Shown: piece after piece, positions 1 through 32,000 of the stretch
How the letters are laid out: each line of letters opens with the position of its first letter
Position numbering within the stretch: position 1 is the first letter of the stretch
Source: Promethearchaeum syntrophicum
Lineage (GTDB): Archaea > Asgardarchaeota > Lokiarchaeia > Sigyniarchaeales > Promethearchaeaceae
NCBI RefSeq assembly: GCF_008000775.2
Contig: NZ_CP042905.2
Location: 3,810,001 to 3,842,000, forward strand
Length of the DNA stretch: 32,000 nt
Direction: 5' to 3'
Translations under genes and position numbers: made by a program
Notes under the pieces: generated by a model
Seen by the model: the letters and a program-made list of their open reading frames with translations, nothing else
What the model was told of the DNA's origin: nothing
Databases searched by the model: none

Positions 1-189
1 AATGTTCTTCTCTTTATAATTTAGAAGCATTCCCTTTATTTTCTCATCTTCACCAAATGCCATCCAAATTTTTGTTGAGTCTGGATCCTGTTTATAATCC
101 ATAATAAAAAAGAAATATTCTTCTATACGTTCTCCAACAAAATCCCAAAAAATAGGTTCAGTTGTGGAATCAAGTAGGATGATTTTCAT
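1..189 (-). CDS. GNAT-associated paralogue, N-terminal fragment (gene continues beyond window start)
   Basis: Minus-strand ATG at 187-189. My translation is MKIILLDSTTEPIFWDFVGERIEEYFFFIMDYKQDPDSTKIWMAFGEDEKIKGMLLNYKEKNI. It is colinear with, and highly similar to, residues 1-63 of the 306..1076 ORF. Confidence 0.6.
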   Translation of the reverse strand, partial: MKIILLDSTTEPIFWDFVGERIEEYFFFIMDYKQDPDSTKIWMAFGEDEKIKGMLLNYKEKNI

Positions 190-305
190 ATGAATCTTTA
201 CAAGTAGTTTTGATTCAAAAAACTTATGAACTTTAAAAATTCATTTTATCAAATTTGATATAATCTGTAATTCTCCTCAAGATGTCAGGTTATCTGTAGG
301 ATAAG

Positions 306-1076
306 TTATTTCTTCGTTTTATATTCAGAATACTGAAATATTTTTTTATATCCGATTTTCTCATAAATATGGACAGCAGGGCTATTTTCTGCGCGAACAT
401 GAATTAATCCTAAAGTTGTATGTTTAAACAATTCTTGAACAGAACGTGAAACCAGTGATGTGGCTAATCCTTGGTTTTGAAAATCAGGATCCGTGGCCAC
501 AGTAGGAATTATTCCTATTTCTTCTCCAATCCATATATTTGCAAATGAAACAATTCTATCTTCACGTTTTATACCGAACCATATATGATTTTCATCAAGT
601 TCCACATCCTTTCCTTGAACATGACTCCAAAATATTGGATCAGCTTTTCTATAAAGAGCAGCGATTTCTTCTCTATCAGATTCATGCAAAATTTCTGATA
701 CATGTTCATTTATCATTAAATTCTCACCCAAATGAATGACCATTCGATTAATAAGAACTTCTTTTTTGTGTTCTTTATCTGCAGGGCTCAATAATTCTTT
801 TTGGGTATTTATAACTGTTATTTCAGGAGTTCTAATATCCACATAATCTGCCAATTCCTTTACAGCTTCATTACTCCCACGGATATGAACATTTTTATTT
901 TTATAATTTAGAAGCATTCCTTGTATTCCCCCAACATCATCAAACGCTATCCAAATTCTTGTTACATTGGGATTCTGTTTATAATCCATAATAAAAAAGA
1001 AATATTCTTCAATACGTTCTTCAACAAACCTCCAAAAAATTGGTTCTATTGTTGAATCAAGTAAGATAATTTTCAT
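306..1076 (-). CDS. GNAT-family N-acetyltransferase with unassigned N-terminal domain
   Basis: 256-aa ORF. The C-terminal part has a GNAT motif-A-like segment (FQNQGLATSLVSRSVQELF) followed by VRAENSPAVHIYEKIGYKK, typical of the acetyl-CoA-binding core. Confidence 0.7.
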   Translation of the reverse strand: MKIILLDSTIEPIFWRFVEERIEEYFFFIMDYKQNPNVTRIWIAFDDVGGIQGMLLNYKNKNVHIRGSNEAVKELADYVDIRTPEITVINTQKELLSPADKEHKKEVLINRMVIHLGENLMINEHVSEILHESDREEIAALYRKADPIFWSHVQGKDVELDENHIWFGIKREDRIVSFANIWIGEEIGIIPTVATDPDFQNQGLATSLVSRSVQELFKHTTLGLIHVRAENSPAVHIYEKIGYKKIFQYSEYKTKK

Positions 1077-1235
1077 ATGGATTTTTAAAAGTTGATTTTA
1101 TTCATAAAATTTTGTGAAGATTCACTGCCCATGATTCGTAGATGATATCACGATGATGAACTTGTATTATTGCATTTCTTTATCCCAAATAATCTTACTT
1201 TTGATAACGATTAATTTTATTAAACGTGAGAAAAA

Positions 1236-1697
1236 ATGAGCGCTTTCAAAGCAGTTTTGGTAGGAGAAGCAGGTGTCGGCAAGTCAACATTATCTCGCAT
1301 GTTGAGATGTAAACCAGTTGCAGCTTTTAGAAGGACACCTACAATTGGTGTAAACATCGAACAGGTTAAAACTGATAACGGCAATATGTGTCTATGGGAT
1401 CTTGGTGGTCAAAGACGTTTTCAATTTATGTGGAATGAATTTATGCGAGGATCAGAATTAACAATTTTAGTAACTGATAGCAGTGCAGCTAATGTTATGA
1501 TGACCAAGGACATAATTGAGCGACATATGAATAATTCAGCCGCAAAGATCATCGCAATTGCAAATAAGCAAGATCTTAAAGGACGAATGAAACCCGATGA
1601 AATCGAGGCAGCATTGGGCGTTCCAACATTTGGAATGGTTGGAATCGAGTCGTCAAATGAAAAGAAATTAAAGAAGATAATTGAAAAGAGTCTTTAG
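1236..1697 (+). CDS. Ras-superfamily small GTPase, Arf/Roc-like
   Basis: G1 GEAGVGKS, G2 Thr in RTPTIGV, G3 WDLGGQ, G4 NKQD. The post-G4 segment DLKGRMKPDEIEAALG parallels the Arf pattern NKQDL...EI...LG. Only 153 aa, with no N-terminal amphipathic helix. Confidence 0.85.
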   Translation: MSAFKAVLVGEAGVGKSTLSRMLRCKPVAAFRRTPTIGVNIEQVKTDNGNMCLWDLGGQRRFQFMWNEFMRGSELTILVTDSSAANVMMTKDIIERHMNNSAAKIIAIANKQDLKGRMKPDEIEAALGVPTFGMVGIESSNEKKLKKIIEKSL

Positions 1698-1961
1698 AAT
1701 TAAAATTTTTTTCTATTTTATTAAATCACAATACTTCTATTCAGTAAATGTCATTCCAAAGCATTATTTCTTTAGAGAAATGGAACCTGTGAGAAATTAT
1801 AATGAATGATTATTGGAAATATTCATACAAAATGGGAATATTTTTTATTAATATATAAATAAATAAAAAAAAATCTTTTTATAATAATTATGCAAAATGT
1901 ATACTAAGGTTTCATTTTCAGTTTTGAACTTGGAATCCTAAGTTATTTAATGGTGAATTAA

Positions 1962-3305
1962 TTGAAAAAAAAAATTTTAGTCGTATTTTTAGTTACTTCT
2001 TTTATTGTTCTCTTTTTAGGTCTTCCGACTTTGGGATCTGCAGTAAAAGATACAACAAAAATAGAACGGGATGTGTTGGCATTTTCTACTCTGGAAACTT
2101 ATACCGTAGAGGATTCAGTATCCAAATTTAGTCGAGAAGATTGGTTTCTTATTACAGATGTAGAACCTGGAATGATGACATTAGAAGTATCGTGGGGGAA
2201 TTCATACAATTTAAATTGTTATATTTCTACAACTGCTTCAAGATATACTGCCATAGCTCAAGGTATTACTGCTAATAATCCTGAAACTTGTGGTGTTGAT
2301 ATCCAAACTGCTGGAGATTATTATATTGGGATTTATTTTGCTTCAAGCGGACGAACCGTTGACACACCATATACAGCTGTTGCCACCTTCTATACTGGTC
2401 CTGGATCTGATGATGTAATAGATCCTGAAGTATCAATTACAGCTCCAGTTAATGGAGCTATTGTTTCCGATACAATTTCAATTACAGCAACAGCAAGCGA
2501 TGCAGAATCAGGAATAGATTATTTAGTATGCAATTTTGGGGGTACTAATCTAGGAGCTGATTCATCAAGTCCTTACTCATGGACTTATGATACGACCACA
2601 ATTTCGGATGGCATTTATACTCTTTCTGTAACAGCCTACGATATTGCAGGTAATTCCGCCTCAGAAATTATATCGGTGGAAACTAATAATGGAATTGTAG
2701 ACCCTGAAGGAGAAAAGATCGCTGTCTTCTTCTGGGCGAGCGACGCAGGAACTCAGGCAAATATCGATGAATATTGGGCAGTTTTACAAGCCCAAGGTTA
2801 TACTAAAAAGTTCGATTTTGGAGATACACCTGATTTTGAAGCAGACTTTGCAACTGTGGAAGCTTATGAGAACCCTGAAGATACTATTTTCTTCTATCTC
2901 TTTGGTCACGGGAACAATAATGGTGAAGACTCATTAACAGTTTTTGCCCCAGGAACTAGTTTAGTCTATTCAAGCGAACTCCGGGTTATGTTTGATACGT
3001 TGGATGCAGAGCGGATTGGTTATTTAATTGAATCTTGTCATTCCGGCGGATTTCCACTTGATTTTCAAGCAGAGCCATATTTAGCGATGTCTACATCAGA
3101 TGAGGACCATAATTCCTATGCTTTAAGCACTTTACCAGGGGAAGGATTATTCTCAGATGCGTTCTTTGACCACGTCTTAGATGGCTATAATGCTGTTGAC
3201 TCTTTCTATTTTGCTCGGCAAGTTGTCTTTGATAATGCTCGAAATGATCGTTTTGCTCAATTTCCATTAATAGAAGATTATTCTGTTTATGAATGGTTCG
3301 TTTAA
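1962..3305 (+). CDS. Secreted clan-CD cysteine peptidase (legumain/C13-like) with PPC-like and Ig-like modules
   Basis: N-terminal signal/TM (KKKILVVFLVTSFIVLFLGLPTLGSA). PPC-like segment (DWFLITDVEPGMMTLEVSW...AGDYYIGIYFAS). Ig-like module (PEVSITAPVNGAIVSDTISITATASDAESGIDY...YTLSVTAYDIAGNS). His-Gly/Cys dyad context IFFYLFGHG (His codon 2907-2909) and YLIESCHSGGF (Cys codon 3036-3038). Confidence 0.7.
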   Translation: MKKKILVVFLVTSFIVLFLGLPTLGSAVKDTTKIERDVLAFSTLETYTVEDSVSKFSREDWFLITDVEPGMMTLEVSWGNSYNLNCYISTTASRYTAIAQGITANNPETCGVDIQTAGDYYIGIYFASSGRTVDTPYTAVATFYTGPGSDDVIDPEVSITAPVNGAIVSDTISITATASDAESGIDYLVCNFGGTNLGADSSSPYSWTYDTTTISDGIYTLSVTAYDIAGNSASEIISVETNNGIVDPEGEKIAVFFWASDAGTQANIDEYWAVLQAQGYTKKFDFGDTPDFEADFATVEAYENPEDTIFFYLFGHGNNNGEDSLTVFAPGTSLVYSSELRVMFDTLDAERIGYLIESCHSGGFPLDFQAEPYLAMSTSDEDHNSYALSTLPGEGLFSDAFFDHVLDGYNAVDSFYFARQVVFDNARNDRFAQFPLIEDYSVYEWFV

Positions 3306-3328
3306 AACTTGAATCATAAGTAATCTTC

Positions 3329-3344
3329 TTTTTTTTTTTATTTT
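3329..3344 (+). terminator. Oligo-T tract (T11 then T4) between convergent genes
   Basis: T11 at 3329-3339, 24 nt after the stop at 3305. Archaeal RNA polymerase terminates at oligo-T tracts. Confidence 0.45.
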
Positions 3345-3366
3345 GTGTATCTATTAAAAAGGAAAA

Positions 3367-3696
3367 TTAATCTCCGATGCTAATAGTTTTCATGGGTTCA
3401 AATACAAGGACATAACAACCATTCTTACTTTTTGGGCAATGTTCAACAGCTTTAGGAACAACTAGAACTTCTCCTTCTTTTAAAATGACATCTGGTTGAT
3501 TTCTAAGTTGGATTGTAACTTGTCCTCGATATGCTAAAAACATCTCATCTTCAAGGGTGTGTTTATGCCAATGATATTCTCCATGACAAAATGCCATTCG
3601 AACAACTTGATTATTTAGTTTGACCACTTCAACAGGAGTCCAAGGTTTTCCATCAATTTCTAGGATTTTTTCTTCAAGATTAATTTGAGAGAGCAT
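3367..3696 (-). CDS. Cupin-domain protein
   Basis: 109 aa. Two-motif cupin pattern: HGEYHWHKHTLEDEMFLAYRGQ followed by GEVLVVPKAVEHCP. Confidence 0.7.
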   Translation of the reverse strand: MLSQINLEEKILEIDGKPWTPVEVVKLNNQVVRMAFCHGEYHWHKHTLEDEMFLAYRGQVTIQLRNQPDVILKEGEVLVVPKAVEHCPKSKNGCYVLVFEPMKTISIGD

Positions 3697-3792
3697 AATT
3701 TATCTTAAGTTAGGGTAAGATAAAATAAAATTGAAAAAAAAACAACCAAAAATTGGTTACTTATAAACCTAACAATTTATTGGCAGAATTCT

Positions 3793-5682
3793 CTATCCTT
3801 CTGTTGGTTTTTCTAATTTTTCGATTTTTTCTGTTAAAATATCCACTTTTCTCTCTAACATCTTCAATCCTATCGTCAAACGATCTATTTTTCCTTGCTC
3901 TTTGTCATGGAGATCGATTTGTCGTTTTAATTGTTTGATATAATCATATAGAGTTTGACAAAATTCATCAAATTTCTCTATATCGCTAAAATCACATTCC
4001 ATTCCCAATTCCCTATTTAATCCGATTTTTGCCAGATCACCCCAATCTAGTTCCTTTGCTTTTACAGGAACAACCTGAACATTATACTCACGAGAGAGTT
4101 TAAGCTCATATTGGCAATCTACCGAATTTACTGAAGTAGGTGTGGCAATGAAGAGTACGAGTTGAGATTGTGGAACATTTTTATCCATAAAGCCATCAAT
4201 ATTTCCAGAAAGATCCCGTTCACAAAGAAATGCAATATCCACTTCTAATTGTTTTTGTAAAAATAAGCTTAACTGTTCCAATCGACAAGGTTCATAATCA
4301 ACAACAGCATGACTGATAAATACATTGATCGCCATCTTTTTCTTGCTATATTCTTTGATTTCTGGAAGTGTTTTTGCTGAAATAAGTTTGTCATTGAGTA
4401 CAAGAGGATTGTTATCAATTGAAAAATCAATCAGGTTATTTAATTTGAAAACTGAATATGGTAAATGAGTTAGCTGGTTGTTGTTAAGCGTTAAAATTTC
4501 TAATCGTGGAAAACTGCTTAGTTTATCTAGAAATTCTTTTAGATTATTATTATAAAGGTTGAGTGTTTGAAGATTGGATAAATTAAAAATCGATTTAGGA
4601 AGGAATTCTAATGAAGAATTTCCTGTAAGTTTTAATACAGTTAGAGATTTCAGATTTCCAATATGTTCTGGTAATTTCTTCAGTGATCGACAAGTTGTAA
4701 TTATTAGCGATTTTAACGAAATCAATTCTGTTAATCCATCCGAAATCACCTCCATTTTTCCAGAATTTATAATTATGGTTTCTAAACTCTTTAATTCTTT
4801 GAAATGATCTGGAAAATCATTAGCTACCAAAGTTTTAAGGCTTTTTAGATGAATGAATGATTGAGGAAATCGAATTATTTGTAGCGGGAGACTTAATTCT
4901 TCCAAAAACTCGATGTTTCCAATATGTTCTGGTAACTCTTGAATCTTAGTATCGGAAAGATCTAAAATTTTCAAAGATTTAAGACTTGCAATATCAGCAG
5001 GAAAAATTTTTAATGGATTATCGTGGAGCATTAATGTATGGAGATTTTCTTGAACAGACAATGCTTTTTCAATTTTTTCAATCAAATTATTTGATAAATT
5101 TAAAAATTTAAGGTTTTTTAGATGTTGTAAAAATTGTATTGAAACTATCTTGCAATTAGAGGCATCCAAATATTCAAGATTTTCCAATTTAATTAGTTCT
5201 TTATATAAATCAACAGCATTTGGAGCCCAATTTGGTTGACGCGTGGCGCGCAGTGCATCATCCACCGCTTTTCTTCTCTCTTCAATGGATTTATAAAATC
5301 TGTGTTGAGATTTTTGAAATTCAACTTGCCTTCTTTTGGTTTCATTTATAAATTCTGAAAAGATTTCTCCCCATGCACTAACGTCTATTGCTTTAAGGTT
5401 TGTGAGCTTCGAAATTTTGGGAATTCTTTTTATTAAATTTAATTTCTTTTCATTAATATTATCAAATCCCAATCCTAATTCCACAACATGTTGGTCTTTT
5501 GAAATAAAACCAAATTGATGTACCTTATATTTCTCGATCTGGTGTGTCTGTTCATCGATTTTATAATCATCCCATGTAATTTTATCTACATGTGATAAGG
5601 GAACACCAAATTGTTTTTCCAGTTCTTGCAGTACTTCAGCTTCCTCTTTTATCAATTCAATATTTTCGTATTTTTCTGACAT
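3793..5682 (-). CDS. LRR-TIR-coiled-coil protein
   Basis: About 11-12 leucine-rich repeats at roughly aa 165-445 (4348-5190), of the LPxxIGxLxxLxxLxLxxN type (QELPEHIGNIEFLEEL, KKLPEHIGNLKSLTVLKL, LQTLNLYNNNL, LEILTLNNNQLTHLP). The TIR-like domain starts at M450 (ATG 4333-4335): MAINVFISHAVVDYE...FLCERDLSGNIDGFMDKNVPQSQLVLFIATPTSVNSVDCQYELKL. The C-terminal heptad-rich tail is KRQIDLHDKEQGKIDRLTIGLKMLERKVDILTEKIEKLEK. No predicted TM segment or signal peptide. Confidence 0.75.
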   Translation of the reverse strand: MSEKYENIELIKEEAEVLQELEKQFGVPLSHVDKITWDDYKIDEQTHQIEKYKVHQFGFISKDQHVVELGLGFDNINEKKLNLIKRIPKISKLTNLKAIDVSAWGEIFSEFINETKRRQVEFQKSQHRFYKSIEERRKAVDDALRATRQPNWAPNAVDLYKELIKLENLEYLDASNCKIVSIQFLQHLKNLKFLNLSNNLIEKIEKALSVQENLHTLMLHDNPLKIFPADIASLKSLKILDLSDTKIQELPEHIGNIEFLEELSLPLQIIRFPQSFIHLKSLKTLVANDFPDHFKELKSLETIIINSGKMEVISDGLTELISLKSLIITTCRSLKKLPEHIGNLKSLTVLKLTGNSSLEFLPKSIFNLSNLQTLNLYNNNLKEFLDKLSSFPRLEILTLNNNQLTHLPYSVFKLNNLIDFSIDNNPLVLNDKLISAKTLPEIKEYSKKKMAINVFISHAVVDYEPCRLEQLSLFLQKQLEVDIAFLCERDLSGNIDGFMDKNVPQSQLVLFIATPTSVNSVDCQYELKLSREYNVQVVPVKAKELDWGDLAKIGLNRELGMECDFSDIEKFDEFCQTLYDYIKQLKRQIDLHDKEQGKIDRLTIGLKMLERKVDILTEKIEKLEKPTEG

Positions 5683-6205
5683 TTTTCTTCTCTTTCCTAA
5701 GTGCGATTTTTACCATTTGAATTCTTATATTATCTTCTCAATCTAATTTAAATACTTTCTTGATACATTTGATCTCTTGAGGAATAATTTTTAAAAACAA
5801 TTTAAAATTTCATAAAGATTTGGAATAAAAAAAAAATAAGATTGATTCCATTTTTTAATACACCGATGAAATATTAAACTAAAAAAATTCATAACTTTTT
5901 CATTTCAATTTTAATCTCTAAAAAAAAAAACATGGTTTAAATGGATCTTATTCTTAAAAAATAAATTTAATGGCATATTTCTATTCAAAATTAATAATTA
6001 TTTAGACCTCATTTCATTAATGCCAGTCTATGAATTGGAGTCTCATCTATTATATGATTATTTTGAAATAAAAATCTTAAAATAAGTTTAATGGATACAT
6101 TTTTGAGTAATTCTATTATTTTTTGCAAATATGTACATAATATAGAGGAATATTATTAAAAGAATAAAAAAAAGAAGGGATTTTAAGGAGATTAAATACT
6201 AACAA

Positions 6206-6213
6206 TTTTAATA
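6206..6213 (+). promoter_or_regulatory. TATA-like box (TTTTAATA) about 27 nt upstream of the 6237 ATG; implies a leaderless or very short-leader mRNA
   Basis: The box-to-ATG distance matches archaeal TATA-to-TSS spacing. No Shine-Dalgarno-like purine block lies immediately before the ATG. Confidence 0.35.
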
Positions 6214-6236
6214 CACCTTTTGGAGTATTACATATT

Positions 6237-7490
6237 ATGAACAAAGATAAAAAAATAAAATATTCTGCCTTAATATTTTTAATTTTAACCAGTTTTTCAA
6301 TTATTAACGTTAAATCTATTAATGTAAGTAGCATTCAAAATTCAGGGTTTGATTATGACATATGGCATATGAGTGATAATCTAACAACGGATTATATGGA
6401 TATCTCATATAAACAAATATCACGTGAATCTGTATATGGTGATGATTATTTACAACGTTCTATAGAAATTAAATTCTTAGATGGAACTAATTCACAATTT
6501 TCTTATGCAATCGATTTATCATTCAATGATACAGGAGTGGACCTAGAAAATCATGCTGTTCTTGATTGGTCAAAATATAATGGAATATCCCAATACATTG
6601 AAACAGAAACTGGGTATGGAAATCTCACAATTGATACTCGTTATCTATTTTACGGAATGGCAATTGGAAAAGGTAATGCAAGTCAAATTGCTTTGGGAAA
6701 TTATACATGGACAAATGAACTTGGAGATGATTGTTGGCAATTAGGTCAAGAAAATGAAAGTGCGTTCATCGATTACGGCAATAAAAGTGTTTTTGGAGAG
6801 GTTATATATGAAACGTATAATTATACCTATGAAAATCAAGAATACAAAGATATCATGATCTATTTTAATGTTACAATGGATGGACAAATTGGATTTGAAA
6901 ATCAAATGAGATATCTACCAATCATTATGCCCATTCAGATACATCATAATGTCACTGAAACTTCTTATAAATATGGTTTTGATATGGATTTTTCAGAAGC
7001 TAAAGATTTCTCAACGAACAGTCAACATGAATTATCTGATGGGGATGAATATTTTCTTTTACAAACAGATAAACTTTCTGTATGGTATAGTATTTTTAAT
7101 CAAGAAGATGCTGGTCCAGATGGAGATATTAATCAATTTAGTTCAAATGAAAATAATGATATTGCAGAATTTAATGTAAATGGAATTCCAGTATATCAAC
7201 ATTTTCCAACTTATTATAAATTGGATAATGAAACCTCGGAACGAGAAACTACAAGATTATACTATGAAATTGGTTCAAAAGATCCGGTTTATTTTTCAAC
7301 AATGTTCTTATTATTTGATGGGTTTAAATATAACCAAACATCAAGATTTTATTTTGATCCAAAAATCATTGTTCCAAATATATTAGAGAAATCATCCAAC
7401 ATTCCGGGATTTTCTTTTTATCCTTTAATAAGTGCACTATTTGTTTCGATTTTCCTAATAAAAATCCGTTTAAAAAAGAACTTAAATTAA
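6237..7490 (+). CDS. Secreted, sequon-rich surface protein with PGF-CTERM-like anchor
   Basis: N-terminal signal (KIKYSALIFLILTSFSIINVKS). I count 13 N-x-S/T sequons in 417 aa. The C-terminus is NIPGFSFYPLISALFVSIFLIKIRLKKNLN: PGF (7404-7412), a hydrophobic helix, then a basic tail. Confidence 0.6.
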   Translation: MNKDKKIKYSALIFLILTSFSIINVKSINVSSIQNSGFDYDIWHMSDNLTTDYMDISYKQISRESVYGDDYLQRSIEIKFLDGTNSQFSYAIDLSFNDTGVDLENHAVLDWSKYNGISQYIETETGYGNLTIDTRYLFYGMAIGKGNASQIALGNYTWTNELGDDCWQLGQENESAFIDYGNKSVFGEVIYETYNYTYENQEYKDIMIYFNVTMDGQIGFENQMRYLPIIMPIQIHHNVTETSYKYGFDMDFSEAKDFSTNSQHELSDGDEYFLLQTDKLSVWYSIFNQEDAGPDGDINQFSSNENNDIAEFNVNGIPVYQHFPTYYKLDNETSERETTRLYYEIGSKDPVYFSTMFLLFDGFKYNQTSRFYFDPKIIVPNILEKSSNIPGFSFYPLISALFVSIFLIKIRLKKNLN

Positions 7491-7494
7491 TTCA

Positions 7495-7506
7495 TTTTTT
7501 TTTTTT
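7495..7506 (+). terminator. Oligo-T tract (T12) 5 nt after stop
   Basis: T12 at 7495-7506, directly after the 7490 stop. Confidence 0.45.
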
Positions 7507-7600
7507 CCATACATTATATATTATTAATTTTTATTTTCAGATGTAAATAATTAATTTTTTCCGAAAATTTTTACATTATTTCTGAAAACTCACAGGAAAA

Positions 7601-7990
7601 CTACTCCTCAAATTTTAATGAAATCGAATTTACACAATATCTTTTACCTGTGGGTTCTGGACCATCATTAAAAATGTGCCCTAAATGACCACCACACTTA
7701 CTGCAGAGAATTTCATCCCTAATCATTCCCAAACTAGAATCTTGTTTAATATCGATTTTTTCTTTTTTTGCAGCGAAGAAACTTGGCCAACCACAACCCG
7801 AATCAAATTTTGTATTTGAATCAAATAGTGGATTGCCACAACCAGCACAATGATATATTCCCTCTTCTTTTTTGTCCAAATATTTCCCTGTATAGGGTAT
7901 TTCTGTTTCCTTTAAACGTAGAACCCTAAATTCTTCGTCTGTTAATTTCTCGCGCCAATATTTAATATCTTTGTTAGTGTTGTTACTCAT
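7601..7990 (-). CDS. msrB: Peptide-methionine (R)-S-oxide reductase MsrB
   Basis: Zn-binding CxxC pairs (CAGCGNPLF; CSKCGGHLGHIF), GWPSF and the catalytic RYCVNS motif. The ORF extends to 8056, but the first 22 codons (MYFTFILKQILLKNIDFLIALK) look non-native. I prefer the ATG at 7988-7990 (MSNNTNKD...). Confidence 0.9.
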   Translation of the reverse strand: MSNNTNKDIKYWREKLTDEEFRVLRLKETEIPYTGKYLDKKEEGIYHCAGCGNPLFDSNTKFDSGCGWPSFFAAKKEKIDIKQDSSLGMIRDEILCSKCGGHLGHIFNDGPEPTGKRYCVNSISLKFEE

Positions 7991-8103
7991 TTTCAAAGCA
8001 ATTAAGAAATCAATATTTTTTAAAAGAATCTGTTTTAGTATAAAGGTAAAATACAAAGTATTTTTTTAGGAATAAATAAATTTTGTGTGTTTTTCTCATT
8101 ATT

Positions 8104-10671
8104 ATGGATAAATTAGATGATATTCATTTTAGACTGAAAAATCATGGAGATTTTGCAAGTCCCAATGTCGAGAAAAATTACCGACCTTCATTAGAACTTG
8201 AACCAATTCATCAAATTATTAAACTTAAATTTGATTTACCTAATAAAAAAGCTGAAGGGGTTGTTACTACAACTATTAAAGCTAATGGAATTGCACCAAA
8301 CCACATTAAATTTGATGCGATGGATTTAAATATTCTCTCTGTCAAAGGACCAAATAGATGGGATTATGATGGGAAATATATTGACTTATATTGGGAATTA
8401 CCTTTCACGAAAGGAGAGAAACGAGATGCCACTATTGAATACGAAATAGCTAATCCAATTACAGGTATGTATTTTAGTTATCCCGATGAAAAGTATCCAG
8501 ATCGACCAAAATATGCAGTAACTGATAATGAATCAATAAGGGCTCGATACTGGCTTCCTTGTGTTGACCACCTATCTATTCGTTGTGGGGTTGATTACTT
8601 CCTTACATCGAATAAAGAACATTTCATCTTAGCAAATGGAAAATTAGTTGAAGAAAGAGATAATGGAAATGGAACAAAAACGGCTCATTGGAATCAAAGT
8701 TTTCCAAGCCCAAGTTATTTACTAACATTAGCCGTAGGAGAATTTATTGAATATAAAGACAATCCCGCTGATGCAGGAAAGGGTAAAATTCCCTTAGCTT
8801 ATTATACAACCCAAAATTTTAAAGTAGAAGATTTAAAGCGCGCCTTTGATAAAACGGGTAAATATTTAGCGTGGTTTAATAAAAAATTACAATGCCCTTT
8901 AGAATGGGACAAATACTACCAAATTGCAACGGCTCATCATGGAGGAGCAATGGAAAATATTAGTTTTGTTACTTGGGGCGATTTTGCAATAGTTAATGAA
9001 AAAGAATCTAAAGAATTTCAATATATTGTCGATCTAATTAACGTCCATGAAATGGCGCATAGCTGGTTTGGAGATATGATCGTTTGTAATGAGTTTAGTA
9101 CGGCTTATTTAAAAGAAAGCTTCGCTGTTTTTATGGAGTCGATTTATTTCAAGGAAAATGTAAATTATGACACTTATCTTTACGAACTCTATTTAAATGC
9201 AAATAAATATATGGAAGAATCCGATAACAAGTATGCTAGACCTATTGTAACTAACAAATATGACAGTTCTTGGGATATGTATGATATGCATCTTTATCCT
9301 GGAGGAGCATGGCGTATTCATATGTTACGAAATATCGTGGGAGAAAATGTCTTTTGGGAAGCAGTCACAGACTATTTGAATACCTATAAAGGAAAAACTG
9401 TTGAAACACTCGATTTCCAGAGAAAACTGGAGGAACATTCTGGTTTAAGTTTAGAAGCTTTCTTTGAACAATGGTTTTACAGCCCCGGCTATCCGAAATT
9501 GAAAGTTTCCTTTTCATATAATGACAAAACTCATCTCGGGTCCCTAAAGGTAGAACAAACTCAAGAAGATAAGAAGAAGAAAATTGGAATTTTTAAGTTT
9601 CCATTAGATGTAAAATATGAAATTGATGGAAGAATAATTACTCAGACATTTCAGATAAACGAAAAAGAGCAAACACTATTTATACGTTGTGATAAAAAAC
9701 CCAAACAAATTGTTCTTGATCCAAATTTTATAACTCTCTTCTCTTTGGAATTTAATCCAGGATCCGATATGTTAATTCACCAGCTTCGATCAGATGCAAA
9801 TAATATTATTGATCGAATTCGAGCTGCAGGTGAGTTAGCGAAAGAAGGTAAAATGAGCAATTTGAAAGCTATTGAAGAAGCGTATAACAAGACCGATTTC
9901 TGGGGAATAAAGAATCAGTATGCAAAAATCCTTGCAAAATCACCTAATTTCGAAGGAATTAAGATTATAATTAGAATTTTAGAAACTGAAACAGATCCAA
10001 TGGTTTTAAAAGAATTAATTGGATCTTTAATGAATTCTCGCTATGAAATCGTGTTTGAAGCTATGAAAAAATATCTCCAACGTGAAGATAAGCTATATTG
10101 GGCAACGTATCGAGCATTATTAGTAATGGGATCGCAGCGAAATGAAAAAGCTTTTGAGTTCTTAAACAGTTATCAAATAGATGAGGATTTTAAATTCATC
10201 ATACAAAAGGGATTAAATACTGCAATTGGAAAAACTCGCTCAGAAAAAGCCATTGATTATTTATTAGAGCGTTTACCATATGGAAAAGAACCAGAATATG
10301 TAAGAACCTCAACTATCAGTGCATTAGGAGAAGTTACGCAATGGTCAGAGAAATATATAAAAGAAAAAGTTATGAATCAGTTAACAGATTTACTAAAAAC
10401 TGAAAAAAATGAGAATGTAATTCAAACAATTAGTCGAACTTTAAGTGGGTTTAAAGATGCTCAAGTCATTTCTTCAATCGAAAATGCAAAATTTAAGATG
10501 GCCACTCAAGATCATCCTTCTGTAGATCGTCGCATCAAGTCGATAACTAAGGGAAAAACTGCTGAGAAAGAAAAAGCTCAACTTCAAACAGATTTAGATG
10601 AAATAAAAAAGAAAATGAAAAAATTATTTGCCAAAGTTGAAGTTTTAGAAGCAAATTCTAAAAAGTATTGA
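8104..10671 (+). CDS. M1-family zinc aminopeptidase (aminopeptidase N-like) with C-terminal HEAT-like repeats
   Basis: Exopeptidase motif GGAMEN; zinc motif HEMAHSWFGD with a downstream Glu (LKESFAVFME). The C-terminal roughly 280 aa are helical-repeat-like (RIRAAGELAKEG, RTSTISALGEV). The ORF track starts at a TTG (8083); the ATG at 8104 (MDKLDD) is more plausible. Confidence 0.9.
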   Translation: MDKLDDIHFRLKNHGDFASPNVEKNYRPSLELEPIHQIIKLKFDLPNKKAEGVVTTTIKANGIAPNHIKFDAMDLNILSVKGPNRWDYDGKYIDLYWELPFTKGEKRDATIEYEIANPITGMYFSYPDEKYPDRPKYAVTDNESIRARYWLPCVDHLSIRCGVDYFLTSNKEHFILANGKLVEERDNGNGTKTAHWNQSFPSPSYLLTLAVGEFIEYKDNPADAGKGKIPLAYYTTQNFKVEDLKRAFDKTGKYLAWFNKKLQCPLEWDKYYQIATAHHGGAMENISFVTWGDFAIVNEKESKEFQYIVDLINVHEMAHSWFGDMIVCNEFSTAYLKESFAVFMESIYFKENVNYDTYLYELYLNANKYMEESDNKYARPIVTNKYDSSWDMYDMHLYPGGAWRIHMLRNIVGENVFWEAVTDYLNTYKGKTVETLDFQRKLEEHSGLSLEAFFEQWFYSPGYPKLKVSFSYNDKTHLGSLKVEQTQEDKKKKIGIFKFPLDVKYEIDGRIITQTFQINEKEQTLFIRCDKKPKQIVLDPNFITLFSLEFNPGSDMLIHQLRSDANNIIDRIRAAGELAKEGKMSNLKAIEEAYNKTDFWGIKNQYAKILAKSPNFEGIKIIIRILETETDPMVLKELIGSLMNSRYEIVFEAMKKYLQREDKLYWATYRALLVMGSQRNEKAFEFLNSYQIDEDFKFIIQKGLNTAIGKTRSEKAIDYLLERLPYGKEPEYVRTSTISALGEVTQWSEKYIKEKVMNQLTDLLKTEKNENVIQTISRTLSGFKDAQVISSIENAKFKMATQDHPSVDRRIKSITKGKTAEKEKAQLQTDLDEIKKKMKKLFAKVEVLEANSKKY

Positions 10672-10702
10672 ATGCATTTCTATTTTATTTCATTTTTTTT
10701 CT

Positions 10703-11308
10703 TTACCGTGAAAGGTATGAACTTGCAGCTATATGTGCCAAGCGTAGTGGCTCAGGAATTGCAGAATATTCAGACAAGAACTTTAAAAGTTCAACAATTT
10801 CCTTCTTGGTGATACCAATTGCGTGAAAAAATATTTCCCTTGTAATTTTAGGATCTTGATTTATACTTACAATTAATGAGTCAATTTTTGGCAATTTTTT
10901 CAATATTTCTATTTGTTCATCACGTTCGGGAAAAACCTGACTGTAAATTTCACTAATTATAGTTTTAGGTTTCTTTCCAGGCAATAATAAAATCGGAATT
11001 TTAGTTTTTTCATATATTTCAAAGGGATTTGGGGGATTAAACCCTCCTAAAGTAGGTGAATCAATCATAATTAAGCGTATTTCATTCCTATAAGGATTCT
11101 TTTTAAATAAGCGAATAACTTCATTGGTTGAATCTGTTCCATCAATTTCAATTTTTCCATAAGAAAGGTGAAGGAGTTGAATTCCTCGAGTTGTAACCCC
11201 TACTAAAGGAGTTGTGGGGATAAAATCAGTTTTTTTAATATATTTTGCCAAATCTTCTTTTGAGTGTTGACCATCATCAAAAGCCATAATAGAAATTTTT
11301 TTTTTCAC
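10703..11308 (-). CDS. DUF99/UPF0215-family protein
   Basis: MAFDDG...LVGVTTRG...IEIDGTDSTNEVIRL...IRLIMIDSPTLGGFN matches the remembered DUF99 pattern (G-x-DDG, V-x-x-R-G, DG-x-D-x-T, GFN). The ORF start is a GTG overlapping the upstream stop (GTGA, 11305-11308). An alternative ATG lies at 11285-11287. Confidence 0.5.
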   Translation of the reverse strand: MKKKISIMAFDDGQHSKEDLAKYIKKTDFIPTTPLVGVTTRGIQLLHLSYGKIEIDGTDSTNEVIRLFKKNPYRNEIRLIMIDSPTLGGFNPPNPFEIYEKTKIPILLLPGKKPKTIISEIYSQVFPERDEQIEILKKLPKIDSLIVSINQDPKITREIFFHAIGITKKEIVELLKFLSEYSAIPEPLRLAHIAASSYLSR

Positions 11309-11748
11309 GAAGAAAATATAGTTAAAAGATGGCTTTTAATCTTTAGTAGAAGATGTGTAAAAGCTTTGATTGCACCTAATTTTTCTATTTTAAAATCGTT
11401 TAAATCATAGTTTTTCAGGGTTTCAATTAGAACTTCAGCCATTGATTCCAAAGACCACCCAATACAATACGTATATCCAATTAATGCTTCAGTTGTATCT
11501 GCTAATCCATGTGCGTCAGATCGAGTTTTTGCAAATTTTTTCATATCGGATTGTTTTAAAGCAGCAGATAAAATTAATCTGCTAACCTTTCTCTGATCAA
11601 GTTTTCCTAAAACTACCGATTTAGCAAGAGAATAAATAAAATTCGTAACAGTATCCCCAAATTTAGCAAGATCTTTATCTATGCCAATTTCTTTTATACT
11701 TTTTTTATTTTGAACAATATTTTGAAGTGACGAAGGAATATCATCCAT
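11305..11748 (-). CDS. RNase III-like domain protein (degenerate N-terminal signature)
   Basis: LAKFGDTVTNFIYSLA resembles the RNase III signature xLEFLGDAxL. VSRLILSAALKQSDMKKF and GLADTTEALIGYTY resemble the LAD-x-x-EALIGA segment. The Glu of the LEFLGD box is not conserved. Confidence 0.4.
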   Translation of the reverse strand: MDDIPSSLQNIVQNKKSIKEIGIDKDLAKFGDTVTNFIYSLAKSVVLGKLDQRKVSRLILSAALKQSDMKKFAKTRSDAHGLADTTEALIGYTYCIGWSLESMAEVLIETLKNYDLNDFKIEKLGAIKAFTHLLLKIKSHLLTIFSS

Positions 11749-11784
11749 AGAATTACCCTTTTAAAAAGAAATGATTACAAAAAA

Positions 11785-12273
11785 TTAAGATTTGATTTGG
11801 GAAACAGCGTTGCCCATACCTTTCCAATCAATACGCATTAATTTTAAAGCTTCTTTTAGAATATTTTTAATTTCTTTTGAACCATCTGTGCGAACGTACA
11901 TAACAGGAGGTTCAAGACTAGTATTTTTATAAGCAGCAAATTCGACACCTTTGCATTTAAGGACTTTAGTTATAAGATAGTTCATAAATCCATGAGACTG
12001 ATGGATTACGTGAACGTAAAACTCCGTTCCATTTTCCTCTTGCTCAACAGATATTTTCAAATATTTAAAATCTCTTTGGGGCTCAATTAATTCTTGAGAT
12101 AAACGTTCTGCTAGATCTTCTGAAGAAGTATCATCTGAAGTAGGTGAACTTGTGCTAATTAAAGATGCATTAGCTTTTTGTTCTTCTTTACGAAGATCTT
12201 CTAATCCTTCTTTGTTGTCAAATTCTCCAAAAACTTCACTGTCTAAATCATTTTCAGTTTTCTTCTTTCCCAT
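11785..12273 (-). CDS. rpoL: RNA polymerase subunit Rpo11/RpoL-like protein with N-terminal acidic/Ser-rich extension
   Basis: The C-terminal roughly 95 aa (HQSHGFMNYLITKVLKCKGVEFAAYKNTSLEPPVMYVRTDGSKEIKNILKEAL) align by eye with the archaeal Rpo11 pattern (DHTLGNLL...GVxFAxY..HPL....I.I.TDGS...AL..A). The ORF extends to 12297. The ATG at 12271-12273 is preceded by GGAAGGTTGA (SD-like). Confidence 0.55.
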   Translation of the reverse strand: MGKKKTENDLDSEVFGEFDNKEGLEDLRKEEQKANASLISTSSPTSDDTSSEDLAERLSQELIEPQRDFKYLKISVEQEENGTEFYVHVIHQSHGFMNYLITKVLKCKGVEFAAYKNTSLEPPVMYVRTDGSKEIKNILKEALKLMRIDWKGMGNAVSQIKS

Positions 12274-12311
12274 AATGTTTTCAACCTTCCATCTCAAAAA
12301 AATTTTACTTT

Positions 12312-12536
12312 TTACATTTCTAGTTCTTCGATATAAGCCCTCATTTGATGTTCAAAAAGATTAATTTTATCCTTTGGGCCGGTAACATTTAAATTTAAAC
12401 CTGAATCGTGTGTATAGCTAATTCTTATTTGAAGCCCTGAACTTTTACTTTTTTTTTGTGCAAAATGAATATAATTTTCTATATTACTAACTGAATTGGG
12501 TTTAAAAAAAAGTGATTTTTTTCCTGATTTTGCCAT
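12312..12536 (-). CDS. Small hypothetical protein (74 aa) between csl4 and rpoL-like gene
   Basis: An ORF that fills a co-directional gap in a tight gene string. No motif recognised. Confidence 0.4.
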   Translation of the reverse strand: MAKSGKKSLFFKPNSVSNIENYIHFAQKKSKSSGLQIRISYTHDSGLNLNVTGPKDKINLFEHQMRAYIEELEM

Positions 12537-12584
12537 TTCATCTATCTCATTTTCTGAAAATTTTATTTGAGGTGATACTTTTCT

Positions 12585-13178
12585 CTAAAAACGAAGTAAA
12601 ATCTCAACTTCACCATAATCTGAAGCAATTTTTTTCCTTTCTGAGTGATTGCAAAAAAGACATTTTACTTGATCGCGACCTTTACGTTCCATTTTATGAC
12701 CGCAGTATTTACAATTTGAAAGGATAACACCTAAATTCGTTGAATTTGTTGCAACTTTCCACTCTTTTCCAAACTTTGATAAAACTCTCGCACGAACTAA
12801 ATCAGTTTTTTGAAATACATTATCTAATTTATCAACATAACTTTTAGAAACACTAGAAACGTGAATATTTGCAAAGGTTCCATTTCTAACAATAACCTTA
12901 CCATTGAGAGAAATCATCCGAACTCCAACTGAATTCTTTCTGATCATTGAAACTTCGCCAATAATTAAATCTCCTTGCTTTGGAATTATCCTCTTTTCTT
13001 CATTGTGGGCATTAATATGTATTAATCGTTCTTGTTCATTAATATCTAAAATACCGTTAATTGCGGCATAAATATTGCCATTTTCTGAATATGTTGAGTC
13101 TTGTGAACCTAAAAATTGCTCTTCAAAACCTAATTCATCACCAATTTTTACAATATCACCTGATTTTGGGATTGCCAT
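12585..13178 (-). CDS. csl4: Exosome complex RNA-binding subunit Csl4
   Basis: N-terminal domain, a central S1-like barrel (GDLIIGEVSMIRKNSVGVRMISLNG...IHVSSVS) and a C-terminal zinc ribbon CKYCGHKMERKGRDQVKCLFCNH (CxxC...CxxC). Sits next to rpoL and a COG2263-type methylase, a known archaeal arrangement. Confidence 0.8.
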   Translation of the reverse strand: MAIPKSGDIVKIGDELGFEEQFLGSQDSTYSENGNIYAAINGILDINEQERLIHINAHNEEKRIIPKQGDLIIGEVSMIRKNSVGVRMISLNGKVIVRNGTFANIHVSSVSKSYVDKLDNVFQKTDLVRARVLSKFGKEWKVATNSTNLGVILSNCKYCGHKMERKGRDQVKCLFCNHSERKKIASDYGEVEILLRF

Positions 13179-13241
13179 ACATTTTTCATCTGCATCTGTT
13201 GCTAAATAATTAAATGTAGCAAACCTTTTAGATTTATATCA

Positions 13242-13937
13242 ATGAAACGAGCGATGAAAAAAAGCGAATTTATAAATTATATCCAAAGCCTAAAATCATT
13301 TCAAAACCCAAAAATTGCATATGAACAATATCAAACCGATGCAATTGCAACAGCGGATTTATTTTTCCACATGGCCTTTGAGTTAAATGATTTGTCAGAA
13401 AATCTAATCGTGGATTTGGGGGCAGGAACAGGAAATTTTACAATTGCAGCTATTTTATTAGGATGTTCAAAAGTAATTGCAGTAGATTTGGATACAAAAG
13501 CATTATCTATTTTAAAAGAAAACGCATCGGAATTCAATATTTATAATAAAATTCATATAATTCATGCAGATTTGCGAGAAAAAGATATTACTTATGAAAT
13601 TGAAAATTTTAAAAACGAAAATTTTGATGAAAACAGTAAAATTGTTGTGGTTTCAAATCCACCATTTGGTGTTCATAATAAGGGAGCAGATATTATTTTT
13701 CTTTCTCAAGCTTTTAAATTTGCAGATATCATTTATTCTATCCATAACTCGGATGAAAAAACACGCGCATATCTAGCTAAAAAAATTGCAAAATTTGGCG
13801 GAATTGTTTCAGAACGAGCAACCCTCTATTTAATGCTTAAAAAAACCTATAAATTCCACTCTAAAAAAGTTAAACGAATAAAAACAGATGTTTATCGAAT
13901 AGTAAATAAAAAAAAAGGTATACATTCTCAAAAATAA
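13242..13937 (+). CDS. METTL5/COG2263-type SAM-dependent N6-adenine RNA methyltransferase
   Basis: YEQYQTDAIATADL (EQYxT box), SAM motif I VDLGAGTGNF, acidic loop AVDLD, catalytic NPPFG. Confidence 0.75.
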   Translation: MKRAMKKSEFINYIQSLKSFQNPKIAYEQYQTDAIATADLFFHMAFELNDLSENLIVDLGAGTGNFTIAAILLGCSKVIAVDLDTKALSILKENASEFNIYNKIHIIHADLREKDITYEIENFKNENFDENSKIVVVSNPPFGVHNKGADIIFLSQAFKFADIIYSIHNSDEKTRAYLAKKIAKFGGIVSERATLYLMLKKTYKFHSKKVKRIKTDVYRIVNKKKGIHSQK

Positions 13938-14046
13938 CTGCATTTTTTACTTGTAAAAAGCGAGAATAATAATTAATAAAAAATTGAAGAATAATCACTC
14001 AAATTAGTTTGAAAAATTTGCATAAGTTTAAAACCCTTACAAGTGA

Positions 14047-14706
14047 ATGGCTCCTATGGGTAGGGAAATTGTAATTATTAACGGATCTCCGCGGAAAGCG
14101 GGTTTAACTAATGCGCTAATAGAACTTTTTATTACTAAAATAAATAAATTGTCGACGCAAGGCGACCAACAACCAGATGCACATAAAATCGAATGTAAAA
14201 AAAAATAATTAAGTGAATACCATATTAATCATTGTATTGCATGTGATGCATGTCTACGAAAGCCACACGAGTGTCCTCAGTCAAAACATGATGATATGAC
14301 CAAATTAGATGCGATTCTGACACAAGCAGATGGGATTGTCATGTGTAGCCCTTCCTATTTCGCAAATGTGACGGGACTTATGAAAGATCTGATCGACCGC
14401 ACTCGTCCGCTAAAGATGGCAAAATACCGTCTGAAAAACAAATACTTTTCTGTGATCGCTACTTGGGGATTGCGAGCAGGGGGGTTGAATACGGTACAGG
14501 AAGTGCTAAACCAGTTCGCATTAATCCATGGAATGGTTGTAGTTGGGGCGGTTGGTCATCCTTTATTAATGGCGAATCTTCCTACGGAAACTGGGCAAAT
14601 GGAACACTTAAAAGAATTTCGGAATCCAGCAGTAATTAGTGAGGTTGCCCAAATCAATGTGGAAAGTCTCGCCCAGAGATTTTGGGATTTAATGCAAGAA
14701 TATTAA
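14047..14706 (+). pseudogene. Iron-sulfur flavoprotein (Isf / NADPH-dependent FMN reductase family) interrupted by an in-frame TAA at 14206-14208
   Basis: From the ATG at 14047 I read MAPMGREIVIINGSPRKAGLTNALIELF...HKIECKKK, then TAA. The same frame continues LSEYHINHCIACDACLRKPHECPQSKHDDM... into the listed ORF 14296..14706. GSPRK is the flavodoxin-like FMN loop. C-x2-C-x2-C-x5-C matches the compact Isf [4Fe-4S] motif. SPSYFANVTGLMKDLIDR is the family core. Confidence 0.7.
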
Positions 14707-14804
14707 ATTAAATAAAACAATTGGTTAATTTTCCTATGAAATAACGACTTAAATTAATGGTTAAAAAGCATATAATAATGAAAAAAAAATAAAAAATTGA
14801 TTTT

Positions 14805-16457
14805 TTAGCGTTTTCGCTTGAAAACGAATATAATTCCGATCCCTACACATAAAAGGATTAAACTTAAGCTGGGTCCGGGGATATTTAATGATACTTCGAT
14901 TAATACATCATAATATGCTCCGAAATAGCACCTATCATCTAAGGTAGGATCAATTAACAATCCTACATGAATTTGACCTTCATATGCCCCAGGATAATGC
15001 ATTTCCCAACTCTTATTCACGCTTGCATCAGCAGCCAAATTTCCGATCGTTTGATTTTGACCTCCATTGTTCACATATTCTGGTCCACCATCACTTTTTA
15101 TACCTGATTCTATCTCAAAATTGTATGTATCTGGACCGAGATTTTTCATCTCCATACTAACTATGACATTATCCGGGTATGTAGTGTTAAATGCAGATAA
15201 TGCTAATGTATATTCAACTTCATGACCCCATTCCCCATTTATCGTTTGCAATATTTCCATTCTTCCTCTATAACTTGTTAGTAACAGTACATCATCCGTT
15301 ACCGGATTCACGCAAATTTCATGGTTACCTTCTCCTTGGGTATATACCGAATAGGAAAAGTCGGTAAGAGTCTCGGAAACCCAACCACCCGAGCGATTAG
15401 TGGTATAAACTATCTGTTGAATTTCATTCTCTGTAACAACGCTGAAAACTAAAACGTTATCGTTAGCATCTAAAGCCATTTCTGGGTAATTTGAAACAGG
15501 TCCGATTTTATATGCATCCGAACCATCGGTCGTGGCATTTATTACATCATAATATAACCCAGAATTTTCTTCGTCCCAAGAGCCATTTTCCAGCTGATAA
15601 ATTTGGTTGTAAATAAAGTGAATTGTATCGGTAGAATCGATTTTTATATTTGGTGATTCGCACTTCGAACCATAAATTGGGGATTTCTCCGCAATGCACC
15701 GAGGAGAAGATTCAATCCCACTGGGCGAGATTGTTACATAATATATTGAATTATTGACCTGGAATACAATGTGGGCCAAACCCGTCGAGTCAACAGCCAT
15801 TTTAGGGAAGAATACATAATGAAGAGGGTGTGATTCCTCGTAGCTAATAATATGTCGGGTATAGTTAACGGATTCCGAATCTTCCTCATCAGCAAATTCA
15901 GCAAGGGTAAGATTAGTATATACTAACCCATCATCATCATAACTGATCATATAGATCATTGAACCTGATGGGTTTCCCGTGATTCCAAATGAGAGTTGAC
16001 TTCCTCCGACCCCTTTCTGGTACCAAGATCCATCAGCAGTTTTATTTGTAATATAATTAACAAAAGTTGCTCCATGGGAGTAAATGTGCACATCCCCTTC
16101 ATTATCTACATAAATATCATTGGCTTGAAAGTTGACATATGTAGGATCGATTAATAATTCAGGTTCTGACCAACTTCCCGTAGCATTATCAATATAGTAA
16201 ACATTATGTCCTTCTTCCCAAGTACCGCTATACACAATTGATACAGTTCCTGTTGGACCAATAGCCATATCTCCTTCAAGAGTAAAATCATCCAAATACT
16301 CCCAATAGGGTACTATAGCCGTTTTTGGTCCCACTATTAGTGTTTCTGTTGGGTATCCGTAGCCATTTACCTGATTAATTGCTAAATTGCTTCCTATCAA
16401 AAATACGAAGATCCCCAGCAGAAAAATTCTTTGCTTTGTATGTTTCATAAAATTCAC
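14805..16457 (-). CDS. Secreted beta-propeller-like protein with CARDB/Ig-like module and C-terminal membrane anchor
   Basis: Signal peptide (RIFLLGIFVFLIGSNLAINQVNG). Seven spaced repeats of a D/P-x-x-G/D-x-hydrophobic strand: PTGTVSIVYS, DNEGDVHIYS, NPSGSMIYMIS, DSTGLAHIVF, DSTDTIHFIY, DANDNVLVFS, PVTDDVLLLTS. CARDB-like VIVSMEMKNLGPDTYNFEIE. C-terminus NIPGPSLSLILLCVGIGIIFVFKRKR. 11 N-x-S/T sequons. Confidence 0.6.
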   Translation of the reverse strand: MNFMKHTKQRIFLLGIFVFLIGSNLAINQVNGYGYPTETLIVGPKTAIVPYWEYLDDFTLEGDMAIGPTGTVSIVYSGTWEEGHNVYYIDNATGSWSEPELLIDPTYVNFQANDIYVDNEGDVHIYSHGATFVNYITNKTADGSWYQKGVGGSQLSFGITGNPSGSMIYMISYDDDGLVYTNLTLAEFADEEDSESVNYTRHIISYEESHPLHYVFFPKMAVDSTGLAHIVFQVNNSIYYVTISPSGIESSPRCIAEKSPIYGSKCESPNIKIDSTDTIHFIYNQIYQLENGSWDEENSGLYYDVINATTDGSDAYKIGPVSNYPEMALDANDNVLVFSVVTENEIQQIVYTTNRSGGWVSETLTDFSYSVYTQGEGNHEICVNPVTDDVLLLTSYRGRMEILQTINGEWGHEVEYTLALSAFNTTYPDNVIVSMEMKNLGPDTYNFEIESGIKSDGGPEYVNNGGQNQTIGNLAADASVNKSWEMHYPGAYEGQIHVGLLIDPTLDDRCYFGAYYDVLIEVSLNIPGPSLSLILLCVGIGIIFVFKRKR

Positions 16458-16755
16458 TTAGATAGAATTTAAGATATTAATCAAATTGCTGTCCTAAAAA
16501 AACTGTGGTGAATGATAGTAAGTAATTATTTTTTAATCCAACGAGTATCATCTTTTTCGTTTCTAACTCTTTTAAATGATAAATCCCTTTTGAATCAACT
16601 CAGCTTTAGATAACACAAACTTTCTTTACTCCTCAACTGTGAAAACTTTCCCTAATAGACTCTTAAGATTTAGATCATTTTATTCGGTCCCGATCCACCA
16701 TCACCATATTTTTTCATACTCATCGAAAATACAAAGATGTAGAATTACTTTTCTC

Positions 16756-16771
16756 AAAAATAAAAAAAAAA
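16756..16771 (-). terminator. Oligo-T tract (T10 on minus strand) just downstream of enolase stop
   Basis: A10 on the plus strand at 16762-16771, within 20 nt of the 16778 stop. Confidence 0.4.
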
Positions 16772-16777
16772 TCGATT

Positions 16778-18097
16778 CTATTGATAACTCTTATAATCTT
16801 CATAGGATTTAGGGAAATTGGCTTTTTCACCTAACTCTTCTTCAATCCGGAGTATCTGATTATATTTTGACAACCTATCTGAACGACAAGGGGCACCGGA
16901 TTTTATTTGACCCGTACATAATCCCACAACAATATCCGCAATTGTATTATCTGATGTTTCCCCTGAACGATGAGATACCATTACAGTATAATTATTTTCA
17001 TAAGCCATCTTACATGCAGCAATTGCTTCCGAAATGGAACCGATTTGATTAATTTTTAAGAGAAGAGAATCACCAGCTCCAATATTTATTGCTTTTTGCA
17101 GTCTGACTACATTAGTTACCGTGAGATCGTCTGTAATAATTTGACATTTTCCTTTAACTTTTTTAGTTAAAGCTGCAAAATCTTCAAAAGCCTCCTCATC
17201 AAATGGATCTTCAATTGATTTGATAGGATATTTATCAACTAAAGCAGCCCAGAAATTAATCAATTCAGTTGGAGTGAGTTTTTTTCCGTCAATATTATAA
17301 ATATTGTTTTCTTTATCATAAAACTCTGCAGCAGCAGGATCCATTGCTAAAATGACATCCTTTCCCGGAACATATCCCGCAGCTTTAATCGATTCCATTA
17401 TAATATTCAAAGCTTCTTCTGTAGTATTTAGTGCAGGTGCAAAACCACCTTCATCACCTACGTTAACGCTTGTTGCCCCATATTTTTCTCTAATTACTTT
17501 TTTCATCATATGGTACACTTCTGCAGTAATTCTAAGAGCTTCTGAAAAATTTGGAGCGCCTATGGCTTGAATCATGAATTCTTGAGGTGCTAAGTTTCCT
17601 CCTGCATGTTTACCCCCATTTAGTACATTTGATGAAGGTATTGGAAGCAAGTATTTATCTGCCTTTTTCCCATGAGCCAATTCATATACGTATTCATAAA
17701 GTGCTTGATTTTTAATTTTAGCAGCAGCCTTTAAAGCACACATTGAAACCGAAAGTATTGCATTCGCCCCAAAATTCCCTTTATTATCTGTTCCATCAGC
17801 TTTAATCATTGCGTTATCAATGTTTTCTTGATCATCGCAATTCATTCCAACTACTATTTTACTTATTTCCTTATTTACATTTGAAACAGCCTTTAATACA
17901 CCTTTCCCAGCGAATTTTTTTGGATCACCATCGCGTAGTTCAACGGCTTCAGCTTCACCTGTACTAGCTCCTGAAGGAACAGCTGCTCGAACAAACGTAT
18001 TTCCTGCCCACATATCACACTCAACAGTCGGATTTCCTCTTGAATCTAAAATCCAGCGAGCTTTTATTTTTTTAATTGTAAAGTCCATTTTTACCAT
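16778..18097 (-). CDS. eno: Enolase (2-phosphoglycerate dehydratase)
   Basis: [11 protein letters not shown] at the N-terminus, SGETSD, and [25 protein letters not shown]-type C-terminus (here [26 protein letters not shown]). Confidence 0.95.
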   Translation of the reverse strand: [439 protein letters not shown]

Positions 18098-18150
18098 CTC
18101 AATTAAATCAATTCATTTTAATCATTAAAACTTAAACAAGTTTTCATTTC

Positions 18151-19143
18151 TCACATAATTTTTAATTTCATATTAAAATCCAAATCCCTTAAAGTAATAT
18201 CTCCTGGAGTTAGCTCATGGATTGTAAACGCTTTCTTAATTTGACCAAAATATGGTTCAGATGAAAAAATATGATAAAGAACATCGGAGAACACCATTTG
18301 ATACCCTCCTCTTATATCTTCGTGCGATCTTATTATTCTCTTCTGGTTGTTTAACTCTAAAAATTGTTTGACTTCATCATGAGTATAATAAAAATGCCCA
18401 TGATAAGACCTTTCATCCTTCATTTTTAAGTTAGTTATAATCGGATCATTCCAGCGGACCTGAACAAAAGCATCAAATAGATTTTTCTTCAAAGTCTTAT
18501 CAGAAATATTACGATATCCAATATGTGGTTTAGGTATCTGATCAAACAATTGCAAAGATGGAATGCTTTTAGGAATTCCGGCATGCATACATACTGAATG
18601 TTTAGGAGTTATTGCAACTAACGGCATTAGATTATAAATCGCATTTATGATAGAGAGAACCGCTTGAAACTCTTTATTAATAGGAAAGTAATTTTGCAGT
18701 TCTTCATAAAAGCCAAATAGTAAATTTAATTCAAGATCTTCATGATTACCTCGAAGTAAAATTACCCGTTCAGGCCATAGTATTGACATACTTACTAAAA
18801 AAAAGAAATTCAAATAACTCTGTTCCCCTCGATCTACATAATCTCCTAAAAATAGTATGGAATCTACTTTACCCTCAAAAAATGGTTTTACTATTCTTAA
18901 AGTGGAATTAAGATCACCGTGAGTGTCTCCTACGATTAGTAAATTGTTGAAATTTTCGCTATTGATCTTATCCAAATAAACAGCATTAGAGAATTCCTGA
19001 GAAACTTGTTGATATTTTATCCATATTTGGGCTAATTGATGAAGAGTAAATGGTGTAATATCTTTCATTATTAAATAGACTGAAGGAGTCTCAACAAAAC
19101 TTTGAATAAATTTAGGGACATACCTTCTATCAAATGGTCTCAT
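18151..19143 (-). CDS. PPP-family Ser/Thr protein phosphatase (PP1/PP2A-type metallophosphoesterase)
   Basis: GDTHGD, GDYVDRG, LRGNHE, a HAG (HGG-equivalent) and RSHE motifs in canonical order. The ORF track starts at a TTG (19161); the first ATG is 19141-19143. Confidence 0.85.
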   Translation of the reverse strand: MRPFDRRYVPKFIQSFVETPSVYLIMKDITPFTLHQLAQIWIKYQQVSQEFSNAVYLDKINSENFNNLLIVGDTHGDLNSTLRIVKPFFEGKVDSILFLGDYVDRGEQSYLNFFFLVSMSILWPERVILLRGNHEDLELNLLFGFYEELQNYFPINKEFQAVLSIINAIYNLMPLVAITPKHSVCMHAGIPKSIPSLQLFDQIPKPHIGYRNISDKTLKKNLFDAFVQVRWNDPIITNLKMKDERSYHGHFYYTHDEVKQFLELNNQKRIIRSHEDIRGGYQMVFSDVLYHIFSSEPYFGQIKKAFTIHELTPGDITLRDLDFNMKLKIM

Positions 19144-19205
19144 CTTTAAAGCCCTAATCAATATTTTGTAATAAATTTACTTGATAATGTAATGGATCGG
19201 AGAAT

Positions 19206-19796
19206 TTAAAAAAGTTCTTCCCATTTTTCGATTACTTTGAAGAATTCTTTGATTTGGGGGTGATCCAGATCTATTTTTTTAATTTTAAAAAATTCTTCCC
19301 ACCCTTCACGTATATCACCGGGAGTCAATAAAGTTTCAAAATCCTCTTTTGTCTGAAGAAATCGGAGATAACCATCATGTAGTTCTTCATTTATAACTTC
19401 AGCTCCAAATATTTTGTTGACTTTAGTTGTAAAACCAAAATAATGCTTGATCGGATTGATAGTATTAGTCTTATATCGAAGAACTAAGTAATTTTCTATT
19501 GAATTATCTAAATTTCCCCCCTTTTCATGAAAAATTGACTGAAATTCGAGGTTATTATCTATGAAATTTTCAAATATAAATACATAAAATGAAAAAGACT
19601 TTTCGTAAATTTTTTCAAAATCATTTTTTGATTCAAAATTGATTCTAATGAAAGATTTATCTCCTAAATCAACAATTTCAGGATCTTTCTTATATAAAAG
19701 TTTGAAAGCCTTACCAATTTTCTTCAACATTTCTAATTTTGATAATTCCTCTTCCAAAGTTCGTTCTATTGAAATTTCTAGGAAGGGTTTAATCAT
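19206..19796 (-). CDS. Hypothetical protein (196 aa)
   Basis: A clean ORF, co-directional with and just upstream of the phosphatase. No motif recognised. Confidence 0.5.
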   Translation of the reverse strand: MIKPFLEISIERTLEEELSKLEMLKKIGKAFKLLYKKDPEIVDLGDKSFIRINFESKNDFEKIYEKSFSFYVFIFENFIDNNLEFQSIFHEKGGNLDNSIENYLVLRYKTNTINPIKHYFGFTTKVNKIFGAEVINEELHDGYLRFLQTKEDFETLLTPGDIREGWEEFFKIKKIDLDHPQIKEFFKVIEKWEELF

Positions 19797-19850
19797 ATCA
19801 TTTATAATTATTTACATCCTATGTTTTTTTTTATCTAATAAAAAAAAAAA

Positions 19851-20840
19851 TTAAAAATTAATATCTTGGCCAATGTTTTCTTTTAGAGCTCTATCGTATA
19901 CAAGTTTTGCAACAGCAACATCTTGAGCAGCAATTCCGACCGATTTAAAGACTGTGATCTCAGAAGACGATTTTCGGCCAGAAGCTTTTCGATTTATTAT
20001 ATCTCCAATCGAAATTATATCATCTTTCGATATGATTCCTTCACTAATCGGAATAATGTAATCCCCTGCTTCGGCAATACATGCATCTTTCAATCCCGCA
20101 ACAAGTAAATTTGCTTTCTTAATGGTTAAAGAATCTAATTCTCTAGCTTTAGGCGCATGTGCTCCAATAGATGAAATATGCATTCCTTCTTGAATTTTTT
20201 CACCCGAAAACAATGGTTCAGAGCTGGTCGAAGCCGCCACTAATATATCAGAACTGAAGAATTCATCTTTTACTTCATCAATTATTTCAATATCAATCCC
20301 AAGTTCTTTCTCAAGTTCAAGCTTAAATGATTCGGATGCTGCTCTATGAACATCAAATACCTTACATTTCTCCAGTTTTTGATTTAATGCCCAATAAGTT
20401 GCAACTACTTGTTTCTTTGCTTGAGTTCCTGCTCCGAATATGCTCATTTCAGTGCTATCCTTCCGCGCTAAATATTTTACCGAAACCCCTGTAGCAGCAC
20501 CAGTTCTCATAGCAGTAATCAATCCCCCATCCATAATTCCTACTATTTCACCAGTATTAATATCTTGAATCATTATCTTACCAAGAACCGTAGGCATATT
20601 GTGCTTCTCAGGATTATCTTTATACACTGAAACGATTTTTGTTGCTAAAGCATTCATCCCGCCACCGATAATCCCGGGCATAATAAGTGTTAATCCAGGA
20701 GCAAGGTCAGTTATTGCAATTCGTTGAGGAACTATTGCATTTCCTAGCGAAAGCTGTTTATAAGCATTTTCAACATAATTTAAGGTATCAGACATAGTTA
20801 GGAGTTCAGCCACATTCATTTTATTCAAAATTCGTACCAT
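19851..20840 (-). CDS. Ornithine cyclodeaminase / mu-crystallin family NAD(P)-dependent enzyme
   Basis: 329 aa. Family-typical layout with the Rossmann loop IFGAGTQAKKQV, ITAMRTGAATG upstream and GIAAQDVAVA near the C-terminus. Confidence 0.8.
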   Translation of the reverse strand: MVRILNKMNVAELLTMSDTLNYVENAYKQLSLGNAIVPQRIAITDLAPGLTLIMPGIIGGGMNALATKIVSVYKDNPEKHNMPTVLGKIMIQDINTGEIVGIMDGGLITAMRTGAATGVSVKYLARKDSTEMSIFGAGTQAKKQVVATYWALNQKLEKCKVFDVHRAASESFKLELEKELGIDIEIIDEVKDEFFSSDILVAASTSSEPLFSGEKIQEGMHISSIGAHAPKARELDSLTIKKANLLVAGLKDACIAEAGDYIIPISEGIISKDDIISIGDIINRKASGRKSSSEITVFKSVGIAAQDVAVAKLVYDRALKENIGQDINF

Positions 20841-21059
20841 GCATAAATTGAATATATTCTAGTAAAAAAACTTTTAATAGAAAAAAATGGAATCTAACAT
20901 ACCAAATTTTCTTTTGAGAAATAGGATTTGTTACAAAAAATTAAATAATTTTATTAGAAAAACTAATCCCAATTTAGAAAAAGAAATAATAGGTTATTTG
21001 AAATTAAAGATGTGAACAAATTGATTAAATTTAGTGATAAACAACTTAAAATTCCAAAA

Positions 21060-22442
21060 ATGAGCAAACCGGTTTATTTAGCTACTGTCGGAATGTCGAA
21101 ATTTGGAAGATCTTTTCCTGAAACGCGAACTGAAGAACTTGCAATTCAAGCTTTAACCGCTGCAGCAGATTTCTTAAAAATGACTCCTGCAGAGCTCAAA
21201 AGTTATATCCATACTTGTTATTATGGTCATTTTGCAGATCATTTCGGAGATCAATTATTGGGTGAATCAGTCATTCATGATAGATTGGGATTAGATCCGC
21301 TTGGAAATATTGGTGTTAAAACTGGAGGTGCTACAGGGGGCTCTACAATGTGGGAAGCAATAAAAGCTGTAGCTTCTGGATATAGTAATTGTTCCTTAGC
21401 GCTTGGATGGGAAAGAATGGATGAAGCTCCGACTGATGAGGGAAACCATTTAATTTCTGCAGCCGCAGATAAAGATTGGGAAACCCCAATGGGCCACATT
21501 TATACAGGTTATTATGCAGTTATGGCCCAGCGTTATTGGAAGATTTTCGGAAAATCTGAAGATTCTTTTAGACGTACTATGGCAGAAGTATCGGTAAAAA
21601 ATCATGGATATGCAAGGATGAATCCTTATGCACAAGCTCCTATGAAAATTACTGTTGATGATGTAATTAAATCACCAATTGTAGCTGATCCTTTACGTGT
21701 ATTAGATTGTTGCTTAATGAGTGTAGGTGCTGCATGTGGTATAGTCTGTGATGAGAAAACTGCTTATGAATTAACCGATAATCCGCTACGAATATGGATT
21801 GGAGCAGGAAGTCACACTTTACGTGTTGCAGACCGACGTGATATGGAAATTCCACTACTTCCAAACGAAAAAGTAGGACAATATGATGATTTAGCTACAA
21901 GATTTCCAGGTGCTGATCGCTATCCAGGATTTACTGGTTTCTTAGCGGCGCGTGTAGCGGCTTATTATGCTTACAATATGACAGGTATCAAGGATCCGAC
22001 AGACGATCTTGATGTTGTTGAACTTCATGATGCATTTACAATAAGTGATATCCAAACTTATGAAGATGTAGGAATTCGTCCTTACGGTGAGGGTCGAGAT
22101 TATATTGAGTCTGGAGATGCATACCATATCAATCCTAAAACGGGGAAACCAGGAAAACTGCCTAGCAATCTTAGTGGTGGATTAATTGGAACTATGCATG
22201 CAGTAGGTGCTACAGGTTTAATGCAAATTGCAGAAGTTGGATATCAAATTTGGAATAGATGGGATGAAATACACGAAGATTCCGCCAAATGGAAAGAATT
22301 TGGTCGAGAAAAACCGAGTGATTGGACAAGCCTACAGGTTAAAGGGGCAAAAAGAGGACTAGCAATCAGTCATGCAGGAGTAGGATCACATGTTACTGCT
22401 ACAATTCTAATGGACCCAAATCATTTACTCAAGGAGGACTAA
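21060..22442 (+). CDS. Thiolase-fold (SCP-x/archaeal type) protein lacking the canonical catalytic cysteines
   Basis: MSKPVYLATVGMSKFG start, GWERM (GxEKM), VADPLRVLDCC, ELHDAF, SGGLIGTMHAVGATG. The nucleophile box reads GGATGG where CASGG is expected (Gly codon 21327-21329). The HDCF box reads HDAF (22026-22037). The ORF track begins at a GTG (21012); I prefer the ATG at 21060. Confidence 0.8.
   Translation: MSKPVYLATVGMSKFGRSFPETRTEELAIQALTAAADFLKMTPAELKSYIHTCYYGHFADHFGDQLLGESVIHDRLGLDPLGNIGVKTGGATGGSTMWEAIKAVASGYSNCSLALGWERMDEAPTDEGNHLISAAADKDWETPMGHIYTGYYAVMAQRYWKIFGKSEDSFRRTMAEVSVKNHGYARMNPYAQAPMKITVDDVIKSPIVADPLRVLDCCLMSVGAACGIVCDEKTAYELTDNPLRIWIGAGSHTLRVADRRDMEIPLLPNEKVGQYDDLATRFPGADRYPGFTGFLAARVAAYYAYNMTGIKDPTDDLDVVELHDAFTISDIQTYEDVGIRPYGEGRDYIESGDAYHINPKTGKPGKLPSNLSGGLIGTMHAVGATGLMQIAEVGYQIWNRWDEIHEDSAKWKEFGREKPSDWTSLQVKGAKRGLAISHAGVGSHVTATILMDPNHLLKED
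22431..22438 (+). promoter_or_regulatory. Shine-Dalgarno-like AAGGAGGA 8 nt upstream of the DUF35 ATG (translational coupling with thiolase-like gene)
   Basis: AAGGAGGA lies inside the 3' end of the upstream CDS, with a stop-to-start gap of 4 nt. Similar boxes precede the 24321 ATG (GAGGGAG) and the minus-strand ATG at 29953-29955 (AAGGAGGA). Confidence 0.5.
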
Positions 22443-22446
22443 GAAA

Positions 22447-23046
22447 ATGGTCAAAGCAGAAGAAGATATTGGAAGAGTAAAAATTGTAAATGGAAGATAT
22501 AAATTAAGTGGAAAATTCCATATTCCTGAAGCAAATCAACCAATTTTTAATGAAGATACTGGAAAATTGGCAGGCATAACCAATCCAAGAGATATGACTT
22601 ACGTACATTCCTACGGTGGGGAAGCGATTTTCTTTGAAGGAATAGCTACAGGAAAACTTTGGGCTTCACGTTGTGATAACGAAAAATGCGCAAATCCTGG
22701 AACTATCTATGAACCATTTAGAATTTATTGCCCTGATTGCCTAAGGAAAGCAACACCAATAGATATCACAGAAAAGGCGCGAAAAACTGCAAGAGTTCAT
22801 TCATATATAATAACCGCACGTTCTGGGGCCTTTAATTCTCTAAAATTGCCAATAAAATTTATAAATGTTGAATTTGAAGGTGTGGCTACAATTTTAATGG
22901 GATATCTATCCGTGGGAGAACCAGAAATGGGAATGCGTGTTGTGCCCATTTTTAATACTAAAAAACCAACCTATACAATTGTTGACATCTCTTGGGTTCC
23001 TGAAGGTACTAAAGAATCAGAATTACCAGAAGGATTTACTTTTTAA
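22447..23046 (+). CDS. DUF35 (Zn-ribbon + OB-fold) acyl-CoA-associated protein
   Basis: Zinc ribbon CDNEKC...CPDC, followed by an OB-fold-like segment (ARVHSYIITARSGAFNSLKLPIKFINVEFEG...MGMRVVP). Canonical partner position immediately after a thiolase-fold gene. Confidence 0.8.
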   Translation: MVKAEEDIGRVKIVNGRYKLSGKFHIPEANQPIFNEDTGKLAGITNPRDMTYVHSYGGEAIFFEGIATGKLWASRCDNEKCANPGTIYEPFRIYCPDCLRKATPIDITEKARKTARVHSYIITARSGAFNSLKLPIKFINVEFEGVATILMGYLSVGEPEMGMRVVPIFNTKKPTYTIVDISWVPEGTKESELPEGFTF

Positions 23047-23123
23047 GTTTTAATGGGGTATTTCCATTTTTTTATATTTATTTTTTTTTTGTAATTACCA
23101 ATAATTTGAGATGATAAAATAAA

Positions 23124-24305
23124 ATGAATCATATTTTTTACAGCGAAGAAGAATTAGCGTTTAGGGATGAAGTTAGAGCCTTTTGTGAAAGGGAACTTGC
23201 ACCTTACGAAGATGAAATCCAAAAAACCAATCCCTTTAGGCGAGATCTACTACAAAAAATCGCACAAGCGGGTTATATGTCTGTACACCATCCTCCAGAA
23301 GTAGGAATTGGAAAACACTGTGGAAAAGGCTTGGTATATGAAACTATCGTAGCAGAAGAAATTTCAGCAGTCATTGCAGGTCTTGATATGGCTCGAATGG
23401 CTTCAGCGACTCTTTTTGGAAAACCTGTAGCTCGTTTTGGAACACCAGAACAGATCGAAAAATATTTAAAACCAGTATTACGAGGGGAAAAAATAGGAGC
23501 GATAGGAATAACAGAACCAAATGTTGGATCGGATACTGCTCGGATGGAAACTCATGCAGAAATTTCAAAAGATGGAAAGGGTTTCGTTCTTAATGGCAAG
23601 AAATATTATATTACAAATGGAAGTCAAGCGGATTTCTTGTGTGTCTTTGCAATTACCGATAACACAGTAAATCCAAGAAAAGGAATGACAGCTTTCATTG
23701 TTGAAAAGACTATGCCTGGATTTACTACCGTGAAAGATATAGATCTAATGGGAATGGCTGGTTCACGTGTTTCCGAATTAGCTTTTAAAGATGTTTTTAT
23801 TTCTAATGATCAATTATTAGGAGGAATAAACAACGGCTTCGGCATCCTTATGGATGAACTTGACTCAGAACGCGTTGCTATTGCAGGAGAATGTCTTGGA
23901 TATGCAAGACCTGCCTTAGAAAGTGCAATAACCTATTCAAAAGAACGCATTCAATTTAAACGACCCATCAAAGATTTTGAAGGAATTAATTTTAAAATTG
24001 CAGATATGGCTACAGACTTTGAAGCAGCGCGTTTACTTACGTTAAAAGCTGCACGCGCTTATGATAATGGCGAAAGAATTACCAAGGAGGCGGCTATGGC
24101 GAAAATATTTGCTTCTGAAATGGCCATTCGGGTATGTGATCAAGCCCTTCAAATACTTGGTGGAAGAGGATATGAAAAGGAGCATAAAATCGAACGCTAC
24201 TATCGTGATGCTAGACTCATGACTATGGGTGGAGGTACTGTAGAAATTCTCCGTTATTTAACTCAGCGAGAAATTTACAAAAAATTTGATGGTAAATATT
24301 GGTAA
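23124..24305 (+). CDS. Acyl-CoA dehydrogenase (FAD-dependent), IVD/LCAD-type catalytic-base placement
   Basis: GITEPNVGSDTARM, YITNGSQADF, and the C-terminal YYRDARLMTMGGGTVEILR. Gly sits at the MCAD Glu376-equivalent position (codon 24231-24233). Glu sits in LDSER (codon 23868-23870), equivalent to IVD LDLER. Confidence 0.9.
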   Translation: MNHIFYSEEELAFRDEVRAFCERELAPYEDEIQKTNPFRRDLLQKIAQAGYMSVHHPPEVGIGKHCGKGLVYETIVAEEISAVIAGLDMARMASATLFGKPVARFGTPEQIEKYLKPVLRGEKIGAIGITEPNVGSDTARMETHAEISKDGKGFVLNGKKYYITNGSQADFLCVFAITDNTVNPRKGMTAFIVEKTMPGFTTVKDIDLMGMAGSRVSELAFKDVFISNDQLLGGINNGFGILMDELDSERVAIAGECLGYARPALESAITYSKERIQFKRPIKDFEGINFKIADMATDFEAARLLTLKAARAYDNGERITKEAAMAKIFASEMAIRVCDQALQILGGRGYEKEHKIERYYRDARLMTMGGGTVEILRYLTQREIYKKFDGKYW

Positions 24306-24320
24306 ATATGAGGGAGAAAA

Positions 24321-24752
24321 ATGGAGCACGTCAAACTAGCGGATTGGGATAAAATCCAAGTAGGAGATAAAGGTTTTCACGGAAAAACTATAACCGAAAC
24401 GGATCTTGTTCTTTTTGCGGGAATTTCTGGAGATTTTAATCCAATGCATGTAAATAAAGAATATGCAAAAAATACCAAATATGGGAAGAGAATCGTACAT
24501 GGAATCGTGAGTGTTTCCTTAATAGCGGGCGTATTAGGAATGAAACTTCCTGGGCCAGGAACAGTTCACGTTTCCCAAAAGGTAGATTTTAAAAAGCCAG
24601 TTTTCATCGGAGATACTTTAACTGCTGTGGCTGAAATCTTAGAAAAATTTACGAAAAAGGAAGGGAAACTAAGATTTCTCAAAATTAAAACTGATGTTTA
24701 CAATCAAAATAAAGAAATTGTAACTGACGGTGAAGCCTTAGTAATTATCTAA
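24321..24752 (+). CDS. MaoC-like (R)-specific enoyl-CoA hydratase (hot-dog fold)
   Basis: Hydratase-2 motif FAGISGDFNPMHVNKEYA; 143 aa single hot-dog. SD-like GAGGGAG upstream, with a 15-nt gap after the ACAD gene. Confidence 0.85.
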   Translation: MEHVKLADWDKIQVGDKGFHGKTITETDLVLFAGISGDFNPMHVNKEYAKNTKYGKRIVHGIVSVSLIAGVLGMKLPGPGTVHVSQKVDFKKPVFIGDTLTAVAEILEKFTKKEGKLRFLKIKTDVYNQNKEIVTDGEALVII

Positions 24753-24863
24753 ATGAAAACTAATTGACCAATTTATCTCTTATATTTTTTTAAGATTTCT
24801 ATTATCTTGTTAAATCTATCTGTGTAGAACTATTAAAAATCTTCCTATTTTCTTCCTATTTTC

Positions 24864-24871
24864 TTTATATA
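24864..24871 (+). promoter_or_regulatory. TATA-like box TTTATATA about 32 nt upstream of the 24900 ATG (own promoter, near-leaderless mRNA)
   Basis: Located in the 147-nt spacer after the MaoC gene. No SD-like sequence precedes the ATG. Confidence 0.35.
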
Positions 24872-24899
24872 TTGTACTGTCTTTTTTCCTTCGTATATA

Positions 24900-27800
24900 A
24901 TGCAAAATTCTTCAACAAATCAGAATTATATTGGAATTAATATTGGATCCGTCTCTGTTAATGTTGTAATTTCTGATAATTTTGGAACTTTTAAGTGCGA
25001 AAAAAAAGCCCATTTTGGAAATCCACAGCAAATTTTAAAGGAAATTCTTGAAAAATACGAAAATGGAGACCAGAAATTTTTTGGAGTTTCGGGTACATTT
25101 GGAATTGTTTCTGAAATTACAGCTATTGAAAGAGCACTTGCCTCTTTAGAAAAAAAATATGATCTAATTCTTTCTCTCGGGGGGGAGGCATTCATTTTAT
25201 ACGTTTTGGATTCAAATGGACACATTGTAAACATTTTATCTCAAGATAAATGTGCTGCTGGAAGTGGAGAATTTTTCATACAACAAATTGAAAGATTAAA
25301 TCTGCCATTGAATGAAGCAATTGACTTAGCAGAAAAAGGTGAGGATATTCAGATAGCATCGCGCTGTTCAGTTCATTGTAAATCAGATATAACTCATAAA
25401 TTGAATAAAGGAGAAGCATCAATTGAAGATGTTCTTTGCTCTTTAGTATCCAATATGATCAATAAAGGGATTGGTCTAATTTATCAATCTCGAGTTAATT
25501 TAACAAACCTTTTAATAATTGGGGGACTTTCACTTAACAAAGTTGTTCTTCAGAAATTACGAAAGGCTTTACCTGAAGCACATGTAGATAAACTTGAATT
25601 TAGTCACGTTTTTGAAGCATACGGAACATCTTTGTTAGTACAGGATAATCCAGAATACAAAATTCCAAAATTAATCACAAATAAAACATTTTCTATGCTT
25701 CCTTCATTGCACGAATATGGACATCTTGTTAAAATCATGGAAAAACCAGGTGTCAATGAAAAATTTGATCCTCAATCTTCATATATATTAGGTATTGATG
25801 TCGGATCAACAACTACTAAAGCAATTTTGATGCATCCGAAAAATAATGCAATAATTGCATCCCATTATGGTCGCACAAATGGAAACCCAATTGAAGCTAC
25901 AAGATCATGTTTAAGGGAAATTATCAAACAAACGGGTGATGAAAGAGGAAAAATAAGTTTAGTTGGAGTAACTGGTTCAGGAAGACAAGTTGTAGCAGCT
26001 TATTTAGGAACTCCTGCAGTTTTTAATGAAATTTCTGCTCATTCGATTGGAGCGGCCTATTTTGATTCAGAAGTAGATACAATATTTGAGATAGGAGGCC
26101 AAGATGCTAAATATATGCTCTTGCAAAATGGCGTCCCAGTTGATTATGCAATGAATGCATCATGTTCAGCTGGGACTGGAAGTTTTCTTGAAGAAAGCGC
26201 CAAATGTGATTTAGATATTCATGTTTATGATATTAGTGATATTGCATTAAAAGCTCCAAAAGCTGTAAGATTTAAAGCAGATTGTGCCGCTTTTATTAAT
26301 TCTGATATTCGTACTGCCCTTCAAGAGGGCTATTCTAAACAGAATATTATTAGCGGACTTGTTTATTCTATTGTTAATAATTATCTAAATAAAGTTAAGG
26401 GGACTAGACCAATAGGAGATAAAATTTTCTTCCAAGGAGGCGTCGCAAAAAATAATGCTGTTGGTTATGCATTTGCCCAAGTAACTGGAAGAGAGATAAT
26501 TATCCCTCCGTTTCCAGAATTGATGGGTGCCTTCGGAATCGCATTAATCGCTAAATCGAAACTGGAAAAAAGAGAAATTTCATCAATGTCCTCCTCTACA
26601 ACATTGAAATCATTAATTGAACCATCATTAAAACATCTTGGTAATTTTACCTGTAAATCTTGTGATAATTTTTGTCAAATTGAAAATTATGCAGTTGGAA
26701 ATCGAAAATTCCCTTTCGGAGGGAGATGTACTAAATATGAACATTTATGGAAAGGGCAGAAATCAGCTTCGGAGAAGAAAGATTATGTATCTTTTCGTAA
26801 TGATTTAATGTTTCCGGGTAATGTTTTAATAGATAAAAAAAAAAAAATCAATGAGAAAAATCAAATTGGAATACCAAGAGCATTATTAACTCACAGTTTG
26901 TTTCCACTCTTTTCTACTTTTTTCAAAGAAATCGGATATGAAGTAGTATTGTCTGATATTGAACCTGATGCAGAATTACTACCCAATGCTCCACTGTGTT
27001 ATCCAATTCAAATTTTGCATGGTGCCATCGCCAATTTGATCAAACAAAACATTAAATTAATCTTTTTACCATATATTTACAGAATGAAGAAAGGAGAAGG
27101 ATGGTTTGATTCAACTTTTTGTCCAATTTCCCAATCTAGTTCTTATTTAGTTGCTCCAAATTTTGAAAAAGTTGAAATTCTAAAACCTGAATTAGAATTT
27201 TCAGAAGGATATGAAAAATGTCAAGAATTAATAAATTTAGCTATAGAAAAGTTATATATCCCCCATAAAATGAGTGTGGCGGCTTATAATAAAGCAGTAC
27301 GCCATCAAAATAATGTAGAAACCCAATTTATTAAAAAAGGTAGGGAAATTTTAAAAAAACTATCCAAGTCGAATGATACAGGAATCATTGTAGTAGGGAG
27401 AAGCTATAATGTTTTCCCTAAAGAAACTTCGCAATCTATTCCCAAAAAAATAACGAGTATGGGAGTTACTGTAATTCCTTTTGATTTCTTAGAAAAAAAA
27501 TCAGTAACAACTTATCCTTGGTTCTTTGCTAACTATGTTTCAGAAGCTGTTGAGCTAGTTAAAAAGCATGAGAATTTGTTTTTACTTTACATTAATAGTT
27601 ATAGTTGCACAATGGATGCTTTTGTTCAGAATTATGTACGTACAGAAATGAAATCTAAACCGTATTTACTCATGGAATTAGATGCCCATATGGCGGATGC
27701 AGGAACTCAGACTAGAATCGAAGCTTTTTTGGAAATTATTAAAAATTATCGTCATTCTTTACAGAACACTTCATCTTCAGTGTATCACATGGCAAAAGCT

Positions 27801-29159
27801 GAAACTGAAAATGGAAAAGCAGTAATTACTACATCCTCTGGTGAAAAATTGGACCCTAATGATCCTCGTGTAAAAATATATCTCCCCCCTTTCTCAACTT
27901 TCCATACCGATTTAGCGGAAAAACTTCTTACAAAATTTGGATTTAATATGGGACATACAGGTGATATAAAATTAGAATATCCCGTAGAAGGATTGAAACA
28001 CTGTTCAGGAAAAGAATGTAATCCCCTACCGGCAGTATTAGGGCATATTATGCATTTAGTAAAAAATCGTGAACCTGGAGAGGTTATAGGGTATTTTATG
28101 TTACGAGGAGGGCAACCGTGTGTTGTTTTTAGTTATTTCCAATTTTTAGAACAGTTTTTAACAAAAAATCGAATAAAGGATGTGTTTATTTTTTGTTTCG
28201 ACAAGTATAATGATTTCATGGGAGTTAATATATTAGAATATCTTCAACAAGGTCCAAAAATTGTAGTTTTAGGAGATATTATGAATGAAATTGAAAGCGC
28301 ACTTGAAGTTGTCGGGAAAGGTAAAAGTTTAGAAAAGTTTCATTCATATTGGAGAAATTTCTTGGAAAGCTTCACTGATATACAAGATATAAATCGTGAA
28401 ATGAACATACTTATCCAGAAAATTAAAAAATTGCCAATAATCGGATCACCCCAAATGTTTCCTAAAGTTTGTTTAACAGGAGATTTCTTTGTTCGGTTTA
28501 GCCCATTTTTCCTTCATGATCTAAAATCAGCTTACACGAAGAATAAGATTATTGTAAAATCATCAGAATTATTTGAACTTTTTACCTATGGTGTACCCTT
28601 TGGTAACATGGTTAGCTATAAAGTCCGAGATCAATATTTACAAAAGATACGGGCAAAATTTCATGGGAAAGATCGGATTTGGAATGATTTTTCTTTTGGA
28701 TTTTATGCAAGCCAAATTGCATATTTTGTGATGAGAATTATTGAAAAAAGAATGCGCAAAAAATTCGAAAAAACCGGTCTTCTTTTCTCTAAACCAACGG
28801 ACATCATGAAAATTGTAAAAAATGCAGAACCTCATATCAATCCAAATATTTTTGGGGAAGCTATCTTGAATATTGGAAAAGGAATTGAAATAATAAATGA
28901 TCGAGAATTTAATGGGCTTATCCTAATCGGACCCCAATATTGTTTACCTTATCGTATATCTCAAGCAATTCTTCAACCTATCTTTATTGAAAATAAATAT
29001 CCGTTTTTAGTATTTGATGCAGAAATTACAGCGATGTCTCCAAATATGAAAAGATTAATTTCTGCTAATATCGAACAGATCAACCGTAGATTTAAGAGAA
29101 TGGTTCCTGTTTTATCTGAAGACACTGTTAAAATGGAAGGAAAAAAGATATTCCTTTAA
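24900..29159 (+). CDS. Giant fusion: two BcrAD/BadFG-type (HgdC-like) activase ATPase domains + DUF2229-type C-terminal region
   Basis: ATPase 1 (about aa 1-260): IGINIGSVSVN, DKCAAGSGEFF, ASRCSVHCKSDI. ATPase 2 (about aa 295-555): LGIDVGSTTTKA, NASCSAGTGSFLE, KADCAAFINSDI, FQGGVAKN. Cys cluster C-x2-C-x3-C-x17-C at 26652-26729. The long remainder (about 850 aa) resembles the CoA-enzyme-activase-associated DUF2229 region (GIPRALL..., VVGRSYN..., LTGDFFVRF...). Confidence 0.8.
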   Translation: MQNSSTNQNYIGINIGSVSVNVVISDNFGTFKCEKKAHFGNPQQILKEILEKYENGDQKFFGVSGTFGIVSEITAIERALASLEKKYDLILSLGGEAFILYVLDSNGHIVNILSQDKCAAGSGEFFIQQIERLNLPLNEAIDLAEKGEDIQIASRCSVHCKSDITHKLNKGEASIEDVLCSLVSNMINKGIGLIYQSRVNLTNLLIIGGLSLNKVVLQKLRKALPEAHVDKLEFSHVFEAYGTSLLVQDNPEYKIPKLITNKTFSMLPSLHEYGHLVKIMEKPGVNEKFDPQSSYILGIDVGSTTTKAILMHPKNNAIIASHYGRTNGNPIEATRSCLREIIKQTGDERGKISLVGVTGSGRQVVAAYLGTPAVFNEISAHSIGAAYFDSEVDTIFEIGGQDAKYMLLQNGVPVDYAMNASCSAGTGSFLEESAKCDLDIHVYDISDIALKAPKAVRFKADCAAFINSDIRTALQEGYSKQNIISGLVYSIVNNYLNKVKGTRPIGDKIFFQGGVAKNNAVGYAFAQVTGREIIIPPFPELMGAFGIALIAKSKLEKREISSMSSSTTLKSLIEPSLKHLGNFTCKSCDNFCQIENYAVGNRKFPFGGRCTKYEHLWKGQKSASEKKDYVSFRNDLMFPGNVLIDKKKKINEKNQIGIPRALLTHSLFPLFSTFFKEIGYEVVLSDIEPDAELLPNAPLCYPIQILHGAIANLIKQNIKLIFLPYIYRMKKGEGWFDSTFCPISQSSSYLVAPNFEKVEILKPELEFSEGYEKCQELINLAIEKLYIPHKMSVAAYNKAVRHQNNVETQFIKKGREILKKLSKSNDTGIIVVGRSYNVFPKETSQSIPKKITSMGVTVIPFDFLEKKSVTTYPWFFANYVSEAVELVKKHENLFLLYINSYSCTMDAFVQNYVRTEMKSKPYLLMELDAHMADAGTQTRIEAFLEIIKNYRHSLQNTSSSVYHMAKAETENGKAVITTSSGEKLDPNDPRVKIYLPPFSTFHTDLAEKLLTKFGFNMGHTGDIKLEYPVEGLKHCSGKECNPLPAVLGHIMHLVKNREPGEVIGYFMLRGGQPCVVFSYFQFLEQFLTKNRIKDVFIFCFDKYNDFMGVNILEYLQQGPKIVVLGDIMNEIESALEVVGKGKSLEKFHSYWRNFLESFTDIQDINREMNILIQKIKKLPIIGSPQMFPKVCLTGDFFVRFSPFFLHDLKSAYTKNKIIVKSSELFELFTYGVPFGNMVSYKVRDQYLQKIRAKFHGKDRIWNDFSFGFYASQIAYFVMRIIEKRMRKKFEKTGLLFSKPTDIMKIVKNAEPHINPNIFGEAILNIGKGIEIINDREFNGLILIGPQYCLPYRISQAILQPIFIENKYPFLVFDAEITAMSPNMKRLISANIEQINRRFKRMVPVLSEDTVKMEGKKIFL

Positions 29160-29175
29160 AAAATTGAAAATAAAG

Positions 29176-29955
29176 TTATTTCCCAATTGCCATACCTGTT
29201 GGATCTAGTTCTCTTAATAATTGAACTTCTTCGCGCGTAGGGATCGGAGTTGTGGGAACATCTTCGGGAATAATAATTTCAAAACCACAATTATTTCGGA
29301 TATCTTCTTTAGAGATTCCTGGATGAATCGTCTCCAATTTCATTATTTTGGTCATTTCGTCAAATCCATAGACTCCAAGTTGAGTTATTACTTTAATTGG
29401 TCCACTATTTTCAGGAAGTCCCGCTTTTTCTCGAGCACCTGGTCCATCTAAATACCCAGGACTAGTGATGAAGGTTACATTCTCAACGAAATTTCGTTTA
29501 CTTTGTCGGATAATAATTATAAAATTATGACTCAATGAAGCAACATCATTTCCCCCTCCACTTCCAGGTAATCGCACTTTAGGTTTCGCCCAAGATTCGC
29601 CTATGTATGTTGTATTAAGATTTCCATATTTATCCAATTCAGCACCTCCAAGAAAACCGTAATCAGTCCATCCTGCTTGGGAAAAACTCATATTATCATG
29701 CATTGTACTGATGGAAATTGCGCGATATCCCGTTCTTGAATCACCTACAGATATAGGAAGAGTTCTCATCTGAGGTCCGATGGAACCTGCTTCAAAAATG
29801 AGTAATAAATTAGGTGCATGAGTCCGTTGGGCAAACATAGCAGCAATCATAGGAAGTCCCGTGCCCACAAAAACAGATTTATTATCTTTAAGCGCTTTTC
29901 CCGCAGTTACAGCCATTAAATGGGTTGCAGTGTAATAAGTATCATTTTGAGCCAT
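29176..29955 (-). CDS. CoA-transferase family I, subunit B (glutaconate/3-oxoacid CoA-transferase beta-like)
   Basis: LLLIFEAGSIG (catalytic-Glu context ExG), PGSGGGND, and VITQLGVY in the C-terminal segment. The ATG at 29953-29955 is preceded by AAGGAGGA and lies 1 nt after the subunit A stop. The ORF track's 29976 start is less likely. Confidence 0.8.
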   Translation of the reverse strand: MAQNDTYYTATHLMAVTAGKALKDNKSVFVGTGLPMIAAMFAQRTHAPNLLLIFEAGSIGPQMRTLPISVGDSRTGYRAISISTMHDNMSFSQAGWTDYGFLGGAELDKYGNLNTTYIGESWAKPKVRLPGSGGGNDVASLSHNFIIIIRQSKRNFVENVTFITSPGYLDGPGAREKAGLPENSGPIKVITQLGVYGFDEMTKIMKLETIHPGISKEDIRNNCGFEIIIPEDVPTTPIPTREEVQLLRELDPTGMAIGK

Positions 29956-29956
29956 G

Positions 29957-30988
29957 TTATTTTCCTCCTTTTCCAAGCTTCTTATCTAACCAAGGAGCTT
30001 TCAAATCTGCTCGATAATGTTCTAATTCATACAAATATTTCATTTTTTCTTCTCCCCCATTCAATTTTAAATATTCTTCGAAATTTGAAACTCCAAAAAC
30101 ATATTTATCCAACCATAGTTTCAAACCCTCATCAGTCTTAGACATATCTAACCACTCACTTATCGCAACTTCATCAAAATAATATTGCCCAGGCATATTA
30201 CACGGGTGAGAACCATATTTTACCTCGATGACAGCATCAACAAAAAATCCGGGAATCAACGTTTCCCAAGGTTTTTTTCTGATTTCTTCATTATCAATAA
30301 TTTTTTCTGTGGTTACTACCAATTTTTTGGCTGCACGAGCTAATTCAAAGTCTTCAACTACATATCCATCATATTGACAATTCCCAAATTTATCCGCTCG
30401 TGGAACATGAATAAAAACAATATCAGGATTACATGAAGGAACTAAGCAGATCGGCTTCTTTGTCCAAGGATCTTCTACGACTTTCGCAGATGATTTTCTT
30501 AATGTATCTGATCCAAGCATTGTTCGTGTTGGAACAAAGGGAACTCCCATCATTCCTCCCAAGAAACGCCATTGATGCCCAGCATTACTTATCTCAGAAA
30601 CGACCTTTACTCGTCCAGATTCGACTGCATTTCGTCCACATTTTGAAAGACCCCGCATTTCATGCCCAAAACAATATGCCACCTCGATTTTGCTCAGAAT
30701 TCCACCTCCAATCATAACATCAATGTCATGAACACCAGTTTTACCTAACATCGTAAGGTTTCGTTTTTTTTGCCGAATCATTTCAAAAATTCCAGCCATG
30801 CTCACTCTAATATGCCCAAAACCACCCATGGCAATGACATCTCCATCACTAACATATTTTGAAACAGCATCTGATAAAGACATACGCTTGTCTACTAGTG
30901 CACGAGATCGTTTAGCCATCCAAGCTCGGTTTTCATCGGGATCATGCCAACCTACTAATTCCCCAGTACCTTCTTCTAAGATTTTCAT
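29957..30988 (-). CDS. CoA-transferase family I, subunit A (GctA-like)
   Basis: 343 aa. VSDGDVIAMGGFG (glycine-rich N-terminal loop), long alpha-type subunit, translationally coupled to subunit B. Confidence 0.8.
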   Translation of the reverse strand: MKILEEGTGELVGWHDPDENRAWMAKRSRALVDKRMSLSDAVSKYVSDGDVIAMGGFGHIRVSMAGIFEMIRQKKRNLTMLGKTGVHDIDVMIGGGILSKIEVAYCFGHEMRGLSKCGRNAVESGRVKVVSEISNAGHQWRFLGGMMGVPFVPTRTMLGSDTLRKSSAKVVEDPWTKKPICLVPSCNPDIVFIHVPRADKFGNCQYDGYVVEDFELARAAKKLVVTTEKIIDNEEIRKKPWETLIPGFFVDAVIEVKYGSHPCNMPGQYYFDEVAISEWLDMSKTDEGLKLWLDKYVFGVSNFEEYLKLNGGEEKMKYLYELEHYRADLKAPWLDKKLGKGGK

Positions 30989-31101
30989 TGATAATCACAT
31001 TAATAATTCAAGATTTAGTTGAAATCTATTTAATTTTGAATTAAAATGTTTAGAATAATCTCGGATATTGAAGTAAGAATACACTAATAAGGAAAAAAAA
31101 A

Positions 31102-31644
31102 TTACTCTAAGTTTTGAATTTTTTTATTAAGAATTGATACAATAGAATCTGGATCTTTTACTGCAGGGATATACCCTTCAGGTCTTACAATACCAGTGTA
31201 TTGATACGCCATACCTATTGATCTTACTGTTTCAATTCTAATTGTATGGATTTTTAATATTCGATCTCTCACATTTTGAAATACTTCAATATTTTGAATA
31301 TTTTTAAGTGGAATGATTAATCTCTTTCGCGTAAAAGTCCCTGAACGAATAATAAGATTTTCTTCAGAAATTTCATAAACATAATTTTTAACATAACTTT
31401 TGGATAAGAAAATGCTGAAAATTATAGAAATTGAGAAAATGAATAATATTATTCCTATTGCATAAAACCAAATATTTGGAACTGGAATTCCATTTTTCGC
31501 AATGTTATAACTGTTTATTATGATACATACTATTAGAGCAACCAAGTTTATAAAAAATGAAAGAAAAATTGCTTCTAAAACTTGGTATTTTATATAAATT
31601 GGATCAATATGCCCTACAATTGATTTTTCACTATTCGAATCCAT
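31102..31644 (-). CDS. Membrane protein with bacterial-type PH (bPH/YdbS-like) domain
   Basis: Two N-terminal TM helices (VLEAIFLSFFINLVALIVCIII; IWFYAIGIILFIFSISIIFSIFL), followed by LIIRSGTFTRKRLIIPLKNIQNIEVFQNVRDRILKIHTIRIET, the typical bPH core. Confidence 0.65.
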   Translation of the reverse strand: MDSNSEKSIVGHIDPIYIKYQVLEAIFLSFFINLVALIVCIIINSYNIAKNGIPVPNIWFYAIGIILFIFSISIIFSIFLSKSYVKNYVYEISEENLIIRSGTFTRKRLIIPLKNIQNIEVFQNVRDRILKIHTIRIETVRSIGMAYQYTGIVRPEGYIPAVKDPDSIVSILNKKIQNLE

Positions 31645-31799
31645 TTTTCTTCAAAATCTCCTCAATTTCATATTTCATTTATAATATAATCAAGGTTATT
31701 ACGTAAATATCTGTTTGCTAGTAAAAAAATTTTTCAGTTAATTTTTGATATTCTTTATATTGTACAAATTAATTAATTAATCAAAATTGGAAATATCGA

Positions 31800-32000
31800 A
31801 TGAAGAAAATGAAAGAAATATCTCGAAAAATTATTGCCACTTTCCTTATTGTCGGTACAGTTATGTCAATAATTGTGTTCCATTCTCTCGACAAAAATTT
31901 TTTTAATCCAAAAGAAAAAGGTGCATGGGTATTATGGAATGAAAACCCTGCATCAGAGGCAATTATTTCTTGGGAATCAACTAATTTAGAAGATAGTACT
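31800..32000 (+). CDS. Partial CDS (N-terminus): membrane-anchored or secreted protein, continues past window end
   Basis: From the ATG at 31800 I read MKKMKEISRKIIATFLIVGTVMSIIVFHSLDKNFFNPKEKGAWVLWNENPASEAIISWESTNLEDST, open to the window edge. It has an N-terminal TM/signal. P-x-SEAIISWES is reminiscent of purple-acid-phosphatase N-terminal domains (weak). Confidence 0.5.
   Translation, partial: MKKMKEISRKIIATFLIVGTVMSIIVFHSLDKNFFNPKEKGAWVLWNENPASEAIISWESTNLEDST

Follow-up and report, generated by a model that had tools for sequence, protein, structure and literature searches.

A soluble LRR-TIR protein of an Asgard archaeal family with a conserved glutamate at the catalytic position of TIR NADases

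Within the window, that is, the whole stretch of 32,000 nucleotides of Promethearchaeum syntrophicum DNA that was analysed, one gene encodes a soluble single-chain protein in which leucine-rich repeats (LRRs) are followed by a TIR domain and which belongs to an Asgard family. The 100% identical protein of the host is annotated solely as 'leucine-rich repeat domain-containing protein', so that the TIR domain is at present overlooked. By alignment, residue E526 is placed where TIR NADases have their catalytic Glu; NADase activity is plausible. We tentatively favour, at somewhat under an even chance, the reading that the protein is a ligand-gated, oligomerising, NAD(P)+-cleaving signalling enzyme of an Asgard-specific family.

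Table 1. Features of the LRR-TIR gene, in positions of the window
Feature	Positions	Strand	Description
Whole gene	3793..5682	-	629-aa cytosolic LRR-TIR-coiled-coil protein; ATG start, stop 3793-3795
N-terminal cap domain, aa 1-104	5371..5682	-	Helix and four-stranded sheet, then two LRR-like strands; model pLDDT about 90
Three-helix insert, aa 105-165	5188..5370	-	Helices 105-127, 133-148 and 156-163 in the model
LRR solenoid, aa 166-428, final repeat to 438	4399..5187	-	12 repeats of 18-24 aa, LxxLxLxxNxLxxLPxxIGxLxxL type
LRR C-terminal cap helices and linker, aa 429-451 (DKLISAKTLPEIKEYSKKKMA)	4330..4398	-	Helices 429-437 and 439-449 in the model
TIR domain, aa 452-591	3910..4329	-	TIR_2 29.0 bits; Foldseek top match AbTir
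Codon GAG, E526	4105..4107	-	Glutamate of alpha-C, where TIR NADases have the catalytic Glu
Codon, D522	4117..4119	-	Four residues ahead of E526; AbTir W204 position, Trp/Tyr/Phe in enzymatic cyclase TIRs
C-terminal tail, aa 592-629	3796..3909	-	Near-invariant HDKEQGKIDRLTxGLK, then about 3.5 coiled-coil heptads

In the model, the cap, insert, LRR, TIR and tail account for the entire chain (Table 1), with a helical linker of 23 aa connecting the LRR to the TIR. Signal peptide and transmembrane helix are absent; Kyte-Doolittle means over 19 residues reach at most 1.14, with no membrane span and an acidic N-terminus. Neither Pfam nor NCBIfam scans of the full protein gave an NTPase domain, and the Pfam scan gave no Roc or COR profile match. 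The N-terminal cap matches no Pfam family; W37, H55 and F57-G58-F59 are invariant in the orthologue alignment, and the motif E..VL..LE...G..IP is common to the paralogues. Conservation is lowest in the helical insert (mean pairwise identity 36%, dN/dS 0.22-0.50) and peaks in the cap helices and linker at aa 429-451 (mean pairwise identity of 88% in the 21 orthologues), which suggests that the LRR may be coupled rigidly to the TIR. The LRR profiles are strongly matched by the full protein (LRR_14 1.2e-25, LRR_4 2.6e-23, LRR_8 2.9e-17 in Pfam), and AlphaFold predicts 12 regular beta-strand repeats over aa 168-438, plus cap-like strands at 65-70 and 98-100. Motifs of the LPxxIGxLxxL type include ELPEHIGNIEFL and KLPEHIGNLKSL, and a Foldseek search of the full model against the PDB gives as best matches the LRR-Roc-COR of Roco from C. 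tepidum (6hlu, E 2.9e-15), Leptospira LRR proteins and SHOC2. The tail is predicted as a long helix (594-624) at modest confidence (pLDDT 39-77), with hydrophobic residues at a spacing of 3-4 (I599, L602, L606, L609, V613, L616, I620, L623). Profiles, model and hydropathy thus bear out the architecture proposed by the first-pass annotation, namely LRR, TIR and coiled coil without a membrane span; its open reading frame and quoted strings were all found exactly, and its dozen or so LPxxIGxLxxL repeats of Shoc2/Roco-like subtype and its heptad tail were likewise recovered.

On profile and model evidence, the domain at aa 452-591 is a true TIR. The Pfam TIR_2 profile (PF13676, gathering score 28 bits) scores 26.2 bits with the full protein, slightly below that threshold, and 29.0 bits (E 1.6e-6) with aa 445-629 alone, slightly above it; 44 of 70 family representatives match it at E <= 0.001, the best with an E of 4e-28. 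TIR_2 was the sole match of the isolated domain, for which no profile of nucleoside deoxyribosyltransferase-like families was matched. The modelled fold is flavodoxin-like and nearest to known TIRs, with a core pLDDT of about 90: five parallel strands (betaA 452-457, VFISHA; betaB 481-486; betaC 508-513; then betaD and betaE) alternate with helices alphaA, alphaB, alphaC (521-532), alphaD and alphaE (568-591), and the BB loop, CERDLSGNID, lies between betaB and alphaB. The top Foldseek match of this model is AbTir (7uxu_A; target-normalised TM-score, TMt, 0.72; 22% identity), after which come MAL, SPARTA, RPS4 (4c6t among the matches) and TLR15, with MAL and MyD88 filaments among the leading fold matches; BcmB, a CMP N-glycosidase (4jen, TMt 0.65), and DNPH1 (9i9q, TMt 0.66) are also retrieved with scores near those of TIRs. 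By sequence, solved TIRs are matched weakly (E 0.04-0.4), the best PDB matches being the TIRs of TLR15, TLR2 and TLR6, with the common motifs C-x-x-ERD-x-x-G and S-x-x-C-x-YEL. A specific affinity to TLR TIRs was rejected, since profile scores are alike (13.8-15.8 bits) for TLR15, TLR2, TLR6, Cat1 and C. elegans TIR-1 and do not discriminate among them.

Retained in the TIR are the Ser-His of betaA, a BB loop and the Glu of alpha-C. Both profile and pairwise alignments set E526 against the Glu of WCxYEL in TLR2, TLR6 and TLR15 and of WCWDEL in Cat1; it is invariant in the 21 orthologues, and an alpha-C Glu is found in 201 of 206 family domains (97.6%). Further polar residues conserved in the family accompany it (S457, H458, C487, E488, S517, S520, D522 and C523), and according to the secondary structure of the model the conserved polar residues map at or just past the C-terminal ends of betaA, betaB and betaC. 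Animal TLR TIRs act as scaffolds, and the alignments place the conserved alpha-C Glu in them as well, so that the Glu by itself is no proof of catalysis. Among enzymes, the catalytic Glu lies at the N-terminal part of alpha-C in both AbTir (E208) and SARM1 (E642); the NADase activity of AbTir requires S140 of betaA, which also carries a Ser-His (S140, H141), together with E208, and the archaeal TIR protein TcpO is a proven NADase. The aromatic residue (W/Y/F) that is the hallmark of cADPR cyclases four residues ahead of the Glu is absent, D522 being found instead, and in the family this position is Asp in 160 of 207 domains, Ala in 16, Pro in 8 and Asn in 6. In AbTir, W204 stacks on the nicotinamide mimic and W204A lowers or abolishes activity; equivalent mutations abolish the activity of L6 and ROQ1, the equivalent change is tolerated by TcpC, and an aromatic stands at this position in every TIR for which cyclic ADPR production is known. 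The first-pass annotation had predicted a TIR-like domain with the Glu of CQYELKL at the catalytic position, and had named the lack of a TIR match or fold, or an unconserved Glu, as grounds for abandoning it. What was found is a TIR_2 match, a fold match led by AbTir, LRR profile matches alongside, and a Glu that the alignments place at that position and that is conserved in orthologues and family; the proposed S-x-WC-x-x-E box is incomplete, its Trp position being Asp (D522).

More than 200 clusters, almost exclusively from Asgard archaea, make up the family defined by the TIR module; the module is mostly fused to LRRs, and each genome has several stable paralogues. About 15 tandem pairs consist of an upstream copy that has jointly lost the SHA motif, the BB loop and the Glu (changed to Ile) and a downstream copy that keeps all three. 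Canonical and degenerate copies also lie in tandem with overlapping stop and start codons. The joint loss suggests that these three elements belong to a single functional site, which is probably catalytic, and canonical and degenerate copies side by side are, judged by their sequences, the usual enzyme/pseudo-enzyme pattern. In addition, the overlapping stop and start codons and the several paralogues suggest the formation of hetero-complexes. One paralogue group sits directly downstream of a CHAT caspase-like protease and resembles a conflict system. The searchable literature yielded no account of an Asgard LRR-TIR, in agreement with the earlier statement that this single-gene arrangement is uncharacterised in archaea, and the family is apparently an undescribed, new Asgard variant of repeat-sensor TIR proteins.

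Comparison with known systems places the TIR closest to the prokaryotic coiled-coil TIR NADases of the AbTir/TcpO type, with which it has in common the TIR_2 family, the best fold match, the betaA Ser-His, the BB loop, the alpha-C Glu and an adjoining coiled coil, TcpO also providing the archaeal precedent for NADase activity. Unlike in these proteins, the coiled coil is short and C-terminal and a 12-repeat LRR is fused N-terminally; moreover, the counterpart of AbTir W204 is Asp, which predicts no cyclic-ADPR product, and the enzyme activity is putative. As in animal Toll-like receptors, the LRR precedes the TIR and the C..ERD..G and S..C.YEL motifs of TLR15, TLR2 and TLR6 are present, but signal peptide and transmembrane helix are missing and the LRRs are of the cytosolic Shoc2/Roco rather than the ectodomain type; the TLR matches are marginal (E 0.04-0.3), so that no specific evolutionary link can be drawn from them. 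Plant TNLs and the bacterial NLR-like and AVAST proteins (STAND NTPases) also combine a repeat sensor and a TIR effector in one polypeptide, and the canonical/degenerate TIR pair RPS4/RRS1 resembles the Asgard tandem pairs. In contrast to all of these, no NB-ARC, NACHT or other P-loop switch lies between sensor and TIR, and the domain order is reversed with respect to TNLs. The similarity to Roco and SHOC2, which are LRR scaffolds for small GTPases, concerns LRR subtype and curvature and is confined to the LRR part, Roc-COR being absent. Thoeris ThsB likewise has a TIR with a catalytic-type Glu, and the isolated TIR gives a weak PADLOC match to it (E 1.1e-3); however, ThsA is absent nearby, and the cyclic ADPR-type signals of ThsB depend on the aromatic residue lacking here.

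In the enzymatic reading that we tentatively favour, the LRR surface would bind a conserved protein ligand, probably endogenous or slowly evolving, and the coiled coil would keep the protein dimeric or small-oligomeric. Binding of the ligand would then bring the TIRs together head-to-tail and complete their active site, in which E526 would cleave the nicotinamide-ribose bond of NAD(P)+ or of a related nucleotide. The expected product would be linear ADP-ribose and nicotinamide, or a transfer product, rather than a cyclic ADPR isomer, as position -4 is Asp and not aromatic. The output would thus be NAD+ consumption or ADPR-type signalling in a multi-paralogue LRR-TIR network, and not that of a mobile anti-virus cassette. 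The Asp counterpart of W204, the presence of the Glu in TLRs, the weak matches to solved TIRs and the tail pLDDT of 39-77 are points against this mechanism.

In a further reading, the protein would be a dedicated sensor of antiviral abortive infection, with the LRR sensing a viral protein and the TIR depleting NAD+ or making a signal, so that the infected cell is killed or arrested. Most characterised prokaryotic TIR proteins work in defence, and the weak ThsB-like match of the isolated TIR, the paralogue group linked to the CHAT protease and the helical insert as the fastest-evolving region would all fit such a sensor. Against it, the full-length protein has 0 matches in PADLOC-DB 2.0 at E <= 1, and Pfam analysis of 20 neighbouring ORFs in the 32-kb window and of four orthologue neighbourhoods shows housekeeping and metabolic genes only. 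Defence genes, ThsA or any other effector gene were found neither in the window nor in these neighbourhoods, three distant loci included, and the hypothesis of a defence island was therefore rejected. When 394 ORFs from 58 loci were clustered all against all, no conserved operon partner emerged beyond single orthologous groups, the most widely common neighbour family occurring at 10 of the 58 loci and in one orthologous group only. Furthermore, defence sensors are typically patchy and fast-evolving, whereas the orthologues are kept at 53-100% identity and dN/dS against an 89%-identical orthologue is 0.078 overall, 0.047 in the TIR and 0.067 in the LRR. Selection on the gene, including its LRRs, is strongly purifying; the gene is functional and is not a mobile cassette. 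We thus regard the antiviral sensor-effector, which the first-pass annotation had proposed, as quite unlikely and lacking contextual support; the presence of a TIR domain alone does not make a defence island.

The same housekeeping-like context and purifying selection would suit a TIR that acts as a non-enzymatic module of homotypic assembly, as in TLRs, MyD88 and MAL, with a structural role for the Glu, through which the Asgard LRR-TIR paralogues, degenerate ones included, would co-assemble into signalling complexes. This somewhat unlikely alternative would account for the paralogues and the overlapping canonical/degenerate tandem copies, for the absence of the nicotinamide-stacking Trp, for the TLR15, TLR2 and TLR6 TIRs as best PDB sequence matches and for the MAL and MyD88 filaments among the leading folds. 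However, the closest match in structure is a TIR enzyme, the adaptor TIRs of MyD88, MAL and the like are not known to carry the alpha-C Glu, and a Glu kept across nearly the whole family and lost jointly with SHA and BB loop behaves more like an active-site residue than an interface residue. A different chemistry on the TIR fold appears distinctly improbable; it would consist of an N-glycosidase or transferase activity on NAD-capped RNA, on nucleoside monophosphates, as for BcmB and DNPH1, or on nucleic acids, for which the 2',3'-cNMP synthetase activity of plant TIRs is a model. The near-TIR fold scores of BcmB and DNPH1 point in this direction, as do the Asp at -4 and the conserved Cys and His, which differ from canonical NADase pockets, and TIR proteins, an archaeal one included, are reported to decap NAD-RNA (PMC10937652); yet the profiles match TIR_2 only. 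Beyond these, the stable paralogue groups, the tandem pairs and the CHAT-protease-linked operon could indicate that LRR-TIRs make up a vertically inherited network of cytosolic signalling across the whole Asgard lineage, corresponding in prokaryotes to, and possibly an evolutionary source of, the eukaryotic LRR-receptor/TIR-adaptor logic; the chemistry of this network would differ from that of cADPR-producing TIRs given the Asp in place of the active-site Trp; we consider this very improbable.

Animals, plants and bacteria all share TIR domains as a tool of innate immunity, and no known prokaryotes are closer to eukaryotes than the Asgard archaea. With the expansion and stable inheritance of a soluble LRR-TIR family there, a TLR-like fusion is found in the lineage nearest to eukaryotes. 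P. syntrophicum is among the few cultured Asgard archaea, which brings the protein within experimental reach, and the Asp-for-Trp signature together with the canonical/degenerate pairs prompts the question whether this TIR subtype is a catalyst and, if so, of which reaction. For comparison, a survey of E. coli TIR systems remarked that LRRs and similar TLR features are apparently lacking in them.

A few candidate relationships were dismissed. The N-terminus matches AAA_PrkA weakly (E 0.007, under the cut-off), and the tail matches to Phage_Gp23 (E 0.0013-0.015), DUF5886 and SNAPIN (E 0.25) are weak and were taken to reflect coiled-coil composition. Rfam and tRNA scans gave no RNA genes in the window. 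A gene for an Arf/Roc-like GTPase is located at a distance of 2 kb; a functional link to it was rejected, as this neighbour is kept in the 89%-identical relative only and not at distant loci. A second, word-indexed homologue search with the TIR profile retrieved no more than 16 fragments and contributed little.

The target gene is a single long ORF with an ATG start and 629 codons for amino acids, in a window of ~31% G+C; the identical P. syntrophicum protein of this Asgard archaeon is annotated merely as 'leucine-rich repeat domain-containing protein'. Within a 554-bp intergenic region, the ATG is directly preceded by a purine-rich stretch, and ~60-70 nt 5' of it lies an A/T-rich, TATA-like element. 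The leucine-rich repeats (LRRs) are matched by the Pfam profiles LRR_14 (1.2e-25), LRR_4 (2.6e-23) and LRR_8 (2.9e-17) over ~aa 160-450, and the full-length AlphaFold2 model, built with 21 orthologues (mean pLDDT 84.5), provides the layout listed in the table. The tail displays 3-4 hydrophobic spacing (I599, L602, L606, L609, V613, L616, I620, L623; ~3.5 heptads) and is preceded by the motif HDKEQGKIDRLTxGLK, which is near-invariant among orthologues. There is no transmembrane segment, since the highest 19-residue hydropathy mean is only 1.14, and no signal peptide at the N-terminus (MSEKYENIELIKEE). The protein is a soluble LRR solenoid rigidly joined to a TIR domain in which all active-site-like residues are present and conserved, and a short coiled coil ends the chain; Pfam, model and hydropathy thus bear out the first-pass annotation, which had described LRRs, a TIR and a heptad tail without a membrane span.

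Coordinates of the target gene, its parts, neighbouring genes and family loci
Feature	Position	Strand	Basis or remark
Target LRR-TIR gene	3793..5682	-	629 aa
E526 codon	4105-4107	-	GAG
N-terminal cap	helix 12-25, four strands, LRR-like strands 65-70 and 98-100		AlphaFold2 model
Three-helix insert	aa 105-163		AlphaFold2 model
12 regular LRRs	strands at 171, 193, 216, 239, 262, 284, 302, 325, 349, 373, 396, 419		AlphaFold2 model; spacing 18-24 aa
Two cap helices after LRRs	aa 429-449		AlphaFold2 model
Beta-alpha domain	aa 452 to ~591		AlphaFold2 model
TIR_2 match	aa 454-544		Pfam
Terminal helix	up to aa 624		AlphaFold2 model
Small GTPase	1236-1697	+	153 aa; Arf/Roc/Ras-like (Arf 4e-21, Roc 1.9e-14)
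C13 legumain-like peptidase	1962-3305	+	Big_7 domain, hydrophobic N-terminus
Asn-rich protein	6237-7490	+	417 aa; hydrophobic termini, without Pfam match
Predicted M1 aminopeptidase	8083-10671		similarity to Peptidase_M1 gene of syntenic locus L005
550-aa ORF	14805-16457	-	GTG start
1419-aa fusion protein	24900-29159	+	two BcrAD_BadFG ATPase stretches, DUF2229, HGD-D-like segment
Tandem LRR-TIR pair (example)	L035:913-3294, L035:3291-5693	+, +	further loci L038, L040-L042, L046-L055
CHAT protease and LRR-TIR (example)	L017:848-4276, L017:4296-5654	+, +	further loci L022, L024, L025, L029, L032

The C-terminal domain is almost certainly a TIR. With the full-length sequence TIR_2 reaches 26.2 bits, slightly below the gathering score of 28 bits; with aa 445-629 in isolation it reaches 29.0 bits (E 1.6e-6). 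When aa 440-629 were modelled on their own with 25 orthologue and paralogue domains (core pLDDT ~90) and the model was compared with the PDB by Foldseek, the top match was AbTir with the NAD+ mimic 3AD (7uxu_A; E 3.2e-4, target-normalised TM-score 0.72, 22% identity), and the other top TIR matches were the MAL filament, SPARTA TIR-APAZ, a Bacillus cereus TIR, RPS4, Hydra TRR-2 and TLR15. The TIR first proposed by eye is therefore backed by both profile and fold. The closest solved TIRs by sequence, namely TLR15, TLR2 and TLR6, then Cat1 and C. elegans TIR-1, give weak (E 0.04-0.4) and mutually consistent matches. In particular, TPTSVNSVDCQYEL of the target pairs with SPSFVNSCWCQYEL in TLR15, FVKSEWCKYEL in TLR2 and YLKSDWCWDEL in Cat1, so that E526 is, by alignment, the alpha-C glutamate, at the position assigned to it in the first pass. 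Characterised TIR NADases use a catalytic Glu (AbTir E208, TcpO E279, ThsB E85). In an end-to-end alignment of 21 full-length orthologues from Promethearchaeota/Lokiarchaeota MAGs (53-89% identity), E526 is invariant, as are S457-H458-A459, C487-E488, D490-L491, N494-I495, S517, S520, D522 and C523. AbTir E208, TcpO E279 and ThsB E85 presumably occupy the same alpha-C position as E526.

The target gene is functional and under strong purifying selection. Mean pairwise identity is 88% in the LRR cap and linker, 75% in the TIR, 59% in the N-terminal cap, 58% in the LRR and 36% in the helical insert; in parallel, dN/dS against the 89%-identical orthologue is 0.078 overall, 0.047 in cap and TIR and 0.225 in the insert, while the LRR value of 0.067 in this comparison gives no sign of diversifying selection.

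The TIR-tail region belongs to a larger family. Searching 1.84 billion cluster representatives by phmmer with aa 445-629 as query recovered 308 proteins at E <= 0.001, 217 of them at E <= 1e-10. Among 70 scanned representatives, 50 carry LRRs, nine LVIVD beta-propeller repeats, eight TSP3 repeats and a few WD40, and TIR_2 is detected in 44 at E <= 0.001 (best 4e-28). A scan for DLxG[ND]I[DNE]xFM in one genome per GTDB species identified 53 loci, at most three per genome and nearly all Asgard (Promethearchaeota, Hermod-, Thor-, Hod- and Odinarchaeota). Members also occur on low-G+C contigs binned as Anoxychlamydiales, Ignavibacteria and 'Actinomycetia bacterium' (loci L039 and L055, protein P0003); L039 and L055, found by the motif scan, have Asgard-like G+C, the tandem arrangement of L055 is identical to that of Asgard genomes, and the 'Actinomycetia' member shares 85% identity with the target. 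These contigs in public MAGs probably belong to Asgard archaea and were mis-binned. Among 208 family domains, the alpha-C Glu is found in 201/206, C523 in 198/207, S517 and S520 in ~95%, S457 in 184/197 and H458 in 174/197; position 522 is Asp in 160/207 and Ala, Pro or Asn in the rest. Two 946-aa proteins of Promethearchaeota (P0023, P0026) hold two LRR-TIR units per chain, the second TIR retaining the C.YE/C.YK region but neither SHA (SST/CGT instead) nor the CE.DL motif. A 128-aa protein on a 107-kb contig (P0271) is 95% identical over 67% of the TIR-tail query and may be a split or truncated orthologue copy in a close relative.

The target does not have the S-x-WC-x-x-E box in full, as had been read into it: the Trp is replaced by D522. 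The corresponding residue of AbTir, W204, lies four residues before E208 and makes a stacking contact with the base of the NAD+ mimic. W204A lowers activity and reduces 2'cADPR production from 93% to 24%, and it abolishes AbTir activity in another assay; TcpC tolerates the equivalent change, which abolishes L6 and ROQ1 activity. An aromatic residue was present at the W204 position in all 12 cyclase TIRs examined, and the position is less conserved in TIRs that are inactive or make ADPR only. Since Asp occupies it in the Asgard family, we predict by analogy that these TIRs, if active, would act as hydrolases or transferases and not as cADPR-isomer cyclases, or would use another substrate.

Our tentative proposal, whose chance of holding as a whole is a little short of even, is that the LRR would bind a conserved partner protein, the coiled coil would pre-assemble dimers or small oligomers, and a ligand-driven rearrangement would bring the TIR domains into a composite active site as in AbTir, SARM1 and SPARTA, where E526 would cleave the N-glycosidic bond in NAD(P)+ or in a related nucleotide, giving a non-cyclic product. 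That the TIR is instead a scaffold devoid of enzymatic activity appears rather unlikely. At ~15 Asgard loci two LRR-TIR genes lie in tandem, the stop codon of the first overlapping the start codon of the second. The downstream copy retains FISHA, CEQDLSGNID and S..S.DC.HEL (consensus of downstream copies FISHA / CE.DL.GNID / DC.HEL), whereas the upstream copy has lost Ser-His, carries a deletion of the BB-loop segment and has Ile for Glu. Joint loss here of elements strictly kept elsewhere is what one expects if Ser-His, BB loop and Glu form one functional site; it resembles the pairing of enzyme and pseudo-enzyme in the RPS4/RRS1 TIRs and moderately favours a catalytic over a purely structural E526. 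A different chemistry on the TIR fold is quite improbable: the N-glycosidases BcmB and DNPH1, further down the Foldseek list, reach TM-scores of 0.65-0.66, similar to those of TIRs, so the fold alone is compatible with related chemistry, but sequence profiles of the domain match TIR_2 only.

A dedicated antiviral abortive-infection sensor, as suggested in the first pass, would overlap mechanistically with the proposed NAD(P)+ cleavage and differ in biological role; we consider it improbable, as the genomic context (the window and four orthologue neighbourhoods) lends no support and reveals no defence island. The locus of the 89%-identical orthologue is syntenic with the window, and those of the 62%, 56% and 54% orthologues have no neighbours in common with it and are likewise metabolic. 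In PADLOC, the full-length protein has no match and the isolated TIR only a weak ThsB-type one (E 1.1e-3). When 394 ORFs from 58 family loci were clustered, no neighbour was common to the whole family; common neighbours are confined to single orthologous groups, one with a hexapeptide transferase, ThiF, Roadblock and LSM, another with a 1142-aa CHAT protease directly upstream, a radical SAM protein, a PNP_UDP_1 phosphorylase and a wHTH protein. Thus, the target gene behaves as a stand-alone, vertically inherited gene and not as a mobile defence cassette. At six loci, a CHAT/caspase-like protease (PF12770, 3e-34; weak PADLOC BovA match) lies 20-50 nt 5' of a 450-aa LRR-TIR paralogue, possibly a CHAT+TIR operon of conflict-system type; these paralogues look more like a conflict system.

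By analogy, the closest working likeness may be the prokaryotic coiled-coil TIR NADases AbTir and TcpO, to which the target adds a repeat sensor. It shares its domain logic with TLRs but lacks their signal peptide and transmembrane helix, and, unlike TNLs and bacterial NLR-like proteins, it has no STAND NTPase; its LRR resembles those of Roco proteins, without their Roc-COR domains, and of SHOC2, as had been noted from the repeat subtype. In the literature searched, mostly outside subscription journals, no description of Asgard or prokaryotic LRR-TIR proteins was found, in line with the earlier remark that this single-gene arrangement is uncharacterised in archaea; such fusions may appear in earlier surveys of domain architecture. 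An Asgard defence-system survey names TIR solely within catalogued system names, e.g. 'Rst2TM TIR-NLR', and a study of E. coli TIR systems describes TLR features such as LRRs as seemingly absent from bacterial TIR systems. Fold and fusion logic are not categorically new; among repeat-sensor TIR proteins, this family is Asgard-specific; its active-site signature is unusual and its paralogue structure informative, and it merits a biochemical test.

The window further encodes a GNAT acetyltransferase, an Arf/Roc-like small GTPase, a C13 peptidase, a cupin, MsrB, endonuclease dU, an RNase III-like protein, an RpoL-like protein, a methyltransferase, enolase, a metallophosphoesterase, ornithine cyclodeaminase, a thiolase-like protein, an acyl-CoA dehydrogenase, a 1419-aa dehydratase activase and CoA transferases. 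The small GTPase gene lies 2 kb from the target; the adjacency is retained in the 89%-identical relative (L005) and absent at more distant orthologous loci. The flanking peptidase and Asn-rich protein genes, both for predicted surface proteins, are missing from the otherwise syntenic L005 and are therefore lineage-specific insertions or deletions. The 550-aa ORF, with no Pfam match at E <= 1e-4, lies in a region whose G+C (0.36-0.38) is above its surroundings. The 1419-aa fusion looks like a 2-hydroxyacyl-CoA dehydratase activase, and its gene adjoins acyl-CoA dehydrogenase, thiolase-like and CoA-transferase genes, a neighbourhood consistent with amino-acid fermentation.

Follow-up and report, generated by a model that had tools for sequence, protein, structure and literature searches.

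The window analysed here is a stretch of 32,000 nucleotides from Promethearchaeum syntrophicum MK-D1, a member of the Asgard archaea. An earlier note, made from the sequence alone, had described seven genes in it. All of these open reading frames were recovered at the positions given there, and their identities were mostly right. The domains were borne out as well: a thiolase fold, an acyl-CoA dehydrogenase (ACAD), a MaoC hydratase, two BcrAD_BadFG domains with DUF2229 and HGD-D, two family-I CoA-transferase subunits and an OCD/mu-crystallin protein. The gene junctions with their Shine-Dalgarno-like motifs were exact and translational coupling had been read correctly. We divide the 10-kb cluster into four units, namely the thiolase-like and DUF35-like genes (Unit 1), the ACAD with isovaleryl-CoA dehydrogenase (IVD)-type geometry and the (R)-hydratase (Unit 2), a gene for a 1419-aa protein (Unit 3) and a Gct-like CoA-transferase (Unit 4).

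Unit 1 begins with a plus-strand gene (21012-22442) for a thiolase-fold protein without catalytic cysteines, which Pfam and NCBIfam place in the NF004982/PRK06365 family. Alignment to the archaeal thiolase 6ESQ puts Gly106 at the nucleophile position and H339-D-A341-F in place of HDCF. Both G106 and A341 are invariant in 121 of 121 homologues, and 173 of 476 alignment columns are invariant altogether. The protein had been called Cys-less with good reason, and thiolysis is ruled out by the absence of the nucleophilic Cys, as the note had held. An acyl-enzyme intermediate is impossible, and hence any chemistry would have to be non-thiolytic. The DUF35-like partner (22447-23046, plus strand) carries a four-Cys zinc ribbon (C76, C81, C95, C98) and an OB fold, together with a family-specific N-terminal extension of about 60 aa (TNPR, HSYGGEAxFF). 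The two genes are separated by 4 nt, with AAGGAGGA at 22431, and are translationally coupled. The DUF35 assignment holds with a qualification: it falls below the Pfam threshold (E 0.018 and 0.065), but PDB 3IRB is matched with E 1.3e-4 by the single sequence and 1.4e-6 by the family profile, and the four zinc-ribbon cysteines are invariant across the family. The pair is 75-79% identical between archaea and bacteria.

The leading guess for the thiolase-like protein is a retro-aldol-type C-C cleavage, by analogy with the steroid side-chain aldolases. The Ltp2-ChsH2(DUF35) and Sal-Shy(DUF35) complexes also have a Gly at the nucleophile position and a zinc-ribbon DUF35 partner, and with their ACAD (ChsE) and MaoC hydratase (ChsH/Shy) partners from igr-type operons they represent the same four protein families that lie side by side in MK-D1. 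However, the analogy does not extend to the catalytic residues. The motif is YDHF in Ltp2 and YDCY in Sal (PMC12329534), whereas MK-D1 has HDAF, and the Tyr base and Tyr/Cys acid are absent from its family. Furthermore, the DUF35-like protein of MK-D1 is a separate protein with its unique N-terminal extension and is not fused to the hydratase, and the hosts of the pair are anaerobes without steroid catabolism. By sequence and fold the thiolase-like protein is nearer to archaeal acetoacetyl-CoA thiolases. The fold search gave 6ESQ/6ET9, SCP2-thiolase and BbsB as top matches, while Ltp2 and Sal came at ranks 22 and 35. 6ESQ/6ET9 are its closest solved relatives (E ~1e-34, Foldseek ranks 1-2), the structures of this archaeal thiolase complex are also nearest, more weakly, to the DUF35-like protein, and HDAF is found in 7YVY too. 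In contrast to the MK-D1 family with its invariant Gly, archaeal thiolases keep the nucleophilic Cys. The MK-D1 protein exceeds them in length by about 90 aa and has an insertion (~278-306) as well as a C-terminal extension, and HMG-CoA synthase is not adjacent in MK-D1. Alternatively, the thiolase-like protein could be a scaffold with no catalytic role.

The ACAD of Unit 2 (23124-24305, plus strand; Pfam, NCBIfam) scores below every NCBIfam equivalog cut-off. Its catalytic base was placed by residue-level alignment to butyryl-CoA dehydrogenase (4L1F) and isovaleryl-CoA dehydrogenase (4O5M). Glu249 lies in LDSER of helix G, and Gly370 (GGG) stands where butyryl and medium-chain ACADs have YEG. 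This is the IVD arrangement, with LDYER and GAG as the counterparts. Overall the protein is nevertheless slightly nearer to butyryl-CoA dehydrogenase 4L1F, its best PDB match with 270 bits, with the IVDs 1IVH, 4O5M and 4KTO among the top matches (259, 247 and 231 bits). Of 74 pair-adjacent ACADs elsewhere, 65 share this E/G(A) pattern, and five of nine bacterial ones have the canonical base. A branched substrate is suggested by this geometry, and only suggested, since long-chain ACAD has the same base placement as IVD. The ACAD gene is coupled, across 15 nt with GAGGGAG at 24310, to a MaoC enoyl-CoA hydratase (24321-24752, plus strand; PF01575 E 1.7e-24). The (R)-specificity claimed for this enzyme agrees with the hydratase-2 motif FAGISGDFNPMH, which is intact at aa 32-43. 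No 3-hydroxyacyl-CoA dehydrogenase gene is present in the MK-D1 cluster.

Unit 3 (24900-29159, plus strand) encodes a predicted ATP-dependent Fe-S reductase, a fusion protein of the PlsA/Ger (BCR/HAD/DCCP) superfamily, as judged from Pfam, PDB and Foldseek matches; the product matches a P. syntrophicum protein with 100% identity. In Pfam terms its architecture is B-B-D-H(-D), with two BcrAD_BadFG domains, DUF2229 and HGD-D. The activase domains contain Cys118/156/160 and Cys422/462 and match the PDB activators 4EHT and 1HUX. They are followed by a CxxCxxxC...C motif (585-610) and by two catalytic-subunit-like modules (DUF2229, HGD-D) with Cys700, 741, 903, 1040, 1074 and 1348. Of the cysteines, 19 are each kept by 103 or more of the 106 family members. 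In Foldseek the AlphaFold model (pLDDT 79) matches DCCP, BzdNO, HadBC and MbdON. The protein had been described as a self-contained, ATP-driven fusion of activator and catalytic parts, and this stands, with a C-terminal half that folds like DCCP and the subunits of benzoyl-CoA reductase and 2-hydroxyacyl-CoA dehydratase. The gene was also said to have its own promoter. The candidate region (24753-24899, plus strand) is a 147-nt AT-rich spacer with a T-run at 24785, two tandem copies of CTTCCTATTTT at ~24839-24861 and, 36 nt upstream of the ATG, a TATA-like TTTATATA at 24864; these features can be read directly, and a promoter function is a plausible reading of them.

The nearest known proteins are the plasmalogen synthase PlsA/PlsR from C. 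perfringens, the fused PlsA proteins from E. faecalis, L. cremoris and B. longum, and the glycerol ester reductase Ger (T. maritima Tmari_0479, D. alkenivorans). They share with the MK-D1 protein the two BcrAD_BadFG domains, DUF2229 and then small HGD-D and DUF2229 segments, a length of about 1400 aa and a single stand-alone gene. A B-B-D-H(-D)-type architecture has been described for Ger/PlsA (PMC13159169), and validated fused plsA genes equal the MK-D1 gene in size (PMC12838417). A fused Listeria homologue is collinear over 1271 residues (E 7e-92) with all Fe-S cysteine motifs aligned. Identity to this protein, the sole PlsA-type sequence aligned, is about 25%, and the MK-D1 protein groups apart from the Firmicutes type, in a subfamily that includes Asgard and Nitrospira proteins (42% identity to Nitrospira). 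By architecture it belongs to the bacterial ether-lipid-forming PlsA/Ger family. All experimentally tested members reduce glycerolipid sn-1 esters to vinyl or alkyl ethers (PMC13159169, PMC12838417), and the alkyl or alkenyl outcome is not predictable from sequence (PMC11868695). Lipid-ester reduction by the MK-D1 protein is predicted at superfamily level only, and the protein differs from PlsA/Ger in having an archaeal host whose known lipids are isoprenoid ethers. Ger homologues have already been reported in P. syntrophicum (PMC13159169); MK-D1 may have a second BBD copy, which could be the homologue meant there.

Unit 4 lies on the minus strand and consists of glutaconate-CoA-transferase-like subunits A (29957-30988) and B (29176-29955). 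If subunit B starts at ATG 29955, which matches the gene call in L001, the two are separated by 1 nt, with a minus-strand AAGGAGGA at 29970, and are coupled. The comparison with GctAB was apt: both subunits find their best solved relative in the Acidaminococcus fermentans enzyme 1POI (1POI_A E 5e-37; 1POI_B E 2.2e-48), the subunit sizes are similar, and the catalytic Glu is kept in subunit B (LLIFEAG versus IIVESG in 1POI_B). In contrast to GctAB, no hgdCAB-type dehydratase genes adjoin the pair, which stands alone in other Asgard genomes (L. ossiferum, Harpocratesius, Hodarchaeales). The OCD/mu-crystallin family gene (19851-20840, minus strand; PF02423 E 1.2e-66, below all NCBIfam equivalog cut-offs) is divergent from the cluster. 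Proposed before as a contributor to the pathway, it adjoins the cluster only in the genus-level locus L003 and lies outside any conserved unit.

Comparative genomics separates these units. The seven-gene arrangement, like the co-occurrence of the seven genes, is confined to the genus Promethearchaeum (L002-L004), and synteny of the full set is absent from every relative beyond it, a result that the note itself had named as counting against its model. In all 80 related loci whose downstream sequence is readable, the thiolase-like and DUF35-like genes are adjacent; they form an independent module. Among 81 loci an ACAD-family gene lies near the pair in 70 and an ECH in 17, with no other partner family crossing lineages; MaoC adjoins it solely in Promethearchaeum. 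Its bacterial contexts are short-chain acyl-CoA operons, for example thiolase-HCDH-ECH-ACAD-acyl-CoA mutase-B12-pair (L071), or the pair with ligases, an IVD-like ACAD and a Liv-type ABC transporter (L081). The 77 other loci centred on the pair (+/-10 kb) contain no homologue of the Unit 3 gene or of transferase subunit B. Outside the genus the Unit 3 gene is solitary among unrelated neighbours in five of five contexts (L085, L086, L087, L088, L089), none with acyl-CoA genes beside it, and none of three transferase contexts has thl, ACAD or MaoC genes alongside.

On balance, we therefore regard the 10-kb stretch as four transcription units that are conserved separately and lie side by side only in this genus, rather than as the single self-contained module of the earlier note. 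The reading we lean towards is a short or branched acyl-CoA module beside an unrelated lipid-ester reductase. Of the former interpretation, the gene identities, coupling, Gct-like transferase, (R)-hydratase and activator fusion survive, while a place of the Unit 3 gene in an acyl-CoA pathway is not supported and retro-aldol cleavage stays an analogy. Units 1 and 2 would most likely cooperate on a short acyl-CoA, probably a beta-branched one. The ACAD, with its base placed as in isovaleryl-CoA dehydrogenase, would dehydrogenate it, MaoC would carry out (R)-hydration, and the 3-hydroxyacyl-CoA would be processed by the thiolase-fold protein, buttressed by the zinc-ribbon DUF35. Unit 4 would activate or release a carboxylic acid, whether in the service of Units 1 and 2 or not. 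Unit 3 would be an autonomous PlsA/Ger-family enzyme. At the expense of ATP, its two fused activase domains would pass a low-potential electron via Fe-S clusters to a double catalytic module, whose relatives are benzoyl-CoA reductase, 2-hydroxyacyl-CoA dehydratase and DCCP.

DUF35 proteins act as the scaffold of the archaeal thiolase/HMG-CoA synthase complex. The cluster might serve ordinary butyrate/crotonate-type beta-oxidation or fermentation, with the Cys-less pair as a dead scaffold or regulatory subunit and thiolysis left to canonical thiolases elsewhere. The missing aldolase residues fit this, as do the 4L1F match of the ACAD, the canonical thiolase/DUF35 pairs that other Loki loci (L084) carry a few kb away from the Cys-less one and the full canonical beta-oxidation set adjoining the pair in L071. 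Asgard ACAD and thiolase genes have also been assigned to reversible butyrate metabolism in the MK-D1 paper (PMC7015854). We nevertheless consider it unlikely. The ACAD base is of the IVD and not the butyryl type, and the cluster has no 3-hydroxyacyl-CoA dehydrogenase. The invariant columns of the thiolase-like family, which include many His and Tyr residues, and the cross-domain identity look like a strongly selected active or cofactor site and not like a relaxed pseudoenzyme.

A single pathway modelled on clostridial 2-hydroxyacyl-CoA fermentation, in which the Unit 3 protein replaces HgdAB/HgdC and acts on a CoA ester from the Gct-like transferase, is harder still to sustain. Its appeal lies in the homology of the catalytic half to 2-hydroxyacyl-CoA dehydratase and benzoyl-CoA reductase subunits, of the activase domains to HgdC and HadI, and in the Gct-like genes directly adjoining the Unit 3 gene, which recalls the gctAB-hgdCAB arrangement of Acidaminococcus and is stable inside Promethearchaeum (L002). 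Yet these genes are convergent across a 16-nt gap, which excludes their co-transcription, linkage outside the genus is nil, and the cluster holds no 2-hydroxyacid dehydrogenase. A BBD paralogue does lie 5 kb from Gct-like genes in Harpocratesius, but it belongs to another subfamily and is 23% identical to the MK-D1 protein. Moreover, all characterised proteins of the exact Unit 3 architecture use glycerolipid substrates (PMC13159169, PMC12838417, PMC9702350). We hold least probable of all that the ACAD, MaoC, pair and transferase remodel or supply acyl chains while the PlsA/Ger-type enzyme fixes ether bonds, which would give this Asgard archaeon an ether-lipid module of bacterial type: adjacency within the genus and the Ger/PlsA assignment speak for it, as does an ACP-independent fatty-acid synthesis proposed for archaea with MaoC-type (R)-hydratases and thiolase/DUF35 pairs, but a thiolase without nucleophilic Cys cannot perform a Claisen condensation, the window has no acyltransferase, glycerol-phosphate or CDP-alcohol genes, and the linkage is missing in other genomes.

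That three acyl-CoA units stay beside the Unit 3 gene throughout the genus could still be a functional signal. The most interesting part of the cluster is the widely conserved thiolase look-alike without catalytic cysteines.

The observations in the earlier note, which had joined the genes between positions 21012 and 30988 into one ATP-activated acyl-CoA pathway, are largely correct. All of its open reading frames are present where it placed them, the domain calls were confirmed with Pfam and NCBIfam, and the gene junctions are exactly as described. The thiolase-like gene (21012..22442, plus strand) and the DUF35-like gene (22447..23046, plus strand) are 4 nt apart, with AAGGAGGA at 22431. The ACAD gene (23124..24305, plus strand) and the MaoC gene (24321..24752, plus strand) are separated by 15 nt, with GAGGGAG at 24310. 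On the minus strand, the CoA-transferase genes A (29957..30988) and B (29176..29955) have a gap of 1 nt and AAGGAGGA at 29970, subunit B using the ATG at 29955 as chosen by the gene caller. The 1419-aa giant gene (24900..29159, plus strand) is convergent to the subunit B gene with 16 nt between the stop codons. The 77-nt spacer between the DUF35-like and ACAD genes contains two T-runs and a TATA-like element, while the 147-nt spacer between MaoC and the giant gene (22% GC) holds a T-run and a tandem direct repeat of CTTCCTATTTT (two copies), possibly a binding site of a regulator, directly upstream of a TATA-like TTTATATA located 36 nt 5' of the giant ATG (repeat and TATA-like element together 24839-24871). 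These elements were read directly from the sequence, because a bacterial sigma-70 promoter and terminator scan, with fewer promoter-like sites than in shuffles (31 vs 43), is uninformative for an archaeal host. We infer four transcription units as the most economical reading.

The interpretation as one self-contained module did not hold up in a comparison of genomic contexts. All proteins of the window were used as queries against 80 loci that encode a relative of the thiolase-like protein, with 10 kb of sequence on either side. The full set of thiolase-like, DUF35-like, ACAD, MaoC, giant and both CoA-transferase genes was found only in three MAGs of Promethearchaeum (L002-L004), whose proteins are 84-95% identical. 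When all neighbouring open reading frames were clustered without bias, only two families came out as companions of the thiolase-like/DUF35-like pair across lineages. An ACAD-family gene accompanies the pair in 70 of 81 loci, and a crotonase-type hydratase, being rarer, in 17 loci. The unifying one-pathway interpretation is therefore without support beyond adjacency inside the genus.

The giant protein has two BcrAD_BadFG domains (PF01869, E 1.3e-54) and a DUF2229 domain (PF09989, 1.5e-52), followed by small downstream segments of PF06050 (HGD-D, residues 873-947) and, weakly, of PF09989 again (around 1006-1056). This BBD architecture is the definition of the glycerol ester reductase Ger and the plasmalogen synthase PlsA given by Sahonero-Canavesi et al. 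(PMC13159169). The Ger proteins of T. maritima and D. alkenivorans, and the PlsA(R) proteins of C. perfringens, E. faecalis, L. cremoris and B. longum, each alone turn sn-1 esters into ethers in E. coli (PMC13159169, PMC12838417, PMC9702350). Validated fused genes of this type measure 4.2-4.9 kb, compared to 4.26 kb for the giant gene. Alignment with the fused homologue of Listeria monocytogenes, taken as the active PlsA after PMC9702350, is collinear over 1271 positions (25% identity, E 7e-92, BLASTP), and every cysteine motif is matched. Of its cysteines, 19 are each retained in 103 or more of the 106 full-length relatives compared, namely the cluster-bridging pairs in the two activase domains, six residues of the catalytic half and a CxxCxxxC...C motif (residues 585-610). 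For residues 570-1419 an AlphaFold model (pLDDT 79, pTM 0.74) matches the catalytic subunits of DCCP, BzdNO, HadBC and MbdON. Each match spans about half of the model, which indicates two modules of the BCR/HAD/DCCP type in this region. Domains, cysteine motifs and fold matches thus bear out the earlier view of a self-contained, ATP-driven fusion of an archerase with its catalytic part. Judged by these features the giant protein is a member of a known family, one already flagged in this organism: Ger homologues are stated for 'Ca. Prometheoarchaeum syntrophicum' and for Heimdallarchaeota (PMC13159169). The giant protein shows 100% identity to a protein of the cultured P. syntrophicum MK-D1, the sole match under this species name; this and the architecture suggest that it is the homologue in question. 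It would form alkenyl or alkyl ethers from the sn-1 acyl esters of glycerolipids under anoxia. Ger and PlsA are regarded in the field as indistinguishable by sequence (PMC11868695). The subfamily of the giant protein comprises Asgard archaea and Nitrospira and is only about 25% identical to the Firmicutes (Listeria) type.

Membership of the giant gene in an acyl-CoA pathway is not supported, because the proven substrates of its family are lipid esters and not CoA esters. In all five cases outside Promethearchaeum its homologues are single genes among unrelated neighbours (56-64% identity in other Loki genomes, Harpocratesius and Heimdallarchaeum, 42% in Nitrospira). A reading as 2-hydroxyacyl-CoA dehydratase fares no better. 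HgdAB with HgdC, and HadBC with HadI, have separate alpha and beta subunits and a homodimeric activator, with genes for a 2-hydroxyacid dehydrogenase and a CoA-transferase alongside, whereas the giant protein is a single fused polypeptide with DUF2229. Its PF06050 match is weak and partial (31 bits, profile positions 267-342), there is no 2-hydroxyacid dehydrogenase in the cluster, and linkage of the giant gene to the CoA-transferase is not conserved in the contexts of either that were examined outside the genus. The likeness to 2-hydroxyacyl-CoA dehydratases is one of fold, at the level of the superfamily. This result guards against a plausible mis-annotation, since giants annotated as 'CoA enzyme activase/DUF2229' beside acyl-CoA genes tempt one to a fermentation reading, while the characterised members of the family make ether lipids. 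A second BBD-type paralogue of 1505 aa is encoded in a Harpocratesius sp. (L092:6967-16774, JBPLBG010000029.1), so that Asgard genomes can hold both subfamilies. Its identity is 35% with the PlsA type of Listeria and 23% with the giant protein, and it is convergent to a Gct-like gene pair 5.3 kb away, with a BAR-domain protein and a CitMHS transporter between them. We rejected this proximity as a preserved form of the MK-D1 arrangement because the BBD protein there is a different paralogue.

The remaining enzymes belong to ordinary families. Both CoA-transferase subunits match the glutaconate CoA-transferase 1POI best, in agreement with the GctAB-like assignment made before (1POI_A 5e-37, 1POI_B 2.2e-48), and this similarity is far above that to the AibAB decarboxylase and the IpdAB hydrolase. 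Since the catalytic Glu of subunit B is kept (FEAG aligns with VESG), the Gct-like protein is predicted likely to have real CoA-transferase activity. The A and B genes occur on their own as a pair in Lokiarchaeum ossiferum and in a Hodarchaeales MAG. The MaoC protein (PF01575, E 1.7e-24) is, as proposed, an (R)-specific hydratase by its intact hydratase-2 motif FAGISGDFNPMH at residues 32-43, with catalytic Asp and His and with Met at the [LIV] position of [YF]-x(1,2)-[LVIG]-[STGC]-G-D-x-N-P-[LIV]-H. The OCD/mu-crystallin gene (19851..20840, minus strand) reached no equivalog threshold, and its proposed role in the pathway was rejected as it is linked to the cluster only inside Promethearchaeum. 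A 196-aa open reading frame (19206-19796) is kept beside it in the Promethearchaeum MAG L003 with 74% identity.

The one notable feature among these enzymes is the catalytic base of the ACAD. Alignments to 4O5M and 4L1F place E249 on helix G (LDSER, compared to LDYER in isovaleryl-CoA dehydrogenase, IVD) and G370 (GGG for YEG) at the position of the canonical MCAD Glu376, which is the geometry of IVD, with Gly or Ala at the latter site. Scores were 231-259 bits for IVD structures vs 270 for butyryl-CoA dehydrogenase, and no NCBIfam equivalog cut-off was reached. The IVD-type base pattern is present in 65 of the 74 ACADs adjacent to the pair elsewhere. Counted among these are three bacterial neighbours with textbook IVD signatures and, from other Loki genomes, the divergent ACAD-like genes of 447 aa; five bacterial ones have the canonical base.

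The pair itself is the part worth pursuing. By its sequence it is a well-defined and very widely conserved variant that matches no characterised solution. In the thiolase-like protein Gly106 aligns with the nucleophilic Cys (AACASG) of the archaeal thiolases 6ESQ and 7YVY, and HDAF is found at the position of HDCF, as expected from the earlier description of a Cys-less thiolase fold. Gly106 and H339-D-A341-F are invariant in 121 of 121 homologues, all of which thus lack both the nucleophilic and the acid/base Cys of thiolases; 173 of 476 columns are invariant. Homologues from Asgard archaea and bacteria are 75-79% identical, and the bacterial ones sit on long, clearly bacterial contigs. In a scan of 1.8 billion representatives the core family forms one 50% cluster, surrounded by a wider clade of 420-490-aa proteins that likewise have Gly and HDA[FY]. 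Canonical C...HDCF thiolases appear further out, only among more distant representatives. A fold search groups the protein with DUF35-partnered thiolase-fold proteins, archaeal thiolases ranking first, Ltp2 at 22 and Sal at 35. A His/Tyr-rich segment (HTCYYGHFADHFGDQLLGE...H89, residues 67-89, window 21210-21280) is specific to the family and absent from canonical thiolases. Its invariant residues are H67, Y70, Y71, H73, H77 and H89, and it is possibly a metal or substrate site. Further invariant His residues are located at 162, 268, 421, 454 and 460. AlphaFold predicts the fold with confidence (pTM 0.79), yet pLDDT falls below 50 in the loops of the active site, so we draw no structural inference on the invariant His and Tyr residues. 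A 42-aa open reading frame called at 20887-21015 (L001:3872-4000) overlaps the GTG start by 4 nt, and the exact start is slightly uncertain because the homologous proteins start near residue 4 of the one encoded here.

For the 199-aa partner, the DUF35 call is below Pfam thresholds, but a family-profile match to the DUF35 structure 3IRB (E 1.4e-6) and an invariant zinc ribbon (C-x4-C...C-x2-C) speak for it. The two genes are adjacent wherever downstream sequence exists in the 80 loci, across Asgard archaea, Methanobacteriota, Marinimicrobia, Spirochaetes, Leptospirales and several deltaproteobacterial lineages. In bacteria these contexts are short-chain acyl-CoA operons. In one locus, L081, the pair is encoded together with an HTH-cupin regulator, two acyl-CoA ligases, an IVD-like ACAD and a Liv-type ABC importer. 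Methylcrotonyl-CoA carboxylase of the canonical leucine pathway was not seen beside the pair in the bacterial loci examined. A Pseudomonadota MAG (L071:129-8438) carries an array of eight genes, all on the same strand, in the order thiolase, 3-hydroxyacyl-CoA dehydrogenase, crotonase, ACAD, MM_CoA_mutase-family large subunit, B12-binding subunit, thiolase-like and DUF35-like, which links the pair to B12-dependent rearrangement of acyl-CoA carbon skeletons. The IVD-type ACAD partners and the bacterial contexts support a reading in which the pair works with the ACAD on short, possibly beta-branched acyl-CoAs; a role of the giant gene in this is unsupported. In most other Lokiarchaeia, represented by L084 (2488-13019) and some 40-50 further Loki loci, the pair is flanked by the 447-aa ACAD-like gene, which lacks the N-terminal ACAD domain, by a beta-keto acid cleavage enzyme (BKACE), by a DAO/DAO_C (GlpA-like) flavoprotein and also by canonical sets of two thiolase and two DUF35 genes.

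What reaction the pair might catalyse has to be judged against the known thiolase-fold aldolases. The proposal of retro-aldol cleavage instead of thiolysis stands in its negative half, as Gly106 and HDAF exclude thiolysis on residue grounds. Its positive half is suggested by analogy: the pair shares with Ltp2 and Sal the Gly at the nucleophile position and an adjacent zinc-ribbon partner of the DUF35 type, with which it may form a complex. However, Ltp2 employs Tyr294 of YDHF together with Tyr344, and Sal Tyr302 and Cys304 of YDCY (PMC12329534). With His and Ala at these motif positions, the family fails the catalytic-residue test for both aldolases. A scaffold role for the thiolase-like protein is possible but sits poorly with the extreme conservation, which includes the family-specific His/Tyr-rich segment. 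If the pair were a new kind of C-C lyase, its substrate would be a 3-hydroxyacyl-CoA that is tertiary or for another reason non-oxidisable, for instance 3-hydroxy-3-methylbutyryl-CoA, cleaved to acetone and acetyl-CoA. HDAF and the His-rich segment H67-H89 would then form a catalytic apparatus unlike that of either known thiolase-fold aldolase. Our literature searches found nothing specific on the Cys-less thiolase-like family or on the treatment of these genes in MK-D1. We consider it improbable, taken jointly, that the NCBIfam-recognised pair is a new C-C lyase acting with an IVD-type ACAD and an enoyl-CoA hydratase, and that the PlsA/Ger gene independently leads to bacterial-style ether lipids.

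Genes typical of Asgard archaea flank the cluster, namely those for an Arf-family GTPase, an LRR-TIR protein and Endo_dU. Of the eukaryote-signature type are the 153-aa Arf/Roc-family small GTPase at 1236-1697 and, at 3793-5682, a protein of 629 aa with leucine-rich repeats and a TIR domain at its C-terminus. The FMN_red profile is matched by a 136-aa open reading frame at 14296-14706 over positions 62-142 alone; either this flavoprotein is truncated at its N-terminus or the start was mis-placed. The open reading frames at 6237-7490, 14805-16457 and 19206-19796 (417, 550 and 196 aa) had no matches in Pfam or NCBIfam.

MK-D1 is the model Asgard archaeon, and a possible action of its PlsA/Ger-type enzyme on ester lipids would bear on the lipid divide in eukaryogenesis, a lead that is already in the literature. 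If the joint reading were true, the PlsA/Ger-type gene could independently bring bacterial-style ether-lipid chemistry to an Asgard archaeon, and the pair would provide a carboxylase- and biotin-independent route for substrates of the leucine or isovalerate type in anaerobes from Asgard archaea to Spirochaetes. With about 77% identity between its archaeal and bacterial forms, the thiolase look-alike ranks among the most conserved proteins of the neighbourhood. It is provably no thiolase, differs from the aldolase solutions that are known and keeps company with IVD-type dehydrogenases. Its reaction, once assigned, would fill a gap in the short and branched acyl-CoA metabolism of many uncultured anaerobes.

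Follow-up and report, generated by a model that had tools for sequence, protein, structure and literature searches.

A thiolase-fold protein lacking both catalytic cysteines, its DUF35 partner and their possible lyase role in Promethearchaeum syntrophicum and other anaerobes

In a 32,000-nucleotide stretch of Promethearchaeum syntrophicum DNA (the window), we found a thiolase-fold protein that has lost both catalytic cysteines and is encoded directly ahead of a divergent DUF35 protein. Judged from the residues as written, classical covalent Claisen thiolysis is impossible, and this agrees with the initial annotation of the DNA, to which it had seemed impossible with no cysteine near either box. 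We tentatively propose that the pair is a cysteine-independent lyase of the retro-aldol type for short 3-hydroxy(-3-methyl)acyl-CoAs, a reading that we prefer while holding it with less than even confidence.

The gene pair and its active-site residues

The features of the pair are as follows, with the evidence for each in brackets.

21012 or 21021 to 22442, + strand: thiolase-fold protein without catalytic cysteines (Pfam, NCBIfam, homologue N-termini)
21327 to 21329, + strand: Gly106, at the position of the nucleophilic Cys, box KTGGATGG (phmmer alignment, homologue counts)
21501 to 21503, + strand: Tyr164 (Y161 in the 473-aa numbering), in a loop predicted to cover the active site (Tyr in 11/11 of the clade, Phe in 18/18 canonical relatives)
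21822 to 21824, + strand: Arg271 (R268 in the 473-aa numbering), box SHTLR (Arg in 11/11 of the clade, mostly Ala in canonical relatives)
22026 to 22037, + strand: HDAF box H339-D340-A341-F342, in which Ala341 replaces the acid/base Cys of HDCF (phmmer, counts)
22197 to 22199, + strand: His396, equivalent of the GHP-loop His, box MHAVGATG (aligned to GHPvGATG of 7yvy, 6esq and 6hsj)
22368 to 22373, + strand: Ser453-His454, fourth catalytic loop (clade comparison, gapless phmmer alignment to 7yvy)
22447 to 23046, + strand: divergent DUF35 partner, 199 aa (family profile, Foldseek)
22672 to 22740, + strand: Cys4 zinc ribbon of the partner, Cys76, 81, 95 and 98 (invariant in the family)

The open reading frame of the thiolase-fold protein has 476 aa if GTG at 21012 is the start and 473 aa if it is TTG at 21021. 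Because its homologues are 473-478 aa long and share the conserved N-terminal MIKFSDxQLKIPK, the start must be one of these two codons, and the ATG at 21060 given in the initial annotation lies too far downstream. Pfam identified Thiolase_C_1 (1.5e-19) and Thiolase_N (6.8e-9) domains. The NCBIfam model NF004982 (PRK06365, thiolase domain-containing protein) matched at 656.9 bits over profile positions 14-429 of 430, a near miss under the curated cut-off of 695 bits; no functional meaning is attached to this model. Databases label the protein as acetyl-CoA C-acetyltransferase or as "thiolase domain-containing protein". An AlphaFold2 model of this subunit, built from a shallow alignment of 11 sequences, had a mean pLDDT of 31.8 and gives no active-site geometry.

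In phmmer alignments against the PDB, KTGGATGG stood opposite eaaCASGG of the archaeal thiolases 7yvy and 6esq, and elHDAFtis stood opposite evHDCF of 6esq and 6hsj, which places the nucleophile-box Gly and the HDAF box where the initial annotation had put them. The first box was found in 119 of the 120 best homologues and in all of the genome loci counted for it (82/82), and ELHDAFT in 118 of the 120. Since the two boxes do not vary among homologues, a sequencing error or a pseudogene was rejected. The initial annotation had seen no cysteine near either box; the Cys closest to the nucleophile box lies 21 residues downstream, with none within 20 residues, so a register shift or an alternative nearby Cys cannot restore the nucleophile. 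Losing only the HDCF Cys is nothing unusual, and HDAF is also found in 7yvy, a Cys-containing thiolase; it is the loss of both cysteines that is unusual. An invariant CC pair at residues 233-234 is also present in the Cys-containing SCP2-thiolase 6hsj, and Cys234 presumably corresponds to Ser247 of the Zoogloea thiolase, a residue that lines the pantetheine.

Of the catalytic set of SCP2-type and archaeal beta-ketothiolases, the two-His oxyanion hole (the HDCF His and the GHP His) is present, while neither the CxS nucleophile nor the HDCF/CxG acid/base Cys remains, HDAF and SHAG being found instead. His339 of the HDAF box is the His of oxyanion hole 1 and His396 the second His of this thioester oxyanion hole; both are kept and invariant. 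Other residues set the Cys-less clade apart. The fourth loop reads N-x-G in canonical relatives and CxG in classical thiolases; among representatives of the Cys-less clade, Ser453 was found in 10/11 and His454 in 11/11, against Asn in 18/18 canonical relatives. The Ser453-His454 pair is a signature of the clade and a candidate acid/base. Tyr164 is a candidate catalytic Tyr, to judge by its conservation and its predicted position in the fold. For Arg271, whose place close to the acyl pocket we take from the Zoogloea thiolase structure, binding of a substrate carboxylate is possible.

The partner gene begins 4 nt past the stop codon of the thiolase-like gene, and a DUF35 gene directly downstream was found in 70 of the 85 genome loci that we examined for the family. 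With the single sequence, the Pfam scan left DUF35 below thresholds (E 0.018 and 0.065) and the NCBIfam scan gave nothing significant. A profile of the partner family matched 3irb (4e-7) and 6esq_E (9.5e-4), and a Foldseek search of the PDB with the partner model returned DUF35 chains for all of the best 8 matches, with 3irb, 6esq, 6ok1_B and 6htj at 8e-8 to 2e-4 and a TM-score, normalised to the target, of 0.72 against 6ok1_B. The 199-aa protein is therefore a divergent DUF35, and the translationally adjacent DUF35 partner of the initial annotation was confirmed by both methods. In it a rubredoxin-like Cys4 zinc ribbon precedes an OB fold, and ahead of both lies a conserved, family-specific N-terminal extension (residues 1-60) with the motif GxTNPRDMTYxHSYGGE.

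Relatives and distribution of the family

The closest PDB relatives of the Cys-less protein were the DUF35-binding acetoacetyl-CoA thiolases 7yvy (3e-34) and 6esq (7e-34), and by these sequence comparisons its nearest kin appear to be the archaeal and SCP2-type thiolases. It has in common with the archaeal enzymes the four catalytic loops, the two His and the DUF35 partner, and probably also substrates of the acetoacetyl-CoA or HMG-CoA type. However, the archaeal thiolases keep the nucleophilic Cys, and 6esq the HDCF Cys too; they have ~390 aa, compared with 473 aa here including one insertion of ~30 aa and a Trp-rich one of ~25 aa, and their DUF35 proteins have 130 aa without the N-terminal extension.

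Thiolase-fold proteins with Gly at the nucleophile position are known from Ltp2 and Sal, which are aldolases that need a DUF35 partner (PMC12329534). Catalysis depends in Ltp2 on Tyr344 and on Tyr294 of YDHF, which sits where HDCF has its His, and in Sal on Tyr302 and Cys304 of YDCY (PMC12329534). The initial annotation had proposed an Ltp2-like aldolase, and part of this comparison held. With the Ltp2-ChsH2(DUF35) complex of Thermomonospora curvata (6ok1), the pair shares the thiolase fold, the nucleophile-position Gly, the absence of covalent catalysis, a DUF35 partner and a pathway logic leading from an acyl-CoA dehydrogenase (ACAD) through a hydratase to C-C cleavage without a dehydrogenase (3HCDH). 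The comparison failed at the residues and in the scores. Ltp2 has the Tyr of YDHF where the Cys-less family has the His of HDAF; its DUF35 is joined to a hydratase as a domain, but the 199-aa DUF35 protein here stands free and has a novel extension at its N-terminus; and its substrates are steroids, compared with a C4-C5 acyl-CoA context here. The phmmer match to 6ok1 was weak and partial (3.5e-12, query residues 89-249 only), so that against 3e-34 for 7yvy there is no grouping with Ltp2 by score, and the NCBIfam lipid-transfer model PRK07937 reached 35.6 bits compared with 656.9 for PRK06365. The Comamonas testosteroni bile-acid aldolase CtSal-Shy(DUF35) shares the Gly, the SCP2-thiolase scaffold and the DUF35 partner, and the trypanosomal SCP2-thiolase-like protein TbSLP (5ab4; marginal phmmer match, 7.9e-6) shares the Gly and the scaffold, but these proteins have a Tyr-x-Cys dyad (YDCY, YDCF) in place of His-x-Ala. 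As far as sequence can place it, the Cys-less protein is not a member of the Ltp2 or the Sal/SLP clade.

HMG-CoA lyase and hydroxycinnamoyl-CoA hydratase-lyase split a 3-hydroxyacyl-CoA by a retro-aldol reaction into a carbonyl compound and acetyl-CoA. Their folds, a metal-dependent TIM barrel and a crotonase fold respectively, are unrelated to that of the Cys-less protein, and from gene context they are possible functional analogues. HMG-CoA lyase makes acetoacetate, which fits the acetoacetate-CoA ligase gene found beside some of the pairs.

The pair was found, with little change, in at least 499 species of anaerobes. Its members are 75-94% identical across Promethearchaeota, Thermoplasmata, Desulfobacterota, Spirochaetota, Krumholzibacteriota, Marinimicrobia and Planctomycetota, and such identity across two domains suggests strong selection together with horizontal spread. 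The module, which the initial annotation had called archaeal, is not specific to archaea, since many phyla of bacteria have copies ~77% identical. In Nitrospinota, a related subclade at 41% identity is encoded in one operon with genes for 3HCDH, ACAD and a crotonase-family enoyl-CoA hydratase (ECH) and no other thiolase, and this operon looks like ordinary beta-oxidation. Sporadic Cys-less sequences also occur inside canonical thiolase clades. Our literature search found no experimental work on the Cys-less thiolase/DUF35 family; an acetone-induced thiolase/DUF35 pair has been described in Desulfotomaculum, and no kinship between it and the Cys-less family is claimed.

Genomic context

The neighbours of the pair in the window that are discussed here are as follows.

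23124 to 24305, + strand: acyl-CoA dehydrogenase (Pfam ACAD domains)
24321 to 24752, + strand: MaoC-type (R)-specific enoyl-CoA hydratase, 143 aa (Pfam MaoC_dehydratas, 1.7e-24)
29176 to 30988, - strand: two-subunit family-I CoA-transferase, 266 + 343 aa, with overlapping ORFs (Pfam CoA_trans, 7.8e-31 and 2.2e-29)

Both the ACAD and the MaoC hydratase noted in the initial annotation are present in the window. Across the 85 loci the association with an ACAD was upheld (71/85), but MaoC adjoins the pair in three loci only (the window, L006 and L061); a hydratase of either the crotonase or the MaoC type was found in ~33/85. The window ACAD carries Glu249 in the box LDSER and a Gly in place of the usual YEG Glu (MGGGT), as seen against the butyryl-CoA dehydrogenase (Bcd) 4l1f, where ldSERv stands against ldGGRi and mGGGt against iYEGt. 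By these motifs it appears to have the catalytic-base layout of an isovaleryl-CoA dehydrogenase (IVD); the catalytic base of human IVD is, we take it, Glu254. The same swap of the base occurs in the window and in ~40 Promethearchaeota loci, and the ACADs of loci L071 and L072 have the same IVD motifs. The ACAD of the Desulfopila locus is a true isovaleryl-CoA dehydrogenase, with PDB IVD matches of 600 (4o5m) and 532 bits and the next class at 325 bits. Many other adjacent ACADs are of the ordinary Bcd type and not of the IVD type, and the ACAD partners of different lineages are not orthologues of one another. For the ACAD subtype, NCBIfam matches were only of a generic short-chain kind, and the PDB comparison and the catalytic-base motifs told more.

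A 3HCDH-type gene (Pfam 3-hydroxyacyl-CoA dehydrogenase) was found in one of the 85 loci. At locus L057, the pair has beside it, on the same strand, genes for a 3HCDH and a canonical acetyl-CoA acetyltransferase, so that it is not simply the thiolase of that cluster. Genes that may handle acetoacetate are more frequent: acetoacetate-CoA ligase in 13 loci (918 bits compared with a cut-off of 521) and a BKACE-family (beta-keto acid cleavage enzyme) gene in 38. The window CoA-transferase had only distant matches to 3-oxoacid CoA-transferase A and B, and in two Thermoplasmata loci (L003 and L076) the thiolase-like gene directly follows the same transferase pair; the transferase could activate an acid substrate or acetoacetate. 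A 2-hydroxyacyl-CoA-dehydratase/activase-like fusion in the window adjoins the pair in no other locus. With a context of C4-C5 acyl-CoA and acetoacetate metabolism, steroid substrates are implausible. Biotinyl and biotin-carboxylase motifs of a methylcrotonyl-CoA carboxylase, searched for within 10 kb, were absent from 84/85 loci and the one match was unrelated. Promoter, terminator and tRNA scans gave nothing informative.

Possible reactions of the pair

The lyase that we propose would be an obligate heteromer of the thiolase-fold subunit and the specialised DUF35 subunit, made by both genes. The machinery for a CoA-thioester enolate would be kept, with both His of oxyanion hole 1 and a backbone oxyanion hole at Gly106. 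Without a thiol there would be no covalent catalysis, and the C-C bond would be cleaved by retro-aldol or hydratase-lyase type chemistry known from Ltp2 and Sal, the steroid aldolases, though with another acid/base set, for which Tyr164, Ser453-His454 and the N-terminal extension of the partner may be candidates. Substrates would be short 3-hydroxyacyl-CoAs derived from the product of the adjacent ACAD, perhaps best those of the isovaleryl-CoA (leucine) branch that carry a tertiary 3-hydroxy-3-methyl group. A tertiary 3-hydroxy group is not oxidisable to 3-keto and consequently not thiolysable. The reaction might convert HMG-CoA to acetoacetate and acetyl-CoA, or 3-hydroxyisovaleryl-CoA to acetone and acetyl-CoA.

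Several observations are in favour of a lyase. No member has either cysteine, while His339, His396 and the catalytic loops never vary, and IVD or IVD-type ACADs lie beside the pair in many loci. Acetoacetate-handling genes recur in independent lineages. By analogy, the characterised enzymes with Gly at the nucleophile position, Ltp2 and Sal, are aldolases with a DUF35 partner, and the clade-specific Arg271 could hold a carboxylate of the substrate. The rarity of 3HCDH genes means that the oxidation step a thiolase would need is usually missing. Against a lyase, the known catalytic residues of the aldolases, the Tyr of YDHF/YDCY and Cys304 of Sal, are absent; many adjacent ACADs are Bcd-type, and the Nitrospinota operon includes a 3HCDH. 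With no methylcrotonyl-CoA carboxylase or biotin protein in 84/85 loci, the HMG-CoA version requires genes that are not linked to the pair, and under the acetone version there is no explanation for the acetoacetate-CoA ligase.

It seems to us rather unlikely that the pair is instead a beta-ketothiolase, mainly for acetoacetyl-CoA, working without the canonical Cys-Cys pair. In one variant, a CoA thiolate would attack directly in a ternary complex, the family insertions and the DUF35 extension forming the second CoA site; in another, a different nucleophile such as the invariant Cys234, Thr108 or Ser453 would serve. Acetoacetate-CoA ligase, CoA-transferase and BKACE-family neighbours make or activate acetoacetate, of which the usual fate is thiolysis; the Nitrospinota subclade takes the place of the thiolase in its 3HCDH-ACAD-ECH operon; both oxyanion-hole His are kept; and the closest sequences, 7yvy and 6esq, are DUF35-binding acetoacetyl-CoA thiolases. 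However, we know of no precedent for cysteine-free thiolysis in the thiolase superfamily. The CC pair with Cys234 is also found in the SCP2-thiolase 6hsj, 84/85 loci are without 3HCDH, a canonical thiolase is already beside the pair at L057, and both characterised relatives with Gly at the nucleophile position are aldolases (PMC12329534). A thiolase for acetoacetyl-CoA or 3-oxoacyl-CoAs that works by direct attack of CoA, with neither a catalytic Cys nor an acyl-enzyme, we consider unlikely; a thiolase-fold lyase might equally provide a leucine/isovalerate shunt that needs neither biotin nor ATP.

More doubtful still is a dead pseudo-thiolase that, with the DUF35 protein, scaffolds or regulates the ACAD, the hydratases or real thiolases encoded elsewhere. 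The missing cysteines, the tight ACAD linkage and the sporadic Cys-less sequences within canonical clades are consistent with it, and DUF35 is a documented assembly factor, as in the thiolase/HMG-CoA synthase complex (6esq) and, as a second example, in a Sulfolobus ketothiolase/DUF35/reductase/dehydratase complex (bioRxiv 10.1101/2024.07.05.601840). But dead enzymes normally relax the very positions, the loops, both His and the new clade-specific polar residues, that are invariant here across domains, and the lack of orthology among the ACADs argues against a single specific protein-protein complex. We regard as improbable an acyl-CoA decarboxylase or other enolate-forming enzyme for malonyl-, methylmalonyl-, glutaconyl- or 3-methylglutaconyl-CoA, using the two-His oxyanion hole in the manner of cysteine-less ketosynthase-like decarboxylases and TbSLP. 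The glutaconate-CoA-transferase-sized pair and the dehydratase/activase-like fusion in the window would fit a glutaconyl-CoA route, and the clade-specific Arg could bind a carboxylate, but the fusion adjoins the pair in this window only and there is no family-wide pointer to dicarboxylyl-CoA substrates. The cysteine-less TbSLP does show weak malonyl-CoA decarboxylation, but its kcat of 0.005 per s is very low and its authors now favour an aldolase role (PMC12329534).

If the lyase that we prefer is correct, the pair would join Ltp2 and Sal as the third independent cysteine-free active site that splits C-C bonds on the thiolase scaffold, with small central metabolites and not steroids as its proposed substrates. 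Direct attack by CoA, if true, would add a new mechanism to a textbook superfamily, and one at work in Asgard archaea as well as in many anaerobic bacteria. Ketothiolase/DUF35 pairs were counted in a study of archaeal fatty-acid synthesis, which found an average of 3.8 per Asgard genome (bioRxiv 10.1101/2024.07.05.601840); its text does not contain the word "cysteine", so that catalytic residues were apparently not examined there. Should the Cys-less protein not be a ketothiolase, claims of beta-oxidation, butyrate metabolism and fatty-acid synthesis for Asgard archaea, Thermoplasmata, Marinimicrobia and sulfate reducers would need revisiting, as would lipid-divide arguments resting on them. 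The system consists of two small genes, and a cultured carrier is Desulfopila aestuarii DSM 18488. The Desulfopila locus (L062) is flanked by genes for a Tct (tripartite tricarboxylate) transporter, a member of the isocitrate/isopropylmalate-dehydrogenase family, a fumarase and a tannase-family protein.

A cysteine-less thiolase-fold protein and its DUF35 partner

The window carries a thiolase-like gene directly followed by a gene for a DUF35 protein:

21012-22442, + strand: thiolase-fold protein without catalytic cysteines (Pfam Thiolase_C_1, 1.5e-19; Thiolase_N, 6.8e-9)
22447-23046, + strand: DUF35 partner, starting 4 nt past the thiolase-like stop codon

The thiolase-like protein is currently annotated as an acetyl-CoA acetyltransferase, and its top NCBIfam model was NF004982/PRK06365 ("thiolase domain-containing protein"), at 656.9 bits slightly below the cut-off of 695. 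When it was compared with all PDB sequences using phmmer, it aligned end to end with the archaeal acetoacetyl-CoA thiolases 7yvy (3e-34) and 6esq (7e-34) and with the SCP2-thiolase 6hsj (3e-30). In the alignments to PDB thiolases the nucleophile box KTGGATGG lies opposite eaaCASGG, elHDAFtis opposite evHDCF, MHAVGATG opposite GHPvGATG and, without a gap, AISHAGVGSHV opposite tqNIGGtGSNI. The initial annotation had located both boxes exactly, with Gly106 at 21327-21329 and HDAF at 22026-22037, and its remark that no cysteine is nearby was borne out, the nucleophile box being free of cysteine for 20 residues either way. However, the start that it had chosen, 21060, is too far downstream: homologues are 473-478 aa long with a common N-terminus, MIKFSDxQLKIPK, which indicates a start at TTG 21021 or GTG 21012.

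The 120 best matches among 5.8 billion proteins, 75-94% identical to the window protein over the full length, came from Promethearchaeota, Thermoplasmata/Thermoplasmatota, Marinimicrobia, Planctomycetes, FCB-group bacteria and Krumholzibacteria. The closest in the protein search, the homologous protein P0001 (94%), and in the genome scan, locus L006 of a Promethearchaeota MAG (92%), assign the window to Promethearchaeota. KTGGATGG is present in 119 of the 120 best matches and ELHDAFT in 118, and all 82 anchor proteins recovered from the compared loci have KTGGATGG. With one genome searched for each GTDB species, at least 499 species proved to have a copy; represented in the 80 best loci are Desulfobacterota (with the cultured Desulfopila aestuarii DSM 18488), Spirochaetota, Leptospirales, Phycisphaerae and Krumholzibacteriota, to name some. 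Between archaea and bacteria the thiolase-like protein is 75-80% identical over 473 aa and the partner 58-65%, levels that point to strong constraint and to a recent passage of both genes from one domain to the other. The pair, which probably forms a heteromer, is widespread, cross-domain and ultra-conserved, and the loss of cysteine is a family trait, more general than the initial annotation held.

A single-sequence Pfam scan of the partner gave only matches under the thresholds (OB_ChsH2_C, 0.018; zf-ChsH2, 0.065). A profile of 12 partner orthologues matched the DUF35 structures 3irb (4e-7) and 6esq_E (9.5e-4), and the eight best Foldseek PDB matches of its AlphaFold model (pLDDT 70.8, confident from residue 60 on) are DUF35 chains, including the Ltp2 partner 6ok1_B. 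Cys76, 81, 95 and 98 are invariant. Residues 1-60 are not present in ordinary DUF35 proteins; they are strongly conserved in the family (GxTNPRDMTYxHSYGGE) and loosely in the partners of a wider clade. In 70 of 85 loci the partner gene comes next after the thiolase-like gene, in the same orientation; the exceptions are mostly contig ends or ORF-calling conflicts.

The wider clade and the steroid side-chain aldolases

The wider clade emerged when 1.84 billion cluster representatives were searched exhaustively and a neighbour-joining tree was built, which set the cysteine-less proteins apart from Cys-containing archaeal thiolases. Its members, from Bathyarchaeia, Nitrospinota, Thorarchaeota, Atabey-/Njordarchaeum and Methanolliviera, carry the motifs GG[AG][TS]G, HDA[FY], GHxVG and SH[AG]G. 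When 11 representatives were compared with 18 canonical relatives (476-aa numbering), the clade had Gly105-Gly106 in place of Ala-Cys, Thr108 of Ser, Tyr164 of Phe, Ala341 of Cys, Ser345 of Ala and Ser453-His454 of Asn-x, together with Arg271 where canonical proteins mostly have Ala and an inserted Tyr304-Pro305. His339, Asp340, His396 and the SGGL/GATG loops are kept, and therefore the enolate-stabilising half of the thiolase site survives. The thiols are lost, and the catalytic loops carry new polar residues; where the clade-specific residues lie in space is predicted from the alignment and from known thiolase structures.

The catalytic residues of the steroid and bile-acid side-chain aldolases are Tyr294 of YDHF (at the His position of HDCF) and Tyr344 in Ltp2, and Tyr302 and Cys304 of YDCY in Sal; both have Gly at the nucleophile position, and the motif of the SCP2-thiolase-like protein (SLP) is YDCF (PMC12329534). 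The initial annotation had proposed an archaeal Ltp2-like aldolase. The window family has in common with Ltp2 and Sal the Gly and, probably, the dependence on a DUF35 protein. However, it reads HDAF, so that it has neither the Tyr nor the Cys with which the characterised aldolases work, and Ltp2 (6ok1) was only a partial phmmer match (3.5e-12). By motif and by sequence match the protein is thus outside the Ltp2 and Sal families; a mode of action in common with them is another matter. Its active-site signature differs from those of Ltp2, Sal and SLP, and its setting is central rather than steroid metabolism. The pair is best classed as a known kind, a cysteine-less thiolase-fold enzyme with a DUF35 partner, made new by this signature and setting. 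A literature search found no study of the family.

Two further cysteine-less, thiolase-like paralogues stand in tandem at L025 (13239-17482), an arrangement repeated in some 25 more Promethearchaeota loci, L007 (13442-16712) being one. One has 380 aa and the box FEAF; the other has 390 aa, ATGGTTGSS and the box YEPT, with Tyr at the position of the Ltp2/Sal catalytic Tyr. Two ordinary DUF35 genes and a crotonase come next, and the top matches of the paralogues were PRK08313 (NCBIfam) and 4yzo (PDB), with 6ok1 at 1e-18 to 6e-23. For an archaeal Ltp-like aldolase these paralogues are better candidates than the window gene.

Neighbouring genes

ORFs were called and clustered in the window, in 80 genome loci and in 4 metagenome loci, 85 in all. 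Two further genes of the window are:

23124-24305, + strand: acyl-CoA dehydrogenase (ACAD) with Glu249 in LDSER and MGGGT, without the usual YEG catalytic Glu
24900-29159, + strand: 1419-aa fusion protein with two BcrAD/BadFG-type activase ATPase domains, DUF2229 and a 2-hydroxyglutaryl-CoA-dehydratase D-like segment

Of the 85 loci, 71 have an ACAD, which is not orthologous across lineages. A 444-aa type is upstream and divergent in about 40 Promethearchaeota loci, the downstream 393-aa type of the window is common only to L006 and L061, and a 383-aa type like butyryl-CoA dehydrogenase is found in Desulfobacterota, Spirochaetota and Krumholzibacteriota. The fourth type (L062, L071, L072, L081) includes in L062 a true isovaleryl-CoA dehydrogenase (IVD), with 600 bits to IVD 4o5m, 532 to human IVD and 325 to the next class; L071 and L072 share its motifs, and L081 was placed with L072 by length and pairwise identity. 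The window and Promethearchaeota types have an IVD-style base swap, in which LDSER or LTEER supplies the Glu and the YEG position holds Gly, although the window ACAD is overall no nearer to IVD than to butyryl-CoA dehydrogenases.

Acetoacetate-CoA ligase (TIGR01217, 918 bits against a cut-off of 521) occurs in 13 loci (12 bacterial), a PRK12583-type acyl-CoA ligase in 21, crotonase in 30 and MaoC in 3; 12 loci, all bacterial, have an XRE-cupin regulator. A Kce-like gene of the beta-keto acid cleavage enzyme (BKACE) family is found in 38 loci (37 Promethearchaeota), on the opposite strand right after the partner, as in L007 (12265-13164, - strand); it resembles 3-keto-5-aminohexanoate cleavage enzyme at 260 bits, below the cut-off. 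The characterised BKACE enzymes that it matches convert acetyl-CoA and a beta-keto acid to acetoacetate or acetoacetyl-CoA. The window (29176-30988) and the Thermoplasmata loci L003 and L076 have family-I CoA-transferase pairs. A dehydrogenase of the 3-hydroxyacyl-CoA dehydrogenase (3HCDH) type was seen in one locus only, L057, as was a canonical thiolase, and biotin motif scans of the 85 loci found a biotinyl protein in one and biotin carboxylase in none. The neighbours place the pair in the metabolism of acetoacetate and of short-chain (C4-C5) acyl-CoAs, often with a 3-methyl branch, and not in steroid metabolism.

Some arrangements are particular to single loci. L057 (129-8440), an uncultured Pseudomonadota contig, has eight same-strand genes in the order canonical acetyl-CoA acetyltransferase, 3HCDH, crotonase, ACAD, split B12-dependent acyl-CoA mutase (527 and 138 aa), thiolase-like gene and partner, and in L005 a B12-binding mutase small subunit (7474-7872) is directly upstream of the pair. 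In L013, a Promethearchaeia MAG, a 798-aa glycyl-radical enzyme (PFL-like + Gly_radical; 12259-14655, + strand) is directly downstream, and the locus has a 511-aa ACAD, a ligase of acetoacetate-CoA-ligase size and a further thiolase-like/DUF35 pair. The 1419-aa fusion gene, which comes after MaoC in the same orientation, adjoins the pair in the window alone of the 85 loci; with the CoA-transferase pair it could mark a 2-hydroxyacyl-CoA dehydration route.

Five further window ORFs code for a legumain-like C13 peptidase with Ig-like domains (1962-3305, + strand), a leucine-rich-repeat protein of 629 aa (3793-5682, - strand), an M1 aminopeptidase that has HEAT repeats and a TAF2-like Ig domain (8083-10671, + strand), and two large proteins without a Pfam match, of 417 aa (6237-7490, + strand) and 550 aa (14805-16457, - strand). 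A tRNA scan of the window found none.

Possible functions of the pair

We tentatively suggest that the pair may be a lyase. This would account for the missing thiols, the Gly common to Ltp2 and Sal and the DUF35 partner, and it fits an ACAD and a hydratase without a dehydrogenase, the canonical thiolase alongside in L057 and the link to IVD. The last matters because a tertiary 3-hydroxy-3-methyl intermediate is not oxidisable and so not thiolysable. If the substrate were HMG-CoA, a lyase would also explain the acetoacetate-CoA ligase and the clade-specific Arg. The suggestion is weakened by the missing carboxylase genes, by the fact that no acid/base residue is assigned, and by an operon of a Nitrospinota subclade (41% identity, box GGCTGG), in which the pair heads 3HCDH, ACAD and enoyl-CoA hydratase genes without another thiolase (L090, 8001-13369).

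This same operon, and the acetoacetate-centred neighbours, match a non-canonical thiolase, a somewhat less likely reading. It would, however, require a cysteine-free mechanism, for which we know of no precedent. Roles as a scaffold or a decarboxylase are less likely still. In the GGCTGG box of L090 a Cys stands one residue past the nucleophile position; this locus is possibly an intermediate state, or a sign that beta-oxidation is still within the reach of the clade.

Follow-up and report, generated by a model that had tools for sequence, protein, structure and literature searches.

A fused Asgard archaeal homologue of the PlsA-PlsR/Ger ether-lipid reductase family in Promethearchaeum syntrophicum

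Judging from sequence comparison and structural models, a gene of Promethearchaeum syntrophicum, located in the 32,000-nucleotide stretch analyzed here (NZ_CP042905.2:3810001-3842000; henceforth, the window), is probably the single-polypeptide form of the PlsA-PlsR/Ger enzymes and would encode a self-sufficient, ATP-dependent radical reductase belonging to the benzoyl-CoA reductase/2-hydroxyacyl-CoA dehydratase (BCR/HAD) superfamily. PlsA-PlsR is an anaerobic plasmalogen synthase, encoded by CPE1194 and CPE1195 in C. perfringens and by single genes in E. faecalis (EF1327), L. cremoris and B. longum, and Ger, also described as 'modified PlsA', is the glycerol ester reductase of Thermotoga maritima (Tmari_0479) and Desulfatibacillum alkenivorans (SHJ90043). 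The enzymes of all six bacteria have been shown to be active in E. coli, and the substrates of the tested enzymes are glycerolipid esters, not acyl-CoAs (PMC13159169; PMC12838417). The suggestion of an earlier note on this DNA that the giant fusion family is uncharacterised is therefore not borne out; indeed, a Ger homologue in Prometheoarchaeum syntrophicum was already listed in a 2022 paper (PMC13159169).

The gene is one full open reading frame with an ATG start, and its 1419-aa product is identical (100%) to a P. syntrophicum database protein named 'acyl-CoA dehydratase activase'; the NCBI and JGI names are this one and 'CoA-substrate-specific enzyme activase'. The window as a whole matches strain MK-D1 of this species at 100% identity. 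The features discussed below are as follows.

24864..24871, plus strand: TATA-like box TTTATATA, 29-36 nt upstream of the ATG
24900..29159, plus strand: complete open reading frame of the probable PlsA-PlsR/Ger-type fusion, 1419 aa
24927..25649, plus strand: Act1, first BcrAD_BadFG/ASKHA activase domain, aa ~10-250 (Pfam; conserved C118 and C156)
25782..26552, plus strand: Act2, canonical HgdC/HadI-like activase domain, aa 295-551 (Pfam, TIGR00241, HadI/HgdC matches)
26652..26729, plus strand: linker four-cysteine motif C585-x2-C588-x3-C592-x17-C610 (invariant in 75/75 relatives)
26862..27740, plus strand: Red1, DUF2229 followed by the last part of HGD-D, aa 655-947 (corresponds to the C-terminal third of PlsA)
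27876..28958, plus strand: Red2, PlsR-equivalent module with BCR/HAD catalytic-subunit fold, aa 993-1353 (PlsR alignment and structural model)
29040..29153, plus strand: long C-terminal alpha-helix, aa ~1381-1418 (AlphaFold2 model)

Profile searches identify two BcrAD_BadFG domains (Pfam, E 1.3e-54), both also recognized by TIGR00241 ('acyl-CoA dehydratase activase', NCBIfam), followed by DUF2229 at aa 655-863 (E 1.5e-52) and by a short HGD-D match at aa 873-947, which scores above the Pfam cut-off (31.1 bits against 28.4) and covers only positions 267-342 of the 342 in the profile. Much of what had been read from the DNA alone is thus confirmed: the tandem activase domains with their four motifs (DKCAAGSGEFF at aa 116, RCSVHCKSDI at aa 155, SCSAGTGSFLE at aa 421 and DCAAFINSDI at aa 461), the C-x2-C-x3-C-x17-C cluster, found exactly at 26652-26729 (aa 585-610), and the DUF2229-type sequence behind the activases.

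The case for family membership rests on full-length, colinear homology to a validated member. The C. perfringens plsA-plsR operon, retrieved by using a published cloning primer as a DNA pattern, yielded a span of 4,199 bp, in agreement with the published length (PMC12838417). Residues 11-947 of the archaeal protein are colinear with residues 5-972 of C. perfringens PlsA (29% identity, E 9e-94) and residues 993-1353 align to PlsR 22-368 (E 3e-7), while profile comparisons give E 1.7e-44 for Red1 against PlsA and E 9e-20 for Red2 against PlsR. The order of parts (Act1, Act2, four-cysteine motif, Red1, Red2) and all 14 putative ligand cysteines are common to both systems, and the domain order, two BcrAD_BadFG 'activation' domains preceding a DUF2229 'reduction' domain (the BBD core) and HGD-D, matches the 'BBD(H)' signature of Ger and PlsA (PMC13159169). 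In length, the protein resembles the fused E. faecalis PlsA (about 1415 aa, from a 4,248-bp gene), and its long C-terminal helix has a counterpart discussed for bacterial PlsA models (PMC12838417). A homologue from Desulfatibacillum sp. is also colinear over its full length (32% identity, 723 bits). Speaking against this assignment, the fusion and the tested C. perfringens enzyme share only 25-29% identity, and a rough neighbor-joining tree places that enzyme in another superclade, grouping the fusion with the Desulfatibacillum homologue; the acyl-CoA enzyme genes that adjoin the fusion in Promethearchaeum and its close relatives also count against it.

Ger and PlsA are inseparable by sequence (PMC11868695). 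Nevertheless, a Ger-like product seems somewhat more likely, even if sequence cannot decide, because the fusion shares its superclade, characterized by a degenerate Act1, with the Desulfatibacillum homologue, although in this comparison Ger is represented by a homologue from the genus of the validated D. alkenivorans enzyme, and the host of the fusion is an archaeon. The 'BBD...' architecture is likewise common to Ger and the fusion. The vinyl ether made by PlsA would be attributed to the archaeal enzyme by homology.

ASKHA-type activators carry two cluster-ligand cysteines per ATPase unit, some 39 residues apart (Cys127 and Cys166 in HgdC), and such a pair is conserved in both activase domains of the fusion (C118/C156 and C422/C462). 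Act2 is canonical: it matches HadI (E 3e-34) and HgdC (E 6e-33), and all 75 relatives retain its D300 and D402. The match of Act1 to HadI/HgdC is weaker (E 5e-14). Its phosphate-1 motif reads GINIGSVSVN instead of GIDxGSTxxK and its phosphate-2 motif SLGGEAF instead of xGGxD, so that the two aspartates are replaced by Asn14 and Ala97, whereas Act1 of C. perfringens PlsA retains a canonical GIDAGSTTLK and GGED. Since both canonical acidic residues are gone, Act1 is probably a pseudo-ATPase, and their loss appears in the rough tree as a trait of the whole superclade. Hence, the proposal of two complete ATPase domains holds for Act2 and, in Act1, for the fold and both ligand cysteines, but not for the acidic ATPase residues.

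Cysteine conservation was scored over 75 diverse relatives with identities down to about 25%, including C. perfringens PlsA plus PlsR. Fourteen cysteines are invariant (C118, C156, C422, C462, C585, C588, C592, C610, C700, C741, C903, C1040, C1074 and C1348), with C118 and C156 present in 74/75 relatives owing to one gap; the other cysteines of Red1 and Red2 (C774, C1035, C1099 and C1191) are not conserved in these relatives. Ten of the invariant residues fall in the C-terminal region, comprising the four of the linker, which are also present in C. perfringens PlsA, three in Red1 (C700, C741 and C903) and three in Red2 (C1040, C1074 and C1348). The linker site is modelled as a small beta-hairpin knuckle and may bind a metal, with [4Fe-4S] or Zn as candidates.

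AlphaFold2 models of aa 560-1419 (pLDDT 84.8, pTM 0.85) and of aa 984-1419 alone (pLDDT 88.8, pTM 0.90) have hardly any significant Foldseek matches in the PDB other than catalytic subunits from the BCR/HAD/DCCP superfamily, namely DCCP (7yyl/6eno), HadB/C (3o3m), BzdN/O (8s02) and MbdO/N (9gai), with probability 1.00 and a TM score normalised to the target of 0.41-0.51 for the top matches. Given these fold matches and the ten invariant cysteines, a C-terminus devoid of conserved Fe-S ligands and of likeness to dehydratases or reductases, which would speak against a catalytic role, is not what was found; rather, the proposal that the fused region acts as electron acceptor and catalyst gains support. 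The separate dehydratase or reductase partner that seemed to be missing nearby is fused into the same polypeptide. It is highly improbable that the protein is a mere activase serving a dehydratase or reductase whose gene lies elsewhere in the genome, with its C-terminal region as a scaffold. The NCBI and JGI names would suit such a role, as would the confinement of sequence-level matches to solved structures to the activase part, but the C-terminal 860 aa show the catalytic-subunit fold twice, each module has three invariant cysteines arranged like those that hold the catalytic [4Fe-4S] cluster in BzdO and HadB, and a bacterial single polypeptide or PlsA plus PlsR pair suffices for activity in E. 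coli, which itself lacks these genes (PMC13159169; PMC12838417).

The fusion shares traits with several known systems. As in HgdAB with HgdC and HadBC with HadI, an HgdC/HadI-like activator accompanies modules with the HadB/C fold and a three-cysteine cluster site each. Unlike in those systems, activator and catalytic modules form one chain, the activator is a tandem duplication and not a homodimer, there is an additional four-cysteine site, sequence similarity to HadB/C is undetectable beyond 75 residues, and the tested relatives carry out a net reduction of lipid esters instead of acting on 2-hydroxyacyl-CoA. A 2-hydroxyacyl-CoA dehydratase proper was rejected on account of the partial HGD-D match, the fused activator and the lack of HadB/C or HgdA/B matches in the PDB. 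The class I benzoyl-CoA reductases (BcrABCD, BzdNOPQ and MbdONQP) and DCCP:DCCP-R, which provide the best Foldseek matches of the catalytic part, would share with the fusion an ATP-driven, stoichiometric electron injection. As with BcrA/D and MbdQ/P, two different ASKHA units would feed two homologous catalytic modules, although homology between Red1 and Red2 was not detectable by hhalign, and the cysteine spacing of Red2 (C-34-C-274-C) resembles that of BzdO (Cys95/128/380). The fusion differs from the class I enzymes in having its subunits joined and in lacking a conserved CoA-related context. An [8Fe-9S] double cubane of the DCCP/BzdN type, which needs six cysteines (Cys36/73/100/263/293/327 in BzdN), was discarded because Red1 and Red2 have only three invariant cysteines each.

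Taken with HgdC/HadI homology, the invariant cysteines suggest that Act1 and Act2 would form an intramolecular pseudo-dimer around one bridging [4Fe-4S] cluster, with C118, C156, C422 and C462 as putative ligands. ATP would be hydrolyzed probably in Act2 only, as the motif loss in Act1 suggests, lowering the potential of the cluster and driving an electron into the catalytic part, which at the fold level consists of two HAD/BCR-like modules. Like HadB and BzdO, each of these may hold a three-cysteine [4Fe-4S] cluster in which one coordination position is open, and the linker site may have a relay function or bind a structural metal. Homology with the bacterial enzymes that have been tested suggests that the ester carbonyl would be reduced via a ketyl-type radical to an intermediate at the hemiacetal level, which would then be dehydrated to a 1-alkenyl (vinyl) ether, as by PlsA; in Ger-type enzymes, one more reduction step yields a saturated 1-alkyl ether at the sn-1 position of an acylglycerolipid.

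The gene lies between acyl-CoA enzymes, as had been noted. Upstream are thiolase-like, acyl-CoA dehydrogenase and MaoC genes, the latter two on the same strand and ending 147 bp before the fusion, and downstream, on the opposite strand, are genes for GctAB-like CoA-transferase B and A subunits. The fusion could accordingly be read as an acyl-CoA-level radical enzyme, analogous to a 2-hydroxyacyl-CoA dehydratase or an enoyl/acyl-CoA reductase, that would take part in amino-acid fermentation together with the thiolase, acyl-CoA dehydrogenase, MaoC hydratase and CoA-transferase encoded next to it. MK-D1 ferments amino acids, reportedly without ester-lipid synthesis (PMC7015854), the catalytic fold is common to HadBC, BzdNO and MbdON, all of which use CoA thioesters, and the upstream block is retained in two close relatives (86% and 78% identity). 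Shared synteny inside one genus-level lineage, however, is expected from relatedness alone, and one relative has an MFS transporter gene between the fusion and the CoA-transferase genes. The acyl-CoA context was absent from all eight further loci examined, whose homologues show at most 64% identity (Harpocratesius, three further Loki-type, three Heimdall-type and one Nitrospira), so that a functional tie to the neighboring genes is not supported. Moreover, a PDB search with the family profile yields no chain of HadB/C, HgdA/B or BcrB/C, and glycerolipids are the substrates of every experimentally tested member with precisely this architecture (PMC13159169; PMC12838417). We therefore regard an acyl-CoA-level role as rather unlikely. 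The gene is mostly solitary and its neighbors vary between loci, as expected for a self-sufficient enzyme.

The TATA-like box TTTATATA does stand before the ATG, at a distance compatible with leaderless transcription in an archaeon, but TTTAWATA has 17 occurrences in the window, where chance alone predicts 16.7; at chance frequency in AT-rich DNA, such a box alone is not promoter evidence.

The substrate of a PlsA-PlsR/Ger-type enzyme in this host deserves separate consideration. Only isoprenoid ethers have been reported among MK-D1 lipids, by an analysis that cleaved the ethers and targeted isoprenoids by GC-MS, and the genome is reported to lack ester-lipid synthesis genes (PMC7015854), which sets the host apart from those of bacterial PlsA-PlsR; no lipid genes were found in the window. 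Strong family membership in such a host, together with conservation of the gene across Asgard classes, leaves some room, albeit limited, for the same ATP-driven ester-to-ether chemistry acting on another substrate, which could be ester lipids that the archaeon scavenges from sediment or partner bacteria, an archaeal glycerolipid bearing an acyl group, or some other O-acyl compound. Sporadic lipid-related neighbors (Acyl_transf_3 adjoining a Loki gene, SCP2 and APH/choline-kinase-like genes around a Heimdall gene, and MlaC near the Nitrospira gene) would agree with this possibility, but they are not conserved. Furthermore, ester-lipid genes have been reported in other Asgard lineages (PMC9723677), and an ordinary substrate may thus be present in many hosts of the clade. 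Homologues sharing 52-86% identity with the fusion occur in Loki-, Heimdall-, Thor-, Gerd- and Kariarchaeia. The fusion represents an Asgard archaeal homologue of an already described ether-lipid reductase family.

The double-activase gene, in a window of 32.6% G+C, is a single intact frame that contains all four activase motifs quoted in the earlier note, and its C-x2-C-x3-C-x17-C motif lies where that note had placed it, at aa 585-610 (nt 26652-26729).

24900..29159, + strand: uninterrupted open reading frame, 1419 aa

In the domain annotation that the note had called for, Pfam identifies BcrAD_BadFG twice (E 1.3e-54; here termed Act1 and Act2), DUF2229 at aa 655-863 (E 1.5e-52) and, of HGD-D, only the C-terminal end (aa 873-947; 31.1 bits against a cut-off of 28.4). 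The NCBIfam model TIGR00241, 'acyl-CoA dehydratase activase', also matches twice, and the same name is carried by the database protein of Promethearchaeum syntrophicum that is 100% identical to the window protein. By sequence, matches to solved structures are confined to the activase part (HadI 4eht, HgdC 1hux, MbdQ/P 9gai and DCCP-R 7yyl), and a profile of the protein's family run against PDB sequences matched activators only. A hydropathy scan of the window protein for transmembrane helices gave no convincing candidate, the KD19 maximum (1.78, aa 533) falling within Act2.

Two BcrAD_BadFG domains, a DUF2229 and small DUF2229/HGD-D pieces have been described as the architecture of PlsA, the anaerobic plasmalogen synthase found as plsA-plsR in C. 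perfringens, and of Ger, a 'modified PlsA' that acts as a glycerol ester reductase (Sahonero-Canavesi et al. 2022, PMC13159169). Expression in E. coli of the T. maritima or D. alkenivorans Ger genes yields 1-alkyl glycerol monoethers, under anoxic conditions only (PMC13159169), and plasmalogens are made in the same host by PlsA of E. faecalis, L. cremoris, B. longum and C. perfringens, the plasmalogen synthase of facultative anaerobes being a single gene of ~4.25 kb (PMC12838417). Ger homologues have likewise been reported in Asgard archaea, 'including Candidatus Prometheoarchaeum syntrophicum' (PMC13159169).

A C. perfringens reference was located by searching metagenome contigs for the gene-specific end of a published cloning primer as an exact DNA pattern. 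At the matching locus (L004) the primer begins a 975-aa ORF that is followed by a 420-aa ORF, and the span 6694-10892 measures 4,199 bp, the size of the published plsA-plsR fragment. The 20-mer of the E. faecalis plsA primer (ATGGTTATGAGAGCAGGGAT) has no exact match among species-representative genomes. Residues 5-972 of PlsA are colinear with aa 11-947 of the window protein (29% identity, E 9e-94, 313 bits) and residues 22-368 of PlsR align with aa 993-1353 (21% identity, E 3e-7), and profiles built only from Asgard and Nitrospira-type relatives detect PlsA 661-972 (E 1.7e-44) and PlsR 22-378 (E 9e-20). Because it is colinear with PlsA and then PlsR, and these profiles match both, the window protein is, as judged by alignment, a PlsA-PlsR fusion. 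Its match is stronger still (723 bits, 32% identity over window aa 11-1402) to a homologue from Desulfatibacillum sp., of which two MAGs were found in a genome scan with a Desulfobacterales relative as query; this is the genus of one validated Ger (D. alkenivorans, PMC13159169).

More than 7,600 proteins match the window protein at E<=1e-10. The nearest, at 52-86% identity, are full-length Asgard homologues (Loki-, Heimdall-, Thor-, Gerd- and Kariarchaeia); bacterial proteins come next, among them those of Nitrospira at ~42% identity over 98% of the length. A search with aa 560-1419 finds 2,144 of the 50%-identity cluster representatives at E<=1e-3, of which 344 reach E<=1e-30; the taxonomy of ten 50%-identity representatives comprises only Desulfobacterales, Vicinamibacteria and Thermodesulfobacteriota. 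Membership in the PlsA/Ger family leads us to reject the idea of an orphan activator or unknown giant fusion. Since members of this family have been tested in E. coli and the organism's own homologue has been published (PMC13159169), the description of the family as uncharacterised is out of date.

The part of the protein beyond the activases can be interpreted through its predicted fold. AlphaFold2 models aa 560-1419 with confidence (pLDDT 84.8, pTM 0.85), and the best PDB matches of this model in Foldseek are DCCP (7yyl_A, 6eno), HadC (3o3m_D), BzdN/O (8s02) and MbdO/N (9gai_B). Modeled alone, aa 984-1419, the PlsR equivalent, scores higher (pLDDT 88.8, pTM 0.90), and all 14 of its 14 matches at E<=6e-4 are DCCP, Bzd, Had or Mbd catalytic subunits, with probability 1.00. 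Both the DUF2229 and HGD-D matches of Pfam fall in the first predicted module (Red1, aa 655-947). Given these fold and Pfam matches, the C-terminal 860 aa contain, at the level of fold, two HAD/BCR-type catalytic modules, Red1 and Red2 (aa 993-1353), the counterpart of a dehydratase/reductase alpha-beta pair. Sequence methods (hhalign, and the family profile against PDB) do not reveal this layout, and because Red1 and Red2 do not align significantly in hhalign (E 0.12), the internal duplication of catalytic modules is put forward from fold matches. The models thus support the proposal that the fused C-terminal region is both acceptor and catalyst: the partner missed in the earlier note is part of the same polypeptide.

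An alignment of 75 full-length relatives, reaching down to ~25% identity and including C. perfringens PlsA and PlsR, separates conserved from incidental cysteines.

Conserved cysteines of the window protein among 75 full-length relatives
Act1: C118, C156; present in 74/75, one gap
Act2: C422, C462; invariant
Linker: C585, C588, C592, C610; invariant
Red1: C700, C741, C903; invariant
Red2: C1040, C1074, C1348; invariant

The conservation of the four linker cysteines, which the earlier note had singled out for checking, is thus complete in this set; C160 is present in about half of the relatives, and C774, C1035, C1099 and C1191 are not conserved. The three cysteines of each Red module follow the pattern of the catalytic site of BzdO and HadB, and those of Red2 are spaced by 34 and 274 residues, close to the 33 and 252 of BzdO, where Cys95/128/380 hold the catalytic [4Fe-4S]-OH2 site (PMC11971306). 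A double-cubane cluster requires six cysteines in one subunit (PMC11971306) and was rejected for Red1 and Red2, with only three invariant cysteines each. From the invariant pattern and the BzdO-like spacing we infer one [4Fe-4S] cluster bridging Act1 and Act2, a three-Cys [4Fe-4S] site in each Red module and, as the fourth site, the four linker cysteines holding a metal.

The two activase domains are not equivalent. Act2 is canonical, with aspartates invariant across the 75 relatives, but Act1 (24927-25649, aa 10-250) retains both cluster-ligand cysteines and has lost both canonical acidic ATPase residues, so that the earlier description of two complete ATPase domains applies in full to Act2 only. 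The phosphate-1 motif reads GINIGSVSVN in Act1 and GIDVGSTTTK in Act2 (GIDAGSTTLK / GIDAGSTTTK in C. perfringens), and phosphate-2 reads SLGGEAF in Act1 versus EIGGQDAK. At the phosphate-1 position of Act1, 33 of the 75 relatives have D, 22 have C and 15 have N; the phosphate-2 Asp persists in only 19. In a rough distance-based neighbor-joining tree, without support values, the family falls into two superclades. C. perfringens PlsAR belongs to the one with a canonical Act1 that keeps the Asp; the other, with N, C or another residue at that position, includes the Asgard clade together with a Nitrospira-type sister group and Desulfobacterales proteins. Since the acidic residues of Act1 are lost across this second superclade, ATP hydrolysis there would be carried out by Act2 only. 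A second set of Asgard proteins (P0070-P0082 and P0100), labeled Heimdallarchaeota/Kariarchaeaceae, is only 44-46% identical to the window protein, and the two placed in the tree (P0070 and P0080) group with Nitrospira-type bacterial sequences, away from the main Asgard clade, which suggests paralogy or separate transfers.

The genes around the fusion are as the earlier note had described them. The upstream block (OCD-like, thiolase-like, a 199-aa ORF, acyl-CoA dehydrogenase and MaoC) is kept in relatives whose fusions are 86% and 78% identical. In the 86%-identical Prometheoarchaeum relative (L016), however, an MFS transporter gene (15014-16396) lies between the fusion and the CoA-transferase pair, and the fusion/CoA-transferase junction is therefore not a fixed unit. 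At <=64% identity the context is unrelated in every locus examined (Harpocratesius, three Loki-type, three Heimdall-type and Nitrospira), and a search for a recurring partner gene across the homologue loci found none, the fusion gene being usually solitary. An acyl-CoA operon was consequently rejected as the main explanation, and the neighboring enzymes lose their value as a pointer to function: with synteny confined to close relatives and no partner recurring, the acyl-CoA context most readily reflects recent shared descent and not a functional link.

Lipid-related genes occur sporadically beside homologues, with no such gene recurring from locus to locus: a Lokiarchaeon has Acyl_transf_3 just upstream (L014 8317-9774), a Heimdallarchaeon has SCP2 and three APH/choline-kinase-like genes around its copy (L101 4357-4821, 6879-7850, 12508-13506) and Nitrospira has MlaC nearby (L099 6145-6807). 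The 199-aa ORF (22447-23046, +), which immediately follows the thiolase-like gene, is without a Pfam match and recurs with the same position and length in two related genomes (L016 7554-8153, L102 5484-6083); it sits at the usual position of the DUF35-type partner of archaeal thiolases. As for the proposed TATA-like promoter, the position of the box TTTATATA (24864-24871) would suit a leaderless transcript, but such motifs occur in the window at chance frequency (17 observed against 16.7 expected). Directly upstream of it, in the 147-bp gap before the fusion gene, lie two exact tandem 11-mers CTTCCTATTTT (24841-24862), which may bind a regulator or may have arisen by chance, the DNA being AT-rich. 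Elsewhere, the window encodes a 153-aa Arf-family small GTPase of the Arf/Roc/Ras type (1236-1697, +), a eukaryote-signature protein typical of Asgard archaea; a 629-aa protein (3793-5682, -) with leucine-rich repeats and a weak TIR_2 match below the Pfam cut-off (26.2 bits versus 28); two long ORFs of 417 aa (6237-7490, +) and 550 aa (14805-16457, -) with no Pfam match at E<=0.001; and a 136-aa FMN_red-family ORF (14296-14706, +) that covers only profile positions 62-142 of 152, from residue 2, and looks N-terminally truncated unless its true start is further upstream.

By homology to PlsAR and Ger, the fusion probably reduces the carbonyl of a glycerolipid ester with ATP-energized electrons, giving a vinyl or alkyl ether; sequence does not decide between the two products (PMC11868695). 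Ether cleavage of the lipids of strain MK-D1 in co-culture with Methanogenium released phytane and biphytanes, and the strain's genome is stated to be without ester-type lipid synthesis genes or a recognizable GGGP synthase (PMC7015854); ester-lipid genes have been reported in other Asgard lineages (PMC9723677). The substrate might be a small, unnoticed pool of acyl/alkyl glycerolipids in Promethearchaeum, lipids taken up from outside, or some other ester or thioester. A rather speculative proposal, which we consider unlikely as a whole, is that the Asgard PlsAR/Ger-type enzyme does not perform its bacterial task of converting the cell's own diacyl phospholipids into ether lipids, and instead either makes so-far undetected fatty-acid-derived ether lipids or reduces another ester or thioester tied to the neighboring acyl-CoA genes of Promethearchaeum, in both cases with a pseudo-dimeric activator and a single catalytic ATP site.

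Assignment of the fusion to the family responsible for plasmalogen and alkyl ether lipid synthesis in anaerobes corrects both the database label and the reading of the earlier note, and leaves two modest leads, the substrate used in an archaeal host and the degenerate Act1. Loss of the Act1 acidic residues throughout the clade offers a minor mechanistic clue to the ATP-per-electron ratio of the family. The remaining interest is that a cultured Asgard archaeon, said to be without ester lipids, retains a well-conserved ester-to-ether lipid reductase, whose product, once known, would speak directly to the question of bacterial- or eukaryote-like lipids in Asgard archaea. If it exists, a pool of fatty-acid-derived ether lipids in Asgard archaea would matter for the change from archaeal to bacterial membranes during eukaryogenesis.
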